Assembly: GCA_036229005.1 (NCBI GenBank)
Contig: JAZAMN010000024.1
Coordinates: forward strand, 1 to 64,000
DNA: 64,000 nucleotides
Origin: Myxococcota bacterium
GTDB lineage: Bacteria > Myxococcota_A > UBA796 > CAJQPC01
Direction: 5' to 3'
The first letter of the stretch is position 1. Each line of letters begins with the position of its first letter. Shown here in pieces: positions 1 to 64,000 of this stretch. Made by a program: the position numbers and the translations under genes. A model generated the notes under the pieces. That model saw nothing but the letters and a program-made list of their open reading frames with translations. It ran no database searches and was not told the origin of the DNA.

Positions 1-150
1 CATCGCGGCGACGCTGTCGTCGTCCACGTCCTGGGGGAGGGCGCTTGCGATGGAGAGGCCGTCGTTGTCGATGACGGCTGCGGCCTCGACGTCGGGGGTG
101 TTGTTGCTCAGGGTCTTGAGCTGACGCATCATCTGTTCTGCACGGGACAT
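1..150 (-). CDS. Roadblock/LC7 (MglB-like) protein, truncated by window edge
   Basis: Manual translation MSRAEQMMRQLKTLSNNTPDVEAAAVIDNDGLSIASALPQDVDDDSVAAM..., typical roadblock pattern (AAVI..DGL.IAS); AGGAGG SD upstream; not in ORF track. Confidence 0.85.
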   Translation of the reverse strand, partial: MSRAEQMMRQLKTLSNNTPDVEAAAVIDNDGLSIASALPQDVDDDSVAAM

Positions 151-189
151 GGTCCCCTCCTGTCACGGGTGGTTGAGGTTCTGGGGAGC

Positions 190-966
190 TCAGCTCGCTT
201 CGAAGCTGCGCTGGAGCTCGGCGTGGAGCTGGTCGAGGCGGTCCAGGCGGGCCTGGGTCTCGGCTCGGATGAAGTCGGGGAGGTCTCGGCTCTGGAGGAC
301 CTCCGTCAGGGCGGTGTGGGCATGCTTGAGGCTGGCAAGCGCGCGGGTGTGCTTGGAGGCCCGGTAGACCTCGGCGCGCTCGCAGACCGCCGCAGCCAGC
401 GCGCGGGGCAGGCCCGTCACGGACGCGACGTCGTCGGGATCGGCGCCCTCGAAGTGGTGGCCGTGGGTGAGGCCGGCCGCGAAGAGACGACGCAGCCGGG
501 CGGGGCCGATGCCGCGGATGTCCTCCAGCTCCTGGAAGAGGGGGAGGTCCTTGTCCTCGTAGTCGACCATCTTGGTCAGATCGCCGCCCAGGGAGGCGCC
601 CAGCATCTCGGCGTAGCGGGGCAGCCAGCTCCGCACGCAGTCCAGGAAGCTGGCCCGGCCGCTCCCGCGCGCTTGCCGCTCCCGGTAGGTGGCGGTGGCC
701 TCCTCCAGCTCTTGGAGCAGGGCGATCTGGGGGGTGTCGTCGCTGGCCTTGGCCAGGCGGGTCAGGCTGCGGAGCAGCTCCTCAAGCTGAGGGAGGACCA
801 GGTGCTCCCGGCCGCGCAGGATCTCCGCGAAGACCCCCCGCAGGTCCTGGATGAACTGGGCAGCGACCGCGCGGGAGACGGCAGAGAGCTCGCTCTGCTC
901 CTCCTGCTCGGCGCCGGCCATCAGGTCGGCGAGGTCCAGGCCCTCAAGCTGCTTGAGGTCGATCAT
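190..966 (-). CDS. Helical protein with helix-hairpin-helix motif
   Basis: LEDIRGIGPARLRRLFAAG and a second VTGLPRALA HhH-like motif; ATGA overlap with upstream gene. Confidence 0.7.
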   Translation of the reverse strand: MIDLKQLEGLDLADLMAGAEQEEQSELSAVSRAVAAQFIQDLRGVFAEILRGREHLVLPQLEELLRSLTRLAKASDDTPQIALLQELEEATATYRERQARGSGRASFLDCVRSWLPRYAEMLGASLGGDLTKMVDYEDKDLPLFQELEDIRGIGPARLRRLFAAGLTHGHHFEGADPDDVASVTGLPRALAAAVCERAEVYRASKHTRALASLKHAHTALTEVLQSRDLPDFIRAETQARLDRLDQLHAELQRSFEAS

Positions 967-1349
967 GCGCTCAGCGCCTCGAGCTTCTCTTGGAGCTCAC
1001 GGGTCATCAGGGAGGTGACGCGGCGCCAGGTCTTGGTCCCGGGGACACCCACCAGCAGCAGGAGCTCCCCGTCGTCCCAGCCGGAGATCGGTCGGAGAAC
1101 GAGGCGGATCCCGGAGCGGGTGTCGCGCACGGTGACCTCGTCGACGGTCACAAGGCCGAGGTCGGTGCGGGCGCGCCCCAGGATGTCCTGGGCGAGCACC
1201 GAGACGACGCTCATCTGGCCATCGTCCGCCTCGCCGGCCTGGGCCAGGGGCAGCCCCTGGTCGGTGAACAGCATCGCGAACTGGAAGGCGCCGTCTTGGC
1301 AGCCTCGCTCCAGCAGGTGCGTGAGTTGGGTCTGCAGTCCGGTGTTCAT
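963..1349 (-). CDS. Roadblock/LC7-domain protein
   Basis: 128 aa, AMLFTDQGLPLA motif; coupled within mgl operon. Confidence 0.7.
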   Translation of the reverse strand: MNTGLQTQLTHLLERGCQDGAFQFAMLFTDQGLPLAQAGEADDGQMSVVSVLAQDILGRARTDLGLVTVDEVTVRDTRSGIRLVLRPISGWDDGELLLLVGVPGTKTWRRVTSLMTRELQEKLEALSA

Positions 1350-1999
1350 CGAGTCCTCAGCTCACGCAGGCGTCGAAGGTTCTGCGCGGCGATTGGGTGG
1401 CCGGGAGACAACAGCAGCACCTGGCGGAGCAGCAGCTCTGCGCGGTCGAACTCGCCGGAGCGCACCAGGCGGCGCGCGTCCAGGAGCAGGTCGTCTGCGT
1501 TGCCCTCGGGGAGGGTGCCCTCGGGGATGTCATCGCCCATGGGCTTGAGCTGTCCGCTCTGGATGGCCTCGGAGACGGGGTCCAGCAGAGCGCAGCGCAG
1601 CGCCCCCTTGGAGGCGACGAGCTGCCACAGGGGCAGGCCGGTGCCGAAGGGGAGGTCGTGGCCGGGGAGGCTGCCTTCGAGCACCTTGGCGGAGACCCGC
1701 GCCCACTCGTCGGCGACGCGGATCCCCTCCATGACCAGCTCGTTGGGGTTGCCCAGGGGCCGGGTCTCGCTGGGCTGCTCCTCGTTTGAGAACCTGAACT
1801 CGCCGTCCTCATCCAGAAACCACTCCAGCAGCGCGAGCCGGCCGCTGTGGTCGCCTCGGCTCGCCGCCACCGGCAGCCCGTCCCGGAAGCCGATCCGGGT
1901 GCTGCCCGAGCTGAGCGTCCCGGTCCAGGACTGCCACTCGGCGAGTTGAATGAGGGAGGGGGCGCTACAGACCTGTAGGCTCCCGGTGAGCTCGGCCAT
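1346..1999 (-). CDS. DUF4388 (PatA-N-like) protein with C-terminal TPR
   Basis: LTGSL...LIQL...TGTL...F.DG...GEFRF...LVMEGIR..DEW pattern; C-terminal TPR-like helix pair. Confidence 0.8.
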   Translation of the reverse strand: MAELTGSLQVCSAPSLIQLAEWQSWTGTLSSGSTRIGFRDGLPVAASRGDHSGRLALLEWFLDEDGEFRFSNEEQPSETRPLGNPNELVMEGIRVADEWARVSAKVLEGSLPGHDLPFGTGLPLWQLVASKGALRCALLDPVSEAIQSGQLKPMGDDIPEGTLPEGNADDLLLDARRLVRSGEFDRAELLLRQVLLLSPGHPIAAQNLRRLRELRTR

Positions 2000-2147
2000 G
2001 ACTAGGGCTCCAAGCAGTTGGTCTGGAGATCAGAGGGGGGCGGCTGATCCAGGAGAGGGGGTCTCGGGGGTGTGCCCGGCTGCCGTGGAGAAAACGTAGC
2101 ACCCTGGAATCCGCGGGCTGCTCGTCCGTAAGCGGGGAGTGAGAGAG

Positions 2148-2771
2148 CTACTGGACCCGGGACGTCGGCTGACTCTCGCTCGCCCGGCGCGCCCGCTTCG
2201 TGAAGCTGTCCAGCACCGCGGAGGCCACCGTGTCCAGGGTCTCGATCACGCCGATTCCGTCGCTCGCGCAGGCGGAATGGCTGGGCTTCCCCTCCGCGTT
2301 CAGCAGGCGGGACAGCACCTCCGGGCGCTGGGCGTTTGGCAGGTCTTGTTTGTTCCACTGGAACACGATCGGAAAGGACGCGTAGTCGATCAAGGCTTTT
2401 GAGAGCGACTCCCGCAAGTCCAGGTACGAGCGCTCATTTGCGAGCTCCCGGCGGGGATCGCTGTCCGCCACGAACACCACGCCATCCGCCCCCTTGAGCA
2501 CCAGCTCCCGGGTCCGCCGGTAGAAGGACTGGCCAGGCACCGTGAAGAACTCCAGCTTGACCTTCATGCCGTTGCTGTAGCCCAGGGTCTGGGGGAAGTA
2601 GTCGAAGAAGAGGGTGCGGTCGGTCTCGGTATCGAGCACGATGAGCTCACCCTTCCCTCTCCTGGGCGAGCTCGTGTAGAGCTGCTTGAGGTTGGTTGTC
2701 TTCCCTGAGAGACCAGGTCCGTAGTAGACAATCTTGAAGGAGACTTCCCGCTTTGCGGCGTTGATACGCAT
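2148..2771 (-). CDS. mglA: MglA-family small GTPase
   Basis: KIVYYGPGLSGKTTNL, DRTLFFD, TVPGQ, DGVVFVADS, NKQD; start moved to MRINAAKRE. Confidence 0.93.
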   Translation of the reverse strand: MRINAAKREVSFKIVYYGPGLSGKTTNLKQLYTSSPRRGKGELIVLDTETDRTLFFDYFPQTLGYSNGMKVKLEFFTVPGQSFYRRTRELVLKGADGVVFVADSDPRRELANERSYLDLRESLSKALIDYASFPIVFQWNKQDLPNAQRPEVLSRLLNAEGKPSHSACASDGIGVIETLDTVASAVLDSFTKRARRASESQPTSRVQ

Positions 2772-2963
2772 TGGCTGGCCCTCACACCCGTCACACGGCG
2801 AGGGGTGGTTTGGTGCGAACCTCCTGGCTCGCCGTCCCTCGCTCAGGACCTCAAGGCTACGGGTAAGCACGTATGGGGTGCTACGTAATTCTGGGGCGTA
2901 AGTCTTGCGTCCAGCATTACGGCTTGATTTCAGGGAGGGTTAAGGGTCTCCGGCGCGGGGCGC

Positions 2964-3713
2964 TCAGTTCGCGGCGCGCGCCAGGAAATCCGCCAGCAGC
3001 CTGAGATAGTCGGCGCTGTTTGCCGCCAGGATGCTGTTGTGGTCTCCGCGCGGGAGCAGGTGCAGTTCTGGGTCCTGAGCCGCCGCTGCGTTGGCCTCGG
3101 CGTGATCGGGGGTGACCAGGTCGTCGTGCGCAGCGTGCAGGATCAAGGTCGGACCCGCGAAGGCCGCCAGCTTCGCGCCCTGGTCGAAGCGGGCCTGTAC
3201 CTCCGCCGTCATCTCCTCCAGCGTGCTCCCGAGCTCCTCGGGGTGCATGCGCAGCAGCAGGCGCTGGAGCAGGTCGTGGATCCCTGACTCCAGGATCAGG
3301 CCGGGCGCGTCGGGGAAGCGGTGCACCCACTCCACGGCGTAGAGGCTGCCGATCGAGCGCCCCATGGGCAGGATTCGGTCGGTGGGGACCCCGATGGCGC
3401 GGGCGATGTTGGGCAGGTCCTCGCACATGTCGGCCAGCGCGGGTGTGCCCGTCGAGGCGCCGTAGCCCCGGTACTCCGCCAGGAAGACCTCCCAGCCCAG
3501 GCGGCGCGCGAAGCGGGGCAGCAGATCCACCCAATCCCGCACCACCTCGCCGTTTCCGTGGAAGTGCAGCAGCACGGGGCGATCACTGGGTGGCGCGCTC
3601 CGCCAGCAGGCCAGGGTGCCCTTGTCCGTGGGGACGCGGGTGGCGCCCGGCAGGGAGGTCTCCCGGGGGAAGAAGTAGCGCTGGGTGACGATGGGATGGT
3701 CGAGTACGGACAT
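2964..3713 (-). CDS. Alpha/beta hydrolase (ABHD/BEM46-like)
   Basis: HFHGNGE, EYRGYG.S.G.P, GRSIG nucleophile, GDHN; start moved to MSVLDHP. Confidence 0.85.
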   Translation of the reverse strand: MSVLDHPIVTQRYFFPRETSLPGATRVPTDKGTLACWRSAPPSDRPVLLHFHGNGEVVRDWVDLLPRFARRLGWEVFLAEYRGYGASTGTPALADMCEDLPNIARAIGVPTDRILPMGRSIGSLYAVEWVHRFPDAPGLILESGIHDLLQRLLLRMHPEELGSTLEEMTAEVQARFDQGAKLAAFAGPTLILHAAHDDLVTPDHAEANAAAAQDPELHLLPRGDHNSILAANSADYLRLLADFLARAAN

Positions 3714-3810
3714 GCGATGGTCTATCTCGCCGCATCCCGGCCCGGGCACTCCCTGGCATTGGTGGGCATCGGCGAGGACCGGCTGACTGCGCCTGGGATA
3801 GGGGACCCCC

Positions 3811-4425
3811 ATGCCTCGCAAGCCCAAGCACAACCACGGCCGCGAAGAGATCCTGCGGGCCGCCCTGCGCCTGTTCGCCGCTCGCGGCTTCAAGGGCACC
3901 AGCACGGCGGCGATCGCCCGGGAGGTCGGCGTCAGCCAGCCGCTGATCCACCACCACTTCGGCTCCAAGGAGGCCCTGTGGCAGGCGGTGGTGGAGCAGA
4001 GCTTCTCGCGCATGGGGGAGGGGATCCTGGAGGCGGCCTCGGGTCACCCGCCGGGCATCGAGCGCCTGCGGGCCCTGCTGCTCGCGCTGGTGGACCAGCT
4101 CGCCGCCCAGCCCCAGGCGGGCGCGATCCTCCGCACCGAGTCCATCGCGGGGGGCAGCCACTTCGACTTCCTCTACGAGAACTTCATCGCCGGCCTGGTG
4201 GCCCTCTTCCACCGGGAGCTCCAGGCGGCTGTGGACCAGGGGCTGCTGCGTCCGGTGTCGCCGCCGGTGGCCTACTCCATCGTGATCGGCGCCTGCACCC
4301 AGCCCTTCGCCGACGCCCGGCTGATGGAGCGCTACTTCGGCACCCAGGTGGACGACCCGACCTTCGTTCAGGCCTTCAGGGAGGAGGTCGTGGACACCCT
4401 GCTGGTGGGGCTCGCCCCCCGCTGA
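3811..4425 (+). CDS. TetR/AcrR family regulator
   Basis: ILRAALRLFAARGF..TS...IAREVGVSQPLIHHHFGSKEAL. Confidence 0.95.
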   Translation: MPRKPKHNHGREEILRAALRLFAARGFKGTSTAAIAREVGVSQPLIHHHFGSKEALWQAVVEQSFSRMGEGILEAASGHPPGIERLRALLLALVDQLAAQPQAGAILRTESIAGGSHFDFLYENFIAGLVALFHRELQAAVDQGLLRPVSPPVAYSIVIGACTQPFADARLMERYFGTQVDDPTFVQAFREEVVDTLLVGLAPR

Positions 4426-4513
4426 ATCCCAGGGGGGAGCGCGAGAACGGACCAGGATCCGCAGGCTTGCCTGCGCCTCGGCAGCGGCCCACTTGTCCAG
4501 TTTTGGGTTGCGG

Positions 4514-4551
4514 CTGATTGACCTATAAGTTTAAACTTATCAGGCAATCAG
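4514..4551. promoter_or_regulatory. AT-rich palindromic operator upstream of cyp102
   Basis: CTGATTG-acct-ATAAGTTTAAACTTAT-cagg-CAATCAG; perfect 16-bp core at 4525-4540 with 7-bp outer arms. Confidence 0.75.
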
Positions 4552-4563
4552 TTTGAGGCCCCC

Positions 4564-7500
4564 ATGAACCGTCCCAAGCCCCGCCCGCAGCCGCCGACCA
4601 CACCCTTGCTGGGCAACGTCCCGGTCGTGGGGACCTCGACGCCGGTACAGGGTCTGATGAAGTTGGCCGCGGAGTATGGCCCGGTGATGCACATCGACTT
4701 CGCGGGGCGCCCGGTCCTCTTCCTCAGCGGACATCAGGTGGTGAGCGAGGTCTGCGATCTGGGCCGCTTCGACAAGCAGCTCTCGGGGCCGCTGCAGCAG
4801 ATCCGCAGCTTCGCCGGGGACGGCCTGTTCACCGCGCACACCCAGGAGCCCAACTGGGGCAAGGCCCACCGGATGCTGGCGCCGGCCTTCGGGCAGCTCG
4901 CCATGAAGGGCTACTTCGACCGCATGCTGGACATCGCCGACCAGATGTTCGACAAGTGGGGCCGCCTGGGGCCCAAGGCGGAGCTGGACGTGGCGGACAA
5001 CATGACCCGCCTGACCCTGGACACCATCGCGCTCTGCGGCTTCGACTACCGCTTCAACTCCTTCTACCGGGAGTCCATGCACCCCTTCGTGGAGTCCATG
5101 GTGCGGGCGCTGGATGAGGCGGGCATGCGCGCCAAGCTGCTCAAGCTCCAGGTGAAGCTGCGCCGGGCCGCCGACCGGCAGTACACCCAGGACATCGCCC
5201 TGATGAACCGCATCGTGGACGAGGTGATCGCCGAGCGCCGGGAGATGGGGGACGCCGCGCCCACCGGGGACCTGCTCAGCCGGATGCTCGAGGCCACCGA
5301 CCCGGTCACCGGCGAGGGGCTGGACGACCTCAACATCCGCTATCAGATCGTGACCTTCCTGATCGCCGGGCACGAGACCACCAGCGGGCTGCTCTCCTTC
5401 GCCACCTGGTACCTGCTGGAGAACCCCCACGTCCTGGAGCGGGCCCGCGAGGAGGTGGACCGGGTGCTGGGCCGCGGCCGCCCCCGCTACGAGCACATGC
5501 GGGAGCTGGTCTACCTGGAGGCGCTGCTCAAGGAGACCCTGCGGATCTGGCCCACCGCGCCGGCCTTCGCCCTCCAGCCCCTGGAGGACACCACGGTCGG
5601 GGGCTACCCGGTCTCCAAGGGCGAGGTCATCGCGGTGCTCATCCCCCAGCTCCACCGCGACCCCAGCGTGTGGGAGGACCCGGAGCGCTTCGACCCCGAG
5701 CGCTTCATGCCCGGCCGCCGGGAGCAGATCCCGCCCAACGCCTACAAGCCCTTCGGCCACGGCCAGCGCGCCTGCATCGGTCGCCAGTTCGCCCTGCAGG
5801 AGGCCACCCTGGTGCTGGCCATGATGCTGCAGCGCTTCGAGTTCGTGGCCGGCCACGGCACGCCGCTGGTGGTCAAGGAGACGCTCACCCTCAAGCCCGA
5901 CGGGCTGCTCATCCGGGTGCGGGAGCGCCCCGAGCCCTTGGAGCGCGCAGGCGCGACGCCCCAGGAGGACCCCCAGGACCAGACCTCGGAGCGCGAGGCT
6001 CACGGGACGCCTCTGCAGGTGCTCTACGGCTCCAACTCCGGCACCGCCGAGGGGCTCGCGCGGCGGGTGGCTCGGCAGGCGGAGCGCTCGGGCTACGCGG
6101 TGGAGGTCGCGCCCATGGACGCCGCGGTCGACAAGCTGCCCAGCTCCGGCGCGCTCGTCGTGGTGACCGCCTCCTACAACGGCCAGCCCCCCGACAACGC
6201 CGCCGCGTTCGTGCCCTGGCTGGAGACCCTGGCGCCCGGCAGCCTCTCCGGGCTGCGCGTGGGGGTGCTGGGCTGTGGCCACCGCGACTGGCAGCAGACC
6301 TTCCAGGCCATCCCCAAGCGGGTGGAGGCGGCGCTGCAGGCCGCGGGCGCCGAGCGCCTCGTGGACCGGGGGGTGCTGGACGCCGCCGGAGATCTGGAGG
6401 ACCAGGCCGAGCGCTGGCAGGGGGCCTTCTGGTCCGCCTGTGACGCAGCGTTCGAGGTCCAGGGCGTGTCGCAGGCAGCCGGTCCTCGCCTGCGGATCCT
6501 TCAGTCCGACCCGCTGGCGGAGGCCTTCGATCTCCAGACGGTGCAGGTGGAGTCTGTCCGAGAGCTGGTCGACCTCTCCTCTCCCTTCGGCCGCTCCAAG
6601 AAGGAGGTGTGCCTGCGCCTTCCCGAGGGCATGGACTACGTCCCCGGGGACCACCTGGAGCTCTTGGGAGAGAACACCCCGGCCCGCGTGCAGGCCTGGC
6701 TCACCCGCCTGGATCTGCCGCCCTACACGCTCATTGTCACCGAGCCCGCCGGCGAGGACACCGGGGCGCAGACCGATCCGGTCCCCCTGGAGCGCCTGCT
6801 GCGCCTGCACCTGGATCTGAACCAGCCCGCCAGCCTCAAGGCCCTGCGCACGCTCCTCGCGGCGGTGCGTTGCCCGCCGGAGCGCGCCGATCTCGCCCGC
6901 TGGCTGGACGACGAGGCGGCCTACGAGCGCGAGGTCCGGGACACCCGCCTGGACCTGCTCACCCTGTTGGCCCGCTGCCCGAGCGTGGACCTTCCGCCGG
7001 AGACGCTGCTGGGGCTGCTGCCGCCGAACCGGCCGCGGCGCTACTCGATCTCCTCTTCGCCGCTGGTGGACCCGCAGCGCTGCACGCTGACGGTGGCGCA
7101 TGTGAGTGGACCGGCCCTCAGTGGCCAGGGCGAGTACGAGGGCGTGGGCTCGGGGACGCTGGCGCGCGCCCAGGCGGGGACACGTCTGCTGGCGGCCGTG
7201 CGGGCACCCCACAACCCCTTCCACCTGCCCGAAGATCCGCGCCGCCCGCTGCTGATGATCGCCGCGGGAACGGGCATGGCGCCCTTCCGGGGCTTCATCG
7301 AGCATCGGGCGCAGGGGCGGCGCGCGGGCATCGCGGTGGGGCCCGCCGTGCTCTTCTTTGGCTGCGACCACCCCGACGTGGACCTGCTCTACCGACCCGA
7401 GCTGGAGGCCTGGCAGGCGGAGGGTGTGCTGGAGCTGCACACCGCCTTCTTCAAGCAGCCGGCGGGCCAGGTGCACTTTGTGCAGCACCGGCTCTGGGCC

Positions 7501-7701
7501 GAGCGGGAGCGGGTCCGGGCGCTGCTGGCCAAGGACGCGGTGCTCTACCTGTGTGGGGACGGCGCGCGCATGGCGCCGGCGGTGCGGGAGACGCTGGCCC
7601 GCATCGTCCAGGAGACCCAACAGGGCAGCCTGGAGCAGGCCCGGGCAGAGGTCCAGGCCTGGGAAGACGCCGGCCGACTGCGGGTCGACGTCTTTGGGTA
7701 G
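4564..7701 (+). CDS. cyp102: Bifunctional cytochrome P450/NADPH-P450 reductase (CYP102 family)
   Basis: FLIAGHETT, ETLR, PERF, FGHGQRACIG haem Cys; YGSNSGTAE FMN loop; RRYSISS, GTGMAPF, YLCG reductase motifs; 1045 aa. Confidence 0.96.
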   Translation: MNRPKPRPQPPTTPLLGNVPVVGTSTPVQGLMKLAAEYGPVMHIDFAGRPVLFLSGHQVVSEVCDLGRFDKQLSGPLQQIRSFAGDGLFTAHTQEPNWGKAHRMLAPAFGQLAMKGYFDRMLDIADQMFDKWGRLGPKAELDVADNMTRLTLDTIALCGFDYRFNSFYRESMHPFVESMVRALDEAGMRAKLLKLQVKLRRAADRQYTQDIALMNRIVDEVIAERREMGDAAPTGDLLSRMLEATDPVTGEGLDDLNIRYQIVTFLIAGHETTSGLLSFATWYLLENPHVLERAREEVDRVLGRGRPRYEHMRELVYLEALLKETLRIWPTAPAFALQPLEDTTVGGYPVSKGEVIAVLIPQLHRDPSVWEDPERFDPERFMPGRREQIPPNAYKPFGHGQRACIGRQFALQEATLVLAMMLQRFEFVAGHGTPLVVKETLTLKPDGLLIRVRERPEPLERAGATPQEDPQDQTSEREAHGTPLQVLYGSNSGTAEGLARRVARQAERSGYAVEVAPMDAAVDKLPSSGALVVVTASYNGQPPDNAAAFVPWLETLAPGSLSGLRVGVLGCGHRDWQQTFQAIPKRVEAALQAAGAERLVDRGVLDAAGDLEDQAERWQGAFWSACDAAFEVQGVSQAAGPRLRILQSDPLAEAFDLQTVQVESVRELVDLSSPFGRSKKEVCLRLPEGMDYVPGDHLELLGENTPARVQAWLTRLDLPPYTLIVTEPAGEDTGAQTDPVPLERLLRLHLDLNQPASLKALRTLLAAVRCPPERADLARWLDDEAAYEREVRDTRLDLLTLLARCPSVDLPPETLLGLLPPNRPRRYSISSSPLVDPQRCTLTVAHVSGPALSGQGEYEGVGSGTLARAQAGTRLLAAVRAPHNPFHLPEDPRRPLLMIAAGTGMAPFRGFIEHRAQGRRAGIAVGPAVLFFGCDHPDVDLLYRPELEAWQAEGVLELHTAFFKQPAGQVHFVQHRLWAERERVRALLAKDAVLYLCGDGARMAPAVRETLARIVQETQQGSLEQARAEVQAWEDAGRLRVDVFG

Positions 7702-7734
7702 GCGCCCCTCCGGGGGGAGGGACGCCCGGGGCGC
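7701..7734. terminator. GC-rich hairpin between convergent genes
   Basis: GGCG.CCCTCC-gggg-GGAGGG.CGCC stem; no U-tract. Confidence 0.35.
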
Positions 7735-8490
7735 TCAGATGCGCAGGCCGCCGTCGACCTCGATCACGCGGCCGGAGAAGTACTCGCACTCGACGATGAA
7801 CTTCACGGCCTGCCAGATCTCCTCGGGCTCGCCGACGCGGCCCAGGGGCACGGGCTTCACGATCTTCTCCAGCACCTGGGGGGGCATGGACTCGACCATG
7901 GGGGTGCGGATGAAGCCGGGGGCGATGGCGCCCACGCGCACGCCGTAGCGACCGAGCTCCTTGGCCCAGACCACGGTGTCGGCGGCGATGCCGGCCTTGG
8001 CGGCGCTGTAGTTGGACTGGCCCATGTTACCGGCCTTGGAGATGCTGCTGATGTTCACGCAGACGGCGGGCTTGACGCCGCCAGCCACGGCGCGCTCAGC
8101 GAACTCGCGGAAGCACAGGAAGGGGCCGGTCAGGTTCACCGCCAGCACCGCGTCCCACTTGGCCTTGGACAGGGCCTTGATGGCGCCGGTCTCGCGGTCC
8201 TTCTTGAGCAGCAGGCCGTCGCGGATGATGCCGGCGTTGTTGACCAGGCAGTTGGCGGGGGCGCCGAAGTAGGCCTCGGCTGCGTCGAAGAGGGCCTTGA
8301 CCTGCTCCTCGTCGGAGATGTCGGCCACGACGCCGTGGGCGCCCAGCTCCTCTGCGGCGGCAGCGACCTTCTCGGGGTCGACGTCGCAGAACACGATCTT
8401 GGCGCCCGCCTTGGCGAACTGGTGGGTGAACTCGCGGCCCATGCCGCTCACGCCACCGGTGACGATGGCGCGGGTCTCGGTGAGCTTCAT
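7735..8490 (-). CDS. SDR family 3-oxoacyl-(ACP/CoA) reductase (FabG/PhaB-like)
   Basis: TGGVSGMG, NNAGIIRD, NISS, GQSNYSAAK, DGG; start moved to MKLTETRAIV. Confidence 0.9.
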   Translation of the reverse strand: MKLTETRAIVTGGVSGMGREFTHQFAKAGAKIVFCDVDPEKVAAAAEELGAHGVVADISDEEQVKALFDAAEAYFGAPANCLVNNAGIIRDGLLLKKDRETGAIKALSKAKWDAVLAVNLTGPFLCFREFAERAVAGGVKPAVCVNISSISKAGNMGQSNYSAAKAGIAADTVVWAKELGRYGVRVGAIAPGFIRTPMVESMPPQVLEKIVKPVPLGRVGEPEEIWQAVKFIVECEYFSGRVIEVDGGLRI

Positions 8491-8543
8491 TCCGAATGTC
8501 CTTTGGCCCTTGGGGCCGATGTCAGGGGAAGTCTTTGAAGGCG

Positions 8544-10310
8544 TCAGTCGCGGCGACGCAGGAGCAGCAGGCCCACACCCAGGGCCAGGCTCAGGGCACC
8601 CAGGGGGACGCCGCGCTCGCTGCCGGTCACGCCGCAGGAGAGGAGGGATGTGGAGCCCTCGGGGCGGTCGCTCCCACCGCTGTCCTCGGCTCCGGTGTCT
8701 GCAGGGCTGCCGCTGTCGTCCGTATCCGAGGTCACCCCGGTGTCGTCCGTGCTCGCAGGCTCGCCCGTGTCGCCGGTGTCGCCGGTGTCCACGGGCTCCG
8801 GATCCGCCAGGACCTCGACCAGCCAGCCCAGGGTGTCGGCGTCCATGTAGCGGGCACCGACGGCGCGCTGCCAGCCGTCCTCCTGGGGATCCGCGTTGCC
8901 CTCGTCGATCATGAGCTGACCGGTGACGGGGCTCGCGTAGAGCAGGTCCAGGTGGCTGAGGTTGACCACCTTCTCCTCGACCACCTTGGCGCCGCGCGCG
9001 GTCAGCGCAGGGTCGTAGGTCGCGGAGTCCAGGAACACCACGCCGTCGCTGGGGCCGGTGAGCTCGCCCAGGATCAGCTTGCCGCCCATGAGCCCCTGCA
9101 CCTCGTCCTCGTTGAGGCCGAAGGGCTCCAGGGTGTCCCCGATCGCAGATGCGTAGAGGTCTGCCCAGGCGTCCGTCCCCCAGGTGGCCCAGTCGACCCA
9201 GGTCTCCCCGAAGATGGCCGTCCAGATGTACTCGGCGCCGTTGGCCATCAAGGGGTTCTCGCCAGCCAGCAGGAAGGCCTCGATGTCCGGGTCGATGCCG
9301 GTCTGCTCCAGGCGGGCGATCAGGTCGCCGCCGGCCTCGATGGCGTCGTCGATGCCGGTGCTGTAGCTGTAGTAGCCGAAGCCACCGTAGTAGGTGGTCC
9401 ACCAGTCCTGCTGGAGGGAGTAGGCCCCCAGCCAGGGCAGCTCACCGGGCAGGGGGTGGTCCTGCACGGCCAAGAGCTGGCGCTGCCCAGGGAAGAGGTC
9501 CTGGCCGTCCGGCAGCATGTCCTGGTCCGAGAGGTCGGTCACCCAGGCCGGGGCCCCGGTCGTGTAGGGGTAGTAGCTGGACCAGCTCGCCGGGCTGATG
9601 GCGGTCTCGGAGGAGAGCGCGGCGTAGTTGTTGCCGCTCCAGCGGTACAGGGTGTCGACGCCCTTGAGGGGGGTGCCGATCAGCACCAGTCGGCGGATGT
9701 CTCCGCGGTACTCGGTGCCCTGGGACTCGTAGGCGATGCCGCCCCAGTCCGCGCCGCTGTGGTGGCTGGCGTAGAGGGTGGCCGCGATGCCGCCCTTGGA
9801 GTGGGCCACGACGTCCACCTGGCTGGCGCCGGTGCGCTGCTTGATGCGGGCGATGGCGTCGGCCACGACCTCGGCCTGCATGAACATGTCGCCGTGGGTG
9901 TGGGCGAAGGTCAGCACGTAGGCGGGGCGCCCCTGCTGGTCCATCTTGGTGGCCATGGTGATGAAGCCGCGGCTGCCGTTGTCGCCGGCGCCGGGGACAA
10001 AGAGCACGGGGGTGCCGCTGGCGCTGGCCTCGCCGGGGGCCAGGTGCAGCAGGAAGCTGCCGGAGTCGGGCGTGCCTCCGCCGAAGCAGGTGTTGATCCA
10101 GGGGGACCAGCTCGCGTCCTGCCACGCGGTCATGCTGTTGAAGGCCTCCTGCTTGAGCAGGCTGCCGCTGTCGTGGTGGCGCTCGATGGCCGACCAGAGC
10201 TGGACGTCCCCCTCCTGGGTGTAGGTCTCCTGACCCGTGAAGACCTGCTCCGGGCTGGTCGGATCGAAAGCGCTCGTTGCGTGGGCCAGACCGATCAGGG
10301 AGAGAATCAC
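8544..10310 (-). CDS. Exported lipase/esterase-family alpha/beta hydrolase with D/T/G linker and MYXO-CTERM-like anchor
   Basis: Signal MILSLIGLAHA; PVLFVPG oxyanion segment, VAHSKGG lipase box, GTPLKG, SDGVV, SHLDL; C-terminal Cys + TM + RRRD. Confidence 0.8.
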   Translation of the reverse strand: MILSLIGLAHATSAFDPTSPEQVFTGQETYTQEGDVQLWSAIERHHDSGSLLKQEAFNSMTAWQDASWSPWINTCFGGGTPDSGSFLLHLAPGEASASGTPVLFVPGAGDNGSRGFITMATKMDQQGRPAYVLTFAHTHGDMFMQAEVVADAIARIKQRTGASQVDVVAHSKGGIAATLYASHHSGADWGGIAYESQGTEYRGDIRRLVLIGTPLKGVDTLYRWSGNNYAALSSETAISPASWSSYYPYTTGAPAWVTDLSDQDMLPDGQDLFPGQRQLLAVQDHPLPGELPWLGAYSLQQDWWTTYYGGFGYYSYSTGIDDAIEAGGDLIARLEQTGIDPDIEAFLLAGENPLMANGAEYIWTAIFGETWVDWATWGTDAWADLYASAIGDTLEPFGLNEDEVQGLMGGKLILGELTGPSDGVVFLDSATYDPALTARGAKVVEEKVVNLSHLDLLYASPVTGQLMIDEGNADPQEDGWQRAVGARYMDADTLGWLVEVLADPEPVDTGDTGDTGEPASTDDTGVTSDTDDSGSPADTGAEDSGGSDRPEGSTSLLSCGVTGSERGVPLGALSLALGVGLLLLRRRD

Positions 10311-11239
10311 TGCTGCTCCAGGAAGCTGCGCACAGCGCTGTTGAAGGTCTCAGGGGCGTCGTGGTGGACCGTGTGGCCGGCCCCCCGGACCATCAGGAGC
10401 TCTGCGTTGGGCATCGCATCCCGGCCATGCTCCGCGACGGTGCGCGTGCGGCCGCCGTTGAAGATGGGGTTGGGGATCATGCGGTCCAGGGTGCCGAAGA
10501 CGATCAGGGTGGGGGTCTGTATCTCCCCCAGGCGGTCGTGCACGGGGTAGTCCACCATCCCGGCGACGCTTCGGGAGACCGCAACAGCCGTGCCCTCGAA
10601 AGAGGGGTGCTTGCCCATGCGGACGCGCTCTTCGATCAGCCGCTCCACGCCTTCGTCGTAGTGGTTGAACACCATGTGCGTGAAGTTGGTCCGGACGTTC
10701 TCTTCGGGCGTGCCCAGGGCGCGCGTCTCGGTCCAGTACTGCTTCATCCACGCCGCGTGGCCGGGGTTGAAGGTCTCGATGCCCGCGGGGGCGCTCAGCA
10801 CGAGCGCGTCCACTCGGCTGGGGTGATCCAGCGCCATGGTGAGCGCGATCTGGCCTCCCATGGAGTGGCCGACCAGCGTGGCGGAGTCCAGCTCCAGCTC
10901 GTCCATGAAGTCGACCAGGACCTCCGCGAACCAGGGGGGCGTGTAGGGGGCGTCGGGGCGGTCGCTCGCGCCGTAGCCGGGCAGGTCCAGGGCGATGACC
11001 CGGTAGTCCTGGGCGAAGGCCGGGATCTGGTACTCCCAGAAGCCCATGTAGGAGCTCAGGCCGTGCACCAGGATCAGCGGGCGCCCGGAGCCGCCGGAGT
11101 CCACGTAGGCCACGCGGGTGTCAGCAGCCTCGACGTACTGGACCGGGAGCGGCGTCCAGAGCTCTGCAGGGTCCAGCGGGGGGGCCGTGGTGTAGCGGGG
11201 GGCGCAGCCCAGGATGCCCATCATCAGTGCGGAGATCAT
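10307..11239 (-). CDS. Alpha/beta hydrolase lipoprotein
   Basis: Lipobox ILGC; VHGL, DLPGYG.S, GHSMGG, GTLD, AGH. Confidence 0.9.
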   Translation of the reverse strand: MISALMMGILGCAPRYTTAPPLDPAELWTPLPVQYVEAADTRVAYVDSGGSGRPLILVHGLSSYMGFWEYQIPAFAQDYRVIALDLPGYGASDRPDAPYTPPWFAEVLVDFMDELELDSATLVGHSMGGQIALTMALDHPSRVDALVLSAPAGIETFNPGHAAWMKQYWTETRALGTPEENVRTNFTHMVFNHYDEGVERLIEERVRMGKHPSFEGTAVAVSRSVAGMVDYPVHDRLGEIQTPTLIVFGTLDRMIPNPIFNGGRTRTVAEHGRDAMPNAELLMVRGAGHTVHHDAPETFNSAVRSFLEQQ

Positions 11240-12774
11240 CAGAACACCAACCAGTCGCCGTGGACGTAGACCATGTAGGGGTCGCGCTCGCCTTCGATGA
11301 AGGCCGTGGCGGCGGTGACGCCTACGTTGAAGAAGAGGAAGGGCTCGCCGATCACGCGCACGTTGACTTCGGTCGCGCTGGAGCCCTCGCGGACGGCGCG
11401 GCCACCGCCGACCTGCACGGTGAGCCGATCCGGGATGGGGTCGTAGCCCACCGAGCCGGTCACCGCGCGCATCCCCTGACCCTGCCCGGAGATGTCGAAG
11501 TTCACCGGGGTCATCCGGTTGATGGAGAACAGGTCCTGGAAGAGCAGGACGCAGCCGTGGGTGGTGTAGACCGAGCCCACGATGCCGTAGCTGTTGCCCG
11601 TGATGATGCCGGTGTAGCGGCTCTCATCGGCGTCATCGGCCGAGACCCAGAGGCCCTCGAGCCGTACGACGCTGCCCTGGCCGCGGGTGTAGCGGAAGCG
11701 GGCTTCGACATCGAAGAGCTGCCCGGAGATGCCCACATCGGGCTTGCCCGTGACGTACATGCGCCCCAGGTTCCAGGCAGCCAGCCCGCGAACGCCGAAG
11801 GGGCCCTGGTGGAGGCCGACGTTGTAGCCCGCGTCCGCGACGAGCCAGGTGATGTCCGCGTTGACGTCCGGAGCGGTGTCCTCGCCGTCATCCCGCAGGT
11901 CCAGCCGCGCGGCCCCTTGGAGCTCCGCCAGCGCGGAGGTGGGCCCGACGCCGAAAGCGCCACCGTTCCCTGCGCTCCTGTCCCGAAGGTGCCAGGCGTG
12001 GAAGCCCACGGTCGTGGCCCAGATTGGGTGCCACTGCAGGTCGGCCATCAACAGGCCGACGTCGTCCTGAACGGCGGCCCCGTTCTCGGTCAGGGTGAAG
12101 GCCCCCGCGCGCCAGCGGACCACCGGGGCGTAGTCGTTGTTGTGGGTGCCGTGCAGGGTGATGCCCGCGGCCTCGGAGCCGAAGAACATCAGCCCACCGC
12201 CGCTGCGGAAGAGGGCGTCTCCGCCGCTGGTGTTGGGGTCGTAGACCCCGTCGTTCATGAACTGCTGGCCCAGGGTGATCTGCAGCCAGTCGCTGGGCTT
12301 GACCACGACGTTCAGGCGCCGGGTCTGGAGGTTGACCTGGTCGGCGCCGAAGCCACCGCCGGTGTTGCCTCCGGTGCCGTAGGAGAGGTCGCCGAAGGAG
12401 AAGTCGACCTCCCAGCCGGCGTTCAGCTTGACCTTGCCGTCCAGGATGGGCGGCGCGTAGCCAAAGAAGCCGTTGGTGCGGAACTCGGTGTACATGGCCG
12501 GGGGGCCCTCACCGAGCACCACGGTGCTGTTGCTGCCCCCGAGCTGCCCGACGAGCTGCCCGTTGTAGAAGGGGTTGTCCGTGGCGATGTCCGTCATGGT
12601 GGCGCGGGTCTGCACCAACCCCAGGAAGGAGAAGCCGTTGTCGGGTTCCGGCTCGGTGGGCTCGACCACCTCCATGGCGCGGGACTCCAGCGGAGCGCCG
12701 ACCAGAGAGGGGTCCGAGCCCTCCTGCGCGGAGGCGGCCGCAGCCGCCAGCAGAAGGGGCAGCATGGGACTCAC
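11239..12774 (-). CDS. Outer-membrane beta-barrel protein (porin-like)
   Basis: Signal peptide; alternating aromatic/hydrophobic strands; C-terminal VYVHGDWLVF ending in Phe. Confidence 0.7.
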   Translation of the reverse strand: MSPMLPLLLAAAAASAQEGSDPSLVGAPLESRAMEVVEPTEPEPDNGFSFLGLVQTRATMTDIATDNPFYNGQLVGQLGGSNSTVVLGEGPPAMYTEFRTNGFFGYAPPILDGKVKLNAGWEVDFSFGDLSYGTGGNTGGGFGADQVNLQTRRLNVVVKPSDWLQITLGQQFMNDGVYDPNTSGGDALFRSGGGLMFFGSEAAGITLHGTHNNDYAPVVRWRAGAFTLTENGAAVQDDVGLLMADLQWHPIWATTVGFHAWHLRDRSAGNGGAFGVGPTSALAELQGAARLDLRDDGEDTAPDVNADITWLVADAGYNVGLHQGPFGVRGLAAWNLGRMYVTGKPDVGISGQLFDVEARFRYTRGQGSVVRLEGLWVSADDADESRYTGIITGNSYGIVGSVYTTHGCVLLFQDLFSINRMTPVNFDISGQGQGMRAVTGSVGYDPIPDRLTVQVGGGRAVREGSSATEVNVRVIGEPFLFFNVGVTAATAFIEGERDPYMVYVHGDWLVF

Positions 12775-13289
12775 TGGCGCTGGAAGACCTGCAGGTTCTG
12801 ACCTGCAGACAGACCGGGGCCCGAGGTGCTGCCGAAGCCGCTCTCGGGGGTCGGCGCGGTGAAGCCGTAGTCCGGGACGGTCTGCACGACCTCGTACTGC
12901 ATGGTGGTGCCGTCGATGGCGTAGATGCCCTCGGCGGTGGCCTCGCTGGGCTGGGTCTGGCTCAGCACGATGCTGTGGGGATCGGTGCTGGTGTCCGCCG
13001 TGTAGGTGCCGGAGAAGGTGGTGGTGGCGCCGTCACCGTCGGTGCTCACGACCGTGTAGGTGCCGTCGTCGTTGAAGGTGGCGTCCACCTTGACGTAGCC
13101 GTAGAGGCCCAGGACCTCGGAGACGTCCTCGCCCTCGGAGAGCCAGTCGCCGGTGATGACCGGGGTCTCTTCGCCGGTGTCGTCGGTGCCCGTGTCGTCC
13201 TGGGTCTGGGTGTCGTCGGTGTTGGTGTCATCCACGTCGTCGGGGACGCAGCCGATGGTCAGGGCCAGGGAGAAGAGGAGGGTGCTCAT
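12771..13289 (-). CDS. Acidic lipoprotein, small beta-rich (lipocalin-like) domain
   Basis: Lipobox TIGC; D/T-rich linker; ITGDWLS and F..DGTY motifs. Confidence 0.75.
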   Translation of the reverse strand: MSTLLFSLALTIGCVPDDVDDTNTDDTQTQDDTGTDDTGEETPVITGDWLSEGEDVSEVLGLYGYVKVDATFNDDGTYTVVSTDGDGATTTFSGTYTADTSTDPHSIVLSQTQPSEATAEGIYAIDGTTMQYEVVQTVPDYGFTAPTPESGFGSTSGPGLSAGQNLQVFQRQ

Positions 13290-13304
13290 TGGGGGCTCCA
13301 GGGA

Positions 13305-14792
13305 TCAGGTGGGGGTTTGGGTCTCGCCGAGCAGGGCCAGCGCCTGCTTGTCGATCTTTCCGCTCGCGGTGCGCGGCAGGGCGGCCTGCACCACGTAGGA
13401 CTTGGGGAGCTTGTAGCGGGCCAGCTTTCCATCCAGGAAGGCCCGCAGCTCGGTCGCTGCCAGGCTGGCGCCGGGGCGGGGCTCGATGAAGGCCCGGCCG
13501 ACCTCGCCCCAGCGGGCGTCCGGTACGCCGATCACCGCCGCGGAGGCGACCTTCTCGCACTGGAGCAGGACGGCCTCGATCTCGGCGGGGTACACGTTCT
13601 CGGCGCCGGAGATGAACATCTCCTTGGAGCGGCCGCGCACGTAGTAGAAGTGCTCTTCGTCCCGGCTCAGGATGTCCCCGGTGCGGAACCAGGGCCCGCC
13701 GGGTCCGTCCACCATGGCCTTGGCGGTGGCCTCCGGGTTGTCCAGGTAGCCGCCGAACACTGCCGGACCGGCCAGCAGCAGCTCGCCATCCTGTCCGGCG
13801 GGGACGTCGTTCCCGTCCGGGTCCACCAGGCGCATGGCGATGTGGTGGATGGGCTGGCCCACGGAGCCCAGCTTGTCCTGGACCCGAGCGGGGGGCAGGG
13901 AGAAGCAGTTGGGGCCGACCTCGGTCATGCCAAAGCCCTGGCGCAGGGGGATCTTGCGGTCCAGGTAGGTCTTGAGCAGAGCCGCGCCGGTGGGGGCCCC
14001 GCCGCAGAGCGCGTCCCGCACGGTGCTGCAGTCGGTGCTCGGAAAGTCCGGGTGGTCCGCCAGCATCTGGAAGATGGTGGGCACGCCCATGAGCAGGGTG
14101 ATGCCCTCCGACTGGATCAGGCCCAGAGCCTGAGCGGGGTCAACCTTCTGGGTGAGCACCACGCGGCCGCCGCGGTGCAGCAGGGGGGTGCTCAGGGAGT
14201 TCAGGCCGCCCGTGTGGAACAGCGGCGTGAAGGTCAGGGTGCTGTCCTGGGGGTTGAGGTCACAGGCCAGCAGGGTGTTGGTCGCGTTCCACTGGAGCTG
14301 CCGGTGGGTGAGCAGCGCGCCCTTGGGCCGGCCCGTGGTGCCCGAGGTGTACATGAGCACCCAGGGGTCGGAGAGGCGGCTCCCTGGCGCATCGCACACC
14401 AAGCGCTCACCGGGGCCTGCGGCCAGATCCAGGGTGTCGCAGGACAGCTTGGCCGCGAACTCGGGCTCGGCGAGGACAACCGTTGCCCGGCTGTGCTCGA
14501 TCTGCCAATCCCACTCCCCCGGCGCTAGCCGCCAGTTCATGGGAGCGAACACGGCGCCCAGCTCAGCGCAGGCAAAGAGCAGCGCGAAGTGCTCCCCCCG
14601 GTTGTGCGAGAGCAGGCTCACGACGTCTCCGGCGACCACACCCTGCTCCTGCAGACGCCCCGCCCAGAGCAGGCTGTCCCGGTAGAGCTCCGCGTAGGTC
14701 CAGCGCCGGTCGTGGTCCACGTCAAAGACCGCCTCCGCGTCGGGGCGGAAGCGGGCGTGCATCTGCAGCCAGTTGCTGGTGGAGTGCATCAT
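13305..14792 (-). CDS. Acyl-CoA synthetase (AMP-forming, FadD/MenE-like)
   Basis: YTSGTTGRPKG, GFGMTE, WFRTGD, GRSKEMFISGAENVYP, LPRTASGK. Confidence 0.93.
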   Translation of the reverse strand: MMHSTSNWLQMHARFRPDAEAVFDVDHDRRWTYAELYRDSLLWAGRLQEQGVVAGDVVSLLSHNRGEHFALLFACAELGAVFAPMNWRLAPGEWDWQIEHSRATVVLAEPEFAAKLSCDTLDLAAGPGERLVCDAPGSRLSDPWVLMYTSGTTGRPKGALLTHRQLQWNATNTLLACDLNPQDSTLTFTPLFHTGGLNSLSTPLLHRGGRVVLTQKVDPAQALGLIQSEGITLLMGVPTIFQMLADHPDFPSTDCSTVRDALCGGAPTGAALLKTYLDRKIPLRQGFGMTEVGPNCFSLPPARVQDKLGSVGQPIHHIAMRLVDPDGNDVPAGQDGELLLAGPAVFGGYLDNPEATAKAMVDGPGGPWFRTGDILSRDEEHFYYVRGRSKEMFISGAENVYPAEIEAVLLQCEKVASAAVIGVPDARWGEVGRAFIEPRPGASLAATELRAFLDGKLARYKLPKSYVVQAALPRTASGKIDKQALALLGETQTPT

Positions 14793-16183
14793 TTCGCTGC
14801 CAGCTCCTCTGTGTCGGCGCCGTGGGTCTGGTCCACGCCCACGCGCCCGAGCAGCAAGGCCAGGGGCACGGAGACGGCCATCGCCAGGACCGCGCTGACG
14901 CCAGGGTTCTGAATCACGGTCTGTCCCAGACCGAAGTGTAGCGCCAGGGCCACGACCGCGGAGACCACCGCGACCTTGGCGTTGAGGCGACCAGGAAGGA
15001 AGAAGCCCGCGAGCAGCGGCCCGGAGGACGCCGCCACCAGGCCGTACACACCCTGCTGTCCCAGGATGAGCACCAACTGCGGGGGGGAGAGCGCCATCCA
15101 GATGGTCAGGCCGGCCAGCGCCGCGAGCACCAGGCGGTTCATCGCGACGGAGGCGCGCTCGGGGATGAGGTCCCCGCTGACGGAGGCAGAGATGGCCACC
15201 AGGAGCCCGTCCAGAGTGGACATGGACGCCGCCAGGATGGCCACGGTGACCAGGGCGCTCAGGGGCTCCCAGGTGAAGGCCTGCTGCAGGTAGGCGGCCA
15301 TGAACTTGTCGGTGGGGACGCCGGCCTCGATGGAGACCCGGCCCCAGACACCGGCCAACAGCACCGACGAGAACACCAGGTAGCAGGCCAGCGCCACCCA
15401 GACGGTCTTGCGCGCGTTGGCGGCGCCGTCCACGTACAAGGACTTGGCCAGCAGGTGGGGCTGGGTGGTCAGCGCGACGCCCATGAAGAAGGGCACCACC
15501 CAGACCTCCCAGGGGGTGGAGAAGAGCTTGGAGTCCGGCACGGTCAGGCCGCTTTCCAGCAGCGAGCTCACCGCTTGCGGCGCGAGCTCCACCCCCGACA
15601 GAGCGATGGCCACGGAGACCACCAGCATCACCAGGCCCTGGGCCGTGTTGGTGTAGGCGTGGGCCGTGGCCCCGCCGAAGCCGGTGTACCCGAACACAAA
15701 GAGCACGATCCCGATGACCGACCAGCGGTAGGGCACCCCCAGGGCCGCCTCCATCACGTAGCCGCAGCCCACGGTGATCAGCACCAGGTAGGCCACATTC
15801 AGGATGTTCAGGGCGCCGAAGAGCCGCCGCAGCCCGAAGCTCTCGTAGCGGGAGCCCAGCCAGTGGGGGACGGTCAGGGCCTTGAACTGCGCGCCCAGGC
15901 TCTGGAAGCGCTTGGAGAAGACCAGCAGGCCCAGGGCGATGCCCGCGATGAAGGGGGGGCCGAAGCCCATCAGGGCGGCCAGACCCTCGTTGTAGACGAA
16001 GCCCGGCATGATGACGAAGGTCGCCGAGCTGGCCAGCGAGGCCCCCAGCGTGATGCCCGCCACCCAGGGGCTCATCTTCCCGTCGCCGATAGCGAAGCCC
16101 TCAGACGAGCCGCTGTTGCGGCCGCCCCGCCAGGCGAGGAAGGCCGTCAGCACGGCATAGACCAGGAAGAAGGCCCAGGCCAT
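14789..16183 (-). CDS. Sodium:solute symporter family protein
   Basis: Many TM helices; S..TF...PG..Y..G, L..RY.S, YT.FGG, ILAASMSTLD motifs. Confidence 0.9.
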   Translation of the reverse strand: MAWAFFLVYAVLTAFLAWRGGRNSGSSEGFAIGDGKMSPWVAGITLGASLASSATFVIMPGFVYNEGLAALMGFGPPFIAGIALGLLVFSKRFQSLGAQFKALTVPHWLGSRYESFGLRRLFGALNILNVAYLVLITVGCGYVMEAALGVPYRWSVIGIVLFVFGYTGFGGATAHAYTNTAQGLVMLVVSVAIALSGVELAPQAVSSLLESGLTVPDSKLFSTPWEVWVVPFFMGVALTTQPHLLAKSLYVDGAANARKTVWVALACYLVFSSVLLAGVWGRVSIEAGVPTDKFMAAYLQQAFTWEPLSALVTVAILAASMSTLDGLLVAISASVSGDLIPERASVAMNRLVLAALAGLTIWMALSPPQLVLILGQQGVYGLVAASSGPLLAGFFLPGRLNAKVAVVSAVVALALHFGLGQTVIQNPGVSAVLAMAVSVPLALLLGRVGVDQTHGADTEELAAK

Positions 16184-17289
16184 CAGGCGACCTCTCGCAT
16201 CCAGGTGTCCAGCATCGGGTAGAAGTGCCGCGGGCCGAAGGCGCCGACGATCACGCCGATGTGGCCGGCGTCCAGGCGCTCCACCCGGGCGTGGGGGACC
16301 AGGTCAGCGAGCGCCTCCGCGGACTCTGCGGGGGCGATGAAGTCCCGCTCCGCGCTACAGACCAGCACCGGACAGGTGATGTCCTGGAGCCGGATCTCCC
16401 GCTGGCCGATGAACCAGCCGCCGTTGAAGAGCAGGTCCTGCTGGTAGGCCTTGGAGATGAACTCCTGGGCGAAGGCGCCGGGCAGGGGCAGGTTCTCCTC
16501 CAGCCAGCGCTCGCGGGCCAGGGTGCGCCGCAGGCGCTTGGGGTCGCGGGAGGCCTTCTCGATGTTGAAGAACTTGGTGATCGCGCCCACCGGATCCAGA
16601 AGCTGGAACGCCGGCTTCATCATGGAGACGGGCAGCAGGCCGTCCTTTGCGATGGCCTTGTCGACGTCCACGTGCGCCACGAAGTCCCGGAAGCGCCCGG
16701 CCTTCTCAAAGTGGAAGGGCGCGTTCAGGAGGCTGAGGCCTGCCACCCGGTCCGGGTGGAGCGCGGTGTACATGGCCGCCAGGGTGCCGCCCATGCAGTA
16801 GCCAAAGAGCAGCGCCTGGCTGTGGCCGGCGTGTCGGCAGGCCCGATCGATGCTGCGATGCAGCAAGCTCTCCAGCACGTAGCCCACGTCCTCTTGGGCG
16901 TCCTCCGGGCCCGGGGTGCCCCAGTCCACCAGGTAGACCGGGTGGCCCTTCTCGGAGAGCCCCCGAACCAGCGAGCGCTCCGGCTCCAGGTCGAGGATGG
17001 TGGCCCGGTTGATGAGACTGGGCACCAACACCACCGGGGGTCGGGGGCGCATATCAACCGGCTCAGACCCCTCCGCAGGCGAGGACACGCTGGCCGGATA
17101 GTGCTTGAGCTGCAGCTTGTCGTGGACGTGGACCACCTGGTAGGGGGTCTGGCCCAGGGCCGGCCGCGGGTGGGTGCTGTGGACGTGGATCCCCCGCCGC
17201 AGGCGCTCGATCCGTGAGAGACCGTCGATTCGCATCCAGAGGTCGCCGACGGCCCGGAGCAGGTCCGGTGCATGGGTGGGGGGCTGCAT
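16183..17289 (-). CDS. phaC: Class III poly(3-hydroxyalkanoate) synthase subunit PhaC
   Basis: GQTP, VPSLINR..ILDL.P.RSLV, VDWG.P, GYCMGG (Cys), ERDFIAP (Asp), AGHIG (His); 368 aa. Confidence 0.92.
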   Translation of the reverse strand: MQPPTHAPDLLRAVGDLWMRIDGLSRIERLRRGIHVHSTHPRPALGQTPYQVVHVHDKLQLKHYPASVSSPAEGSEPVDMRPRPPVVLVPSLINRATILDLEPERSLVRGLSEKGHPVYLVDWGTPGPEDAQEDVGYVLESLLHRSIDRACRHAGHSQALLFGYCMGGTLAAMYTALHPDRVAGLSLLNAPFHFEKAGRFRDFVAHVDVDKAIAKDGLLPVSMMKPAFQLLDPVGAITKFFNIEKASRDPKRLRRTLARERWLEENLPLPGAFAQEFISKAYQQDLLFNGGWFIGQREIRLQDITCPVLVCSAERDFIAPAESAEALADLVPHARVERLDAGHIGVIVGAFGPRHFYPMLDTWMREVA

Positions 17290-17293
17290 CGCG

Positions 17294-17827
17294 TCAGTCC
17301 TTGGCGGGGGCCTTGGGCGGGGACTCGGCAGCAGCCTTGGCAGCAGCCTTGGCGGGGGCCTTGCGGGTGCGGCGCGCGGGCGCCTTCTTGGCGGGCGCTG
17401 CGCTCTGGGCCAGGAGCTGGTCCAGCTTGGACTCCATGCCTGCCAGCCGCTCGTTCATCTCCAGGCGGGCCTCCGCGGCCTCCACCCGGGCGGTCAGCGC
17501 CTCCTTCTCCAGCTCCACCAGCTTGTCCTGGAGCTGCAGGATGCGGTCCTCAAGCTGGAGCTGCCGGTCCTCCAGGAGGCTGGCGATGCGCGCGACCCGC
17601 AGCATGTCCTGGCGGGTGGGCAGGTGAAGCTGCTCCAGGTTCTTGTCGACCTGCTTCTCGTAGGCGCTGCGCAGGCGCCCCTGGCTGGCCAGGTTCTGAC
17701 CCATCTGCTTGAGGAAGGCCGGGGACTCCAGGACCTCGTCCCACCAGCGCGTCATGGACTGCTCCCAGACGTCGTACATCTGTCCGGAGAGCTTGTTGAA
17801 GTCGGGGATGTGACCGCTGTTTGCCAT
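17294..17827 (-). CDS. phaE: PhaE-like PHA synthase partner subunit
   Basis: W..WW..VL.SP.F, L.LPTR.D, coiled coil, Lys/Ala-rich tail; directly upstream of phaC. Confidence 0.75.
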   Translation of the reverse strand: MANSGHIPDFNKLSGQMYDVWEQSMTRWWDEVLESPAFLKQMGQNLASQGRLRSAYEKQVDKNLEQLHLPTRQDMLRVARIASLLEDRQLQLEDRILQLQDKLVELEKEALTARVEAAEARLEMNERLAGMESKLDQLLAQSAAPAKKAPARRTRKAPAKAAAKAAAESPPKAPAKD

Positions 17828-17863
17828 GGGCGGGGTTCCTTGTGACGGAGGTGTAGCGACTGG

Positions 17864-17900
17864 TGTTGCGATGTGTCAAGCGAATTGTGATTGCGCAACA
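17864..17900 (-). promoter_or_regulatory. phaE promoter (-35 TTGACA) with putative PhaR box
   Basis: TGTTGCGATGTGTCAAG is similar to TGTTGCAGTGCGTCAAG at 18246-18262. Confidence 0.55.
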
Positions 17901-17906
17901 GGGAAA

Positions 17907-17937
17907 GGGGAGAAGCGAGGATCCCCCGCCTCTCCCC
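17907..17937 (-). terminator. Probable intrinsic terminator of phasin gene
   Basis: Minus strand GGGGAGAGGCG..CGCTTCTCCCC stem followed by TTT. Confidence 0.55.
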
Positions 17938-17958
17938 GGATCTTCAACGGGGTGACGA

Positions 17959-18189
17959 TCAGGCCTCGGCGCTGGGCGCGCCGGGCACCTGGAAGGCGGC
18001 CATCCACGCAGCGGTGGTGGCCTGCAGCAGCTCCTGGTTGAGCTTCATGGCGTCTCGGCCGGCCTTCATGGTGGCGTCCACCTGGCCGCGCAGGAGCTCG
18101 GCCTGCTGGATCTGCCAGTCCAGGATCCGGGTCTGCTCCTGGGTGAAGGACTTCTGGAAGGTCTCGGTCATCTGCTTGAGGTCGGTCAT
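17959..18189 (-). CDS. Small helical phasin-like protein (76 aa)
   Basis: MTDLKQMTETFQKSF..., amphipathic and Q/A-rich; AGGAG SD; lies between phaE and phaR. Confidence 0.6.
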   Translation of the reverse strand: MTDLKQMTETFQKSFTQEQTRILDWQIQQAELLRGQVDATMKAGRDAMKLNQELLQATTAAWMAAFQVPGAPSAEA

Positions 18190-18245
18190 CTTGGCTCCTG
18201 TGGGAGGGGGTTCAGGCCCCTTCTCGCCTCCAGTCTTAGAGGCTA

Positions 18246-18285
18246 TGTTGCAGTGCGTCAAGGAAGGGATCCTGCGTTGCAGCAA
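18246..18285. promoter_or_regulatory. Divergent phasin/phaR promoter with TGC-N3-GCA boxes
   Basis: TGTTGCAGTGCGTCAAG (TTGACG on minus strand) and TGCGTTGCA at 18273-18281. Confidence 0.55.
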
Positions 18286-18337
18286 TCTTTCGCGCCGCAG
18301 CGCCATGGGATAGCTTGCTGCCCAGGAGGTCCTGCGC

Positions 18338-18916
18338 GTGCGGATCATCAAGAAGTACGGCAACCGCCGGCTCTACGACACGGACAAGAGCGCCTACATC
18401 AACCTGGATGAGCTCGCGGCTCTGGTCCGGGGTGGCCAGGAGGTCCGGGTGATCGCCGCAAAAGGCGGGGAGGACCTGACTCGAGAGGTCCTGCTGCAGG
18501 TCGTGCTGGAGAACCTGCAGGGCGGCGAGCTCTTCAACGTGAGCATGCTGCACCGCATTATCCGCTCCACGGGGGACGACCCCTGGCAGCTCCTGCTCCG
18601 CAAGCAGCTCGCGGCGGGCATGGAGATGCTCAGCACGCAGATGGACCAGGTCGAGCGCGTGTTCAGCGCGACCATGTCGGGCGCTCCGGACATGGGCAGC
18701 CCGTCCTCGTCGGCGGGAGGATCGACGCCGCGCTACGACCAGACACCGGCCCCGGACGTTGTGGACGAGGTGCGGGAGGACCCCGATCCCTCCTATGAAC
18801 CCGAGCCGGCGGAGCCTGAGCCCAAGACGCCGCCCACGCCCCAGCCCGCCCCGGATCAGGAGCTGGATGCTCTGCGCGCGCGCCTCGCCGCCCTGGAGGA
18901 GCGCCTGCGTCGTTGA
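18338..18916 (+). CDS. phaR: PHA synthesis regulator PhaR
   Basis: IIKKYGNRRLYDT..S.YI.L..L..LV..G..V.V....GEDLT..VLLQ; AGGAGG SD. Confidence 0.92.
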   Translation: MRIIKKYGNRRLYDTDKSAYINLDELAALVRGGQEVRVIAAKGGEDLTREVLLQVVLENLQGGELFNVSMLHRIIRSTGDDPWQLLLRKQLAAGMEMLSTQMDQVERVFSATMSGAPDMGSPSSSAGGSTPRYDQTPAPDVVDEVREDPDPSYEPEPAEPEPKTPPTPQPAPDQELDALRARLAALEERLRR

Positions 18917-18943
18917 GCACTCGGCGTCTCTCCGCTCGCCCGG

Positions 18944-19366
18944 TCAGTAGTCGGGCTTCTCGCGGGAGCGCTTCTTCTCGCTGCGCTGCGACTTGGCCTT
19001 GAGGCGGCGCTCCTTGCTGGCGCGGGAGGGGCGGGTCTTGCGGCGGCGCTTGGGGGGCTGGAGCTGGCCGCGGATCATCTCGGCGAGGCGGTCGCGGGCC
19101 TCCTGCAGGTTGTCGGCCTGGCTGCGGCTGTTGGCGGAGTCGATGCGCAGCTCGCCGCTCTCGTTGATGCGGGAGCCGAAGCTCTCCTCCAGGCGCCGGA
19201 TCACCGCGGGGTGCAGACCGGTATGCTGCAGTGCACAAAAGAGCTGCACCCGGGTGGCCCGCATGTTGACGTTCTGACCGCCGGGTCCGCCCGAGCGGCT
19301 GTGCGCCACCCGCAGGCTGCTGCCCGGGATGCAGAGGTGGTCGGTGATCGGGAGGTCGTCGGCCAT
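18944..19366 (-). CDS. arfB: Alternative ribosome-rescue peptidyl-tRNA hydrolase ArfB
   Basis: SRSGGPGGQNVN, RSQ..N...A, basic tail KRRRKTRPSRASKERRL. Confidence 0.95.
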   Translation of the reverse strand: MADDLPITDHLCIPGSSLRVAHSRSGGPGGQNVNMRATRVQLFCALQHTGLHPAVIRRLEESFGSRINESGELRIDSANSRSQADNLQEARDRLAEMIRGQLQPPKRRRKTRPSRASKERRLKAKSQRSEKKRSREKPDY

Positions 19367-19414
19367 GGCGCCGTATCGATAGTCGCGGCGTGGCCAGGGT
19401 CAAGGGCCCGGGGC

Positions 19415-20827
19415 TCAGGGGCAGCCGCCCTCCAGCCGGACGAAGCCCAGGCTGCGAGAGGGGAAGAGGGGGTGGTCGATGACCGGCTCCAGCGGGGGGA
19501 GCACACCGTCTGGGGCCGAGAGGGGTTCCCCATTGAGGGTGATCTGGCGGTCGGCGAGGTCATCCGCCTGCAGGAGCCACAGTTCCTGACGCCCCAGGTC
19601 AAGGAGCACGCTCTCGTCGCTGGGGTTGATCACGGCGAGGGTGGTGTTCTCGGCGTCGCAGTGGGCGTAGACGCGCAGGGGGCCGCCGCCGCTGATCTGC
19701 AGGACCTGGGGACCCATCAGGCGCTTGTGCAGGACGCTGACCCAGTAGTCCGGGTTGGGCTCCAGGGTGCTCTCGTCGATCAGGGCGTAGTCGGCGCCGC
19801 TGAGGGTCTGGCGGATCACCACGGGCTGCCCGCGCTGGGCGAGCCAACCGAGCTGATCGAGCCACCAGAAGCTGCTGGCGAAGGCGTCGCTGACCCCGGG
19901 CTGGCCACCGCACTGGGCGTTCCCGGTCTCGCCCAGCCAGACCTGGGCGTGGGGGGCGCTGTCGTCGCGGTGGCCCTCGACCTGGTCGGCCCAGAGCTGG
20001 CCCTCGTCCAGAGCGTCGGTAGCCAGCATGGTCTCGGGGGTGGCCAGGCGGCTCTGGAGGGGGCAGCGCTCGGACTGCTGGGGGTAGTAGTGCCAGGTGA
20101 CGACGTCCAGGTGCTCGCCGCCCTGGGAAAGGGCGTCCTCCATGAAGCCCAGGAACTCGCCGTTGACGGGCCAATAGGCGGAGCTGGGGCCGGCCACGAG
20201 GGCGTCCGGGGTGTGCGCATCGCGCAGGCTGGCCAGGGTCTGCAGGTCTCGGCCATAGGTCTCGGGCGAGACGCTCTCTCCGTGCAGGAGGGCGTATCCG
20301 TTGAGCTCGTTGCCCAGCTCCCAGAGGCCGATGGGGGCCTGCCGCTCGGCGGTCCATTGCAGCAGCGCCTGGGCGTTGTCGGGCTGCCACTCGCCGGCTT
20401 CATCGCGGCTGGACGGGCCCGCGTTGAGGGTGAAGAAGAGCTGCAGCCCGGCGGCCTCGGCGAAGTCGACGGCGCCTTGGAGCTGGGCCTCCGTCAGGGT
20501 GCCGCGGTAGCCGTCCGGAGGCTCGGAGAGGCCCTCCCCCAGGTCGTAGTAGAGGCGGTCTGCGTCGGTCCCGCCGATGCGCAGCCACGCGGGGGAGAGC
20601 TCGGCGGCCAGCAGGCCCAGGGCGGGGCGGGTGAAGTCGTAGGGCGCGATGCCGACCTCGGGCTCGGTGGCCGTGGGGTCCTCGCTCCAGAAGACGGTGC
20701 CGGCGACCTGTCCGGAGTCCACGGCAAAGCTGAGGAACTCGGGGGATACGCTGCCGGTGACCTCGCCGATGCTGAGGGTCTCGACGCGGTCGGCGGTGGG
20801 CGCGCAGGCCAGGAGGGTGAGGAGCAT
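19415..20827 (-). CDS. Glycoside hydrolase family 79 (heparanase/beta-glucuronidase-like) lipoprotein
   Basis: LSPAWLRIGGT.AD, WELGNE, VTWHYY, WLGETG...GG, F...FWWLDQLG, RQTL, PNPDYW; lipobox LLAC. Confidence 0.88.
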   Translation of the reverse strand: MLLTLLACAPTADRVETLSIGEVTGSVSPEFLSFAVDSGQVAGTVFWSEDPTATEPEVGIAPYDFTRPALGLLAAELSPAWLRIGGTDADRLYYDLGEGLSEPPDGYRGTLTEAQLQGAVDFAEAAGLQLFFTLNAGPSSRDEAGEWQPDNAQALLQWTAERQAPIGLWELGNELNGYALLHGESVSPETYGRDLQTLASLRDAHTPDALVAGPSSAYWPVNGEFLGFMEDALSQGGEHLDVVTWHYYPQQSERCPLQSRLATPETMLATDALDEGQLWADQVEGHRDDSAPHAQVWLGETGNAQCGGQPGVSDAFASSFWWLDQLGWLAQRGQPVVIRQTLSGADYALIDESTLEPNPDYWVSVLHKRLMGPQVLQISGGGPLRVYAHCDAENTTLAVINPSDESVLLDLGRQELWLLQADDLADRQITLNGEPLSAPDGVLPPLEPVIDHPLFPSRSLGFVRLEGGCP

Positions 20828-20836
20828 GGGCGCAGA

Positions 20837-21790
20837 CTACCCCGGTCCCTCCTCCAGGAGCTCCAGGTGCCGGAGGATGCGCACGAGGTCGGGCATTCCG
20901 CCCAGCTTGGGGCGCTGGGTGCTGAGGCTGGGGTCCCGGAACAGCGCGCGCATTGCGGCGGGCGAGAGGGGGCGGCCCTGGCTGCGGGTGGCGGCGTCCA
21001 GGAGCAGCACGCAGCCGGCGATGATGGCGGCCGCCGCGCTGGAGCCGCCGAAGCCCCGGGCGTAGCGGCGCTCGCTCTGGTCGGGGGCGGAGAGGGCGCC
21101 GCCGCCGCTGGTCACGACGCGGTCTCCCCAGGCGTGGGCGTCGATTCGGTCTCCGGTGTTGGAGAAGGGGCGCCAGTCCGCGGGGTGGCCGCCGGCCACC
21201 AGGATCGCCCCCGACTCCGGGGCTCCGGGGCGCCAGATCCTCTGTGCATTGCAGTCCCCCAGCGAGGACAGGTCGTGGCGTCCGTTGCCGGCGGCCATCA
21301 CCACGTGGACGCCCCGCTCCGTGAGCTCTCGGAGCTGCTGGAACACGCTGGGCAGGGCCTCGACGGGCCGCTGGGTCTCTCCGTCCTGGAGCTCCACCTG
21401 GATGAGCAGGAGGTGGGGGTCAAAGCTGCTGGCCCACCGGATGGCCTCCTCGACCCCCTCGGAGATGGGGAGCTCGGGCGGGGGTGCGCTGCGGGCGACC
21501 AGGGTGGCGTCGGGGGCCACGCCGCGGATGCCGAGTCCGGGGCTGTTGCCCAGCGCGCAGCCCAGGACCATGGCGCCGTGGGCGCTGCGGCGGTTGTGCC
21601 GCTCGGGGCTGCTGGGGAGGTCCCGGTGCTCGGACCAGCCGAGATCCACCAGCGCGAGGCGGGCGCCAGCGCCGCGAAAGCCCAATCGGTGGGCCTCCAG
21701 GGCGCCGACCCCCAGCGGAGCGGAGCCCAGGTACTCCTGGCGCGGGGCCCTCCAGTCGCCGGTGGGCTCCCAGAGGGCCGCGGGGCTCAC
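20837..21790 (-). CDS. S8 subtilisin-family serine peptidase, no signal peptide
   Basis: LVD.G (Asp), HGAMVLG (His), GVAPDA, AAGNG, FSN.G, GFGGSSAA (Ser); GTG start overlapping upstream TGA. Confidence 0.8.
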   Translation of the reverse strand: MSPAALWEPTGDWRAPRQEYLGSAPLGVGALEAHRLGFRGAGARLALVDLGWSEHRDLPSSPERHNRRSAHGAMVLGCALGNSPGLGIRGVAPDATLVARSAPPPELPISEGVEEAIRWASSFDPHLLLIQVELQDGETQRPVEALPSVFQQLRELTERGVHVVMAAGNGRHDLSSLGDCNAQRIWRPGAPESGAILVAGGHPADWRPFSNTGDRIDAHAWGDRVVTSGGGALSAPDQSERRYARGFGGSSAAAAIIAGCVLLLDAATRSQGRPLSPAAMRALFRDPSLSTQRPKLGGMPDLVRILRHLELLEEGPG

Positions 21791-22341
21791 TGCGTGATGT
21801 TGAACTGGGTCACCGCGGTCTGGCCGCCGGGGCAGTCGTTGTTGGCCTTGGCGGCCCAGGTGGCGTTGTCGCCGGGGACCGGGCGGACCTCGATGGTGAC
21901 GCCGGGCTGGCCCCACTTGAAGCTGTCCTGGAAGCACCAGGAGTCGGTGAAGGTGCCGTTGTTGTTCTTGCGGTAGAGCCAGGCCTTGCCGGTGACGCTG
22001 CCGTTCTCGATGCTGCTGGCCTGGAAGAGGTTGCCGCCGGGGCCCGGCGTGGGGACGGGGCCGGTGATGTTCTGGGGCTCGATCTCCATGACGGCCTGGC
22101 GCCAGCCCGTGGGGAGTTGGGGGGCGTCTCCGCCGGCGGACACGTAGACGGCGTCGTAGCGGGCGTCCACGAAGCCGGGCTCGGAGCCGGCGGGGAACTG
22201 CCAGACCTCCTTGACCGTGTCGCCGCCGAGGCTGTCCGTGTAGAGCTTGCCGGACTGCATGCCGGGGGGCTCGAAGACGATGTCCCAGTCGCCCTCGCCG
22301 AAGAACTGGGTGGATGCCAAGGTCAGCTTCTTCTCGCTCAT
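21787..22341 (-). CDS. Hypothetical beta-rich protein with apparent internal duplication
   Basis: GAGGAG SD; strong codon bias; GKLYTDSLGGDTVKEVWQF resembles GKAWLYRKNNNGTFTDSWCF. Confidence 0.75.
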   Translation of the reverse strand: MSEKKLTLASTQFFGEGDWDIVFEPPGMQSGKLYTDSLGGDTVKEVWQFPAGSEPGFVDARYDAVYVSAGGDAPQLPTGWRQAVMEIEPQNITGPVPTPGPGGNLFQASSIENGSVTGKAWLYRKNNNGTFTDSWCFQDSFKWGQPGVTIEVRPVPGDNATWAAKANNDCPGGQTAVTQFNITQ

Positions 22342-22351
22342 GTTCAACTCC

Positions 22352-24610
22352 TCAACGCTTGCAGCGGTCCAGGGCCTCCTGCATGCTCAGGATCGTGCGA
22401 CGCTGATGCAGCGGGAGATTGGAGGCGTCCACGGCGGCCTGGACCTCGCCGCGCAGACGCTTTCGGGGAAATCGGGGGGCGATCAGCGCCAGGGCCTCGG
22501 CCCGGAGCTCGGGATCTCGGATGCTGCGCGCCTCCCCCAGGATGTTGGGGGTGGCGTGGCCAAGGCTGGTGGCCATGCAGCGGCTGTAGATCTGCGCGTC
22601 CCGGTTCTGGAGGATCTCGGCTAGGTGGGCGGCCTCCAGGGCAAGGGGCAGCGCGGCCTCGTGGCCTTGGCGCCAGGCGAAGGCCATCTCGGTCATCGCG
22701 CAGCCCAGGGCCACGGAGGCGTAGAGATCCCGCGCGACCCGGACGGCGTGGGGCTGCGGGTCGTGTTCGATGCCCAGTCGGTAGTCCAGCGCGCGGGAGA
22801 GCATCCACGCCGTGAGCTCCCGGTGGGGCTCCGCCAGCGCTCGAGCCGCCTCGCTGAACTGGGCGATCAGGGCCTTCCCGCGCTCCGGCGCGCACTCCAG
22901 GGCCGCGGAGGCTGCCCGGTTGAGGCCGGAGAGGGCGCTGTTGCGCGAGGGGTCCAGCTCCACGGACTGCAGGGCCCAGTCCATCGCGCCTTGGTAGTCG
23001 CCCTCCCGGTAGGCCAAGGCGGAGCGCCAGCGCAGCAGCCGGGCCCGGCGTTCGGGGGTGCTGGCCCAGGTCTCCATGCTCTGGATCTGCAGCTCCAGGT
23101 CCTGGACGGAGTGGGCGTTGGCCTCGATCAGGACGGAGGCGCGGGCGAGCTCGAGAGGCTCGAAGCCGAACTCGCCACAGCGGCGCAGGGTGCTCAGGGC
23201 GCGGCCGGTCTCCCGCCGCATGGCCATGCGCTTGGCCCGCAGCAGCTCGCGGAGGGGGGCGATGGGGATGCCGCGCTCTTCGGCGCGACCGAGCTGTGCC
23301 AGGGAGCGGTCCAGGGCCTCTGGGGAGGCGGAGGCGGCGGTGCTCGCGGTCAGCCAGCGCAGGATGCGGGCCTCCTGGGGGCGGCTGTTGCCGTGGCGCG
23401 CGACGCCCAGGGCGAGCTCCAACAGGGCGCGGACCTGGGTGTGCTGTCCGGCCTCGTAGGCGGCCTCGGCGCGCTCCAGCAGGGCGTCGACCAGGTGCGG
23501 GTCGGCGGGGTCGAGGCCCTCGCGCAGCTCCAGCTCCCGGAGGCTCAGGCGGGTGGTCTTGAGGCGGCCGCGCTCCAGGTGGGCGACGCCGGAGCGCAGC
23601 CAGCGCTCGAGCAGCCTGCGGATGTCCTCGCTGGTGCCGTCGCTGCGGTCGAGGAGGGCTTGGGCCGGGATGGACTTGAGGTGGGAGAAGAACTCCGGGC
23701 CCACCCAGAGCCCCTCCAGGTCCTCTCGGGTGGGTCGCCGTGGCAGGGCATCGGTGAGGTCCACGACGGTCTGCGCGAGGCTGTCGCCGCCGAGGCTGCG
23801 GTAGACCTGCTCGGCGTCGCTGGGGCGGTCGCTGGGGTCGATGCTCAGCAGGCGGTCGACCAGGTCGGCGAGCTTGGGGTCCACGTCGGGCACCAGGGTG
23901 CGCAGCGCGGGGGCCGGCACCCGGGGGCGCTCCAGGATGATGCGGCGGATGTCGTGGCCGTGGGGAGCGTGGCCACTCAGGCACTCGAAGAGCATGCAGC
24001 CGACGGCGTAGAGGTCGACGCGGTGGTCGGCGGCGGTGCCCAGGAGCTGCTCGGGGGCCATGTAGCGGGGGGTGCCCTCCACGCGGTCCAGCACGGGCTC
24101 CTGGCGTGCGAGGCCAAAGTCCAAGAGGACCGGCCGCCCCGCGCGCACCAGGATGTTGCTGGGCTTGATGTCCCGGTGGACGACGCCGGCCTCGTGGATG
24201 GTGCGCAGGGTGTCGAGCAGGGTCAGGAAGAGGGGACGGAGCTGCTGCCAGGGCCCCTTGAGGGGGAAGGGCTCACCGTCCACGAACTGCATGGCGATGA
24301 AGTGCTGGCCGTCAGGGAGCAGGCCGTCGTCGAGGACACGGACGACGTTGGGCAGGCGCAGCAGGCGCAGAGCGGTGAGCTCCCGGCGGACGCGCTCCAG
24401 GGCCTCGTGCGACCCGACGGGCTCCAGCTTGATGACGACGTCGGTCCGCTCCGGGCTGTCCGGGTAGAGGTCCTCGCCCCGGAAGATCTGGCCGTGGCCG
24501 CCGCTCGCGAGCTCTTCCCCCAGGCGGTAGCGCCTGGCGATCAAGGGGGCGGTGGGCTCGGGGCGCTCCTGCTGGAGCAGCGAGTCCCAGTCGAAGGTGA
24601 TGTCGGTCAC
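22352..24610 (-). CDS. Ser/Thr protein kinase with C-terminal helical/TPR-like region
   Basis: LASGGHG, VVIK, HRDIKPSN, DFGLA, GTPRYMAPE, DLYAVG; start uncertain (GTG 24610 chosen). Confidence 0.9.
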   Translation of the reverse strand: MTDITFDWDSLLQQERPEPTAPLIARRYRLGEELASGGHGQIFRGEDLYPDSPERTDVVIKLEPVGSHEALERVRRELTALRLLRLPNVVRVLDDGLLPDGQHFIAMQFVDGEPFPLKGPWQQLRPLFLTLLDTLRTIHEAGVVHRDIKPSNILVRAGRPVLLDFGLARQEPVLDRVEGTPRYMAPEQLLGTAADHRVDLYAVGCMLFECLSGHAPHGHDIRRIILERPRVPAPALRTLVPDVDPKLADLVDRLLSIDPSDRPSDAEQVYRSLGGDSLAQTVVDLTDALPRRPTREDLEGLWVGPEFFSHLKSIPAQALLDRSDGTSEDIRRLLERWLRSGVAHLERGRLKTTRLSLRELELREGLDPADPHLVDALLERAEAAYEAGQHTQVRALLELALGVARHGNSRPQEARILRWLTASTAASASPEALDRSLAQLGRAEERGIPIAPLRELLRAKRMAMRRETGRALSTLRRCGEFGFEPLELARASVLIEANAHSVQDLELQIQSMETWASTPERRARLLRWRSALAYREGDYQGAMDWALQSVELDPSRNSALSGLNRAASAALECAPERGKALIAQFSEAARALAEPHRELTAWMLSRALDYRLGIEHDPQPHAVRVARDLYASVALGCAMTEMAFAWRQGHEAALPLALEAAHLAEILQNRDAQIYSRCMATSLGHATPNILGEARSIRDPELRAEALALIAPRFPRKRLRGEVQAAVDASNLPLHQRRTILSMQEALDRCKR

Positions 24611-24772
24611 GTGGTTTCGCTGGTCGGTGCTGCGAAACTCTAGCCGGAGGCGGGGGCGGGCTCTGGGCCCCGAGAGCGGGGGCCGCGGCCTCAAGTCTGG
24701 GAACAAGGCCGAGATAGCGCCGTAATTGCCTGAAATAACGTCTGTTCCGGCGCCGGAGGATCCCCGGAGCGC

Positions 24773-25939
24773 CTACCAGCTCCCGCGCACCAGCAGGTCC
24801 TCGCCGCCCACCCAGAAGGTCGACCCGTGGACGCTGACCCGCTGGAGGTTGGCGGGCAATCCAGCGTCCAGGGCCTGCCAGCTCCTCCCTCCATCCTCGC
24901 TGATCAGGACGAAGCCCCCCTTGGCGGTGGGCGGGTAGCGATCCCCGACCGCGACCCCCAGGCTGCCGTCGTCGTTGAAGGCGATGTCCCGGACGATGTC
25001 GATCTCGGGGCCGACGGGGATGCGCCTCCAGGCTCCGGGGGCGCCGCCAAAGAGGAAGCCGCTGGCCGCTGCGCCCTCGTCCTGGTCGCGGCCTCCGAGG
25101 ATCCAGCTCGCGCCGCCGTCCGGGGTGGCCAGGGCCCAGGCTTCGCCGGTGACGGTGGGGCTGACGACCTCGGACGCGAGGTTGAACCACTGGGCCTGGG
25201 CGTGGTCGCTGGGCATGAAGAAGCGGGGCGGCTCGGCGATGACGCTGCCGCTGCCGTAGAAGTCCCCGTCGACCACCGCGAGCTGCAGGACCTGGTGGGC
25301 GGAGTAGCCCCCCTCGTCCAGGTTGGCCTCGCCCCAGTAGCGCTCGGCGGCGGTCCAGGAGGAGCCCCCGTCGGTGGAGGTGGTCATGTCCCCGATGGTG
25401 TTGGAGAACACCATCAAGCGGCTGCCGCTGACCCCCACCTGGCCACAGTTGGAGATGTAGGCGAGGTCATCGTCTTCGCGGTTGTCCCCGTAGGCGAGCA
25501 GGGAGCGCCAGTCGCCCTCCTCGGAGCGCCGGAGCAGCAGGCTGCCCTCCAGATCGCCGGCGTAGGCGTGCCCGCAGGCCAGCAGGGTGCCGCCCCCGCC
25601 CTCCTGGATGTCGAAGACGTAGAGGTCCGCGCCGGGGAGCTCTTCGGTGAAGCTCTCGCCGCCGTCCACGCTGTGGTGCAGGCCGGCCCCGCCGCCGCAG
25701 CCCACCCATAGCTCCTGCTCGGAGCGGGGGTGCAGGGCGTAGATGGGGCCCTGGTCCTTGCAGGGGGCGCTGAGCTCGACCAGCTCGATGGGGAGCTGGG
25801 CGCTGTCCCAGGTGCCGCTCCACTCGCCGCTGTCCCAGGTGGTCTGGGTGTCGTCTCCGCCGCTTGGGTTGCTGTCGTCCTGGCGGTTGATCCCAAGCCA
25901 GGTGATCTCGCAGGCGAGCAGCGTCCAGAGGAGGGTCAT
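24773..25939 (-). CDS. Lipoprotein with BNR/Asp-box (YCF48-like) beta-propeller
   Basis: Lipobox LLAC; repeated S.DGG.SW/F Asp boxes. Confidence 0.8.
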   Translation of the reverse strand: MTLLWTLLACEITWLGINRQDDSNPSGGDDTQTTWDSGEWSGTWDSAQLPIELVELSAPCKDQGPIYALHPRSEQELWVGCGGGAGLHHSVDGGESFTEELPGADLYVFDIQEGGGGTLLACGHAYAGDLEGSLLLRRSEEGDWRSLLAYGDNREDDDLAYISNCGQVGVSGSRLMVFSNTIGDMTTSTDGGSSWTAAERYWGEANLDEGGYSAHQVLQLAVVDGDFYGSGSVIAEPPRFFMPSDHAQAQWFNLASEVVSPTVTGEAWALATPDGGASWILGGRDQDEGAAASGFLFGGAPGAWRRIPVGPEIDIVRDIAFNDDGSLGVAVGDRYPPTAKGGFVLISEDGGRSWQALDAGLPANLQRVSVHGSTFWVGGEDLLVRGSW

Positions 25940-26080
25940 TTGTGCGTCCTTTGGAACAACATGACCCGGTCCGGCGCCTTTGTCAGCACTGGACACCCTG
26001 CGCCCGGCTGGGGAAACTCATGCCGAGGCTGCTGTCCCGGCATAGTCTCGCCCCCTGACCACACAAGCTGAGAGGTCCTC

Positions 26081-26623
26081 TTGCGACTGCGCGCCCCCCA
26101 CCTGGCTCCCCTGCTGCTCCTCGCTCCCGCCCTGGCGTTCGCCGGCTGGAGTGTCGACGGCAAGCACAAGGTCGGCTTCCACGCGGACGGCCCCGCGGGC
26201 TTCGCGATCGATGGCGTCGCGGAGGAGTTCACGGTCAGCGAGACCGACAGCGCGCTGGTGTTCACCGTCCCGGTGTCCGCGGTGACCACGGGGATCGACC
26301 TGCGGGACGACCACATGCGCAAGTACGCGGGCGCCGAGCAGCACCCCAACGTGCTGCTGAGCATCCCCAACGACCAGATCACCTGGCCGGACGAGGAGAA
26401 CAAGAAGCGCACGGGCAGCGCCCAGGCCACCTTCACCCTGAACGGTGTGGAGCAGCCGGTGACCGTGAAGTACGCCGTCAAGACCGGCAAGACCGGCGTG
26501 GACTGGGTGGCGGGCTTTGCCTTCGACACCTCCAAGCACGGCATCGTCATCGACGAGTACATGGGCGTCAGCGTGGACCCCAAGATGTCCGCGCAGGCCA
26601 AGTTCACGACCGTCAACAACTGA
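26081..26623 (+). CDS. YceI family periplasmic lipid/polyisoprenoid-binding protein
   Basis: Signal peptide; TTGIDLRDDHM, FTLNGV..PV. Confidence 0.85.
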   Translation: MRLRAPHLAPLLLLAPALAFAGWSVDGKHKVGFHADGPAGFAIDGVAEEFTVSETDSALVFTVPVSAVTTGIDLRDDHMRKYAGAEQHPNVLLSIPNDQITWPDEENKKRTGSAQATFTLNGVEQPVTVKYAVKTGKTGVDWVAGFAFDTSKHGIVIDEYMGVSVDPKMSAQAKFTTVNN

Positions 26624-26634
26624 GCGTCCCGCCC

Positions 26635-27798
26635 ATGCCCCGTCGACTCGCTGCCCTGGCGGCGCTGCTCCTGGCAGTGCTGCTGTCTCCCCGTGAGGCC
26701 AACGCCTACGCGTGGACCGTCAACCACGGCTACACCACCTGCGCGGCCTGCCACGCAGACCCCAGCGGCGGTGGCCTGCTCACCGAGTACGGGCGCGCCC
26801 AGGGCGAGGTGTTCGTGCGCACCCCCTGGGAGGAGCGCGGGGCCGAGTGGGAGCCCGGAGCGGCCGCTGAGTTCGCCTGGGGCGCGGTCCCGGTCCCGGA
26901 CTGGCTGCTGGTGGGCGCCGTGGTGCGCGGAGGCCCGGCGATGAGCGCGTCCAGTGGGTCCTCGGCGGTGTTCCCGGTGCCCATGCAGGGTGATGTGCGG
27001 GCGCAGGTCCAGGTCGGTAGGGTCCGCGGGTATGGCAGCCTGGGTGTGCTCCCCACTGGCGCCGCTGAAGAGGCCCGGGTGCTGCGCAACGACCAGGTCA
27101 ACCTCTTCTCCCGCGAGCACTGGATCGGGGTGGACCTGACCTCGGATCTGGTGGTCCGCGCCGGCCGCGTCGCGCTGCCCTACGGCAACCGCATCCTGGA
27201 GCACAGCGCCTGGGTCCGGACAGCCACCCGCACCGACATCAACGCCGACCAGCAGCACGGCGTGGACGTGCACTACAGCCGGGGCGACCTGCGCGCCGAG
27301 GCGATGGTGATCGGCGGCAACTACCAGCTCTCACCCGCGGAGTTCCGGGAGCAGGGCTACTCGGCGATGGTGGAGTACAGCCTGGGCCCCAAGCTGGTGT
27401 TGGGCGTGAGCTCGCTGATGGGCAAGGCCCAGACCGACGTGCTCACCCTCACCCCAGACACCACCCGTCAGGCCCACGGCCTGCAGCTCCGGGCCTCTCC
27501 GGCGCACGGACTCGCGATCCTGGCCGAGGCCAGCGTGCTGCTCTCCAACCAGGCGGAGCCGGGCTCCGTGGGCTTTGTGCAGGCGGACTACGAGGTGGTC
27601 CAGGGCCTGCACCTGATGGGCAGCGGCGAGTGGCTGCAGCAGGAGGCCGGGACCTCGCTGGGCGCTTGGGGTGGGGCGAGCTGGTTCTTGGCCCCCAAGA
27701 CCGATCTGCGGGTCGACTACATCCATCGCCAGGTGGCCAGCGCGGGGGGCCGGACGCCCACCCACATGGTCCTTGGTCAGCTCCACTTCTCGCTCTAG
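26635..27798 (+). CDS. Outer-membrane beta-barrel with N-terminal CxxCH motif
   Basis: Signal; GYTTCAACHADPSGGGLLT.YG; beta-strand body; C-terminal QLHFSL. Confidence 0.75.
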   Translation: MPRRLAALAALLLAVLLSPREANAYAWTVNHGYTTCAACHADPSGGGLLTEYGRAQGEVFVRTPWEERGAEWEPGAAAEFAWGAVPVPDWLLVGAVVRGGPAMSASSGSSAVFPVPMQGDVRAQVQVGRVRGYGSLGVLPTGAAEEARVLRNDQVNLFSREHWIGVDLTSDLVVRAGRVALPYGNRILEHSAWVRTATRTDINADQQHGVDVHYSRGDLRAEAMVIGGNYQLSPAEFREQGYSAMVEYSLGPKLVLGVSSLMGKAQTDVLTLTPDTTRQAHGLQLRASPAHGLAILAEASVLLSNQAEPGSVGFVQADYEVVQGLHLMGSGEWLQQEAGTSLGAWGGASWFLAPKTDLRVDYIHRQVASAGGRTPTHMVLGQLHFSL

Positions 27799-28227
27799 GT
27801 GCGCGCCATGTTCCTGACCCTCGTGACCCTCGCGCACGCCTCCAGCAGCTACCCCGGGGTGGTCGCTGAGGAGCTCTCCGTCGACACCCCCGCCTGCACC
27901 CTCTGCCACGAGGGTGCGCCGACCATCGGCACCGTGACCACCCCCTTTGGCGCCGCGCTCATGGACCTGGGGCTCACCGCCCAGGACGACGCCACCCTCG
28001 CGGAGGTGCTGGCCGAGCTCGAGGCGGAGGGCACGGACTCCGACGGGGACGGCGTCGGCGACATCCAGGAGCTGCTGGACGGCAGCGATCCCAACAGCTC
28101 TGGGGCCACCATCACCCCGGTCTATGGCTGCGTCGGATCCACCCGCCCCGGGGGGCCCGTCGGAATGGCCGCCTTGCTCTCTTTGGCGCTTGTCTGGGGA
28201 TTCTCGCGCGCTCGCCCGCTGGAGTGA
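27799..28227 (+). CDS. Small exported CxxCH protein with DSDGDG Ca-binding repeat and MYXO-CTERM-like tail
   Basis: CTLCH, TPFG, DSDGDGVGDIQEL..G.DPN, YGC + TM; ATG at 27808 is an alternative start. Confidence 0.7.
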   Translation: MRAMFLTLVTLAHASSSYPGVVAEELSVDTPACTLCHEGAPTIGTVTTPFGAALMDLGLTAQDDATLAEVLAELEAEGTDSDGDGVGDIQELLDGSDPNSSGATITPVYGCVGSTRPGGPVGMAALLSLALVWGFSRARPLE

Positions 28228-28252
28228 TAGCAGGGGAGCTCAGGAGGCCTCC

Positions 28253-29077
28253 ATGCGACACCTGCTCCCCACCACCCTGGGATTGACCCTGTTTCTCGGC
28301 CTGGCCTGCGGCGGCAACCCCGGCCCCGAGGACACCTGGGTGCTGGCGGATGACAGCCGCCCGATCGGTGGCGACGACAGCGGCTCCGGCGGGGACGACA
28401 CCGGCGAGTCCACCAGCCAGTGGGTGGGCAGTAGCTGGATCATGGACGTCCAGGCCGGCACTTTCGCCGAGCCCGCCGGTGTGGGCTCGGTGCTCGCCAG
28501 CTACCTCGAGGCCGAGCCGATGCTCTTCGAGATCACCCAGAGCCAGCAGGGCAGCGTCAACCTGCGGGTCGGCGGCTCCACGGGGGGAGAGCAGGACACC
28601 TGCGTGCTCACCGAGGTGGAGCTGGCCGACGTGAGCGGCAGCCGGGTCTCGGTCAGTGACGAGGTGAGGGTGTTTGCCCTCGAAGGGGCTGAGCTCACCC
28701 TCGAGGACTTCCGTCTCAGCGGCACCCTCAACAGCTCTGGCTGGAGCGAGGTCACCCTGGAGGCCGATCTGGATACCCGCCCCCTGGGCGTGCTGGTGGA
28801 CGAGAGCGGCGACCCTGGGGCCCTCTGCGAGCTCATGGTGGGCTTCGGCGCCACCTGCGAGCCCTGCGCCGACGGCACCCCCTACTGCCTGCCCCTCCTG
28901 GTCGAGGACATCCCGGTCGAGGCCTTCGCGCCCGGGGTGGAGACCATCTCCGACTGCGGGGACTGCTGGGGCGAGTGCCGGGAGCTGGGCTGCGCCACGG
29001 GCCCGCGCCAGGGTGGGCTGGCCCTGGGCCTGGGGCTCTTTGGCCTGATCGCCTTGGGCCGTCGGCGACGAAGCTGA
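28253..29077 (+). CDS. Cys-containing lipoprotein with MYXO-CTERM-like tail
   Basis: AGGAGG SD; lipobox GLAC; C..C.DG..YC segment; GCAT + TM + RRRR. Confidence 0.8.
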   Translation: MRHLLPTTLGLTLFLGLACGGNPGPEDTWVLADDSRPIGGDDSGSGGDDTGESTSQWVGSSWIMDVQAGTFAEPAGVGSVLASYLEAEPMLFEITQSQQGSVNLRVGGSTGGEQDTCVLTEVELADVSGSRVSVSDEVRVFALEGAELTLEDFRLSGTLNSSGWSEVTLEADLDTRPLGVLVDESGDPGALCELMVGFGATCEPCADGTPYCLPLLVEDIPVEAFAPGVETISDCGDCWGECRELGCATGPRQGGLALGLGLFGLIALGRRRRS

Positions 29078-29165
29078 GGTCCCAGGCAAGGAACGGTCAC
29101 CTCTGGCCGGCCACCGAGCGCAGAGGTTAGCTACTGACTGAATGGTCATTCAGTTGGGAGCGCCC

Positions 29166-31178
29166 ATGTCCGACAGCCCCTATCCCCACCTCCTCTCCCC
29201 CCTGCAGGTGGGCAGCGTCACCCTCCCCAACCGCGTGCTCATGGGCTCCATGCACGTGGGAATGGAGGAGGACCGGGACTACGGACGCATGGCCGCCTAC
29301 TTTGCCCGTCGGGCCGAGGGAGGGGTCGGGTTGATGGTCACCGGCGGCATCGCGCCCAACCGCGCCGGCTGGCTCAAGCCCCTGGCCGCCAAGATGTCCA
29401 ACCGGATCGAGGTCCGGCGCCACCGCACCCTGACCGAGGCCGTGCACCAGGCCGGCGGGCGCATCGCGATGCAGATCCTGCACGCCGGCCGCTACGGCTA
29501 CCACCCCTTCCAGGTCGCGCCCTCGCGCATCCAGGCGCCGATCAACCCCTTCACGCCCTTCGCCCTGAGCGGCCGGGGGGTCGAGAAGACCATCGAGAAC
29601 TTCGTGCGCACCGCCTCGCTGGCCCAGGAAGCCGGCTACGACGGCGTCGAGATCATGGGCAGCGAGGGCTACCTGATCAACCAGTTCATCGTGCAGCACA
29701 CCAACCACCGGGACGACGCCTGGGGCGGCAGCTACGAGAACCGCATCCGCTTCCCCCTGGAGATCGTGCGCCGCACCCGGGCAGAGGTCGGCCCAGACTT
29801 CATCCTGATCTTCCGGATCAGCCTGCTGGATCTGATCCCCAACGGCTCCACCTGGGAGGAGGTCGTGCAACTCGCCCAGGAGCTGGAGAAGGCGGGCGTC
29901 TCCATCCTGAACACGGGCATCGGCTGGCACGAGGCGCGGGTCCCCACCATCGCCACGTCCGTGCCTCGGGCGGCCTTCACCTGGGTCACCCGCAAGCTGC
30001 GCGGCGAGGTCTCGGTGCCCGTGATCACCTCCAACCGCATCAACACCCCCGAGGTCGCCGAAGAGGTGCTGGAGCGCGGTGACGCCGACATGGTCTCCAT
30101 GGCCCGCCCTTTCCTGGCGGACCCCGACTTTGTGAAGAAGGCGGCCGCCGGCGCGCCCCAGAGCATCAACACCTGCATCGGCTGCAACCAGGCCTGCCTG
30201 GACCACATCTTCTCCAACAAGCAGGCCACCTGCCTGGTCAACCCGCGGGCTTGCTACGAGACGGAGATCCCCACTGAGTCCAATACCAAGGGCCGCAAGG
30301 TCGCGGTGGTGGGCGCGGGCCCCGGGGGGCTCTCCGCCGCCTGTGAGGCCGCCGAGATGGGGCACGAGGTCACCCTCTTCGAGGCCCAGGGGCGCATCGG
30401 CGGGCAGTTCCTGCTGGCCAAGGAGATCCCCGGGAAGGACGAGTTCAACGAGACGCTGCGCTACTTTGGCCAGCGCCTGGAGCGCGCGGGGGTCACGCTC
30501 AAGCTCAACACCCGGGCGGACACCGAGGCCCTCAAGGCCTTTGACGTGGTCATCCTGGCCACCGGCGTGAAGCCCCGGGAGCTCAGCTTCCCCGGTGCGG
30601 ACCACGCCAAGGTGCTCAGCTACCTGCAGGTGCTGCGCGGCGCCCCGGTCGGGGAGCGCGTTGCCATCATCGGCGCGGGCGGCATCGGCTTTGACGTGGC
30701 CGAGTTCCTGAGCCACACCGACACCCGCGAGCCCGAGCTGGAGGCCTTCCTGGCCGAGTGGGGCATCGACGGGGAGCACACCCGCCGCGGCGGCCTGGCC
30801 GAGCCTCGGCAGCCCAAGGTCGCCCGCAAGCTCACGCTGATGCAGCGGAGCAAGGGCAAGCCGGGCGCCAAGCTGGGCAAGACCACCGGCTGGATCCACC
30901 GCGCGACGCTCAAGCAGCGCGGCGTGGAGATGCTCTCGGAGGTCGCCTACGAGAAGGTCGATGACGCGGGCCTGCACATCACGGTCGCCGGCAAGCCCCG
31001 GGTCCTGGAGGTGGACCATGTCGTCGTCTGCGCTGGGCAGACCTCTTTCGCCCCCTTGGCCGAGCCACTCAGCAGCGCGGGTGTCCAAGTCGAGGTCATC
31101 GGTGGCGCGAAGCTGGCCGCGGAGCTGGATGCGCGCCGGGCCATCCGCGAGGGGATGGAGGCCGCCCTGAGGATCTGA
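29166..31178 (+). CDS. fadH: NADPH-dependent 2,4-dienoyl-CoA reductase
   Basis: NRVLMGSMH.G, QILHAGRY, GSEGYLINQF, GWHEARVPTIAT, CIGCNQACLDH, GKTTGWIHR. Confidence 0.96.
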   Translation: MSDSPYPHLLSPLQVGSVTLPNRVLMGSMHVGMEEDRDYGRMAAYFARRAEGGVGLMVTGGIAPNRAGWLKPLAAKMSNRIEVRRHRTLTEAVHQAGGRIAMQILHAGRYGYHPFQVAPSRIQAPINPFTPFALSGRGVEKTIENFVRTASLAQEAGYDGVEIMGSEGYLINQFIVQHTNHRDDAWGGSYENRIRFPLEIVRRTRAEVGPDFILIFRISLLDLIPNGSTWEEVVQLAQELEKAGVSILNTGIGWHEARVPTIATSVPRAAFTWVTRKLRGEVSVPVITSNRINTPEVAEEVLERGDADMVSMARPFLADPDFVKKAAAGAPQSINTCIGCNQACLDHIFSNKQATCLVNPRACYETEIPTESNTKGRKVAVVGAGPGGLSAACEAAEMGHEVTLFEAQGRIGGQFLLAKEIPGKDEFNETLRYFGQRLERAGVTLKLNTRADTEALKAFDVVILATGVKPRELSFPGADHAKVLSYLQVLRGAPVGERVAIIGAGGIGFDVAEFLSHTDTREPELEAFLAEWGIDGEHTRRGGLAEPRQPKVARKLTLMQRSKGKPGAKLGKTTGWIHRATLKQRGVEMLSEVAYEKVDDAGLHITVAGKPRVLEVDHVVVCAGQTSFAPLAEPLSSAGVQVEVIGGAKLAAELDARRAIREGMEAALRI

Positions 31179-31195
31179 GCCCTGCGCGGGCTCAG
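31175..31195. terminator. Hairpin at fadH stop between convergent genes
   Basis: CTGAGCCC-tgcgc-GGGCTCAG perfect 8-bp stem. Confidence 0.45.
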
Positions 31196-31226
31196 TCGGC
31201 ACCCCTCAAGGGCGGCCTCGCGGCGC

Positions 31227-33175
<1,949 letters not shown>

Positions 33176-33179
<4 letters not shown>

Positions 33180-33547
33180 GGGGTCTCTCCTTGCTGGCCC
33201 GGCTCCGGGAGCTCGCAGATCTCGGAGCGGGTGATGAAGCGTACGCCGTGGGGGGCCTCCAAGGAGAAGCCCGCGCCGCGTCCGGGTACGAGGTCAATCG
33301 TGAGGGTGGTGTGGGACCAGGTCGCCCACTGGGTCTTGTCGATGTAGACCGGCGTCCCTTCGATCTCGCCCAGCAGCACATCGCGCGGGCTGAGGATGAA
33401 GTCGCCTTGGGGGTAGCACATGGGTGCTGAGCCGTCGCAGCACCCGCCGGACTGGTGGAACATCAGGGGGCCGTGCTGCGCGGTGAGCGCGCGGATCATG
33501 TCGATGGCGTCGGCGGTGGCCTTCACGCGGTCGAGGGGCTCGGACAC
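33176..33547 (-). CDS. DUF779 family protein
   Basis: HGPLMFHQSGGCCDGSAPMCYP, GRGAGFSLE; start placed at GTG 33547. Confidence 0.9.
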
Positions 33548-33580
33548 GGGGGGCTCCAGTCTGGGGGGGCAGAGGGGCGA

Positions 33581-33614
33581 CAGCCCCACCCCGCGCGGTG
33601 GCGAGGTGGGGCTG
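33581..33614. terminator. Intra-operon stem-loop after aldehyde dehydrogenase
   Basis: CAGCCCCACC...GGTGGGGCTG perfect 10-bp stem. Confidence 0.5.
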
Positions 33615-33629
33615 CAGGGGCGCTGTGGC

Positions 33630-35150
33630 CTAGAAGAAGCCGAGCTTGTTCTCGTCGTAGGACGCCAGGATGTTCTTGGTCTGCTGGTAGTGGTTCAGCA
33701 TCATCAGGTGGGTCTCACGGCCGATGCCGGACTGCTTGTAGCCACCGAAGGCCGCGTGGGCGGGGTAGAGGTGGTAGCAGTTCTGCCAGACGCGACCGGC
33801 CTGGATGGCGCGACCGGCCTTGTAGGCGAAGTTCACGTTGCGGGACCACACGCCGGCGCCCAGCCCGTAGAGGGTGTCGTTGGCGATGTCGATGGCTTGG
33901 TTGTAGTCGGAGAAGCGGGTCACGGAGACGACGGGACCGAAGATCTCCTCCTGGAAGATCCGCATCTTGTTGTGGCCGGTGAAGATGGTGGGCTGGACGT
34001 AGTAGCCGCCCGCCAGATCGCCACCCAGGTCGGCACGGGCGCCGCCGGTCAGGCACTCCGCGCCCTCCTGCTTGCCGATGTCGATGTAGGAGAGGATCTT
34101 CTCAAGCTGGTCGTTGGAGGCCTGGGCGCCCATCATGACCGTGGGGTCCAGGGGGTTGCCCATCTTGATGGCCTTGGTGCGGGCCACGGCGGCGTCCATG
34201 AACTCGGAGAAGATGGAGTCCTGGATCAGCGCGCGGGAGGGACAGGTACAGACCTCACCCTGGTTCAGGGCGAAGAGGGTGAAGCCCTCCAGGGCCTTGT
34301 CGCGGAAGGCGTCGTCGGCGGACCAGACGTCCTCGAAGAACACGTTGGGGGACTTGCCGCCCAGCTCCAGGGTCACGGGGATCAGGTTCGCGGATGCGTA
34401 CTGCATGATCAGGCGGCCGGTGGTGGTCTCACCGGTGAAGGCCACCTTGGCGACGCGGTCGGACTGCGCCAGGGGCTTGCCGGCCTCCAGACCGAAGCCG
34501 TTGACCACGTTGAGCACGCCGGCGGGGAAGAGGTCGCCGATCAGCTCCATGAGCACCAGGATGCTGGCGGGGGTCTGCTCCGCGGGCTTCATGATGACGC
34601 AGTTGCCGGCGGCCAGAGCGGGGGCCAGCTTCCAGGCGGCCATCAGCAGGGGGAAGTTCCAGGGGATGATCTGAGCGACCACGCCCAGGGGCTCGTGGAA
34701 GTGGTACGCCACGGTGTTCTCGTCGAGCACGCCGGTCTGGCTCTGCTGCGCGCGGATGGCGGACGCGAAGTAGCGGAAGTGGTCCACGGTCAGGGGTAGG
34801 TCGGCGGCGAGGGTCTCGCGCACGGCCTTGCCGTTGTCCCAGGTCTCGGCCACAGCGAGCATCTCGAGGTTGGCCTCGATGACGTCAGCCACCTTGTTCA
34901 GGATGGCGGCGCGCTCGCCGACGGAGGTGCGGGCCCAGGCGGGGAAGGCGGCGTGGGCGGCGTCCAGTGCCTTGTCGATGTCCTCGCTGGTGGAGCGCGG
35001 GATCTCGCAGAAGGGCTTGCCGTTCACCGGGCTGATGTCTTCGAAGTACTGGCCCTTGACCGGGGCGACCCACTCGCCGCCGATGTAGTTCCCGTAGCGG
35101 GACTTGAAGTTGATCAGAGCGCCTTCGGTGTTGGGATTCTTGTAGGTCAT
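33630..35150 (-). CDS. aldB: NAD-dependent acetaldehyde dehydrogenase (AldB/ExaC/AcoD type)
   Basis: [40 protein letters not shown], ends LGFF; start moved to MTYKNPN. Confidence 0.93.
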
Positions 35151-35184
35151 TTCCGACTCCAGTTGGGTTGTGCGCTGTCGATAC

Positions 35185-35201
35185 AGCAAGAAGCGGGCCG
35201 A
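35185..35201 (-). promoter_or_regulatory. Sigma54 -24/-12 promoter of aldB operon
   Basis: Minus strand TCGGCCCGCTTCTTGCT (GG-N10-GC with TTGC); divergent sigma54 activator. Confidence 0.75.
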
Positions 35202-35230
35202 CTTCGCAGAGGCGCTCAGTGCGTCGATCC

Positions 35231-35291
35231 TGTGTCGGCGTGCGACACAAGTCACCGTTCGCTCACGGTACAGGTGTCTCAATACGCGACA
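35231..35291. promoter_or_regulatory. Putative AcoR upstream activator sites
   Basis: TGTGTCG-N5-CGACACA (35231-35249) and TGTCTC-N5-GCGACA (35275-35291); both fit TGT-N11-ACA. Confidence 0.6.
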
Positions 35292-35346
35292 GTGCGCTCT
35301 GTCTTTCGCACTTGTTGCCCCCCTCCCAATGGGGCAATGTTCACCT

Positions 35347-37263
35347 ATGAACTGGCTTGACCTGGAGCTCCAGGACATCGCGGAGTGGGAGCGCTTCTGG
35401 TCTTCACCCGAGGAGGCCAGGGGGCCCCTGCAGGAGAGATGGTTCCGCGCCGTCGCGGCTGGCGCGAGCCCTGATGGTCCGGCAGCGCTGCCTATCCTGA
35501 GCGAGGACAGGCTCAAGCTGCGCAAGGAGCGCCACGAGCCGGTGCTCCGCATGCTGGACGAGGTGCTGGGCGCCACGCTGGGGGCCTTCAACGCCCGCGA
35601 CTTCACCCTGCTGCTGGCCGACCCGCAGGGCGTGGTGCTGACCCGGCGCGCCGGGGGTGGCTTCGCGGAGCACGCCGAGCGCCTCAAGCTGCAGGAGGGT
35701 GCCTGGTGGGACGAGGCCACCCGCGGCACCAACGCGATCGGCACCGCCATCAAGGAGAAGCGCCCGGTGTCGGTGCTGGGGGCGGCGCACCTGGCCCGCC
35801 CCAACCACGGGCTGGTCTGCTACGCGGCGCCCATCCGGGATGCCTGGGGCGAGACGGTCGCCGTGCTGGACGCGACCTCGTTCGCGGACCGCGCCGACCC
35901 CTTGGCTTGCGTCGCGGTGCTCTCCGCGGTGCGGGCGTTGGAGGAGGGCCTGCGCCTGGCGGTCCTGGACAGCGCCCGGGGCTCCTTGGTCCAGCGCCTG
36001 CTGGGGCGCCTGCGGGATCCCGCGGTGCTGGTCACGGCGGACGGGCGGGTGGTGCTGGCCAACCAGGGCGCGGTGGCCAGCGGGCTGCAGCTCGGCCCCA
36101 GCCAGAGCCGGGGGGAGGTCCTGCGCGTGGGCGCCTACGCCCGGGACGTGCTGGAGGTCACCCCCGCGGAGCTGGAGGCGGCCGCTCGGGGACAGCTCAC
36201 CCTGCCCGGCCTCGAAGTGGAGGCGGTGGAGAGCGGGAGCCGGAATGCGGCGTACCTGGTGGTCCTCACCGCTGGGGGTCGGTCGGCCTCAGCGCGTCCT
36301 CGCCGGCACCAGGATCCCTTCGAGGAGTTGGTGGGGGAGGACCCCAGCTTCATGCGGTTGAGAGCCCATGCGCGGCAGGTGGCCCCCTCTTCCCTCCCGG
36401 TCCTGATCCTGGGCGAGACGGGCACCGGAAAGGAGCTGCTGGCCACGGCGATCCACAAGGCCTCCGACCGGGCCCAGGGCCCGCTGGTGCCGCTGAACTG
36501 CGCGGCACTGACTCCGTCGTTGCTGCAGTCGGAGCTCTTTGGCTACGCCCCCAATGCGTTCACCGGGGCGAGCCCCAAGGGGCGGGAGGGCCGCATCGCC
36601 AGCGCGCATCGGGGGACGCTGTTCCTGGACGAGCTGGCCGAGATGCCCAAGCCGCTCCAGGCCCTGCTGCTGCGCTTCCTGGAAGACGGCAGCTACTACC
36701 GGGTGGGCGAGCAGACCCCCCGAAAGGCAGACGTGCGGCTGATCTGCGCGACCTGCCGGGACCTGCCGGCGATGGTGGAGGCGGGGGAGTTCCGCGCGGA
36801 CCTGTTCTACCGGATCCGGGGCGCGGCCCTGGAGCTGCCCCCCCTTCGGGCGCGGGCGGATCGGGCGCTGCTCTGCCACGCCCTGCTGGAGCGACTGGCC
36901 CGCCAGCTCAAGCGCAGCCACGTACCGATGCTCAGCCCGGCGGCCCAGGACCGCATCGACCAGGCCCCCTGGCCGGGCAACACGCGCGAGCTGCACATGG
37001 CGCTTCACCACGCGCTGGTGCTGGCGGGGGACAGCCGGGTCATCGAGCCCTGGCACCTGCCCGCGACCCTGAATCCCTCCCACAAGGCGCTGGGCAGCAC
37101 GGTGCCTCCCGAGCCCTCACTGGCAGAGGCGGAAGCGGGGGCGCTGCGCCGCGCGCTGGAGGAGGCCGCCGGCAACATCAGCCAGGCCGCTCGGCGCCTG
37201 GGGGTGGCCCGCAGCACGGTCTACCGGATGATGAAGAAGCACGGTCTGGGCGACGACGGCTGA
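35347..37263 (+). CDS. acoR: GAF-domain sigma54-dependent activator (AcoR family)
   Basis: W.E...[51 protein letters not shown]; Fis HTH. Confidence 0.9.
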
Positions 37264-37312
37264 CAGGGGCCGCGGAACCCAATAGACGCCGCGCCGCACA
37301 CAGGAGCGCGCG

Positions 37313-37732
37313 ATGCCCGTCTACGCCATGAAGGTCACCAACAAGTCCGCCCACGAGAAGACCGATCAGCTCTTCATCTACACCTTCGAGAGCCCCGAGC
37401 AGGGCACTCGCACTATCGTCGCGAACCTGACCAACACCTACGAGGTGGGCGACGTGGCCGGCATCGCCATCGAGGGCACCGTGCTCCCCGGCGTGGTGAT
37501 CAAGCCCCGCAAGGTCTACGGAATCCACTCCGAGGGCATGGCCATGGGCAAGGTGGACGCCGAGCTCGACGCCGACCTGACCGAGCACTTTGACGCCGAC
37601 CGCGGCCCCCGCCCCTTCACGGTGACCTACACCGTCACCGTGGACGCCCCCTACGCCGAGGACGCCGAGAAGGTCGCTGCCAAGGCGATCGGCAAGGGCC
37701 AGGGCAAGGTCGAGAGCGTGGTCGAGGCCTGA
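37313..37732 (+). CDS. Stand-alone tRNA-binding OB-fold (PheT-B2/Trbp111-like) protein
   Basis: H...DQL, TIVAN, VGD...A..GTVLP..IK.RKVYGI.SEGM; AGGAG SD. Confidence 0.65.
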   Translation: MPVYAMKVTNKSAHEKTDQLFIYTFESPEQGTRTIVANLTNTYEVGDVAGIAIEGTVLPGVVIKPRKVYGIHSEGMAMGKVDAELDADLTEHFDADRGPRPFTVTYTVTVDAPYAEDAEKVAAKAIGKGQGKVESVVEA

Positions 37733-37775
37733 GGCTCACCTGGGGCCGCTCCGGGAGTCTTGGGGGGCTCTCGGG

Positions 37776-38087
37776 GGGCATCCGGGGTTGAACGCCCGGG
37801 ATTGCTGGGCATGTGGGGTTGAACGCCCGGGATTGCGGGGCAACCGGGGTTGAACGCCCGGGATTGCTGGGCATGTGGGGTTGAACGCCCGGGATTGCTG
37901 GGCATGTGGGGGCGAACGCCCGGATCTGAGGGGGATTCGGGGTGGAGTCGGCGATCTCTGCGTCGAAACCGGGCGTTCAGGGGTGGATGCCCGGCAGCGG
38001 CGGGCGTTCGGGGGTGGATGCCCGGCAGCGGCGGGCGTTCGGGGGTGGATGCCCGGCGGCGGCGTGCGTTCGGGGGGCGATGCCCGG
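37776..38087. repeat. Left composite REP/REPIN-like array: 5 x 31-bp unit A, ~45-bp spacer, 4 x 31-bp unit B (inverted core)
   Basis: A=GGGCATGTGGGGTTGAACGCCCGGGATTGCT at 37776, 37807, 37838, 37869, 37900; B=CGGGCGTTCGGGGGTGGATGCCCGGCAGCGG at 37970, 38001, 38032, 38063. Confidence 0.92.
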
Positions 38088-38088
38088 C

Positions 38089-38889
38089 TCAGTCGGGCCT
38101 TTGGCGCGCGTTCCAACTGCTCCGAAGCACCCAGTGCCCCGGGCCGGCCAGGATCCCGGGGAAGCGTTCGTCGCCGGCCAGGCGTTCGACCAGCTCGAGG
38201 CTGCGGGGGCTCGCTGGACGCAGGCGTCGGATGGTGGTCGGGTTCACCCCCACCAAGGAGGCGGTCTCGATTGGGGAGAGCCCCCCGATGCTCTGGAGGG
38301 CTTGCATCCACAGCGTCCGCGCGGGGCCACGCTGATGGAGCTCGTACAGGGGAGTTCGGAGCAGCTCCGAGCAAGCGGCTTGGAGGTCCATCAGCGAGGG
38401 CTGTCCTCCCACTGTCGGCAGGTCCGTGCCGCCCACCTGCACGCTGGGGTCACCGCTCACGTAGGCGTGGAGCCGGTGGGGATCGGCGTCCGGCCTGCGG
38501 AGCGGCCGGAGTGAGAGGCCCAGGGCGTCCCGGTAGTTCGACCAGGGCCAGGCCAGCGGGTCGTTGACCAGGCCGGCCCGGCAAGGGTTCAGGTAGATGT
38601 AGCGAGCCTCCCGGCGTCGCTTCTGGGCGGTCTCACTGTGCTTTGGGCGTGGCAGGGGCTCCAGGCGGATGGGCGTCCGCCTGCGATTCACGCTGCGCAG
38701 GTGACCTGCCAGGATCTGCGCCACCCGCGTCCGCTGGTCCTGTGGGTGGAGCAGGTGGATGTGGTTCGGCATCAGGCAGGCCGCCTGGGCTCCCTGCAGC
38801 ACAGGGAGCATTCGGGTCCAGAGCGCTTGGGCCTCCTCCCAGGTGTGAAAGAGGAGACCGGACTGAGTGCGTGCGACTTGGTGGTACAT
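38089..38889 (-). CDS. REP-associated tyrosine (HUH/Y1) transposase RAYT with C-terminal HTH
   Basis: MYHQVAR, CLMPNHIHLL (HUH), YIYLNPCRAGLV.DP..WPWSNY; C-terminal LSPIETASLVGVNPTTIRR. Confidence 0.88.
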   Translation of the reverse strand: MYHQVARTQSGLLFHTWEEAQALWTRMLPVLQGAQAACLMPNHIHLLHPQDQRTRVAQILAGHLRSVNRRRTPIRLEPLPRPKHSETAQKRRREARYIYLNPCRAGLVNDPLAWPWSNYRDALGLSLRPLRRPDADPHRLHAYVSGDPSVQVGGTDLPTVGGQPSLMDLQAACSELLRTPLYELHQRGPARTLWMQALQSIGGLSPIETASLVGVNPTTIRRLRPASPRSLELVERLAGDERFPGILAGPGHWVLRSSWNARQRPD

Positions 38890-38969
38890 GCCCCGGAGCG
38901 TCAGCAAGACCCGGGCCAGCGACTGGAGCCCGATGAATTGGGCATCCTTGGCGCGCTGGCTGTGGTGAC

Positions 38970-39011
38970 TGTCGAAGCTCCGACAGGGGGTGTCCGAGAT
39001 TCGACAGGGGG
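38970..39011. promoter_or_regulatory. Tandem 21-bp palindromic boxes upstream of RAYT
   Basis: TGTCGAAGCTCCGACAGGGGG followed by TGTCCGAGATTCGACAGGGGG (TGTC-N8-GACA twice). Confidence 0.5.
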
Positions 39012-39255
39012 CATGTGGGGGCCAACGCCCGGGATTCTCGGGCATGTGGGGGCCAACGCCCGGGGTTCTCGGGCATGTGGGGGCCAACGCCCGGAATTCG
39101 CGGGCATGTAGGGTCGAACGCCCGGATTCGAGGGAGTCTGGGCTGAAATCGGCGGTCTGCGCGTCGAAATCGGGCGTTCAGGGTCGGATGCCCGGCCTCG
39201 GCGGGCGTTCAGGGTCGGATGCCCGGCCCCGGCGGGCGTTCAGGGTCGGATGCCC
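39009..39255. repeat. Right composite REP/REPIN-like array: 4 x unit A, spacer, 3 x unit B
   Basis: A'=GGGCATGTGGGGGCCAACGCCCGGGATTCTC at 39009, 39040, 39071, 39102; B'=CGGGCGTTCAGGGTCGGATGCCCGGCCTCGG at 39171, 39202, 39233. Confidence 0.92.
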
Positions 39256-39271
39256 CGGGCTCGAGCCCGCC

Positions 39272-40414
39272 TCAGCCCTCCAGCACGTCCTTGAGCACCC
39301 GCACCGCCGTCGCCACCTCTTGCGGCGGTGCTGCCGTGAAGCAGAGGCGTACATGGCTGGCGTACTCCTGCCCAAAGCTCGCTCCGGGGGCCAGCAGCAT
39401 CCCGCGCTGGACCAGCGACTCCAGCAGGCCCATCACCCCCTCCGGGCGCTCGCGGACGTCCAGGAACAGGAAGGTGCTGCCCTCGGGCGCTGGGAGCCCC
39501 AGGACCCGCGCCGCGTCGACGCCGGCTGCCTGATAGTGGCGCTTGGCCTTCGCGATCCAAGCGTCCCCTTCGCGCAGCGCGACCAACGCCGCCTCCTGTG
39601 CCGGTCGAGGGGCGCAGTACAGCGCGTGCGTGTGCACCTTGGCCGTCGCCGCCAGGATGTCTTGGGGCCCGCAGAGATAGCCCACCCGTGTGCCCGCCAT
39701 GCCGTAGGCCTTCGAGAAGGTGAACGCGGTGATGGTGCGCTCCGGGGCCCACCTCCCCACGCTCTCGTGCCGCCCGGAGAACACGTAGTTCTCGTAGGTC
39801 TCATCGGAAATCAGCCACAGGTCCAGCTCCCGGGCGAGCGCCGCGATCGCCTGCAGCCACTCCCCAGGGAGCACCCGGCCAGTGGGGTTGCTGGGTGTGG
39901 ACACATACAGCCCCACCGTCCGGGGACCCACCCGCTCCCGGATGCTCTGCACCGCGTCCGCCAGCGAGGTCACCCTGTCGTAGAACGGAACCTCCACCGG
40001 CACGCCATGCGCAAGCTGCACGTGCCCCCGGATCAGGGGCCAGAAGGGCGCCAGGATCGCGACCTCGTCTCCCGGGGAGAGCAGCGCTTGCATCACCTGG
40101 GCGAGCCCCGCGGTGGCCCCGCCGGTCACCAACACCCCCGAGCGCTCCACCATCAGGCCGTTCCGCGCGCGCAGCTTCTCCACCAGCGCGTCCACCAGCG
40201 CCGGCAGGCCCCTGGGCGGCGAGTAGCGGTGCATGCCCGGGTGGTCGGCCGTCTGGAGCGCCTGCGCTTGGGCCGCCGCGAGCGGCTCCATCCAGGTGTC
40301 GCCCACGTGCAGCGGGTAGACCGGCCCGTCGTGGGCGGCCAGGCGCTCCACCAGGTCGGAGTACACGCTGCCAGGGAGCGCGCTCAGGTGCGGCGCGGCG
40401 TGGGGGAAGGGCAT
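39272..40414 (-). CDS. PLP-dependent class I/II aminotransferase
   Basis: VTGGAT, PSNPTG, ISDETY, TFSKAYGMAG.RVGY, VRLCF. Confidence 0.93.
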   Translation of the reverse strand: MPFPHAAPHLSALPGSVYSDLVERLAAHDGPVYPLHVGDTWMEPLAAAQAQALQTADHPGMHRYSPPRGLPALVDALVEKLRARNGLMVERSGVLVTGGATAGLAQVMQALLSPGDEVAILAPFWPLIRGHVQLAHGVPVEVPFYDRVTSLADAVQSIRERVGPRTVGLYVSTPSNPTGRVLPGEWLQAIAALARELDLWLISDETYENYVFSGRHESVGRWAPERTITAFTFSKAYGMAGTRVGYLCGPQDILAATAKVHTHALYCAPRPAQEAALVALREGDAWIAKAKRHYQAAGVDAARVLGLPAPEGSTFLFLDVRERPEGVMGLLESLVQRGMLLAPGASFGQEYASHVRLCFTAAPPQEVATAVRVLKDVLEG

Positions 40415-40426
40415 GGTCTCTCCGGT

Positions 40427-40843
40427 TCAGCGAGGGATGGCGTAGCTGAGGCTGGCCTGGGCCACCGGCCGGTCGTCGCCCACGGAGTAGAGGAGCACGT
40501 CTCCCACCGAGAGGCTGCGGCCCGGCTTGAGCACCCGGCCCACCGCCCGGATGTCGCCCGGGGCGGGCTTCCGCAGGAAGTGGATGTTCGCGTTGGCCGT
40601 CACCGCCATGGCCTGGGGCCCGATGTAGGTCATCGTGGCCAGGTAGAAGGCCAGGTCCGCCGCCCCGAACAGCGAAGGGCCGCTGATGGTTCCGCCCGGG
40701 CGCAGGTTCTCCGAGCCCATGTGGTAGACGATCTCCGCGTTGTGCAGCGACAGCGACGTGATGCTGTAGCGCCCGGTGATCTGGGGGAAGACCCGCTCCA
40801 GCAGCGCGGTGATCTCCTGCGGGTTGGTCTTCATCTGGTTCAC
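40427..40843 (-). CDS. PaaI family hotdog thioesterase
   Basis: LRPGGTISGP.LF..AD, AVTAN.NIHFLRKP. Confidence 0.9.
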   Translation of the reverse strand: MNQMKTNPQEITALLERVFPQITGRYSITSLSLHNAEIVYHMGSENLRPGGTISGPSLFGAADLAFYLATMTYIGPQAMAVTANANIHFLRKPAPGDIRAVGRVLKPGRSLSVGDVLLYSVGDDRPVAQASLSYAIPR

Positions 40844-41718
40844 TGGCCCTCCTGCGCCTTGAGGCAGCTCATCTTCTCGCCCAGGGCGCAGGCCTGCTGG
40901 TGGCTCTCGCGGGCCGCCGAGAGGTCCTTGGGGCCGCCGATCCCCTCCTCCTGGGCCTTGGCCGCCAGCACGCAGGAGCGCCGCGACTTGCTGGCGCAGC
41001 CCCGCTCCAGGTACTCCCGCCCCTTGACCGCGCTGGGCTTCACCCCGGTGCCCTTGTCGTAGAGGGTCGCCAGGTTCAGGCAGGAGTGCCCAAAGCCGCC
41101 CGCGCAGCCCTTCTCCAGCAGCGGCACCGCCCGGCTGGGGTCGGCCTCCACGCCGGTGGCCCCCAACACCAGCATCACCCCGCTCAGATCGCAGCCGGGC
41201 ACCGCGCCCTGGGTGCAGGCGTCCAGCCCCAGCTCAAGCGCCCGCGGCGCATCCTTGGGCGCGCCCACCCCGTCCAGCAGGTGCCGGGCCAGGTTGGCGC
41301 AGGCCAGGGCGTTGCCCCCTTCGCAGGCCTGCTCGAAGAGCCGGGTGCCGCGGACCGGATCGTGCGCCAGCCCCAGATCGCCCAGCGTATAGGCCGTGCC
41401 CAGGTCCGAGCACGCCGCCACCGTCCCCTGGTCGCAGGCGCGCGCGAGGCCCAGGGTCGCGTCGTTCACGTTCTCCGGGAGCACCAGCTCCTGGGGACCG
41501 GCGGGGGGGATGCAGCCCATCTCGTGGCTCACGCTGGAGCGCTTCACCCGGACGGTGCCGTAGCAGCGCTCCTGCGCCCGCTGCGCCTGGAACTCCCAGA
41601 CGTCTTCTTCCCCGTCGGGGCTCACGTGCTCGAGCTCCACCTGGCCCAGCCCCTGGCCCTCCAGGTAGCGGGTCGCCTCGGTCTCGGGGTCGCACGCCAG
41701 CAATGTGAGTAGCAGCAC
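40840..41718 (-). CDS. Sel1-like repeat lipoprotein
   Basis: Lipobox LLAC; repeated AC..G...AC..LG..Y..G.G...D...A units. Confidence 0.88.
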   Translation of the reverse strand: MLLLTLLACDPETEATRYLEGQGLGQVELEHVSPDGEEDVWEFQAQRAQERCYGTVRVKRSSVSHEMGCIPPAGPQELVLPENVNDATLGLARACDQGTVAACSDLGTAYTLGDLGLAHDPVRGTRLFEQACEGGNALACANLARHLLDGVGAPKDAPRALELGLDACTQGAVPGCDLSGVMLVLGATGVEADPSRAVPLLEKGCAGGFGHSCLNLATLYDKGTGVKPSAVKGREYLERGCASKSRRSCVLAAKAQEEGIGGPKDLSAARESHQQACALGEKMSCLKAQEGQ

Positions 41719-41744
41719 TGGGCCTCCTGTGCCTATTGTGCCCC

Positions 41745-43442
41745 ATGCTCCTGCTATCCCTTCTCGCCTGCGGCGGGGACCTGCGCGGCCCCCTCAAGTC
41801 CACCCTCCTGTCCGCCGAGGCCCTGGCCCCCAACCGGGCCCAGCTCAGCTTCTGGCTCCGCGACGCGGACGGCCTGGGGGTGGACGACTGGTCCCCGGAT
41901 GAGCTCAGCCTGGAGGTCGAGGGGGAGTTGGTGGACGCCAGCTTCGTGCCCACCTCCGAGCGCGACCTGCGCACCCCATGGATCCTGCTGCTGGATGTCA
42001 GCGAGGACGGGGATCTGCAGGCCACCTTCGACGTGGCCCAGGCGCTGCTGGACGCCCGGGAGCCTGGCCAACCCGCACAGATCCTGGCCTTCGCCGATGG
42101 CGTCGAGACCCTCAGCCCCCTGACCAGCGACGGGGAGACGCTCCAGGCGGCCCTGGACGGCTTCAGTGCGATGGGACCCACCACAAACCTCCGGGACGCC
42201 GTGCTGGTCTCGCTGGGGGAGTGGGAGGACTCGTTGCTCGCGAACACCGGTCTACAACGCGGTGTGCTGGTGGTGGTGTCCGACGGCGGGCAGGGACCGG
42301 ATCCGACCACCAGCGAGGACATCGCGGCGGCGGCCGGGGACAAGGCCATCGTGGGCGTGGATCTGGGGGCCGGGAAGGACCTGGAGGTCCTGGCCACCGC
42401 GGGCGTGGCGCAGGACGCGGCGGGGGCCGTGGAGCTGGTGCAGCGGGCCAGCGGTGCGGTCATTGTGGCCACCTGGTGCAGCGACGCGGACGCCGACTTT
42501 GTGTTTGGTGTGGACTTTCGGCGCGGTCGGCTGCGCAGCTCCTTCACAGGCACCATCCCCGCCTCCGGCTTCGGCGCGGTGGGGCTGGAGAACACAAACC
42601 CTCTGCCCGAGCCCATCCGGGACCTCAACGGGGTGATCCTTGGCGACTGGCTGATCGTGGGAGGTGGAGACGCCGACGGCTCCACCTACAGCGCGCCCAT
42701 CCTGCCCGATGGCCGCCTGGGCCACTGGCGCACCGGCGCACAGATCCCCAGCGGCGAGAACACCCGGATGCACGGCGTCGGCGAGAGTCTGTACGCGGTG
42801 AACGGGGACCAGGCCTGGGTGTCCTCGCTGGTGGATGGGGTCGTACAGAGTTGGGAGGAGATGGAGTCACCGGGGTATGCCAACCAGCTCCGCAGCGACG
42901 ACAGCAGCCTCTACTCCATCGCCCGACAGAGGGTGTTCCAGGCCAGCGCAGGTGGGGGCGCTGTGGGCGCGTGGTCTGTGTCTGAAGACATCCCGGAGGG
43001 GGGGCTGGACAACTACGTGGGCGGCGGCATCGCCGGCGGGACTCTGTACGTGGTCGGCTCCTGGCGCAGCGGGCCGGGGGAGGCCTGGGAGAGCCGCGGC
43101 TGGTTCACCGACGCACAGTCCATGGACGCGTGGACGGAGCTCACCCTGCCCGGCGGCTACCTGGGCACCTGGCTGTCTGTGGCGGATGACGGCGAGCGCC
43201 TGCTGCTCCTGCCGGGCTCCGACGCGGACGACCGCCGCATCTGGATCGGCACACCCGACACAGACGGTCAGCTCCTGTGGGAGGAGGGACCCTCGCTGGC
43301 AATGGAGCGGGACGCATACTCCGCCGCGATGGATGAGCAGGGTCGCATCTATCTGCACGGTGGCGAGAGCGAGGACGGTCTGTTGCAGGTCGGGGTGCGC
43401 GGGCGTCTGGGCGAGGAGGGCCTGGAGTTGGTCTGTGAGTGA
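41745..43442 (+). CDS. Lipoprotein with VWA domain and Kelch-like propeller
   Basis: Lipobox LLAC; LLLDVS, TNLRDAV, VVVSDG; LIVGG/LYVVG/IYLHGG repeats. Confidence 0.75.
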   Translation: MLLLSLLACGGDLRGPLKSTLLSAEALAPNRAQLSFWLRDADGLGVDDWSPDELSLEVEGELVDASFVPTSERDLRTPWILLLDVSEDGDLQATFDVAQALLDAREPGQPAQILAFADGVETLSPLTSDGETLQAALDGFSAMGPTTNLRDAVLVSLGEWEDSLLANTGLQRGVLVVVSDGGQGPDPTTSEDIAAAAGDKAIVGVDLGAGKDLEVLATAGVAQDAAGAVELVQRASGAVIVATWCSDADADFVFGVDFRRGRLRSSFTGTIPASGFGAVGLENTNPLPEPIRDLNGVILGDWLIVGGGDADGSTYSAPILPDGRLGHWRTGAQIPSGENTRMHGVGESLYAVNGDQAWVSSLVDGVVQSWEEMESPGYANQLRSDDSSLYSIARQRVFQASAGGGAVGAWSVSEDIPEGGLDNYVGGGIAGGTLYVVGSWRSGPGEAWESRGWFTDAQSMDAWTELTLPGGYLGTWLSVADDGERLLLLPGSDADDRRIWIGTPDTDGQLLWEEGPSLAMERDAYSAAMDEQGRIYLHGGESEDGLLQVGVRGRLGEEGLELVCE

Positions 43443-43445
43443 GGC

Positions 43446-44414
43446 TCAGCGGCCCTGCAGGTCACACCCGGGGATCTGTATCCGTGTTCGACGCTCCCCG
43501 TCGGCGTGGCCGCAGCGCACCTGTGTGAGGTCGGCGTCGGCGTAGCAGCAGTGGGACAGCATGCAGAGTCCCGGCCCCTGCAGCGGCAGGGGGTGCTCCC
43601 ATCCCTGCCGTCCGGTGCAGCTCATCTCTGTACCGTGTTGGATGCATGCGCCGGGCTGGGCGCCCATCGCGCCCAGGAGCGCGCCGGCCTTGGGGGTGTG
43701 TTGCCAGGGGGCGGCTGGGCGCTTCTTCTCACAGTCCGAGTCGGGGAGGCAGAAGTACATCGGGGCGCCGATGCAGGTGACCTGCCCGTCTGGTCCTGTC
43801 CCACACAGAGTGGACTGGCTGAGGCTCAGGTCGCGCAGCGGTTGGTCCAGGCTGGGGGGCTCCATGTCCAGGATGAAGCCACCCCGGCACGCGGTCGCCT
43901 CGTCGTTTGACGAGCAGAGCACGCTGTCGCTGCCGATGACCTCGCTGGCGCCAGGGAGCAGCTCTGTGTTCCATCCCTCGCAGGACCAGCCCGACGCGGT
44001 GTGCATGCAGACCTGCATGGGGCCCAGGACCACGCGGTCCACGGGAGCGTCCATCTGGAAGGCAGGCAGGTGCACGGGGTCGTCGTCGTCGATCTCCCGG
44101 CGCCACTTGCAGTGCACAGTCGCTGGGCTGGCGGCGAGCACGTAGCAAGCGCCGGAGGGGTTCCCGTCCCCGGTCAGCACCGGTTGGTCGGTCAAAAGAC
44201 CCAGGGGCGCCGGGTCGTCGGGGGGGACGTGCTCGTCGCAGCGGGCGCCCCCCGGACCAAACACACACCACCCATAACCGTGGTCATAGGCGAGCTCGCT
44301 CCAGCAGGCACGTCCGCGGTCGGGGGGCGGTGGGGTGGGGCGGGCGGCCTGGGGGACGGGCTGCAGCTCAGGGGCCGCGGGGCCCAGATCGCAGGCGAGC
44401 ATCAGGAGCAGCAT
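43446..44414 (-). CDS. Cys-rich lipoprotein with RCC1-like repeats
   Basis: Lipobox MLAC; repeated C........V.C.G units. Confidence 0.65.
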   Translation of the reverse strand: MLLLMLACDLGPAAPELQPVPQAARPTPPPPDRGRACWSELAYDHGYGWCVFGPGGARCDEHVPPDDPAPLGLLTDQPVLTGDGNPSGACYVLAASPATVHCKWRREIDDDDPVHLPAFQMDAPVDRVVLGPMQVCMHTASGWSCEGWNTELLPGASEVIGSDSVLCSSNDEATACRGGFILDMEPPSLDQPLRDLSLSQSTLCGTGPDGQVTCIGAPMYFCLPDSDCEKKRPAAPWQHTPKAGALLGAMGAQPGACIQHGTEMSCTGRQGWEHPLPLQGPGLCMLSHCCYADADLTQVRCGHADGERRTRIQIPGCDLQGR

Positions 44415-44447
44415 CGGGAGTCCGTGTCAGGTGGGGGAGGCTGTCTC

Positions 44448-45557
44448 TCAGGCCAGCGACGGCGCCTCCAGGCTGGCCAGCTTGCGCTCCCCCTGTCCGA
44501 TACGCTCGCACAACTCATCCAGCAGGTCGAAGAGCATCTGGTTGTCCCGGGGGGTGTAGTCCATCAGCGCCTGCTGGTAGTCGTCCAGACGGGACAGCCA
44601 GTCCTCGACGATGCCGCGGTTCAACAGAGGGGAGAAGGCCCCGTAGCCCAGAGAGGTGAGGTAGCGTGCGTTGAGTTGCTGTTCGTATTGCCCCTTCAAG
44701 GGCACGCTGAGCATGGGCACCCGCAGGTGGACAGCCTCGCCCATGAGACTGTATCCCCCGCCGGCGATCACTCCGCGGGCGGTGCGCAGGTCGTCGATGA
44801 AGCCCTGCTCAGAGAAGCTGCGTAGCGTACAGTTCCCGAGCTGCTCGTCCCGGTTGAGGCCGTAGACGCGGAAAGGCAGGTCCAGGGACTGTAGGACAGG
44901 CAGGAGCTGCTGGTTGGCGTCGGCGGTCTGGTAGACCAGGATGTGTTCGCCAGGCTCTCTGTGTGCGGACAGGATCTCCGGGCGCAGGATGGGCGGGACC
45001 AGGGTGGTGCGCTTCTTGCGGATGGGCGGCGTGAAGAAGGTGGTGATCAGGTAGTGGTCGCAGCGGGGCAGCTTGGACTTGACCGCCAGCCGGGCCAGGC
45101 GGAAGTCTGGGTGACCGCCATCTGTGATGAATGGGCTGTGCTTGCAGCGGTTGATGATCTGCATGTTGTCCAGGCTGATCACCGGCACCTTGTGGCGGCG
45201 GGCGTAGGCGTGGCTCCAGCTCTCGAAGTCGGAGATCACCAGCTCGGGGTGGTAGTCCCCCAGGTGCTGTCTGTAGGCGCTCAGGTTCTGTACGATGCCC
45301 GCGCGCGCGCCCTGGAGGTTGGACAGCAGGGAGCGGCCCTTTCGCACCCGGTTGTCCGAGTAGACCATGTGCAGCCCGGTGATCTCATCAATGCGCAGGC
45401 CGGGGCGATCCCCCAGGCGCTCGGTGAGGAAGCGGTGCGCGCGACCGCTGACCACGACGCGGACTGTGTGAGACTGTGAGAGCAGGTGCTCGATCACCAC
45501 CCGGGACCGGGTGGCGTGGCCCATGCCTTCGCCGACGACGCCATAGAGGATTCTCAT
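44448..45557 (-). CDS. Glycosyltransferase, MJ1255/VC2487 family
   Basis: ILYGVVGEGMGHATRS, VISDFE, GGYSLMGEA, PLKGQYEQ..NA.YL. Confidence 0.9.
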   Translation of the reverse strand: MRILYGVVGEGMGHATRSRVVIEHLLSQSHTVRVVVSGRAHRFLTERLGDRPGLRIDEITGLHMVYSDNRVRKGRSLLSNLQGARAGIVQNLSAYRQHLGDYHPELVISDFESWSHAYARRHKVPVISLDNMQIINRCKHSPFITDGGHPDFRLARLAVKSKLPRCDHYLITTFFTPPIRKKRTTLVPPILRPEILSAHREPGEHILVYQTADANQQLLPVLQSLDLPFRVYGLNRDEQLGNCTLRSFSEQGFIDDLRTARGVIAGGGYSLMGEAVHLRVPMLSVPLKGQYEQQLNARYLTSLGYGAFSPLLNRGIVEDWLSRLDDYQQALMDYTPRDNQMLFDLLDELCERIGQGERKLASLEAPSLA

Positions 45558-45590
45558 GGGCGGAGTGTACCGCCCTTTGCGCCGGGGAAC

Positions 45591-46919
45591 TCAGAAGCCC
45601 AGGCCCAGGCTCTCCAGAGAGACCACGCCGGTGGAGGGGGCTTGCTCCTGGTAGCCGAGCTCGCGCAGCATGGGGCCGGCCTGGCGCTCGATGGCGTCCA
45701 GATCCTGGGGCTCCAGAGTCTGTGTCCAGGTGAGGTTGGCGCTGCGGTAGATGGGCTGGGCGGCCTCCAGGCTGCTGGTCTCCCCCAGAGGGAAGTCCTG
45801 CTTGGCCAGGTGGTGCTCCAACACAGCGGGCTCCCAGGGCTCGTTCAGCCAGGCCAGGACGCGACGCATGGTGGCTTCGGGCTGGTGGACCAGGTCTTCG
45901 TACCGGACCTCCAGGTAGCGGCCGTCGCCCGGGTCCTGCTGGCGGATCTGTTGGATGTTGGCGGCCCAGTAGCGGGCGGCGTTCTCGACGCTCTCGCAGT
46001 ACCACACAGACTCGCCGGACTGGGGGTCGCTCCAGTTGACCTTCATCAGGCTGTTCACGACGGCGCGGCCGTCCCGGATGACGTGGATGAAGCGGCCGCG
46101 GGGGAAGATGCGGGCCAGGGTCTTCATGTGGAGGAGGTTGCCGGGGGTCTTCTCGGCCACCCGGGGTGCACCGCTCCCCCAATCGGCCATCAGCGAATCG
46201 ATGAAGGCTTTGGTGGCCCGGTCGAGGTGCTGCGTGGTGACGCCGGCCTGGTGGGTGGCGGTGCGGTCCCAGCGGGCGTGCATGGCACACAGATCCCGGA
46301 TGACCTTGGTCTCGGGGCCGGCGTGGAAGCGGGAGTGGGCGTTGAGCATGGCGCGGAACAGGGTGGTGCCGCTGCGGGGGCAGCCGCCGATGAACACCCA
46401 GGGGGCGGCGTCGGGGAGCTCGGCCTCCATGTGGGTGAGGACGGCCTCGACCTGCTGGGCCATCTGGGGGGCGATGGCGTGGGCGCGGGCGGAGTGCAGG
46501 GACTCGACGATGGCGATCTGGCCCAGGTTCACCAGGTTGCGCACCAGCGCGTCGATGTCGATGGGCTCCCGGGGCTCGCTGGTCAGGGGGACACCCTTGG
46601 CCAGAGCGTAGAGCAGGGGCTCGCCGTCGCCTTGGGGGGTGGGCTCGCCGGCGTAGCAGCTCAGGCGCACCAGCAGGTTGGGGTCGACCACGCCCGCGTC
46701 GTGGCTGGCCTGGATGAGGGCGGGGAGCGCCTCCAGATCCCCCATGGCCTCGGCGCAGAGGGCGGCCAGATGCCAGGCGCCGGAGGGCGGGGTTTCGGTG
46801 GCCAACAGGGGCGTCAGGGCTTCGGCGGCCTCCTGCAGCTTGCGCTGGGCGAAGAGGGCGCGGGCGGTGGCGAGGGGATCGGACATGACGTCTCCAGCGA
46901 TGTCGGTCCATCGGTCCAC
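45591..46919 (-). CDS. Sulfotransferase (TPST-like) with N-terminal TPR-like region
   Basis: FIGGCPRSGTTL (5'-PSB), EKTP, IRDGRAVVNS (3'-PB), RYEDLV..P, MLRELGY; start may be 46887. Confidence 0.9.
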   Translation of the reverse strand: MDRWTDIAGDVMSDPLATARALFAQRKLQEAAEALTPLLATETPPSGAWHLAALCAEAMGDLEALPALIQASHDAGVVDPNLLVRLSCYAGEPTPQGDGEPLLYALAKGVPLTSEPREPIDIDALVRNLVNLGQIAIVESLHSARAHAIAPQMAQQVEAVLTHMEAELPDAAPWVFIGGCPRSGTTLFRAMLNAHSRFHAGPETKVIRDLCAMHARWDRTATHQAGVTTQHLDRATKAFIDSLMADWGSGAPRVAEKTPGNLLHMKTLARIFPRGRFIHVIRDGRAVVNSLMKVNWSDPQSGESVWYCESVENAARYWAANIQQIRQQDPGDGRYLEVRYEDLVHQPEATMRRVLAWLNEPWEPAVLEHHLAKQDFPLGETSSLEAAQPIYRSANLTWTQTLEPQDLDAIERQAGPMLRELGYQEQAPSTGVVSLESLGLGF

Positions 46920-46984
46920 GATCCCTGGGCTTTAGGCTCAACCGCGATCGGATCGGTCCGAAGGGGCTCACAAGGAGTCTGCCC

Positions 46985-48403
46985 ATGCTGGCCCGCATCT
47001 ACCCGCGCCTGACCCAAGGTGGCGCTGAGACCGAGATCCTGCACCTGCTCCAGGCCTGGCCGGGGACGCGGATGGTGGTCACCCACCTGGCGGGGGCGCG
47101 GGCGGACGAAGCCCAGCACTGGTGCGAGCTCCAGGTGCTCTCTGCCGGGCGCCGCTGGGAGTCGCTGGTGGAGTCGATGGAGGGTGTGCACACCGCGCAC
47201 CTGCACTGCATCAACCACCACCTGGCCCCGGCGCTGATGGCGCAGGTGGCGGGCGTGCCGCGCATCCTCCAGACGGTGCACAACGCCTTCGCACCGGAGA
47301 GCGCGGTGCTGGTGGACCACCAGATCGTGCCCAGCGCGGCGGTGGCGGGGATGCAGGACGAGCCGACGCTGTCCACGGTGGTGCCGAGCGGGGTGCCGGT
47401 GCCCAAGGAGCTGCCGCCCTTCCGGCCCTGGTACAAGGCGCACCGGCGGCCGCGGCTGATCGAGGTGCGGCGGGAGGACAAGGAGATGGCCTTCTCGCTG
47501 GTGGAGCTGGTGGAGTCCGGCGCGCTGGGGGAGGTCGAGCTCTGGGTGGTCGGGGTCGAGGGCCAGAGCTGTGGGCGGGTCCGCTACTTTGGGCAGGTCA
47601 GCGAGCCGGCCAAGCTGATCCGGCGCTGCGATGTGCTGGTCCACGCGTCGGGGGCGGAGAGCTACGGCCGCACGCCGCGGGAGGCGATGGCCGAGGGGGT
47701 GGTCGCTGCGGTCACGGCGCTGCCGCCCTTTGTGGAGGCCTTCGGCGATGAGGACGTGAGCTTCCTGCCCTCGGAGCCGGCGGGCGCCGCGCGGGTGCTC
47801 AAGGAGCTGCTGGCGCGCCTGGAGGCGGACGAGCACGCCCACGTCTCGACGCGCATCCGAAACCACACCCGGGTCGCGGCGCGGGAGTCGGTGGAGGTCA
47901 TGGTGGAGGCCCACCGACGGCTCTACTCGTGGAACTCGGCGCGGGACCGGCTGATCGAGCCCGGTGAGCTGCCGGACCCGGTGTCTACCGGAGGCAGGCT
48001 GGGGCGGATGCTGGACGGCGGGACGCCCGGTGACCTGCGGGACTATGGCCCCGCCGAGCAGGCGCTGAGCCTCTGGGTGCTGGTGCAGCAGGGGCGGCTG
48101 TCGGAGCGGCAGGTGCTGCCGGCGCTGGAGCGGGCCAACGGGCTGCTGCCCAACCGCTTCGCGATCCTGCGGGACCTGGGGCTCGCCCAGCTCAAGGCGA
48201 GGCGCTTTGGTGCAGCCCAGCGCAGCCTGGAGGAGGCCTGCGCCATCCGGCCGGCCTCGCGCTCGGCGTGGATGCTGCGCACCGAGGCGACCCTGAGCGC
48301 GCTGGGGCCCCGGGCCGCCGAGGTGGTGGTCCAGGCCGGCCTGGAACAGACCCAGGCGGCGGAGCTGTGGCGGCTGGGCGAGCGCTTGCGCCAGGTCGCC
48401 TGA
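46985..48403 (+). CDS. GT4-like glycosyltransferase with C-terminal TPR
   Basis: GGAE, TVHN, DVLVHAS..ESYG....EAMA.G; AGGAG SD. Confidence 0.8.
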   Translation: MLARIYPRLTQGGAETEILHLLQAWPGTRMVVTHLAGARADEAQHWCELQVLSAGRRWESLVESMEGVHTAHLHCINHHLAPALMAQVAGVPRILQTVHNAFAPESAVLVDHQIVPSAAVAGMQDEPTLSTVVPSGVPVPKELPPFRPWYKAHRRPRLIEVRREDKEMAFSLVELVESGALGEVELWVVGVEGQSCGRVRYFGQVSEPAKLIRRCDVLVHASGAESYGRTPREAMAEGVVAAVTALPPFVEAFGDEDVSFLPSEPAGAARVLKELLARLEADEHAHVSTRIRNHTRVAARESVEVMVEAHRRLYSWNSARDRLIEPGELPDPVSTGGRLGRMLDGGTPGDLRDYGPAEQALSLWVLVQQGRLSERQVLPALERANGLLPNRFAILRDLGLAQLKARRFGAAQRSLEEACAIRPASRSAWMLRTEATLSALGPRAAEVVVQAGLEQTQAAELWRLGERLRQVA

Positions 48404-48409
48404 CGGGGG

Positions 48410-49885
48410 CTACTCCCCAAAGCCGCGGCGCACCCACAGGTTCAGGTAGCGGCCCTCGATCTCGAAGGACGCGGGGCGGTAGCGCGCCTGGAAGTCCTCG
48501 GGGAAGCCGGGCTCGGGCTCCAGCTCCCAGGGCCGCAGGGTGAAGACGCGGTCTTCAGGTAGGTAGAGGTCGGGGTCCTGGGCGAACACGTAGGCGGGGT
48601 CGCTGCGCTCGTGGCCGGCCAGCCCCGAGCCGAAGTCCTGGGTCTCGGCGCGCGCGATGTGCGGGTCGGTCAGGCCCCACATGTCGATGGTGTGGCGCCC
48701 GGCGTAGTAGGGGATCACGCCGGCGGAGTGGATGGCCAGCACGGTGTCCGGCGGGGTCTGGGCGGCGATCCAGTCGCCCACCAGGCGGCGGGCCTCCAGG
48801 TTGGCGTGGCGGTCCGCGGCGATGCGCTGGGCGCTCTGGAAGCTGCCCCACCCCTGCCAGGCGATCAGGGGCAGCGCCAGCGCGCCCACCCCCAGGGCGA
48901 TCTGCCGGTGGCGCTCCAGGGCCTCGCGCAGGCTGATGGCCGCCAGGGTGGCGAGCGCGGGCAGCACGGGCTGGATGAAGCGCCCGGTGGGCTTGAAGTC
49001 GCCGCCCACCGCCACGACGTAGGCCAGGTAGCCGCCAGCCACCACCGCGAGCACCACGCCGTCCTGGTCGCGGCCGCGGCGCCAGCGGAGCACGGGCCAG
49101 GCGAGCACCCCCAGGCAGAGCACCAGGTTCTGGGAGAAGAACCAGCCCAGGTAGCGGAGGCCCCGCTCCACAGCCAGCCCGCCGGTCTTGGCGTAGAAGG
49201 TGTTGGGCAGCGGCAGGCCGTAGGTGTGCAGGCGCCAGAGGGTCACGCCCACCAGCGTGAGCACCACGGGCCAGCACCCCAGCAGGCTGGCGCGTACCTG
49301 CGCGCTGAGTCGCCCCGGCGCCCGCACCCAGAGGCCCAGGTGGGCCAGGCCAAAGAGCAGCGCGCCCTCGGGGCGGGTGAGGCAGGCCAGGGCGAAGACC
49401 GCGCTGGAGCCCAGGTGGGCCTTGCCCTCGCGGCGCTCCAGCAGCAGGCGGTGCAGGCCCCAGGCGCTCATGGCCATGAAGGCGGCGGTCTCCAGACCCT
49501 CCACGGCCTCCAGGGCGACCAGGGGGTTGAGGGCGACCAGCAGGGGGGCGAGCAGCGCCGCCCAGTCCCGCTGGGGATCGGCGGCCAGCTTCCAGGTCCC
49601 CACCACGGCCAGGGCGAGGCTGGTCAGCCCCAGCAGGATGGAGCCCACCACCGGCTCGCCGCCCAGGGCCATCCACCCGGCCATCAGCAGGGTCCAGGAC
49701 AGGTTGGTGAAGCCCTCGACCGCCTGGCCCGGGTTGTAGACCAGCCCGTGCCCGGCCAGCAGGTTCTCCGCGTAGCGGAAGGAGATGAAGGCGTCGTCCT
49801 GGGTGCAGGCGCCGTAGGCCAGGCCCAGGGCCAAGGCGCCGGCGATCAGGGCCGCCAGGGGCAGCAGGTGGGGGGAGCGTCTCAC
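48410..49885 (-). CDS. GT-C fold membrane glycosyltransferase (AftB-like)
   Basis: DDAFISFRYA.NL..G.GLVYN.G..VEGFT, GLET, LTRPEG, PNTFYAK, GGD....RF, IDMWGL.D. Confidence 0.8.
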   Translation of the reverse strand: MRRSPHLLPLAALIAGALALGLAYGACTQDDAFISFRYAENLLAGHGLVYNPGQAVEGFTNLSWTLLMAGWMALGGEPVVGSILLGLTSLALAVVGTWKLAADPQRDWAALLAPLLVALNPLVALEAVEGLETAAFMAMSAWGLHRLLLERREGKAHLGSSAVFALACLTRPEGALLFGLAHLGLWVRAPGRLSAQVRASLLGCWPVVLTLVGVTLWRLHTYGLPLPNTFYAKTGGLAVERGLRYLGWFFSQNLVLCLGVLAWPVLRWRRGRDQDGVVLAVVAGGYLAYVVAVGGDFKPTGRFIQPVLPALATLAAISLREALERHRQIALGVGALALPLIAWQGWGSFQSAQRIAADRHANLEARRLVGDWIAAQTPPDTVLAIHSAGVIPYYAGRHTIDMWGLTDPHIARAETQDFGSGLAGHERSDPAYVFAQDPDLYLPEDRVFTLRPWELEPEPGFPEDFQARYRPASFEIEGRYLNLWVRRGFGE

Positions 49886-49894
49886 CCGCGCATC

Positions 49895-51283
49895 CTACCG
49901 CTTCTGCTTGAAGGCCTCGTAGGCGTCCAGGGCCCGCTGGCGGCCCTGCTTGAGGCCGATCAGCCGCTCGGGGCGGGCGTCCTCCGGGCTCTGACCCCAG
50001 CTCCGGGGGATGGTCTGGTACCAGAGCTCCGCGCCCTCGCCCTCCAGCCAGTAGGCCTGGTAGTCGCCGGCCTTGTCGTAGCGCTTGGCCTGCCCCTCCG
50101 GGTTGAAGACCCGGAAGTAGGGGGAGGCGTCCGGTCCGCTGCCGGCCACCCACTGCCAGCCCATCGCGTTGTTGGCCGGGTCGAAGTCCACCAGGGTGTC
50201 GGCGAACCAGGCCTCGCCGACCTGCCAGTGGGTCTGCAGGTGCTTGCACAGGTAGCTGGCGACGATCATGCGCACGCGGTTGTGCATCCAGCCGGTCACG
50301 TAGAGCTCGCGCATGCCGGCGTCCACGATGGGCTCGCCCGTCAGGGCGCGGCGCCAGCGCTCGGCGTCCTCGTTGTCCTCGCGCCAGGGGAACAGCGCCC
50401 ACTCCTCGCGCCAGTTGCCGGTCAGGAGCTGGGGAGTGTTGAACGCGAGCTGCCAGGCAAAGTCCCGCCACGCGATCTGGCGCATCCAGGCCTCGGCGCC
50501 AGGGTTGCCGTCCAGGTGGGCCTGCTGGGCGGCCGCGTAGGCCTCCCGCGCCGAGATCTCCCCCCAGGCCAGGTGCGCGCTGAGGCGAGAGGTGCGGCCC
50601 AGATCCGGGCGGTCCCGCAGCTCGGGGTATTCGGCCACGTCCTGCTCCAGGAACTCGCTCAGGCGGGCCTGCGCCGCCTGCTCCCCGGGGTCGATGCGCG
50701 CGGCGAAGATCCCGGCCACCCGGTCCATGCCGCGCTCCAGAGTCCACGCACGGATCACCTCGCTGGTGGGCCAGGTTTCGGGGGGTGTGAGGGCTGCGGG
50801 GGCTGGGAGTTGGGCCCCGATGTCCAGGGTCCTCAGCTTCTTCCAGAAAGGCGTGTAGACCTTGTAGGGGCCACCGCTGCCGGTCTGGATCGCCCAGGGC
50901 TCGTGGAGGGTGAGGCCGGGAAAGGACTGGACCTCGAGCCCGGCGTCCTGCAGGGCGGACTTGATGCCCTTGTCGCGCTCGGCGGTGTGGTACTCGCGGG
51001 TCCAGAAGACCTGCTCCGCGTCGCTCTCGCGGGCCAGCTCCAGCAGCACGGTCTGGGGGTCCCCCCGGCGGAGGATGAGGCGGCTCCCCAGCGCTCGGAG
51101 CTGCTCGGCATACCGCTCAAGACTCAGCTTCAACCACAGCTTGGCGGCGGCCCCGGTGCTGTCGAGGACATCGTCCAGCACAAAGACGGGGATCACGGCC
51201 GCGCCGCTCTGGGCGGCGTGGTGAAGGGCGGGGTGGTCGGACAGGCGTAGCTGCCGGCGGATCCAGACGATTGCGGGTCTCAG
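49895..51283 (-). CDS. phrB: Deoxyribodipyrimidine photolyase (apparent CTG start)
   Basis: WIRRQLRLSDHPAL upstream of ORF-track start; YKVYTPF, TSRLSAHL.WGEIS, WRDF, GWMHNRVRMIVAS.L, GWQW.AG.G.DA.PYFRVFNP. Confidence 0.92.
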   Translation of the reverse strand: MRPAIVWIRRQLRLSDHPALHHAAQSGAAVIPVFVLDDVLDSTGAAAKLWLKLSLERYAEQLRALGSRLILRRGDPQTVLLELARESDAEQVFWTREYHTAERDKGIKSALQDAGLEVQSFPGLTLHEPWAIQTGSGGPYKVYTPFWKKLRTLDIGAQLPAPAALTPPETWPTSEVIRAWTLERGMDRVAGIFAARIDPGEQAAQARLSEFLEQDVAEYPELRDRPDLGRTSRLSAHLAWGEISAREAYAAAQQAHLDGNPGAEAWMRQIAWRDFAWQLAFNTPQLLTGNWREEWALFPWREDNEDAERWRRALTGEPIVDAGMRELYVTGWMHNRVRMIVASYLCKHLQTHWQVGEAWFADTLVDFDPANNAMGWQWVAGSGPDASPYFRVFNPEGQAKRYDKAGDYQAYWLEGEGAELWYQTIPRSWGQSPEDARPERLIGLKQGRQRALDAYEAFKQKR

Positions 51284-53052
51284 GACGAAGCTCCGTGGTT
51301 GGTGGCCGCGACGATCGCGGGATCCACCTTGTACCCGTCCAGGAACTTCTTGCGGTCGGCCTTCATCTGGGCGACCCAGGCGCTGTAGATGTCCTGCTTT
51401 CCGGTCTCGGCGTAGTGGTGCCGCGGGGAGAGGATGGCCTTGGGCACGCGCTCGAGCAGGGCGGCGTTGTCGGGGTGCTCGACGTCGACCACCAGGTACC
51501 CAAAGTCGGGGTCGCGGGTCCAGACGATCTGGTCCTTCAAGAGGGCTTCGAGCATGGCGCTGGAGTGGCGGATCTTGACCTTGAAGCCGACCCCTTCCTT
51601 GACCGACTTGCCGTCACCGCCGACGAAGCCGGTGTTCATCATCCACAGGTCCACGCCGGGCATGGTGGCGGCCAGCTCGGAGAAGCGCACGGCCTGGTCG
51701 CCGTGGGCGCCGGGGAAGAAGGGCTGGGTGAAGGGGCTGCGGGTCTTGCCGCGCTCCTTGCCGGCGGCGGAGGTCTTGGTGGTCTCGCCGAGCATGAAGA
51801 AGCCGGCGGCCTGCTTGGGGTCGTCGAACTTGACGATGCCGGGGGTGCAGGCGTCCACGCCCTCGTCGCGGTTGAGGATGCCCATGGACTGCACGGTGTC
51901 GATGGCGTTCAGGTCGGCGGCGTCTTCGACCGAGCTCATGGGGATGATGCTGCGGCCGTTGGCGGTCCAGACCACGAAGTCCCAGCCGTCGGCGGGCACG
52001 CCGTTCTCATCCAGGACCTGGTCCGCGGGGACCTGGCCGGAGATGTACTTGTCCAGGTTGTCCTGGGGGGCGCCGGTGGCCAGGAGCACGTCGCGCAGGC
52101 GCTCGGCCTCCTGGGGACTCAGCACGGTCTTCACGAAGTCGAAGTTGCCGTCGGCGTCGGTGTAGACGTTCTCGGTCCAGGCGCTGGGGTGCACGGTGCC
52201 GCGGTAGATGACGGGCTCGGTGGCCTCGCTCAGGCCCCAGGTCTTGGCGAAGCAGCCGTTCTCGGTGACCGACATCTCGCCGGCGGGCCAGAGGGCGACC
52301 ATGTCGTCCTGGATGGGCTGGGTGACCTCGCCCTGCTTGGAGAAGGTGGTGGTGGTCTTGCCGGTGCCGGACAGGCCCATGATGGTCATGGAGATGTGCT
52401 CGCCGTCGGGAAGGGTGACGGCCTTGGCGCCGGCGTGGAGCACCAGCCCGCCGCGCTCGAACACGTAGTGGTTCAGCATGCGCAGGGCGGCCTTCTTGGA
52501 CTCGCCGAAGTAGTCCGGGCCCATGATGTACGTGGTGTAGCTGGCCAGATCGACCAGGATGCGCTGCCCGCCGGGCACGTCGGGGAAGAAGTCCGGCGTG
52601 TAGACGATGCGGAAGGTGGGCTTGAAGCTGTCCACGCTGGCCGCGGCGTCCGCGCCCTCGACCTGCTCGCGGGGGAAGGCCAGGATGGACTGCATGCCGC
52701 AGATGTTCGCGCCCTCGACCGTGTAGAGCCACTGCACCGGGACCGCGCGGGGCCCCACGCCCACGTAGGCCTGCAGCTCCAGCAGCTCGCCCTTGTCCAG
52801 GATGTACTGCTCCTGGGCGTCGATCAGGGCCTGGGCCTCGGCCGGCGCGATGACCTTGTGGGAGTAGCGCGCGGCGTTGGCCGGGTCGTCGATGATGAAG
52901 GTGAACGCGGCCTTGCGCGCCTTGTTCCGGGCCACCTTGACCAGGTTCCCGCAGGCCGTCTCGCTCACCGCGGGGGTGTGCTCCAGGGTCAGCGCGCGGA
53001 GAGCGTCCTGGCTCAGGTTGGTGCGGTAGGTGACCGGGTAGGGATGCAGCAC
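51280..53052 (-). CDS. pckA: Phosphoenolpyruvate carboxykinase (ATP)
   Basis: YFGESKK, LHAG, GLSGTGKTT, IQDD, ENGCFAK, NGRS, PFF, NTG. Confidence 0.88.
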   Translation of the reverse strand: MLHPYPVTYRTNLSQDALRALTLEHTPAVSETACGNLVKVARNKARKAAFTFIIDDPANAARYSHKVIAPAEAQALIDAQEQYILDKGELLELQAYVGVGPRAVPVQWLYTVEGANICGMQSILAFPREQVEGADAAASVDSFKPTFRIVYTPDFFPDVPGGQRILVDLASYTTYIMGPDYFGESKKAALRMLNHYVFERGGLVLHAGAKAVTLPDGEHISMTIMGLSGTGKTTTTFSKQGEVTQPIQDDMVALWPAGEMSVTENGCFAKTWGLSEATEPVIYRGTVHPSAWTENVYTDADGNFDFVKTVLSPQEAERLRDVLLATGAPQDNLDKYISGQVPADQVLDENGVPADGWDFVVWTANGRSIIPMSSVEDAADLNAIDTVQSMGILNRDEGVDACTPGIVKFDDPKQAAGFFMLGETTKTSAAGKERGKTRSPFTQPFFPGAHGDQAVRFSELAATMPGVDLWMMNTGFVGGDGKSVKEGVGFKVKIRHSSAMLEALLKDQIVWTRDPDFGYLVVDVEHPDNAALLERVPKAILSPRHHYAETGKQDIYSAWVAQMKADRKKFLDGYKVDPAIVAATNHGASS

Positions 53053-53116
53053 GACGACGCTCCGTTCTGTGCGTCTCCGTTAGGCCGCGGTCCGGGGGCG
53101 CCGCAACGGCTTTTTG

Positions 53117-53848
53117 TCAAGGTTCCAGCGCCAGAGCACAGTCTGGGGGAATGGGCCGCGCCTGGAGCTCCGCGAGGGTGGGGATCCCCGCTTTGAACAC
53201 CCCGATCTCGCAGGGCAGCTTGAGGGCCTGGAGGGGGACGGGGCTTGCGGATGGTGCGCGCGCCACGACCACACCACCAAAGGCCAGAAGGTCCGCCTGC
53301 GCTTCGCTCACCTGATCGACATCCACGGTGACGGCGAGGTGCTGCTTTGGCGAACCGACCGGCAGGTGGATCGTGCCCACCTGGCCGGGCACCGAGTAGA
53401 TGGGCGTGCGCCGGATCCCGGGGATCCGGGGGGGCTCGGAGAGGTCCTCGCGCAGGACCAGCACGCCGGGCGCCACCACCATCGCGAGCCCCTGCGCGTC
53501 CGAGAGCGCCACGCCCTGGGCGTCCGCGGCCACGCGCCAGTCGCCCTGGGGCTCGGCGGGCAGGGCGCTCCAGGCGAGCAGGGGCCGCACCGGCAGGGGC
53601 AGGGTGTCCAGGGCCCCGTTGTGGGAGCTGAACGCGTCCCCCTGGCGCAAGCGCGCCGTCACGCTGCCGGTGTCCTCGTCGATGGAGAGATCCCAGGCCA
53701 GGTCTGGACTCCAGATGGCCCGCTCGGCGGTGGGGTCCTGATGTAGCCACACCCGACCGCTCCTCTCCCCCTGCAGCTCCACCCGGTAGGTGGCGGTCAC
53801 AGGGCCGGAGAGGTCGGGCGCATTGCAGGCCAGGAGCAGGAGCCACAT
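53117..53848 (-). CDS. Hypothetical lipoprotein
   Basis: Signal MWLLLLAC; fills the gap between pckA and thiolase. Confidence 0.6.
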
Positions 53849-53880
53849 GGGCGCAGCCTATCCCGGGTTAGCCTGCGCCC
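53849..53880. promoter_or_regulatory. Symmetric back-to-back -10 elements
   Basis: GGGCGCAGCCTA-tcccgggt-TAGCCTGCGCCC; TAGGCT (minus) and TAGCCT (plus), each followed by GCGCCC. Confidence 0.5.
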
Positions 53881-53896
53881 CCGCTTTGGAGATTCC

Positions 53897-55096
53897 GTGC
53901 AGCAGGCAGTGATCGTCGACGCCGTCCGTACCCCCATCGGCCGCTTCCAGGGGGGCCTGGCGGGTGTCCGGGCCGATGACCTGGGCGCCCTGGCCATCGC
54001 CAAGGTGGTGGAGCGCACCGGGCTGGACCCGGCGCTGGTGGACGACGTGTTCTTTGGCTGCGCCAACCAGGCGGGCGAGGACAACCGCAACGTGGCCCGC
54101 ATGTCCCTGCTGCTGGCGGGGCTTCCCCAGTCGGTGCCGGGCGTGACCGTGAACCGGCTCTGCGCGAGCGGACTGGAGGCCGTGAACCAGGCGGCGCGGG
54201 CGGTGCAGTGCGGGGACGGGGGGCTCTACATCGCCGGTGGCGTCGAGAACATGAGCCGCGCGCCCTACGTGTTCCCGCGGGGCCCGGTGGCGCCCAAGGC
54301 GGGGAACATCACGGGCTACGACACCTCGCTGGGGTGGCGCTTCCCGAATCCCAGGATGGAGGCGATGTTCGCGCTGGAGGCCATGGGCTGCACGGCGGAG
54401 AACCTGGTCGACGACCTGGGCATCAGCCGGGCGGACCAGGACGCCTTCTCCCTGGAGAGCCACAACAAGGCCATCGCCGCGCAGGATGCGGGGTGGTTCC
54501 AGCAGGAGCTGTTCGCGGTGGAGATCCCGCAGCGGCGCGGGGATCCGGTGGTGGTCACGGCGGACGAGGGGCCCCGGCGCGGCACCAGCCTGGAGAAGCT
54601 GGGCAAGCTGCGGGCGGCCTTCCGCAAGGGTGGGAGCGTGACGGCGGGCAACTCCAGTACCCTGAACGACGGGTCCTGCGCGGTGGTCATCGCGTCGGCG
54701 GACAAGGCCCGGGAGCTGGGGCTCAAGGCGCGCTTCCGGATTGTGGCCAAGGCGGCCGCGGGGGTGGATCCGACCCGCATGGGCATCGGCCCGGTGCCGG
54801 CCACCCGCAAGGCCCTGGCGCTGGCCGGGTGGAGCCTGGACGACGTGGATGCGATCGAGCTGAATGAGGCGTTCGCGGCCCAGTCTCTGGCGGTGATGCG
54901 CACCCTGGGCATGGACCCGGCCAAGGTCAACCAGCACGGCGGCGCGATCTCGCTGGGGCACCCCCTGGGCTGCTCTGGGGCGCGTATCCTGACCACCCTG
55001 ATGGGCGTGCTCGACCGCACCGGCGGGGACCGGGGGCTGGCGACCCTGTGCGTGGGCGTGGGTCAGGGCGTCGCCACCCTGATCGAGCGGGTCTGA
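53897..55096 (+). CDS. Acetyl-CoA C-acyltransferase (thiolase, PcaF/PaaJ-like)
   Basis: [45 protein letters not shown]. Confidence 0.95.
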
Positions 55097-56268
55097 TGCT
55101 GCGCGCTGGCCAGAGCCTGGGGCGCTACGAGCTGCTCCAGCAGCTTGGGATGGGGGCCTCTGCCGAGGTCTGGCGGGCGCGACACAGCGCTCTGGGCACG
55201 CTGCACGCCCTCAAGGTGCTGCACAACAAGCACCCCAAGATCCGCCAGCGCATGTTGACCGAGGCCCGGGTGCAGGCCAGCCTCAAGCACCCGGCGGTGG
55301 TCCCGGTGCAGGACGTCTTTGACGAGCAGGGCCGGCTGGTGCTGGTCATGGAGCTGGTCGACGGCCCCAACCTGCTGGAGCTGGTGCAGGCCGGGCCGGT
55401 GCCGCTGGACAAGGCGGAGCGCATCTTCCGGGAGCTGCTGGAGGCGGTGGGCCACGCGCACCGACAGGGGGTGATCCACCGGGACCTCAAGCCCGAGAAC
55501 ATCCTGCTCAGCGGGCCCGAGCAGCGGGTGCGGGTGACGGACTTCGGGCTGGCGCGGGTGCTGCATGACGACGGCCCCCGGGCGACCCGCATGGGCGTGG
55601 CGATGGGGACCCCCGGGTACATGGCGCCGGAGATGGTGGCGGACGCGCTGTCCTCGGACGTTCAGGCCGACGTGTTCTCGCTGGGCTGCATCCTGTTCGT
55701 GCTCTGCACCGGGCGCGTGGCCTTCTCGGGCGAGAACCTGCACGTCACCCTGCAGCGCACGGTCAAGGGGCAGCACAACCCCCTGCCGGAGACGCTGCCG
55801 CAGCACCTGCGGGCGACCATCGAGGGCTGCCTGATCCCCGACCGGGCCAAGCGCATCCCGGACTGCGTCACTCTGGAGGAGGTGCTGGATCAGCGCCGCG
55901 GCTGGGGCCCCGATGGGGAGCGCTGGACCCGCCCGCCGGGCTGGCAGACCATGCTCCTGGACCCCGACGACAGCGAGGAGCTGACCCTGGATCCCCTGGG
56001 ACCTGGGCCCACCCTCGCGCCGGACGACGCCGCACTCCAGGCCGCACAGGAGGCCTTCCTGTCCAGCGAGGACCTGCTGTCTGAGGAGACACCCCTCCCC
56101 GAGCCTGAGCCCCAGCCTGAACCCCAGCAGGAATCGCTGCTGGAGGCCAGGCCGGGGCCCGAGGGTGGCTTCCGCGGCAAGGCCGTGCCCTGGCTGCTCG
56201 CGGGGGTCGCGGTGCTGGGGCTGGCCCTGCTGGGAGGCCTGGGGCTGGTGTTCTGGCTGCTGAGCTGA
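55096..56268 (+). CDS. Membrane-anchored Ser/Thr protein kinase
   Basis: LGMGA, HALK, HRDLKPEN, DFGLA, GTPGYMAPE, DVFSLG; C-terminal TM; TGATG overlap with thiolase. Confidence 0.92.
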   Translation: MLRAGQSLGRYELLQQLGMGASAEVWRARHSALGTLHALKVLHNKHPKIRQRMLTEARVQASLKHPAVVPVQDVFDEQGRLVLVMELVDGPNLLELVQAGPVPLDKAERIFRELLEAVGHAHRQGVIHRDLKPENILLSGPEQRVRVTDFGLARVLHDDGPRATRMGVAMGTPGYMAPEMVADALSSDVQADVFSLGCILFVLCTGRVAFSGENLHVTLQRTVKGQHNPLPETLPQHLRATIEGCLIPDRAKRIPDCVTLEEVLDQRRGWGPDGERWTRPPGWQTMLLDPDDSEELTLDPLGPGPTLAPDDAALQAAQEAFLSSEDLLSEETPLPEPEPQPEPQQESLLEARPGPEGGFRGKAVPWLLAGVAVLGLALLGGLGLVFWLLS

Positions 56269-56272
56269 GGCC

Positions 56273-56857
56273 TCAGCCCGGGAGCCAGCCCACGGAGCCG
56301 GTCCAGGTGCTGTCCGGGATGGAGAGGGACGCGCCGTCAGCGTCGGTGACCACCACGCCGGTCAGCGTCACGGTGGCCTCGCCGGGGTACTCCGGTCCTG
56401 AGCTGGTGCCGTCGGACACGACGGTGAACTCCAGGGTGCCGGACGTTGCAGTCCAGGTGTGCGTGATCTCCTCGGTCTCCTCGATCACGTCATCGCAGGG
56501 GTAGAGGTGCAGGTCGACGCCCTGGTGGAGCTGCACCTGACCGGTGCTCTCGGTGGCCAGGTTCACGCTCAGGGTGGCGGTCTTGTCCGAGGCGTTGAAG
56601 GCGGTCTCGGTGAGCCCCTCGCTGGTGGTCGAGGCCTCCAGGAGCAGGCTGCCGTCGCTGGCGTAGCGGCTCATGTACAGGTCGGAGCAGCCGATCTCGC
56701 GGTCCAGGCTGCTGAGATCGACGGCCGCTGGGGTCCCGGTGTCGACCGTGGAGTCCGCGGTATCGCCGGTGTCATCCTTCTCGTAGCAGGCGACTGCGCT
56801 CAGCAGCAGCAGGGGGGTCAGGAGCTTGGGGAGTGTCGTCTTGGAAAGGGTCATCAT
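56273..56857 (-). CDS. Acidic Thr-rich lipoprotein
   Basis: Lipobox AVAC; DDTGDT linker; AGGAGG SD; ends VGWLPG. Confidence 0.8.
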   Translation of the reverse strand: MMTLSKTTLPKLLTPLLLLSAVACYEKDDTGDTADSTVDTGTPAAVDLSSLDREIGCSDLYMSRYASDGSLLLEASTTSEGLTETAFNASDKTATLSVNLATESTGQVQLHQGVDLHLYPCDDVIEETEEITHTWTATSGTLEFTVVSDGTSSGPEYPGEATVTLTGVVVTDADGASLSIPDSTWTGSVGWLPG

Positions 56858-56914
56858 GTCCTCCTGATCCCAACTTGACCCCGGAGAGCGGGGGTGGCAA
56901 CAGCGGTATCGCTC

Positions 56915-56959
56915 AAATTGGGTAGCGGAAAAGGGTATTGAAGAGCAAAAATGGGGTAG
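56915..56959 (-). promoter_or_regulatory. Three TACCC direct repeats in AT-rich intergenic DNA
   Basis: AAATTGGGTAG (56915), GAAAAGGGTAT (56928), AAATGGGGTAG (56949). Confidence 0.4.
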
Positions 56960-57541
56960 TCATTCCGTGAGCCAGCTCCCGGCCGACATCAGCTCGAGCT
57001 CGCCCTGGGTGCGGAGGGTCCAGGCCAGGGTCCCCTGGTCGGCGAGGTCCCCGTGGAGGGTGAGCTGCAGCTCGGTGGCGTCGGCTGGGAGGGTGCCGGG
57101 GTCCAGCGCGCCGTCGACGCTGTCCAGGGAGAGCAGCAGGGCGGTGGAGCGCAGGGGGAGCCAGGTGTCGACGGCGAGCAGGGGCGCGGCGTCGAGCTGG
57201 ACGTGGGTGTCCACCGCGAGCCACTGGTCGGTCCCGCAGCCGTCCTCCTCGGCGATGAGCAGGATCTGACCGGAGTCGGCGTCCAATCGGATGTCCAGCG
57301 GTGCGCTGCCCTGCCACGCACTCTCCAGCAACCCCTCTCCCTGAAAGCGGATGCGGGCGCGGAGCTCCGCGGGGGTGGGGCCGTCGGCGGTCAGGGGCTG
57401 ATCGCTGTCCCAGACGGTGGTGATGAGCGCGCAGGTCTCGTCGCCCTCTTCGCCGATCTGGGTGCCCTGCCACTGGGGCGGGGAGGCGAGGAGGCCCGAG
57501 TCGCTGGGAGCGCCGGTGCAAGCCAGGATGAAGAGCAGCAT
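56960..57541 (-). CDS. Hypothetical lipoprotein
   Basis: Signal MLLFILAC; W.G.QIGEEG segment; start moved to 57541. Confidence 0.7.
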   Translation of the reverse strand: MLLFILACTGAPSDSGLLASPPQWQGTQIGEEGDETCALITTVWDSDQPLTADGPTPAELRARIRFQGEGLLESAWQGSAPLDIRLDADSGQILLIAEEDGCGTDQWLAVDTHVQLDAAPLLAVDTWLPLRSTALLLSLDSVDGALDPGTLPADATELQLTLHGDLADQGTLAWTLRTQGELELMSAGSWLTE

Positions 57542-57635
57542 GGGGGGACCATGGCCGCCTGGGGGACACTCGGCAAGGGCGGGGGCGCACAAAGGCTGCG
57601 CAATACTGTCCAGGCTGTGTGCAAGTTCGGGGTAG

Positions 57636-58622
57636 ATGGAAGAGACCCTGGACATGGAGGCTGTGGCCTCGCTGACCCTGAGGGCGCTGCGCGGGCGGCG
57701 TAGTCAGGTGGCGTTCTCCCGGCGCCTCAAGTACCGCTCCAACGTCGCGGCGGACTGGGAGCAGGGTCGGCGCTACCCGACGGCGGCGGAGTTCCTGCGG
57801 GCCGCCGAGGTGGTGGGGGTGGAGCTGAACGGGGCCTTCACGCGCTTCCACGCGCCCTCGGCCTCGGCGCTGGGGGACGGAGACGACGCGGGGGTGGCGC
57901 GCTGGCTGGAGACGCTCCGAGGGCAGAGCAGCCTGCAGGAGCTGGCGGCGCGCAGCGGGCTGTCCCGGCACGCCTTGGGGCGCTGGCTCTCCGGCAAGAC
58001 CCGGCCGCGGCTCCCGGACTTCCTGCGCCTGGTGGACGCGCTGACCGGGCGGGTGGAGGACCTGGTCGGGGCCCTGGTGGACATCCGGCAGGTGCCGCCT
58101 CTGGCGGAGCGGGTGGCGCGGGCGGAGGCCTCCAGGCAGGTGGGGCTGGAGCAGCCGTGGGCGCTGCCGGTGCTTCTGGCGCTGGAGACCCGCGGATACC
58201 AGGCCCTGGAGGCGCACGACAGCGGCTGGCTCGCGCGGATGCTGGATCTGCCGCAGCGGCGGGTGGACGGCTGCCTCTCGCGGCTTGAGGCGGCGGGGGT
58301 GATCCGGCGACAGGGGGCGCACTATGTTCCAGGGTTGCCGCTGACGATCGACACCCGGGCCTACCCCGAAGCGGGTCGTGCACTGAAGCGCCACTGGGCG
58401 ATCGTGGGGACCGAGCGGATCGCGGCGCCCAGAGAGGGGGACATCCTGGGCTACAACCTCTTCGCGTTGTCTCGGGAGGACCTGGACAAGGTGCGGGAGT
58501 TGCAGCGGGGATTCTTCCGGGAGGTCCGGCGGATCGTGGCGGCATCCGATCCCAGTGAGGTGGTGGCGCTGCTGAACCTTCATCTGCTTTCTTGGGACGC
58601 AGAAGTGGCGAAAATGGAATAG
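57636..58622 (+). CDS. Double XRE-HTH plus DUF4423-like regulator
   Basis: LRGRRSQ..FSRRL.YRSN..ADWE.GRR.P; second HTH LAARSG.SR..L.RWL.G; C-terminal YNLFALS..D...V.ELQ..FF.EVR.IV..S. Confidence 0.8.
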   Translation: MEETLDMEAVASLTLRALRGRRSQVAFSRRLKYRSNVAADWEQGRRYPTAAEFLRAAEVVGVELNGAFTRFHAPSASALGDGDDAGVARWLETLRGQSSLQELAARSGLSRHALGRWLSGKTRPRLPDFLRLVDALTGRVEDLVGALVDIRQVPPLAERVARAEASRQVGLEQPWALPVLLALETRGYQALEAHDSGWLARMLDLPQRRVDGCLSRLEAAGVIRRQGAHYVPGLPLTIDTRAYPEAGRALKRHWAIVGTERIAAPREGDILGYNLFALSREDLDKVRELQRGFFREVRRIVAASDPSEVVALLNLHLLSWDAEVAKME

Positions 58623-58634
58623 CGAAACCGATTG

Positions 58635-58652
58635 CAGGACAAAAATGTCCTG
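58635..58652. promoter_or_regulatory. Palindromic operator overlapping promoter of export operon
   Basis: CAGGACA-AAAA-TGTCCTG between TTGCAG (58632) and TAAGGT (58654). Confidence 0.6.
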
Positions 58653-58683
58653 TTAAGGTGGTCGCACGACAACGAGGAGCCCG

Positions 58684-60639
58684 ATGCCCGCACCGCATCC
58701 CCTGTACACCCCCTGCATGCACGCTCTTGGTCTGCGGGGAGAGGTCCGCGCGCCCGGGCTCGACCCCGAGCTGGACAGCCAGCTCAAGGACGCTGGTGTG
58801 CGGGTGGAGCGCTTGGATGGGCCGCTGATCCCGTTGCTCCGGACGGCGAGACCGGGCGCTCCGCTGCTGCTGCGCTGGGCCGACGGTCGCGAGGCTCTGG
58901 CCCAGGCCTGGCTGCTGGGGCGGGTGCGGGTGGACACGGGCCACGGTGGGCACTGGCTGCCCAGCGCGTCCCTGGAGGCGGATCCGCCGGTGGTGTTCGG
59001 GCTGAGCCTGGAGTTCCCCGCGAGCCCCCTGTCTGGGCTGGAGCGCCCCAAGGACCGACTGCTGGCGCTGGGCGGGCTGGAGCGGCGGGAGCTCTGGGCG
59101 ATCCTGGGCTACGCCGCGCTCATGGGCATCCTGGGCCTGGGGACCCCCCTGGCCATCCAGGGCCTGATCGGCTGGCTCGCGCTGGGCGCCCCGGTGCAGC
59201 CGGTGTTGGCCATCGGCCTCGGGCTGGTCGCGCTTCTGGTGCTGTACACGGCGCTGGGGCTGGGGCAGCGTGTCCTGGCTGAGCGGCTGCAGCGCCGGAT
59301 CTTCGTGCGCATGGTGCAGGACCTCTCGGCGCGCCTGCCGCGGGTGCAGGTGGAGGCGCTCCAGGCGACCCACATGCCCGCCCTGGTCAACCGCTTCTTT
59401 GACGTGCTGACCCTGCAGAAGGCCAGCCACACCCTGCTGCTGGACGGGACCGCGGCGGTGCTGCAGGCCCTGGCCGGGCTCACCCTGCTGGCCTTCTACC
59501 ACCCCATGCTGATCGGCGTGACGCTGGTGCTGCTCCTGGGCGTGTGGTTCATCCGCCTGCTGGGCAGGGGCGCCGAGCGCACCGCAATCGCCGAGTCCAA
59601 GGCCAAGTACAAGGTCGCCGCCTGGATCGAGGAGCTGGGGCTGGACCCCACCCGGATGCAGCTCCAGGGCAGCTCCCTGGCGCAGGCCAAGGCCGACGCG
59701 CTCCTGGAGGAGTACCTGCTGGCGCGCCACCACCACTTCCGCATCTTCCTGCGGCAGTACCTGGGCATGCAGGCCCTGCAGATCCTCCTGTCGGTGGGCC
59801 TGCTGGTGACCAGCGGCTGGCTGGTGCTTCGCGGCGAGCTCACCCTGGGGCAGCTCGTGGCCGCGGAGTTCATCGTCGCGACCTCGCTCTCCGGCGTCGG
59901 CAAGCTCGTGGAGAAGCTGGAGCAGTGGTACGACACCCTGGCCGGCGTGGACAAGCTGGGCTCGCTGATCGACCTCCCCACTACAGCGCCCGCCTGCCCG
60001 GATCCCGTGCCCGGTCCCATGTCTCTGGAGGCCCAGGGGCTGATGGTGGGTGGTCAGCAGCTCCCGGTTCACCTCGCGGCTGGCGCCTGGCTGGCGATCC
60101 ACGGGGACGAGCGTGTGGACCTCCGTCGCATCGCCGAGGTGCTCGTTGGCATTCGCAAGGCGGACGCCGGACGCCTGATGGCGGACGGGCAGCCCCTGGT
60201 CGACGGGAGCCTGAGCGAGCAGGCCCTGATGCTGCGCGAGGGCGATCTGCTGGTCTGCAGCGTGCGGGAGAACCTGACCCTGGGCCACCAGTGCAAGGAG
60301 GTCGAGGCCTGGGGCGCGCTGCAGCGCCTGGGCCTGCGCGAGATCATCGCGGACCTCCCCGGCGGCCTGGATTCCGAGCTTCGCGGAGGGGGCTCCCCCC
60401 TCTCCAAGACCCAGGCCGCGCTGCTGTTGGTCGCCCGCGCGTACCTGCTGCAGCCGCGCCTGCTGGTGATCGACGGCCTGCTGGATGGCCTGCCTGCCCG
60501 CATCCAGGTCCGCGCCCTGCGGGTGCTGCGGGAGCTGGACGCCAGCGTCATTCTCCTGAGCGCCGACCCCGAGCTGGTCCACAGCATCCCCGACAACCTC
60601 CGCCTCTACACCGAGGAGCCCCATGAACCTGCCCACTGA
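58684..60639 (+). CDS. T1SS-like ABC transporter permease with degenerate nucleotide-binding domain
   Basis: TM domain (NRFFDV.T.QK, ESK.KY, G.LTLGQLVAAE); VRENL, LP.GLDS.L..GG.PLS, P.LLVID; Walker A not recognisable. Confidence 0.85.
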   Translation: MPAPHPLYTPCMHALGLRGEVRAPGLDPELDSQLKDAGVRVERLDGPLIPLLRTARPGAPLLLRWADGREALAQAWLLGRVRVDTGHGGHWLPSASLEADPPVVFGLSLEFPASPLSGLERPKDRLLALGGLERRELWAILGYAALMGILGLGTPLAIQGLIGWLALGAPVQPVLAIGLGLVALLVLYTALGLGQRVLAERLQRRIFVRMVQDLSARLPRVQVEALQATHMPALVNRFFDVLTLQKASHTLLLDGTAAVLQALAGLTLLAFYHPMLIGVTLVLLLGVWFIRLLGRGAERTAIAESKAKYKVAAWIEELGLDPTRMQLQGSSLAQAKADALLEEYLLARHHHFRIFLRQYLGMQALQILLSVGLLVTSGWLVLRGELTLGQLVAAEFIVATSLSGVGKLVEKLEQWYDTLAGVDKLGSLIDLPTTAPACPDPVPGPMSLEAQGLMVGGQQLPVHLAAGAWLAIHGDERVDLRRIAEVLVGIRKADAGRLMADGQPLVDGSLSEQALMLREGDLLVCSVRENLTLGHQCKEVEAWGALQRLGLREIIADLPGGLDSELRGGGSPLSKTQAALLLVARAYLLQPRLLVIDGLLDGLPARIQVRALRVLRELDASVILLSADPELVHSIPDNLRLYTEEPHEPAH

Positions 60640-61957
60640 GAGCCGCAGCGTTCGCCCTGTCGAGGAGCACGCGTCCGCCTCCGCGGAGCACCGCCCCTAC
60701 GTCCGCGAGGGCCTGCTCCGGCGTGACCTCACCCACACCCCGGCCATTCTGCGGTGGATGAGCGCCCTGGTGGTGGCGGTGGTCCCCGTGGTCGCGTTGT
60801 TCATGGGTCTGGTCCCCTGGCAGCAGTCCGCGACGGGCTCGGGCAGCCTGATCGCCTACTCGCCGCAGGAGCGCGTCCAGACCGTGGAGGCGCCCATCGA
60901 CGGGCGCGTGCTCACCTGGCACGTCAGCGAGGGCCAGGAGGTCCAGAAGGGCGAGCTGCTGGTCGAACTGGTGGACAACGACCCCAACAAGCTGGAGCGG
61001 CTCTCCCGCAAGCGCACCGCGCTGCTCAGCGAGCGCGCCGCCGCCGAGGCCGAGCTGGCCAGCAAGGAGCAGGCGCTGGCCGCCAAGCAGGCCTACCGCG
61101 AGCAGGTGCAGGCCGAGTACGGCGCGAAGATCGCCGAGCTCGAGCGCAAGCGGGTGGGCGAGGCCCTGACCCTGGAGACCAACGCCGTGAACACCCAGCG
61201 GGTGCGGGAGCTGGCCGACGCCGGCATCGAGAGCAAGCGGACCCTGGAGCTGGCTGAGCTGTCCGAGGGCAAGCAGGAGGCCCTGCTGGCCGCCCTGGAC
61301 CAGGAGATCTCCGCCATGAGCAAGGCGGCCCAGTCCGCGCTGGCCTCCGTCGACGCCGACATCGCCTCCGCCCGCGCCGACGTGGCGAACAGCCAGGCCA
61401 AGGTGGCCAGCGTCCAGGGCAAGGTCGAGGATCTGGACGGCGAGCTCGCCCGGCAGGCCTCCCAGTCCATCCTGGCGCCCCGCGATGGCCGGGTGCTCGC
61501 GCTGGAGGGTGCGCCCGTCGGCGGCCAGGTCAAGGTGGGCGACCCCCTGCTGGACCTGGTCCCCGAGACCGCCGGACAGGCCGTGGCGCTCTACCTGCAG
61601 GGCCAGGACATCCCCTGGGTCGAGGCCGGCGACGAGGTCCGCCTGGTGTTCGAGGGCATCCCCGCCCTCCAGTGGATCGGTCCCCCCGGCGAGGGCGTCG
61701 GCACCTACGAGGGCCGCATCGCCCTGATCGACGCCTCCCGCTCCATCGACGGCTTCCGCGTGGTCGTGGTCCCCACCGAGCAGGGGGCCTGGCCCGACCT
61801 GCCCCAGGGCGTGCGCGTCAGCGGCTTCGTGCTCCTGGGCGAGGTCCCCCTGGGCTGGGAGGTCTGGCGCCGCGTCAACGCCTTCCCGCCGGACCGCCCG
61901 GCCACGACCCAGACCAAGACGGAGACCCCCTCCAGCGCTGCGGGGATGGTGAAGTGA
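60623..61957 (+). CDS. HlyD family membrane fusion protein
   Basis: PWQQ...G.G, Q.VEAPI.GR...W.V.EGQ.V.KG, coiled coil, APRDG, VRL.FEG.PA, VPLGWE.WR..N.FPP. Confidence 0.9.
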   Translation: MNLPTESRSVRPVEEHASASAEHRPYVREGLLRRDLTHTPAILRWMSALVVAVVPVVALFMGLVPWQQSATGSGSLIAYSPQERVQTVEAPIDGRVLTWHVSEGQEVQKGELLVELVDNDPNKLERLSRKRTALLSERAAAEAELASKEQALAAKQAYREQVQAEYGAKIAELERKRVGEALTLETNAVNTQRVRELADAGIESKRTLELAELSEGKQEALLAALDQEISAMSKAAQSALASVDADIASARADVANSQAKVASVQGKVEDLDGELARQASQSILAPRDGRVLALEGAPVGGQVKVGDPLLDLVPETAGQAVALYLQGQDIPWVEAGDEVRLVFEGIPALQWIGPPGEGVGTYEGRIALIDASRSIDGFRVVVVPTEQGAWPDLPQGVRVSGFVLLGEVPLGWEVWRRVNAFPPDRPATTQTKTETPSSAAGMVK

Positions 61958-63231
61958 TCCTGGCCTTCGTGGCCGCAGTGGCCGCACAACCCCAGCCGCT
62001 GGAGCTCCAGGAGCTGCTGGCCGGCGTCGACGCCCGCAACCCCGCGTACCGCAGCGCCATCGAGAAGCGCAGCGCCGCGGAGGGCAAGGCGCTGGCGGCC
62101 CGGGCGGTCAACACGCCCACCCTCTACGGGGACTGGAGCGACGGCACCGACGAGGACTACCAGTACGCCACCGCCGAGCTCATCCAGAGCACCGCGCTCG
62201 GGCCCCAGGTGGGGCTGATCTGGGACGCCGACTGGGGGACCACCCCCGGCGTCACGGTCGACGTCCCCCTGGCCGACGGCCTCATCTTCGGCAGCGAGCG
62301 CCTGGCCCTCATCCAGGCCGAGCTGGGGGTGGATGCCGCCGAGATCGACGTGGAGAAGACCGAGCTCGATCTGCGCCTCCAGGCCGCGAGCGCCTGGTAC
62401 AGTTGGGTGGCCGCCGGGCGCCGCCTGGAGATCGCCGACTCCCAGCTCGAGCTCGCCCAGGAGCGCCAGGACGCGCTGCAGATCGCGGTGAACGCGGGCT
62501 CCATCCCCGCCATCAACGTGCTGGACAACCGTCGCGCGCTGGTCGAGCGGCAGGCCGCGGTGGTCAAGGCCCGCGAGACCGTCGAGAAGGCCGCCGCCGC
62601 CCTCTCCCTGTACTACCGGGACGCCCAGGGCCGGCCCATCGTGGTGGGCACCGACCGCCTCCCGCAGACCCCCGCGATCAGCGCCCCCAGCCTGGACCTG
62701 GACGCCGATCAGCAGCTCGCCCGCGCCCGCCCCCAGGTCCGCAGCCTGCAGATCAGCCTGGAGTCCCAGCAGGCCGAGCTCGATCGCGCCCGCAACGGCA
62801 TGCTCCCCGAGCTCTCCGCCCAGGGCACCTGGCACCCCCAGGAGTGGTCCGCCGGCGTGGGGTTCAGCATGTCCCCCGCCTTCCGGGCCGAGCGCGGCAA
62901 GCTCAACGCCGCCCGGGCCCAGCTCGCCTCCCTGGAGGCCGACTTCCAGAACGCCCTGGACACCCTGGACGCCGCCTTGGTCCAGGCCCACATCGAGCTG
63001 CAGAGGCGGTGGGAAGCGGTCGAGTTGGCCCAGCAGGACGTGGAGATCACCGCCAGGGCTCTGGGCCTCGAGAACACCGCGTTCAACCTGGGCTCCAGCG
63101 AGGTCTTCAGATTGGTTCAGCGCGAGCAGCAGCTCGCGGCGGCCCAGAATGACCTCGTCGGCGCCACCCTGGACTACCAGTTGGCGGGGCTCAAGAGGCT
63201 CGCGTTGGTGGGCCACGCACCCCAGCCTTGA
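61954..63231 (+). CDS. TolC family outer membrane efflux protein
   Basis: NP..., V.VPL, A..AWY.WV, RP.V, N..LPEL, E...F..G.S.VF.L..RE; GTGA overlap with hlyD. Confidence 0.88.
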   Translation: MILAFVAAVAAQPQPLELQELLAGVDARNPAYRSAIEKRSAAEGKALAARAVNTPTLYGDWSDGTDEDYQYATAELIQSTALGPQVGLIWDADWGTTPGVTVDVPLADGLIFGSERLALIQAELGVDAAEIDVEKTELDLRLQAASAWYSWVAAGRRLEIADSQLELAQERQDALQIAVNAGSIPAINVLDNRRALVERQAAVVKARETVEKAAAALSLYYRDAQGRPIVVGTDRLPQTPAISAPSLDLDADQQLARARPQVRSLQISLESQQAELDRARNGMLPELSAQGTWHPQEWSAGVGFSMSPAFRAERGKLNAARAQLASLEADFQNALDTLDAALVQAHIELQRRWEAVELAQQDVEITARALGLENTAFNLGSSEVFRLVQREQQLAAAQNDLVGATLDYQLAGLKRLALVGHAPQP

Positions 63232-63307
63232 CCCGATGCTTGCGAGCCCCTGACCCAGCCCCGCTGAGCAGCGGCTATCGTCTCGCGACCACAGTGGAGT
63301 TCCCCCC

Positions 63308-63859
63308 ATGACCCTGATTCTGGCGCTGCTCGCGTGCTCCAACAGCGTCGTCACCCTCGGCGACTCCGGCACCGAGATCGTGGACGACACCAACGACCCG
63401 GACACCGGCGACACCAACGACACGGACACCGGTGACACCAACGACACCGGCGAGGAGCCCGAGCCGGACCACGCCGCCAGGGGCACCTACAAGGGCGTCT
63501 TGGGCTGGTACACGGAGGGCTGGGACATCTGCTCGATGGACGCCTCCATCCGGGTCAACAAGGTCGGCGGCCTCAAGTTCGACGACGTCTGCCCCTACAC
63601 CACCCAGTCCGGGCAGCTTGTAGAGCTGGCCGTCAGCATCGAAGGCAGCGTCGACGAGGACAGCGGCGAGTTCGTCGACGCCGTCATCACCTGGCAGAGC
63701 TGGGAGGTGGGCTGGAACGGCTGGGAGGTCAGCGAGTTCCAGGCCCCCCTGTACGGCGTGGTCGAGAACAACGAGATCCTGTTCGCCGAGTTCACCGAGC
63801 GGGCCAACTTCGGTAGCTGGGAGGGCGACATGATCGGCTACATCGAGGCCTCTCAGTAG
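63308..63859 (+). CDS. Acidic lipoprotein with DT(N/G) repeats
   Basis: Signal MTLILALLAC; DDTNDPDTGDTNDTDTGDTNDTG; GGAG SD. Confidence 0.8.
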   Translation: MTLILALLACSNSVVTLGDSGTEIVDDTNDPDTGDTNDTDTGDTNDTGEEPEPDHAARGTYKGVLGWYTEGWDICSMDASIRVNKVGGLKFDDVCPYTTQSGQLVELAVSIEGSVDEDSGEFVDAVITWQSWEVGWNGWEVSEFQAPLYGVVENNEILFAEFTERANFGSWEGDMIGYIEASQ

Positions 63860-63863
63860 GCGC

Positions 63864-64000
63864 TCAGCGCTGGCGGCGGGCTCTCCAGAACTCGGAGATG
63901 CCCCGCTCCCGGTGCACCGTCTCGCCCATCATCGGCGCCAGGATGTGCAGATCCTCCTGGTCGGCGATGTCCATGATGCGGCGGATCGGCTCGTCCCAGG
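63864..64000 (-). CDS. C-terminus of probable MBL-fold metallo-hydrolase (RomA/NAPE-PLD-like), truncated by window edge
   Basis: Manual translation ...WDEPIRRIMDIADQEDLHILAPMMGETVHRERGISEFWRARRQR*. Confidence 0.55.
   Translation of the reverse strand, partial: WDEPIRRIMDIADQEDLHILAPMMGETVHRERGISEFWRARRQR

Follow-up and report, generated by a model that had tools for sequence, protein, structure and literature searches.

The class III and class IV pha clusters (phaEC in Allochromatium, cyanobacteria and haloarchaea; phaRC in Bacillus) have in common with the cluster analysed here an apparently two-subunit Cys-Asp-His synthase, a PhaR repressor, a phasin-like gene and a predicted PhaR box, but the present cluster differs from them in lacking phaA, in having a short PhaE-like partner and in carrying six envelope or activation genes after phaC. 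Extracellular PHB degradation, as represented by type-1 e-dPHAscl, Paucimonas lemoignei PhaZ7, oligomer hydrolases and the BdhA route, likewise combines a secreted serine hydrolase with a second esterase, and related clusters have true type-1 family members in the hydrolase slot; however, the hydrolase described here is of a new family, is predicted to be cell-anchored and is accompanied by its own barrel and lipoprotein, with entry proposed to proceed by CoA ligation (no BdhA scored over the cut-off in 61 genomes). In the Pseudomonas putida PHA cycle (PhaZ, FadD/ACS, PhaC), as outlined in PMC3918157 and PMC4834554, an acyl-CoA synthetase re-activates monomers so that re-polymerisation is possible, but that cycle recycles a granule which the cell itself has stored in its cytoplasm, whereas the hydrolases of our cluster are predicted to face outward. 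Bdellovibrio bacteriovorus (strain given as 109J in a correction) hydrolyses prey PHA with Bd3709 and Bd2637, with no PHA made in those assays (PMC4834554), and the sections of that work consulted report no synthase or uptake genes linked to these depolymerases, unlike the cluster considered here.

The window, a 64,000-nucleotide stretch of a Myxococcota genome (contig JAZAMN010000024.1 of assembly GCA_036229005.1), contains nine co-directional minus-strand genes running from phaE to an SDR gene, separated by gaps of +4, −1, −4, +15, −4, −1, −4 and +53 bp. The nine-gene run and the junctions of the original prediction were confirmed. The features of the locus are as follows.

18338..18916, plus strand: phaR, a PHA-responsive repressor with a PHB_acc_N DNA-binding domain (PF07879), divergent from the cluster
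18273..18284, minus strand: predicted PhaR box with a TGC-N3-GCA core, 5' of the phasin-like gene (site scan)
17959..18192, minus strand: 77-aa helical protein, a possible phasin (position, size and weak structure leads)
17294..17827, minus strand: phaE-like short subunit, 177 aa, with a Lys/Ala-rich tail (PF09712)
16183..17289, minus strand: phaC-type synthase, class III/IV-like, with C165 (GYCMGG), D316 and H343 (TIGR01836, PDB matches)
14789..16183, minus strand: Na+/solute symporter (SSS), an accessory inner-membrane importer (PF00474, E 3e-24)
13305..14792, minus strand: acyl-CoA ligase of the PRK06839/PRK09088 group, predicted activator of the imported acid (NCBIfam, PDB)
12771..13289, minus strand: lipoprotein, predicted lipocalin-like barrel (lipobox-like IGC, ESM Atlas structure matches)
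11239..12774, minus strand: outer-membrane beta-barrel of an unnamed family, predicted to have 18 strands and an AlgE/Occ-like fold (AlphaFold2, Foldseek)
10307..11239, minus strand: lipoprotein serine esterase with lipobox LGC and GHSMGG (PF00561, E 2e-33)
8544..10310, minus strand: secreted alpha/beta hydrolase with AHSKG, a linker and a MYXO-CTERM-like tail, predicted to be surface-anchored (triad S171/D422/H453)
7735..8490, minus strand: SDR, PRK08217-type 3-ketoacyl reductase, accessory (NF006072)

Pfam bore out the SSF, AMP-binding, Abhydrolase_1 and SDR assignments. The genes may share one transcript. In one RNA run (with 7% of words), the SDR, hydrolase, barrel and ligase genes were each matched by short, near-identical contigs, and a further contig spans the symporter–ligase junction (14645-14865). 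Contigs of this kind are no proof that the genes are transcribed, or transcribed together; three further runs contained nothing useful for the cluster. A promoter scan returned no sigma-70 sites, and weak terminator-like hairpins numbered 5 against 2.4 expected. A P450-reductase fusion gene neighbours the cluster in the window, an adjacency not kept in relatives.

Synteny with phaEC, a refutation test set with the original prediction, proved to be conserved: within the taxonomic order of the window, 25 of 30 loci keep the arrangement phaC-ligase-lipoprotein-barrel-esterase-hydrolase (four of the others are broken by contig ends and one is split), and the genes recur, rearranged and with a PhaC of a different clade, in other Myxococcota families. 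Barrel and orthologous phaC are also present or absent together; among 61 relatives each occurs in 33 and both in 32, the two mismatches being fragmented assemblies. Because it is conserved, the arrangement lies far beyond chance, and the block from phaC to the hydrolase is a real unit. The loci are kin, so their counts are not independent. In one relative the cluster is split between two loci (L036 and L194), and one family (f2) has the hydrolase with phaR and an SDR, apart from phaC.

The window PhaC is the sole PhaC of its genome; in most relatives a further phaC paralogue stands in tandem with the first. The window protein falls in the class III size range of about 350–370 aa and has the G-x-C-x-G box. 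Its best PDB matches are PHA synthases, and its Cys-Asp-His triad aligns to that of solved PhaC, with the motifs kept in relatives; the TIGR01836 score (218 bits) is below the cut-off of 365, as are those of the related cluster synthases (199–344 bits). The enzyme would polymerise (R)-3-hydroxyacyl-CoA, the established PhaC substrate. Its presumed partner passes PF09712 narrowly (27.6 bits, cut-off 25.7) and matches TIGR01834 and the class IV Bacillus PhaR model TIGR02132 equally weakly. The presence of phaR and a phasin alongside the cluster, as originally predicted, held for phaR, the product of which scores 86 bits with PF07879 (cut-off 25, E 1.5e-24) and 95 bits with TIGR01848 (below its cut-off of 109). 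For the phasin we have a lead only: the 77-aa protein has no Pfam match, its ESM Atlas leads to PHB_acc and Phasin_2 clusters score below 0.9, and helical ORFs of similar size occupy its position in most relatives. phaR lies within 9.5 kb in 37 of the 62 loci with full flanks and, in seven loci of other families, inside the operon between esterase and hydrolase. The PhaR-box core occurs in 28 of 32 regions between phaR and phaE (35 sites, where shuffled sequences would give 4.6) and agrees with the motif YGCRNYGCR given for S. meliloti PhaR in PMC12542648.

Of the envelope proteins, the barrel was upheld as such by an AlphaFold2 model with 18 long strands (pLDDT 91). It has no Pfam or NCBIfam match, including to PF13372, and only distant homologues score to Alginate_exp; Foldseek ranked AlgE first (E 3e-13, TM 0.55, 10–12% identity), followed by OccAB4, MOMP and the OprD family. 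The predicted fold is that of the 18-strand AlgE and OprD (Occ) barrels and is not FadL-like. The lipoprotein, found in 53 of 62 loci and replaced by an unrelated lipoprotein in 6, matches lipocalin-like ESM Atlas clusters (TM 0.6–0.7), and a predicted complex between it and the barrel scored 0.05 against a mark of 0.32, which speaks neither for nor against pairing. Wherever the flank is long enough (100 of 100 loci), an esterase lies near the barrel, and the maps place it immediately behind the barrel gene; the window copy weakly matches Bacillus-type PhaZ (92 bits, cut-off 300).

Inward of these, the ligase scores highest with the long-chain model PRK06187 (418 bits), then PRK06839 (404 bits), both below cut-off, and its closest solved structure is feruloyl-CoA synthetase (Fcs; E 9e-112). 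Its pocket motifs are conserved (TGG(L/M)N in 58 and xGPN in 59 of 62 loci), as is an Asn after the A4 His that is common to 4-coumarate ligases. The pocket residues (TGGLN and VGPN) differ from those of Fcs (AAALG and AAPG) and do not single out a substrate, and long-chain-type ligases substitute in 7 of 62 loci. A related ligase (37–38%) stands beside a hydrolase, an SDR or MaoC and an importer in the PRK06839 ligase and PRK06840 KASIII/MaoC/SDR clusters of Brevibacillus, Salarchaeum and Chondrinema, which differ in having neither phaC nor barrel and for which we found no characterisation; the hypothetical gene after the Chondrinema esterase was rejected as a barrel homologue. Bacillus thuringiensis phaZ may be linked to a PRK06839 ligase as well. 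The searches made here turned up no named 3-hydroxybutyryl-CoA synthetase.

The symporter, described in the original prediction as hard-wired to the cluster, is instead accessory: it lies inside 2 of 25 complete related clusters and no more than 9.5 kb away in 15 of 62 loci, its orthologue occurs in 18 of 61 genomes (17 with orthologous phaC) but in the cluster in only 4 of the 18, and the window query found none in the two same-genus genomes that have the cluster. An ActP-type assignment was rejected (NF006903, 31.8 bits, cut-off 750; NF009135, 41.7 bits, cut-off 850). Importers recur beside the module (SSS, MFS and, in a haloarchaeal ligase-hydrolase-KASIII-MaoC cluster, ABC). The SDR (NF006072, 295.8 bits, cut-off 298), which may interconvert 3-hydroxyacyl-CoA and 3-oxoacyl-CoA, is the next gene after the hydrolase in 4 of the 25 complete clusters and is not module-specific, since its family occurs in 52 of 61 genomes; a role as dedicated PhaB was set aside as unproven (TIGR01829, 155 bits; genome best 226; cut-off 302). 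The absence of a thiolase, part of the original argument, is true of the cluster but not of the genome, which encodes four full-length thiolases (one at window 53897-55096) and a MaoC hydratase outside the cluster; missing phaA therefore says little, and PHA could alternatively be made via thiolase and SDR or via MaoC.

The surface hydrolase has a catalytic triad (S171/D422/H453) invariant in 120 homologues. Of 61 genomes, 37 encode one copy of it, and all but one of the 37 also have a phaC. By eye, the window protein and its homologues end in a Cys motif, a transmembrane helix and an Arg-rich end, fitting the MYXO-CTERM definition as given in PMC11980579; MYXO-CTERM NCBIfam models matched one homologue weakly and the window protein not at all. 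In a structural comparison with PHB depolymerases, a check proposed with the original prediction, the predicted model (pLDDT 88) showed a generic lipase fold; the protein belongs to no known PHA depolymerase family. Lipases lead its matches both by sequence and by fold, with feruloyl esterases also among the fold matches and PhaZ7 lower down (rank 15, TM 0.21–0.34); a wide fold search was led by lipase BlEst2 (Z 20.7, rmsd 2.7, 230 aligned), and the absence of PhaZ7 from the 50 matches listed excludes nothing. All PHA depolymerase models failed, including PF10503, TIGR01840 and NF050058, and these three found no match in the whole window genome (94% complete) either. With 28.7 bits against a cut-off of 450 for PhaZ7 (NF050060) and lipase-type matches, PhaZ7 orthology was rejected; the AHSKG box has the A-H-S-x-G form of PhaZ7's AHSMG but is not diagnostic, because Bacillus lipases share it (PMC2666664, in the portion consulted).

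The best pointer to the substrate, and a hint only, comes from relatives: among 62 full-flank loci, 40 have the hydrolase and 11 a PHB-depolymerase-family protein, never both (in 10, no surface hydrolase is detectable), a swap that represents about two lineages. All seven replacements scanned pass TIGR01840, a family that includes acetyl-xylan and feruloyl esterases too, and two pass the type-1 extracellular depolymerase model NF050058 (274 and 260 bits, cut-off 150; the other five, 129–142). Most bear the same kind of surface tail as the hydrolase, and in three genomes of 8.8–10.7 Mb the sole TIGR01840 match sits in the cluster. A twelfth candidate (L074; E 3e-6, 9 kb away) was dropped. That relatives fill this position with a recognised member of the PHB depolymerase family favours external polyester, one of the two targets (polyester or lipid) first proposed.

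In 21 of 62 loci the barrel and esterase are present but phaC is not. Four Bacteroidales loci have the order thiolase-SDR-SSS-CoA transferase-KASIII-KASIII-lipoprotein-barrel-esterase, a short-chain catabolic set, and Archangium gephyra has barrel and esterase with KASIII and SDR. The association of the Bacteroidales barrel and esterase with thiolase, reductase and CoA transferase argues for import, which, given the neighbouring importers, is the most likely direction, in line with the original proposal. An unrelated barrel, TIGR04551, which the HMM of the window barrel family did not find, belongs to a parallel module (lipoprotein-esterase-barrel) that adjoins phaC in all 20 loci fetched; 17 of these are without a surface hydrolase, 10 have a long-chain-type ligase, and none of five such genomes yielded TIGR01840.

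Four other explanations were weighed. Lipid-derived fatty acids are a real rival substrate: a surface lipase would free prey fatty acids, lipocalin and barrel would import them, the ligase would activate them, and beta-oxidation with MaoC or the SDR would supply PhaEC. The lipase-like fold and sequence of the hydrolase, the lipocalin-like lipoprotein, the top ligase match to PRK06187, the long-chain-type ligases of Nannocystaceae and half the TIGR04551-type loci, and the MaoC genes of the genome all fit, as does PHA formation from beta-oxidation during predation, proposed for Bradymonas in the passages of PMC7460792 consulted. We nevertheless consider it unlikely, as the hydrolase is replaced by PHB-depolymerase-family proteins rather than ordinary lipases, Bacteroidales have a short-chain CoA-transferase in place of the ligase, beta-oxidation genes are not regular neighbours in annotated loci, and the 18-strand barrel is not FadL-like. 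PHA scavenging could also be catabolism merely co-regulated with phaEC, 3-hydroxyacids being burned via the SDR together with either a thiolase or an enzyme resembling KASIII, while PhaEC is fed by its usual routes. The modules without phaC, the KASIII and SDR genes of A. gephyra and Bacteroidales, the split cluster and the f2 arrangement would be explained, but a KASIII-type gene occurs in just 2 of 61 relatives, phaC in the window's order overlaps ligase or symporter codons and is lost together with the module, and (R)-3-hydroxyacyl-CoA, once made, is already the PhaC substrate, making this account improbable.

Export, in which PhaEC polyester or oligomers would exit via the barrel and the esterase and hydrolase would remodel a surface coat, draws on AlgE, an exporter, being the top fold match, on the Alginate_exp matches of distant homologues and on the many TIGR04551-type loci with phaC and ligase but no depolymerase. 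We regard it as very improbable, given that the neighbouring inner-membrane proteins are of importer families, some module copies are without any synthase, storage granules are the destination indicated by the PhaR box and the phasin-like gene, and OprD-family importers share the barrel fold. Least probable is hydroxycinnamate scavenging, with feruloyl esterases freeing ferulate, the barrel importing it and an Fcs-like ligase activating it: Amycolatopsis-type Fcs is the closest PDB relative of the ligase by 40 orders of magnitude and feruloyl esterases are among the hydrolase fold matches, but the pocket residues are unlike those of Fcs, enoyl-CoA hydratase/lyase and vanillin dehydrogenase are absent from the cluster (Pfam), and no PhaC is known to use feruloyl-CoA.

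Together, these results suggest a real, undescribed PHA-linked uptake module of uncultured myxobacteria; no description of it was found in the open literature searched. That it scavenges external PHA for direct re-polymerisation by PhaEC has, in our judgement, an even chance of being correct: synteny, import and the depolymerase swap favour this original reading, whereas symporter hard-wiring, the phaA argument and a known depolymerase family no longer do. In this scheme the hydrolase would attack polyester that has escaped from lysed or dead cells; oligomers would then enter through the barrel and be shortened by the esterase, the symporter would be one of several interchangeable importers at the inner membrane, and the ligase would make (R)-3-hydroxyacyl-CoA for PhaEC. 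The SDR may open a branch to catabolism through acetoacetyl-CoA, so that no 3-hydroxybutyrate dehydrogenase would be needed. A bolder version, which we think unlikely, is that predatory Myxococcota take prey PHA as oligomers through the barrel and that a ligase with a larger-than-monomer pocket forms dimer- or trimer-CoA, used directly by PhaEC (or by a KASIII-like enzyme where PhaEC is absent) with a saving of ATP, the module having arisen at least twice with unrelated barrels as the missing uptake machinery of PHA recycling.

Little has been described of how PHA breakdown products get through the envelope of Gram-negative cells; the cluster provides candidate genes for this step, along with a candidate 3-hydroxybutyryl-CoA synthetase and a new hydrolase family as possible PHA depolymerases. 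Because the module, in one version or another, is present in two myxobacteria that have been cultured, these proposals are testable now. If scavenging and re-polymerisation are borne out, the cluster would supply ready-made enzymes with which PHA plastic could be recycled biologically, and it would matter for how carbon moves through sludge, lakes and sediments, with its carriers, probably predators or else scavengers, turning the storage polymer of others into their own and bypassing acetyl-CoA.

The original prediction read the cluster as a candidate polyester scavenging and re-polymerisation system tied to PhaEC. Its nine minus-strand genes and their junctions were confirmed, with gaps from phaE to the SDR gene of +4, -1, -4, +15, -4, -1, -4 and +53 bp:

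18338-18916, divergent from the cluster: phaR
between phaR and the cluster genes: 77-aa ORF
17294-17827, minus: phaE
16183-17289, minus: phaC
14789-16183, minus: SSS symporter
13305-14792, minus: ligase
12771-13289, minus: lipoprotein (lipocalin-like)
11239-12774, minus: predicted outer-membrane beta-barrel
10307-11239, minus: lipoprotein serine esterase
8544-10310, minus: large secreted hydrolase
7735-8490, minus: SDR

Pfam and NCBIfam searches placed PhaE just over its family cut-off and PhaC as class III-like (218 bits versus a cut-off of 365; residues C165, D316 and H343 present), and assigned the symporter to SSF, the ligase to AMP-binding, the esterase and hydrolase to two alpha/beta hydrolases and the SDR to a PRK08217-type; Pfam returned no match for the lipoprotein or barrel. 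This PhaC is the genome's sole one. On the SDR side, a TetR gene (3811-4425, plus) precedes a CYP102-like self-sufficient P450-reductase fusion (4564-7701, plus; P450, flavodoxin, FAD and NAD domains), the pair converging on the SDR gene; the fusion's position beside the cluster is not kept in relatives. An RF-1 domain (ArfB-like) gene (18944-19366, minus), kept in the same genus only, adjoins phaR, with a GH79 glycoside hydrolase lipoprotein (19415-20827, minus) nearby. Other genes noted elsewhere in the window are ordinary (acetate-CoA ligase, 31227-33179; glycosyltransferases flanking a sulfotransferase, 44448-48403; photolyase, 49895-51196; PcaF-like thiolase, 53897-55096; efflux pair, 60623-63231).

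The cluster is real and conserved. The barrel occurred in 33 of 61 relatives, whose Myxococcota label is given by several sources, and in 50 of 401 sampled genomes of the phylum. Across 30 regions around 30 of the 32 other barrel matches, the order phaC-ligase-lipoprotein-barrel-esterase-hydrolase was kept in 25, cut by contig ends in four and split in one, which bears out the predicted tie to phaC. Orthologous phaC (E under 1e-90) was likewise found in 33 of the 61 relatives, 32 in common with the barrel; the hydrolase was single-copy in 37 genomes, 36 of them with a phaC, and the module is lost as a whole in close kin, including a member of the same genus (G003). In other families the gene order is reshuffled (phaR lies between esterase and hydrolase in seven loci) and, in a tree of 39 rows picked from the loci, without an outgroup, their PhaCs fall into distinct clades with good support. 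Of 32 phaR-phaE intergenic regions, 28 contained TGC-N3-GCA (35 sites in all versus 4.6 expected), which fits the PhaR motif reported for S. meliloti in the available text of PMC12542648; the window's own predicted PhaR site is at 18273-18284. The symporter, by contrast with its predicted hard-wiring, is accessory: it was inside two of the 25 complete clusters (an SDR followed in four), its orthologue occurred in 18 of 61 genomes (17 with orthologous phaC) and in-cluster in only four, and a close match to this query was missing from 16 of 33 carriers. An additional PhaC paralogue lies in tandem ahead of phaC in most relatives, including most of the fetched loci L031-L055 (in L031 at 6213-7232); it has GYCVGG, is roughly 32% identical and makes up its own clade. 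Absent from the window's genus, it possibly forms a heteromeric or substrate-split synthase. Klebsiella-, Bifidobacterium- and Enterobacterales-titled records (L102, L119, L157 and others) hold a Myxococcota-type cluster under titles that look wrong.

Scanning a single genome from each species yielded 100 barrel loci, 80 of them taken in; combined with the earlier loci, these made 106 distinct loci, of which 62 were counted and 44 with short flanks excluded. The esterase was present in all 62, the lipocalin in 53, phaC in 41, the hydrolase in 40, the ligase in 40 (a long-chain type in seven more), and SSS and KASIII-like genes in 15 each. A PHB-depolymerase-family protein occurred in 11 (12 minus one weak match), never together with the hydrolase, and neither surface hydrolase nor substitute was detected in 10 of the 62. 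These swaps amount to roughly two lineages and should not be read as eleven separate events. All seven depolymerase-type proteins scanned passed TIGR01840 and two passed the type-1 extracellular model. Among five genomes checked, four had a TIGR01840 match no more than about 4 kb from the barrel; the fifth, a hydrolase carrier, had none. The sole match lay inside the cluster in two further genomes (>10 Mb), two cultured carriers had theirs outside it, and a scanned Bacteroidales genome had none. In Archangium gephyra, whose version of the module (L154) has no phaC, the slot is occupied by a Lipase_2 protein (102 bits to the PhaZ7 model, cut-off 450); Paraliomyxa miuraensis (L088) carries a version linked to phaC. 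At L073:9672-12428, a type-1 PHB depolymerase that has Ig domains plus a MYXO-CTERM-like tail continues in-frame through the following lipoprotein, giving a single ORF of 918 aa, either a real fusion or a lost stop. Several Nannocystaceae loci have, between TetR and depolymerase, a 410-aa lipoprotein-like protein of no family with Gly-Pro-Leu repeats (L070:3380-4618, L100:14888-16156).

Related gene sets were also found in other settings:

L117:1763-12597, likewise L123, L126 and L160: Bacteroidales cluster
L165:6856-12846, L166:6643-16598, L167:6397-12771, L180:5093-16024: ligase with KASIII-like, SDR or MaoC, hydrolase and importer
L181:2793-10326, L199-L218: lipoproteins, esterase and TIGR04551 barrel beside phaC (parallel module)

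In the four Bacteroidales loci, which lack phaC, lipoprotein-barrel-esterase is preceded by genes for thiolase, SDR, SSS and a CoA-transferase and by two KASIII-like genes, making up a candidate anaerobic PHB-oligomer catabolic operon. Chondrinema, Salarchaeum and Brevibacillus carry related ligases beside hydrolase, KASIII, MaoC or SDR, plus an importer; the ligase-KASIII-like-hydrolase-importer grouping turns up repeatedly, across Bacteroidota, haloarchaea, Bacillota and Myxococcota, and may represent an unrecognised 3-hydroxyacid catabolic pathway. Together with the slot swaps, these loci suggest that a short hydroxyacid ester is imported and feeds into metabolism in CoA-ester form. Consistent with such entry, BdhA exceeded its cut-off in none of the 61 genomes (up to 35 candidates scored per genome), nor did acetoacetyl-CoA synthetase or PhaB in the window's genome, which holds four thiolases, two MaoC and one CoA-transferase pair.

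The parallel module is found across many Myxococcota families. Family f2 of the same order has no cluster-type barrel; it carries SSS, a TIGR04551 barrel, an esterase, two other lipoproteins and a long PhaC that seems to be joined to PhaE, and its hydrolase is located with phaR and SDR. Matches to that TIGR04551 barrel occurred in 92 of 251 genomes from the phylum, with none in families f1, f3, f5 and f7. In a non-random sample of 20 high-scoring loci picked for long contigs, phaC was present in 20, ligase in 18, phaR in 17, SDR in 11, SSS in five, hydrolase in three and a TIGR01840-type protein in none; five genomes from this sample had no TIGR01840 match.

Direct observation of the cluster covers gene content, order, motifs and co-occurrence only. 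The most likely scheme, given about an even chance with all activities inferred, is that the hydrolase would cleave external PHA at the cell surface, oligomers would pass through the barrel, be trimmed by the esterase and be taken up by SSS or another carrier, and the product would be ligated to CoA and used directly by PhaEC under PhaR control, with the SDR diverting the CoA ester to catabolism. The hydrolase has a signal-like N-terminus, S171, D422 and H453 invariant across 120 homologues, and a MYXO-CTERM-type tail (Cys-helix-Arg), reported as a cell-surface sorting signal in M. xanthus (PMC11980579). Its AHSKG box fits PhaZ7 and Bacillus lipases equally (PMC2666664, available text), lipases outscore PhaZ7 and the predicted fold is lipase-type. 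Lipid-derived fatty acids as the substrate are a serious if improbable alternative, set against depolymerases in the same slot. A linked depolymerase is not universal among phaC-tied envelope modules, which tells against the most straightforward reading and leaves both the lipid and the export rivals standing. The further reading, that PHA is stolen as oligomers, is improbable.

Export is quite unlikely. The barrel model (18 long strands, pLDDT 91) matched AlgE first in Foldseek (E 3e-13, TM 0.55), then OccAB4, MOMP and OprD-family channels, so the fold does not fix transport direction; alongside it stand a lipocalin-like lipoprotein and an esterase with lipobox and GHSMGG. Catabolism with mere co-regulation of phaEC, as the phaC-free Bacteroidales loci might suggest, is rather unlikely beside 25 regions that keep phaC in the block. 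Least probable, and very much so, is ferulate: feruloyl-CoA synthetase is the ligase's closest solved structure, but the pocket motifs differ from it and are nearly fixed among cluster ligases.

The chemistry of the parts is of known kinds. The available texts describe extracellular PHA depolymerases (PMC2666664, PMC11893044, PMC11644497), intracellular monomer recycling via acyl-CoA synthetase in P. putida (PMC3918157) and Bradymonas accumulating PHA while it preys (PMC7460792); Bdellovibrio hydrolyses prey PHA and itself made none (PMC4834554). The available text on sludge Myxococcota notes PHA genes without cluster detail (PMC11821767), and that on Bacillus phaZ gives no gene context (PMC7236355, PMC4908106). 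Four names for 3-hydroxybutyryl-CoA synthetase had no occurrence in the open-access literature searched, and no description of the cluster was found there; the cluster is apparently undescribed. A phaC-tied envelope module is widespread in Myxococcota, and its parallel form supplies an initial functional setting for some members of TIGR04551.
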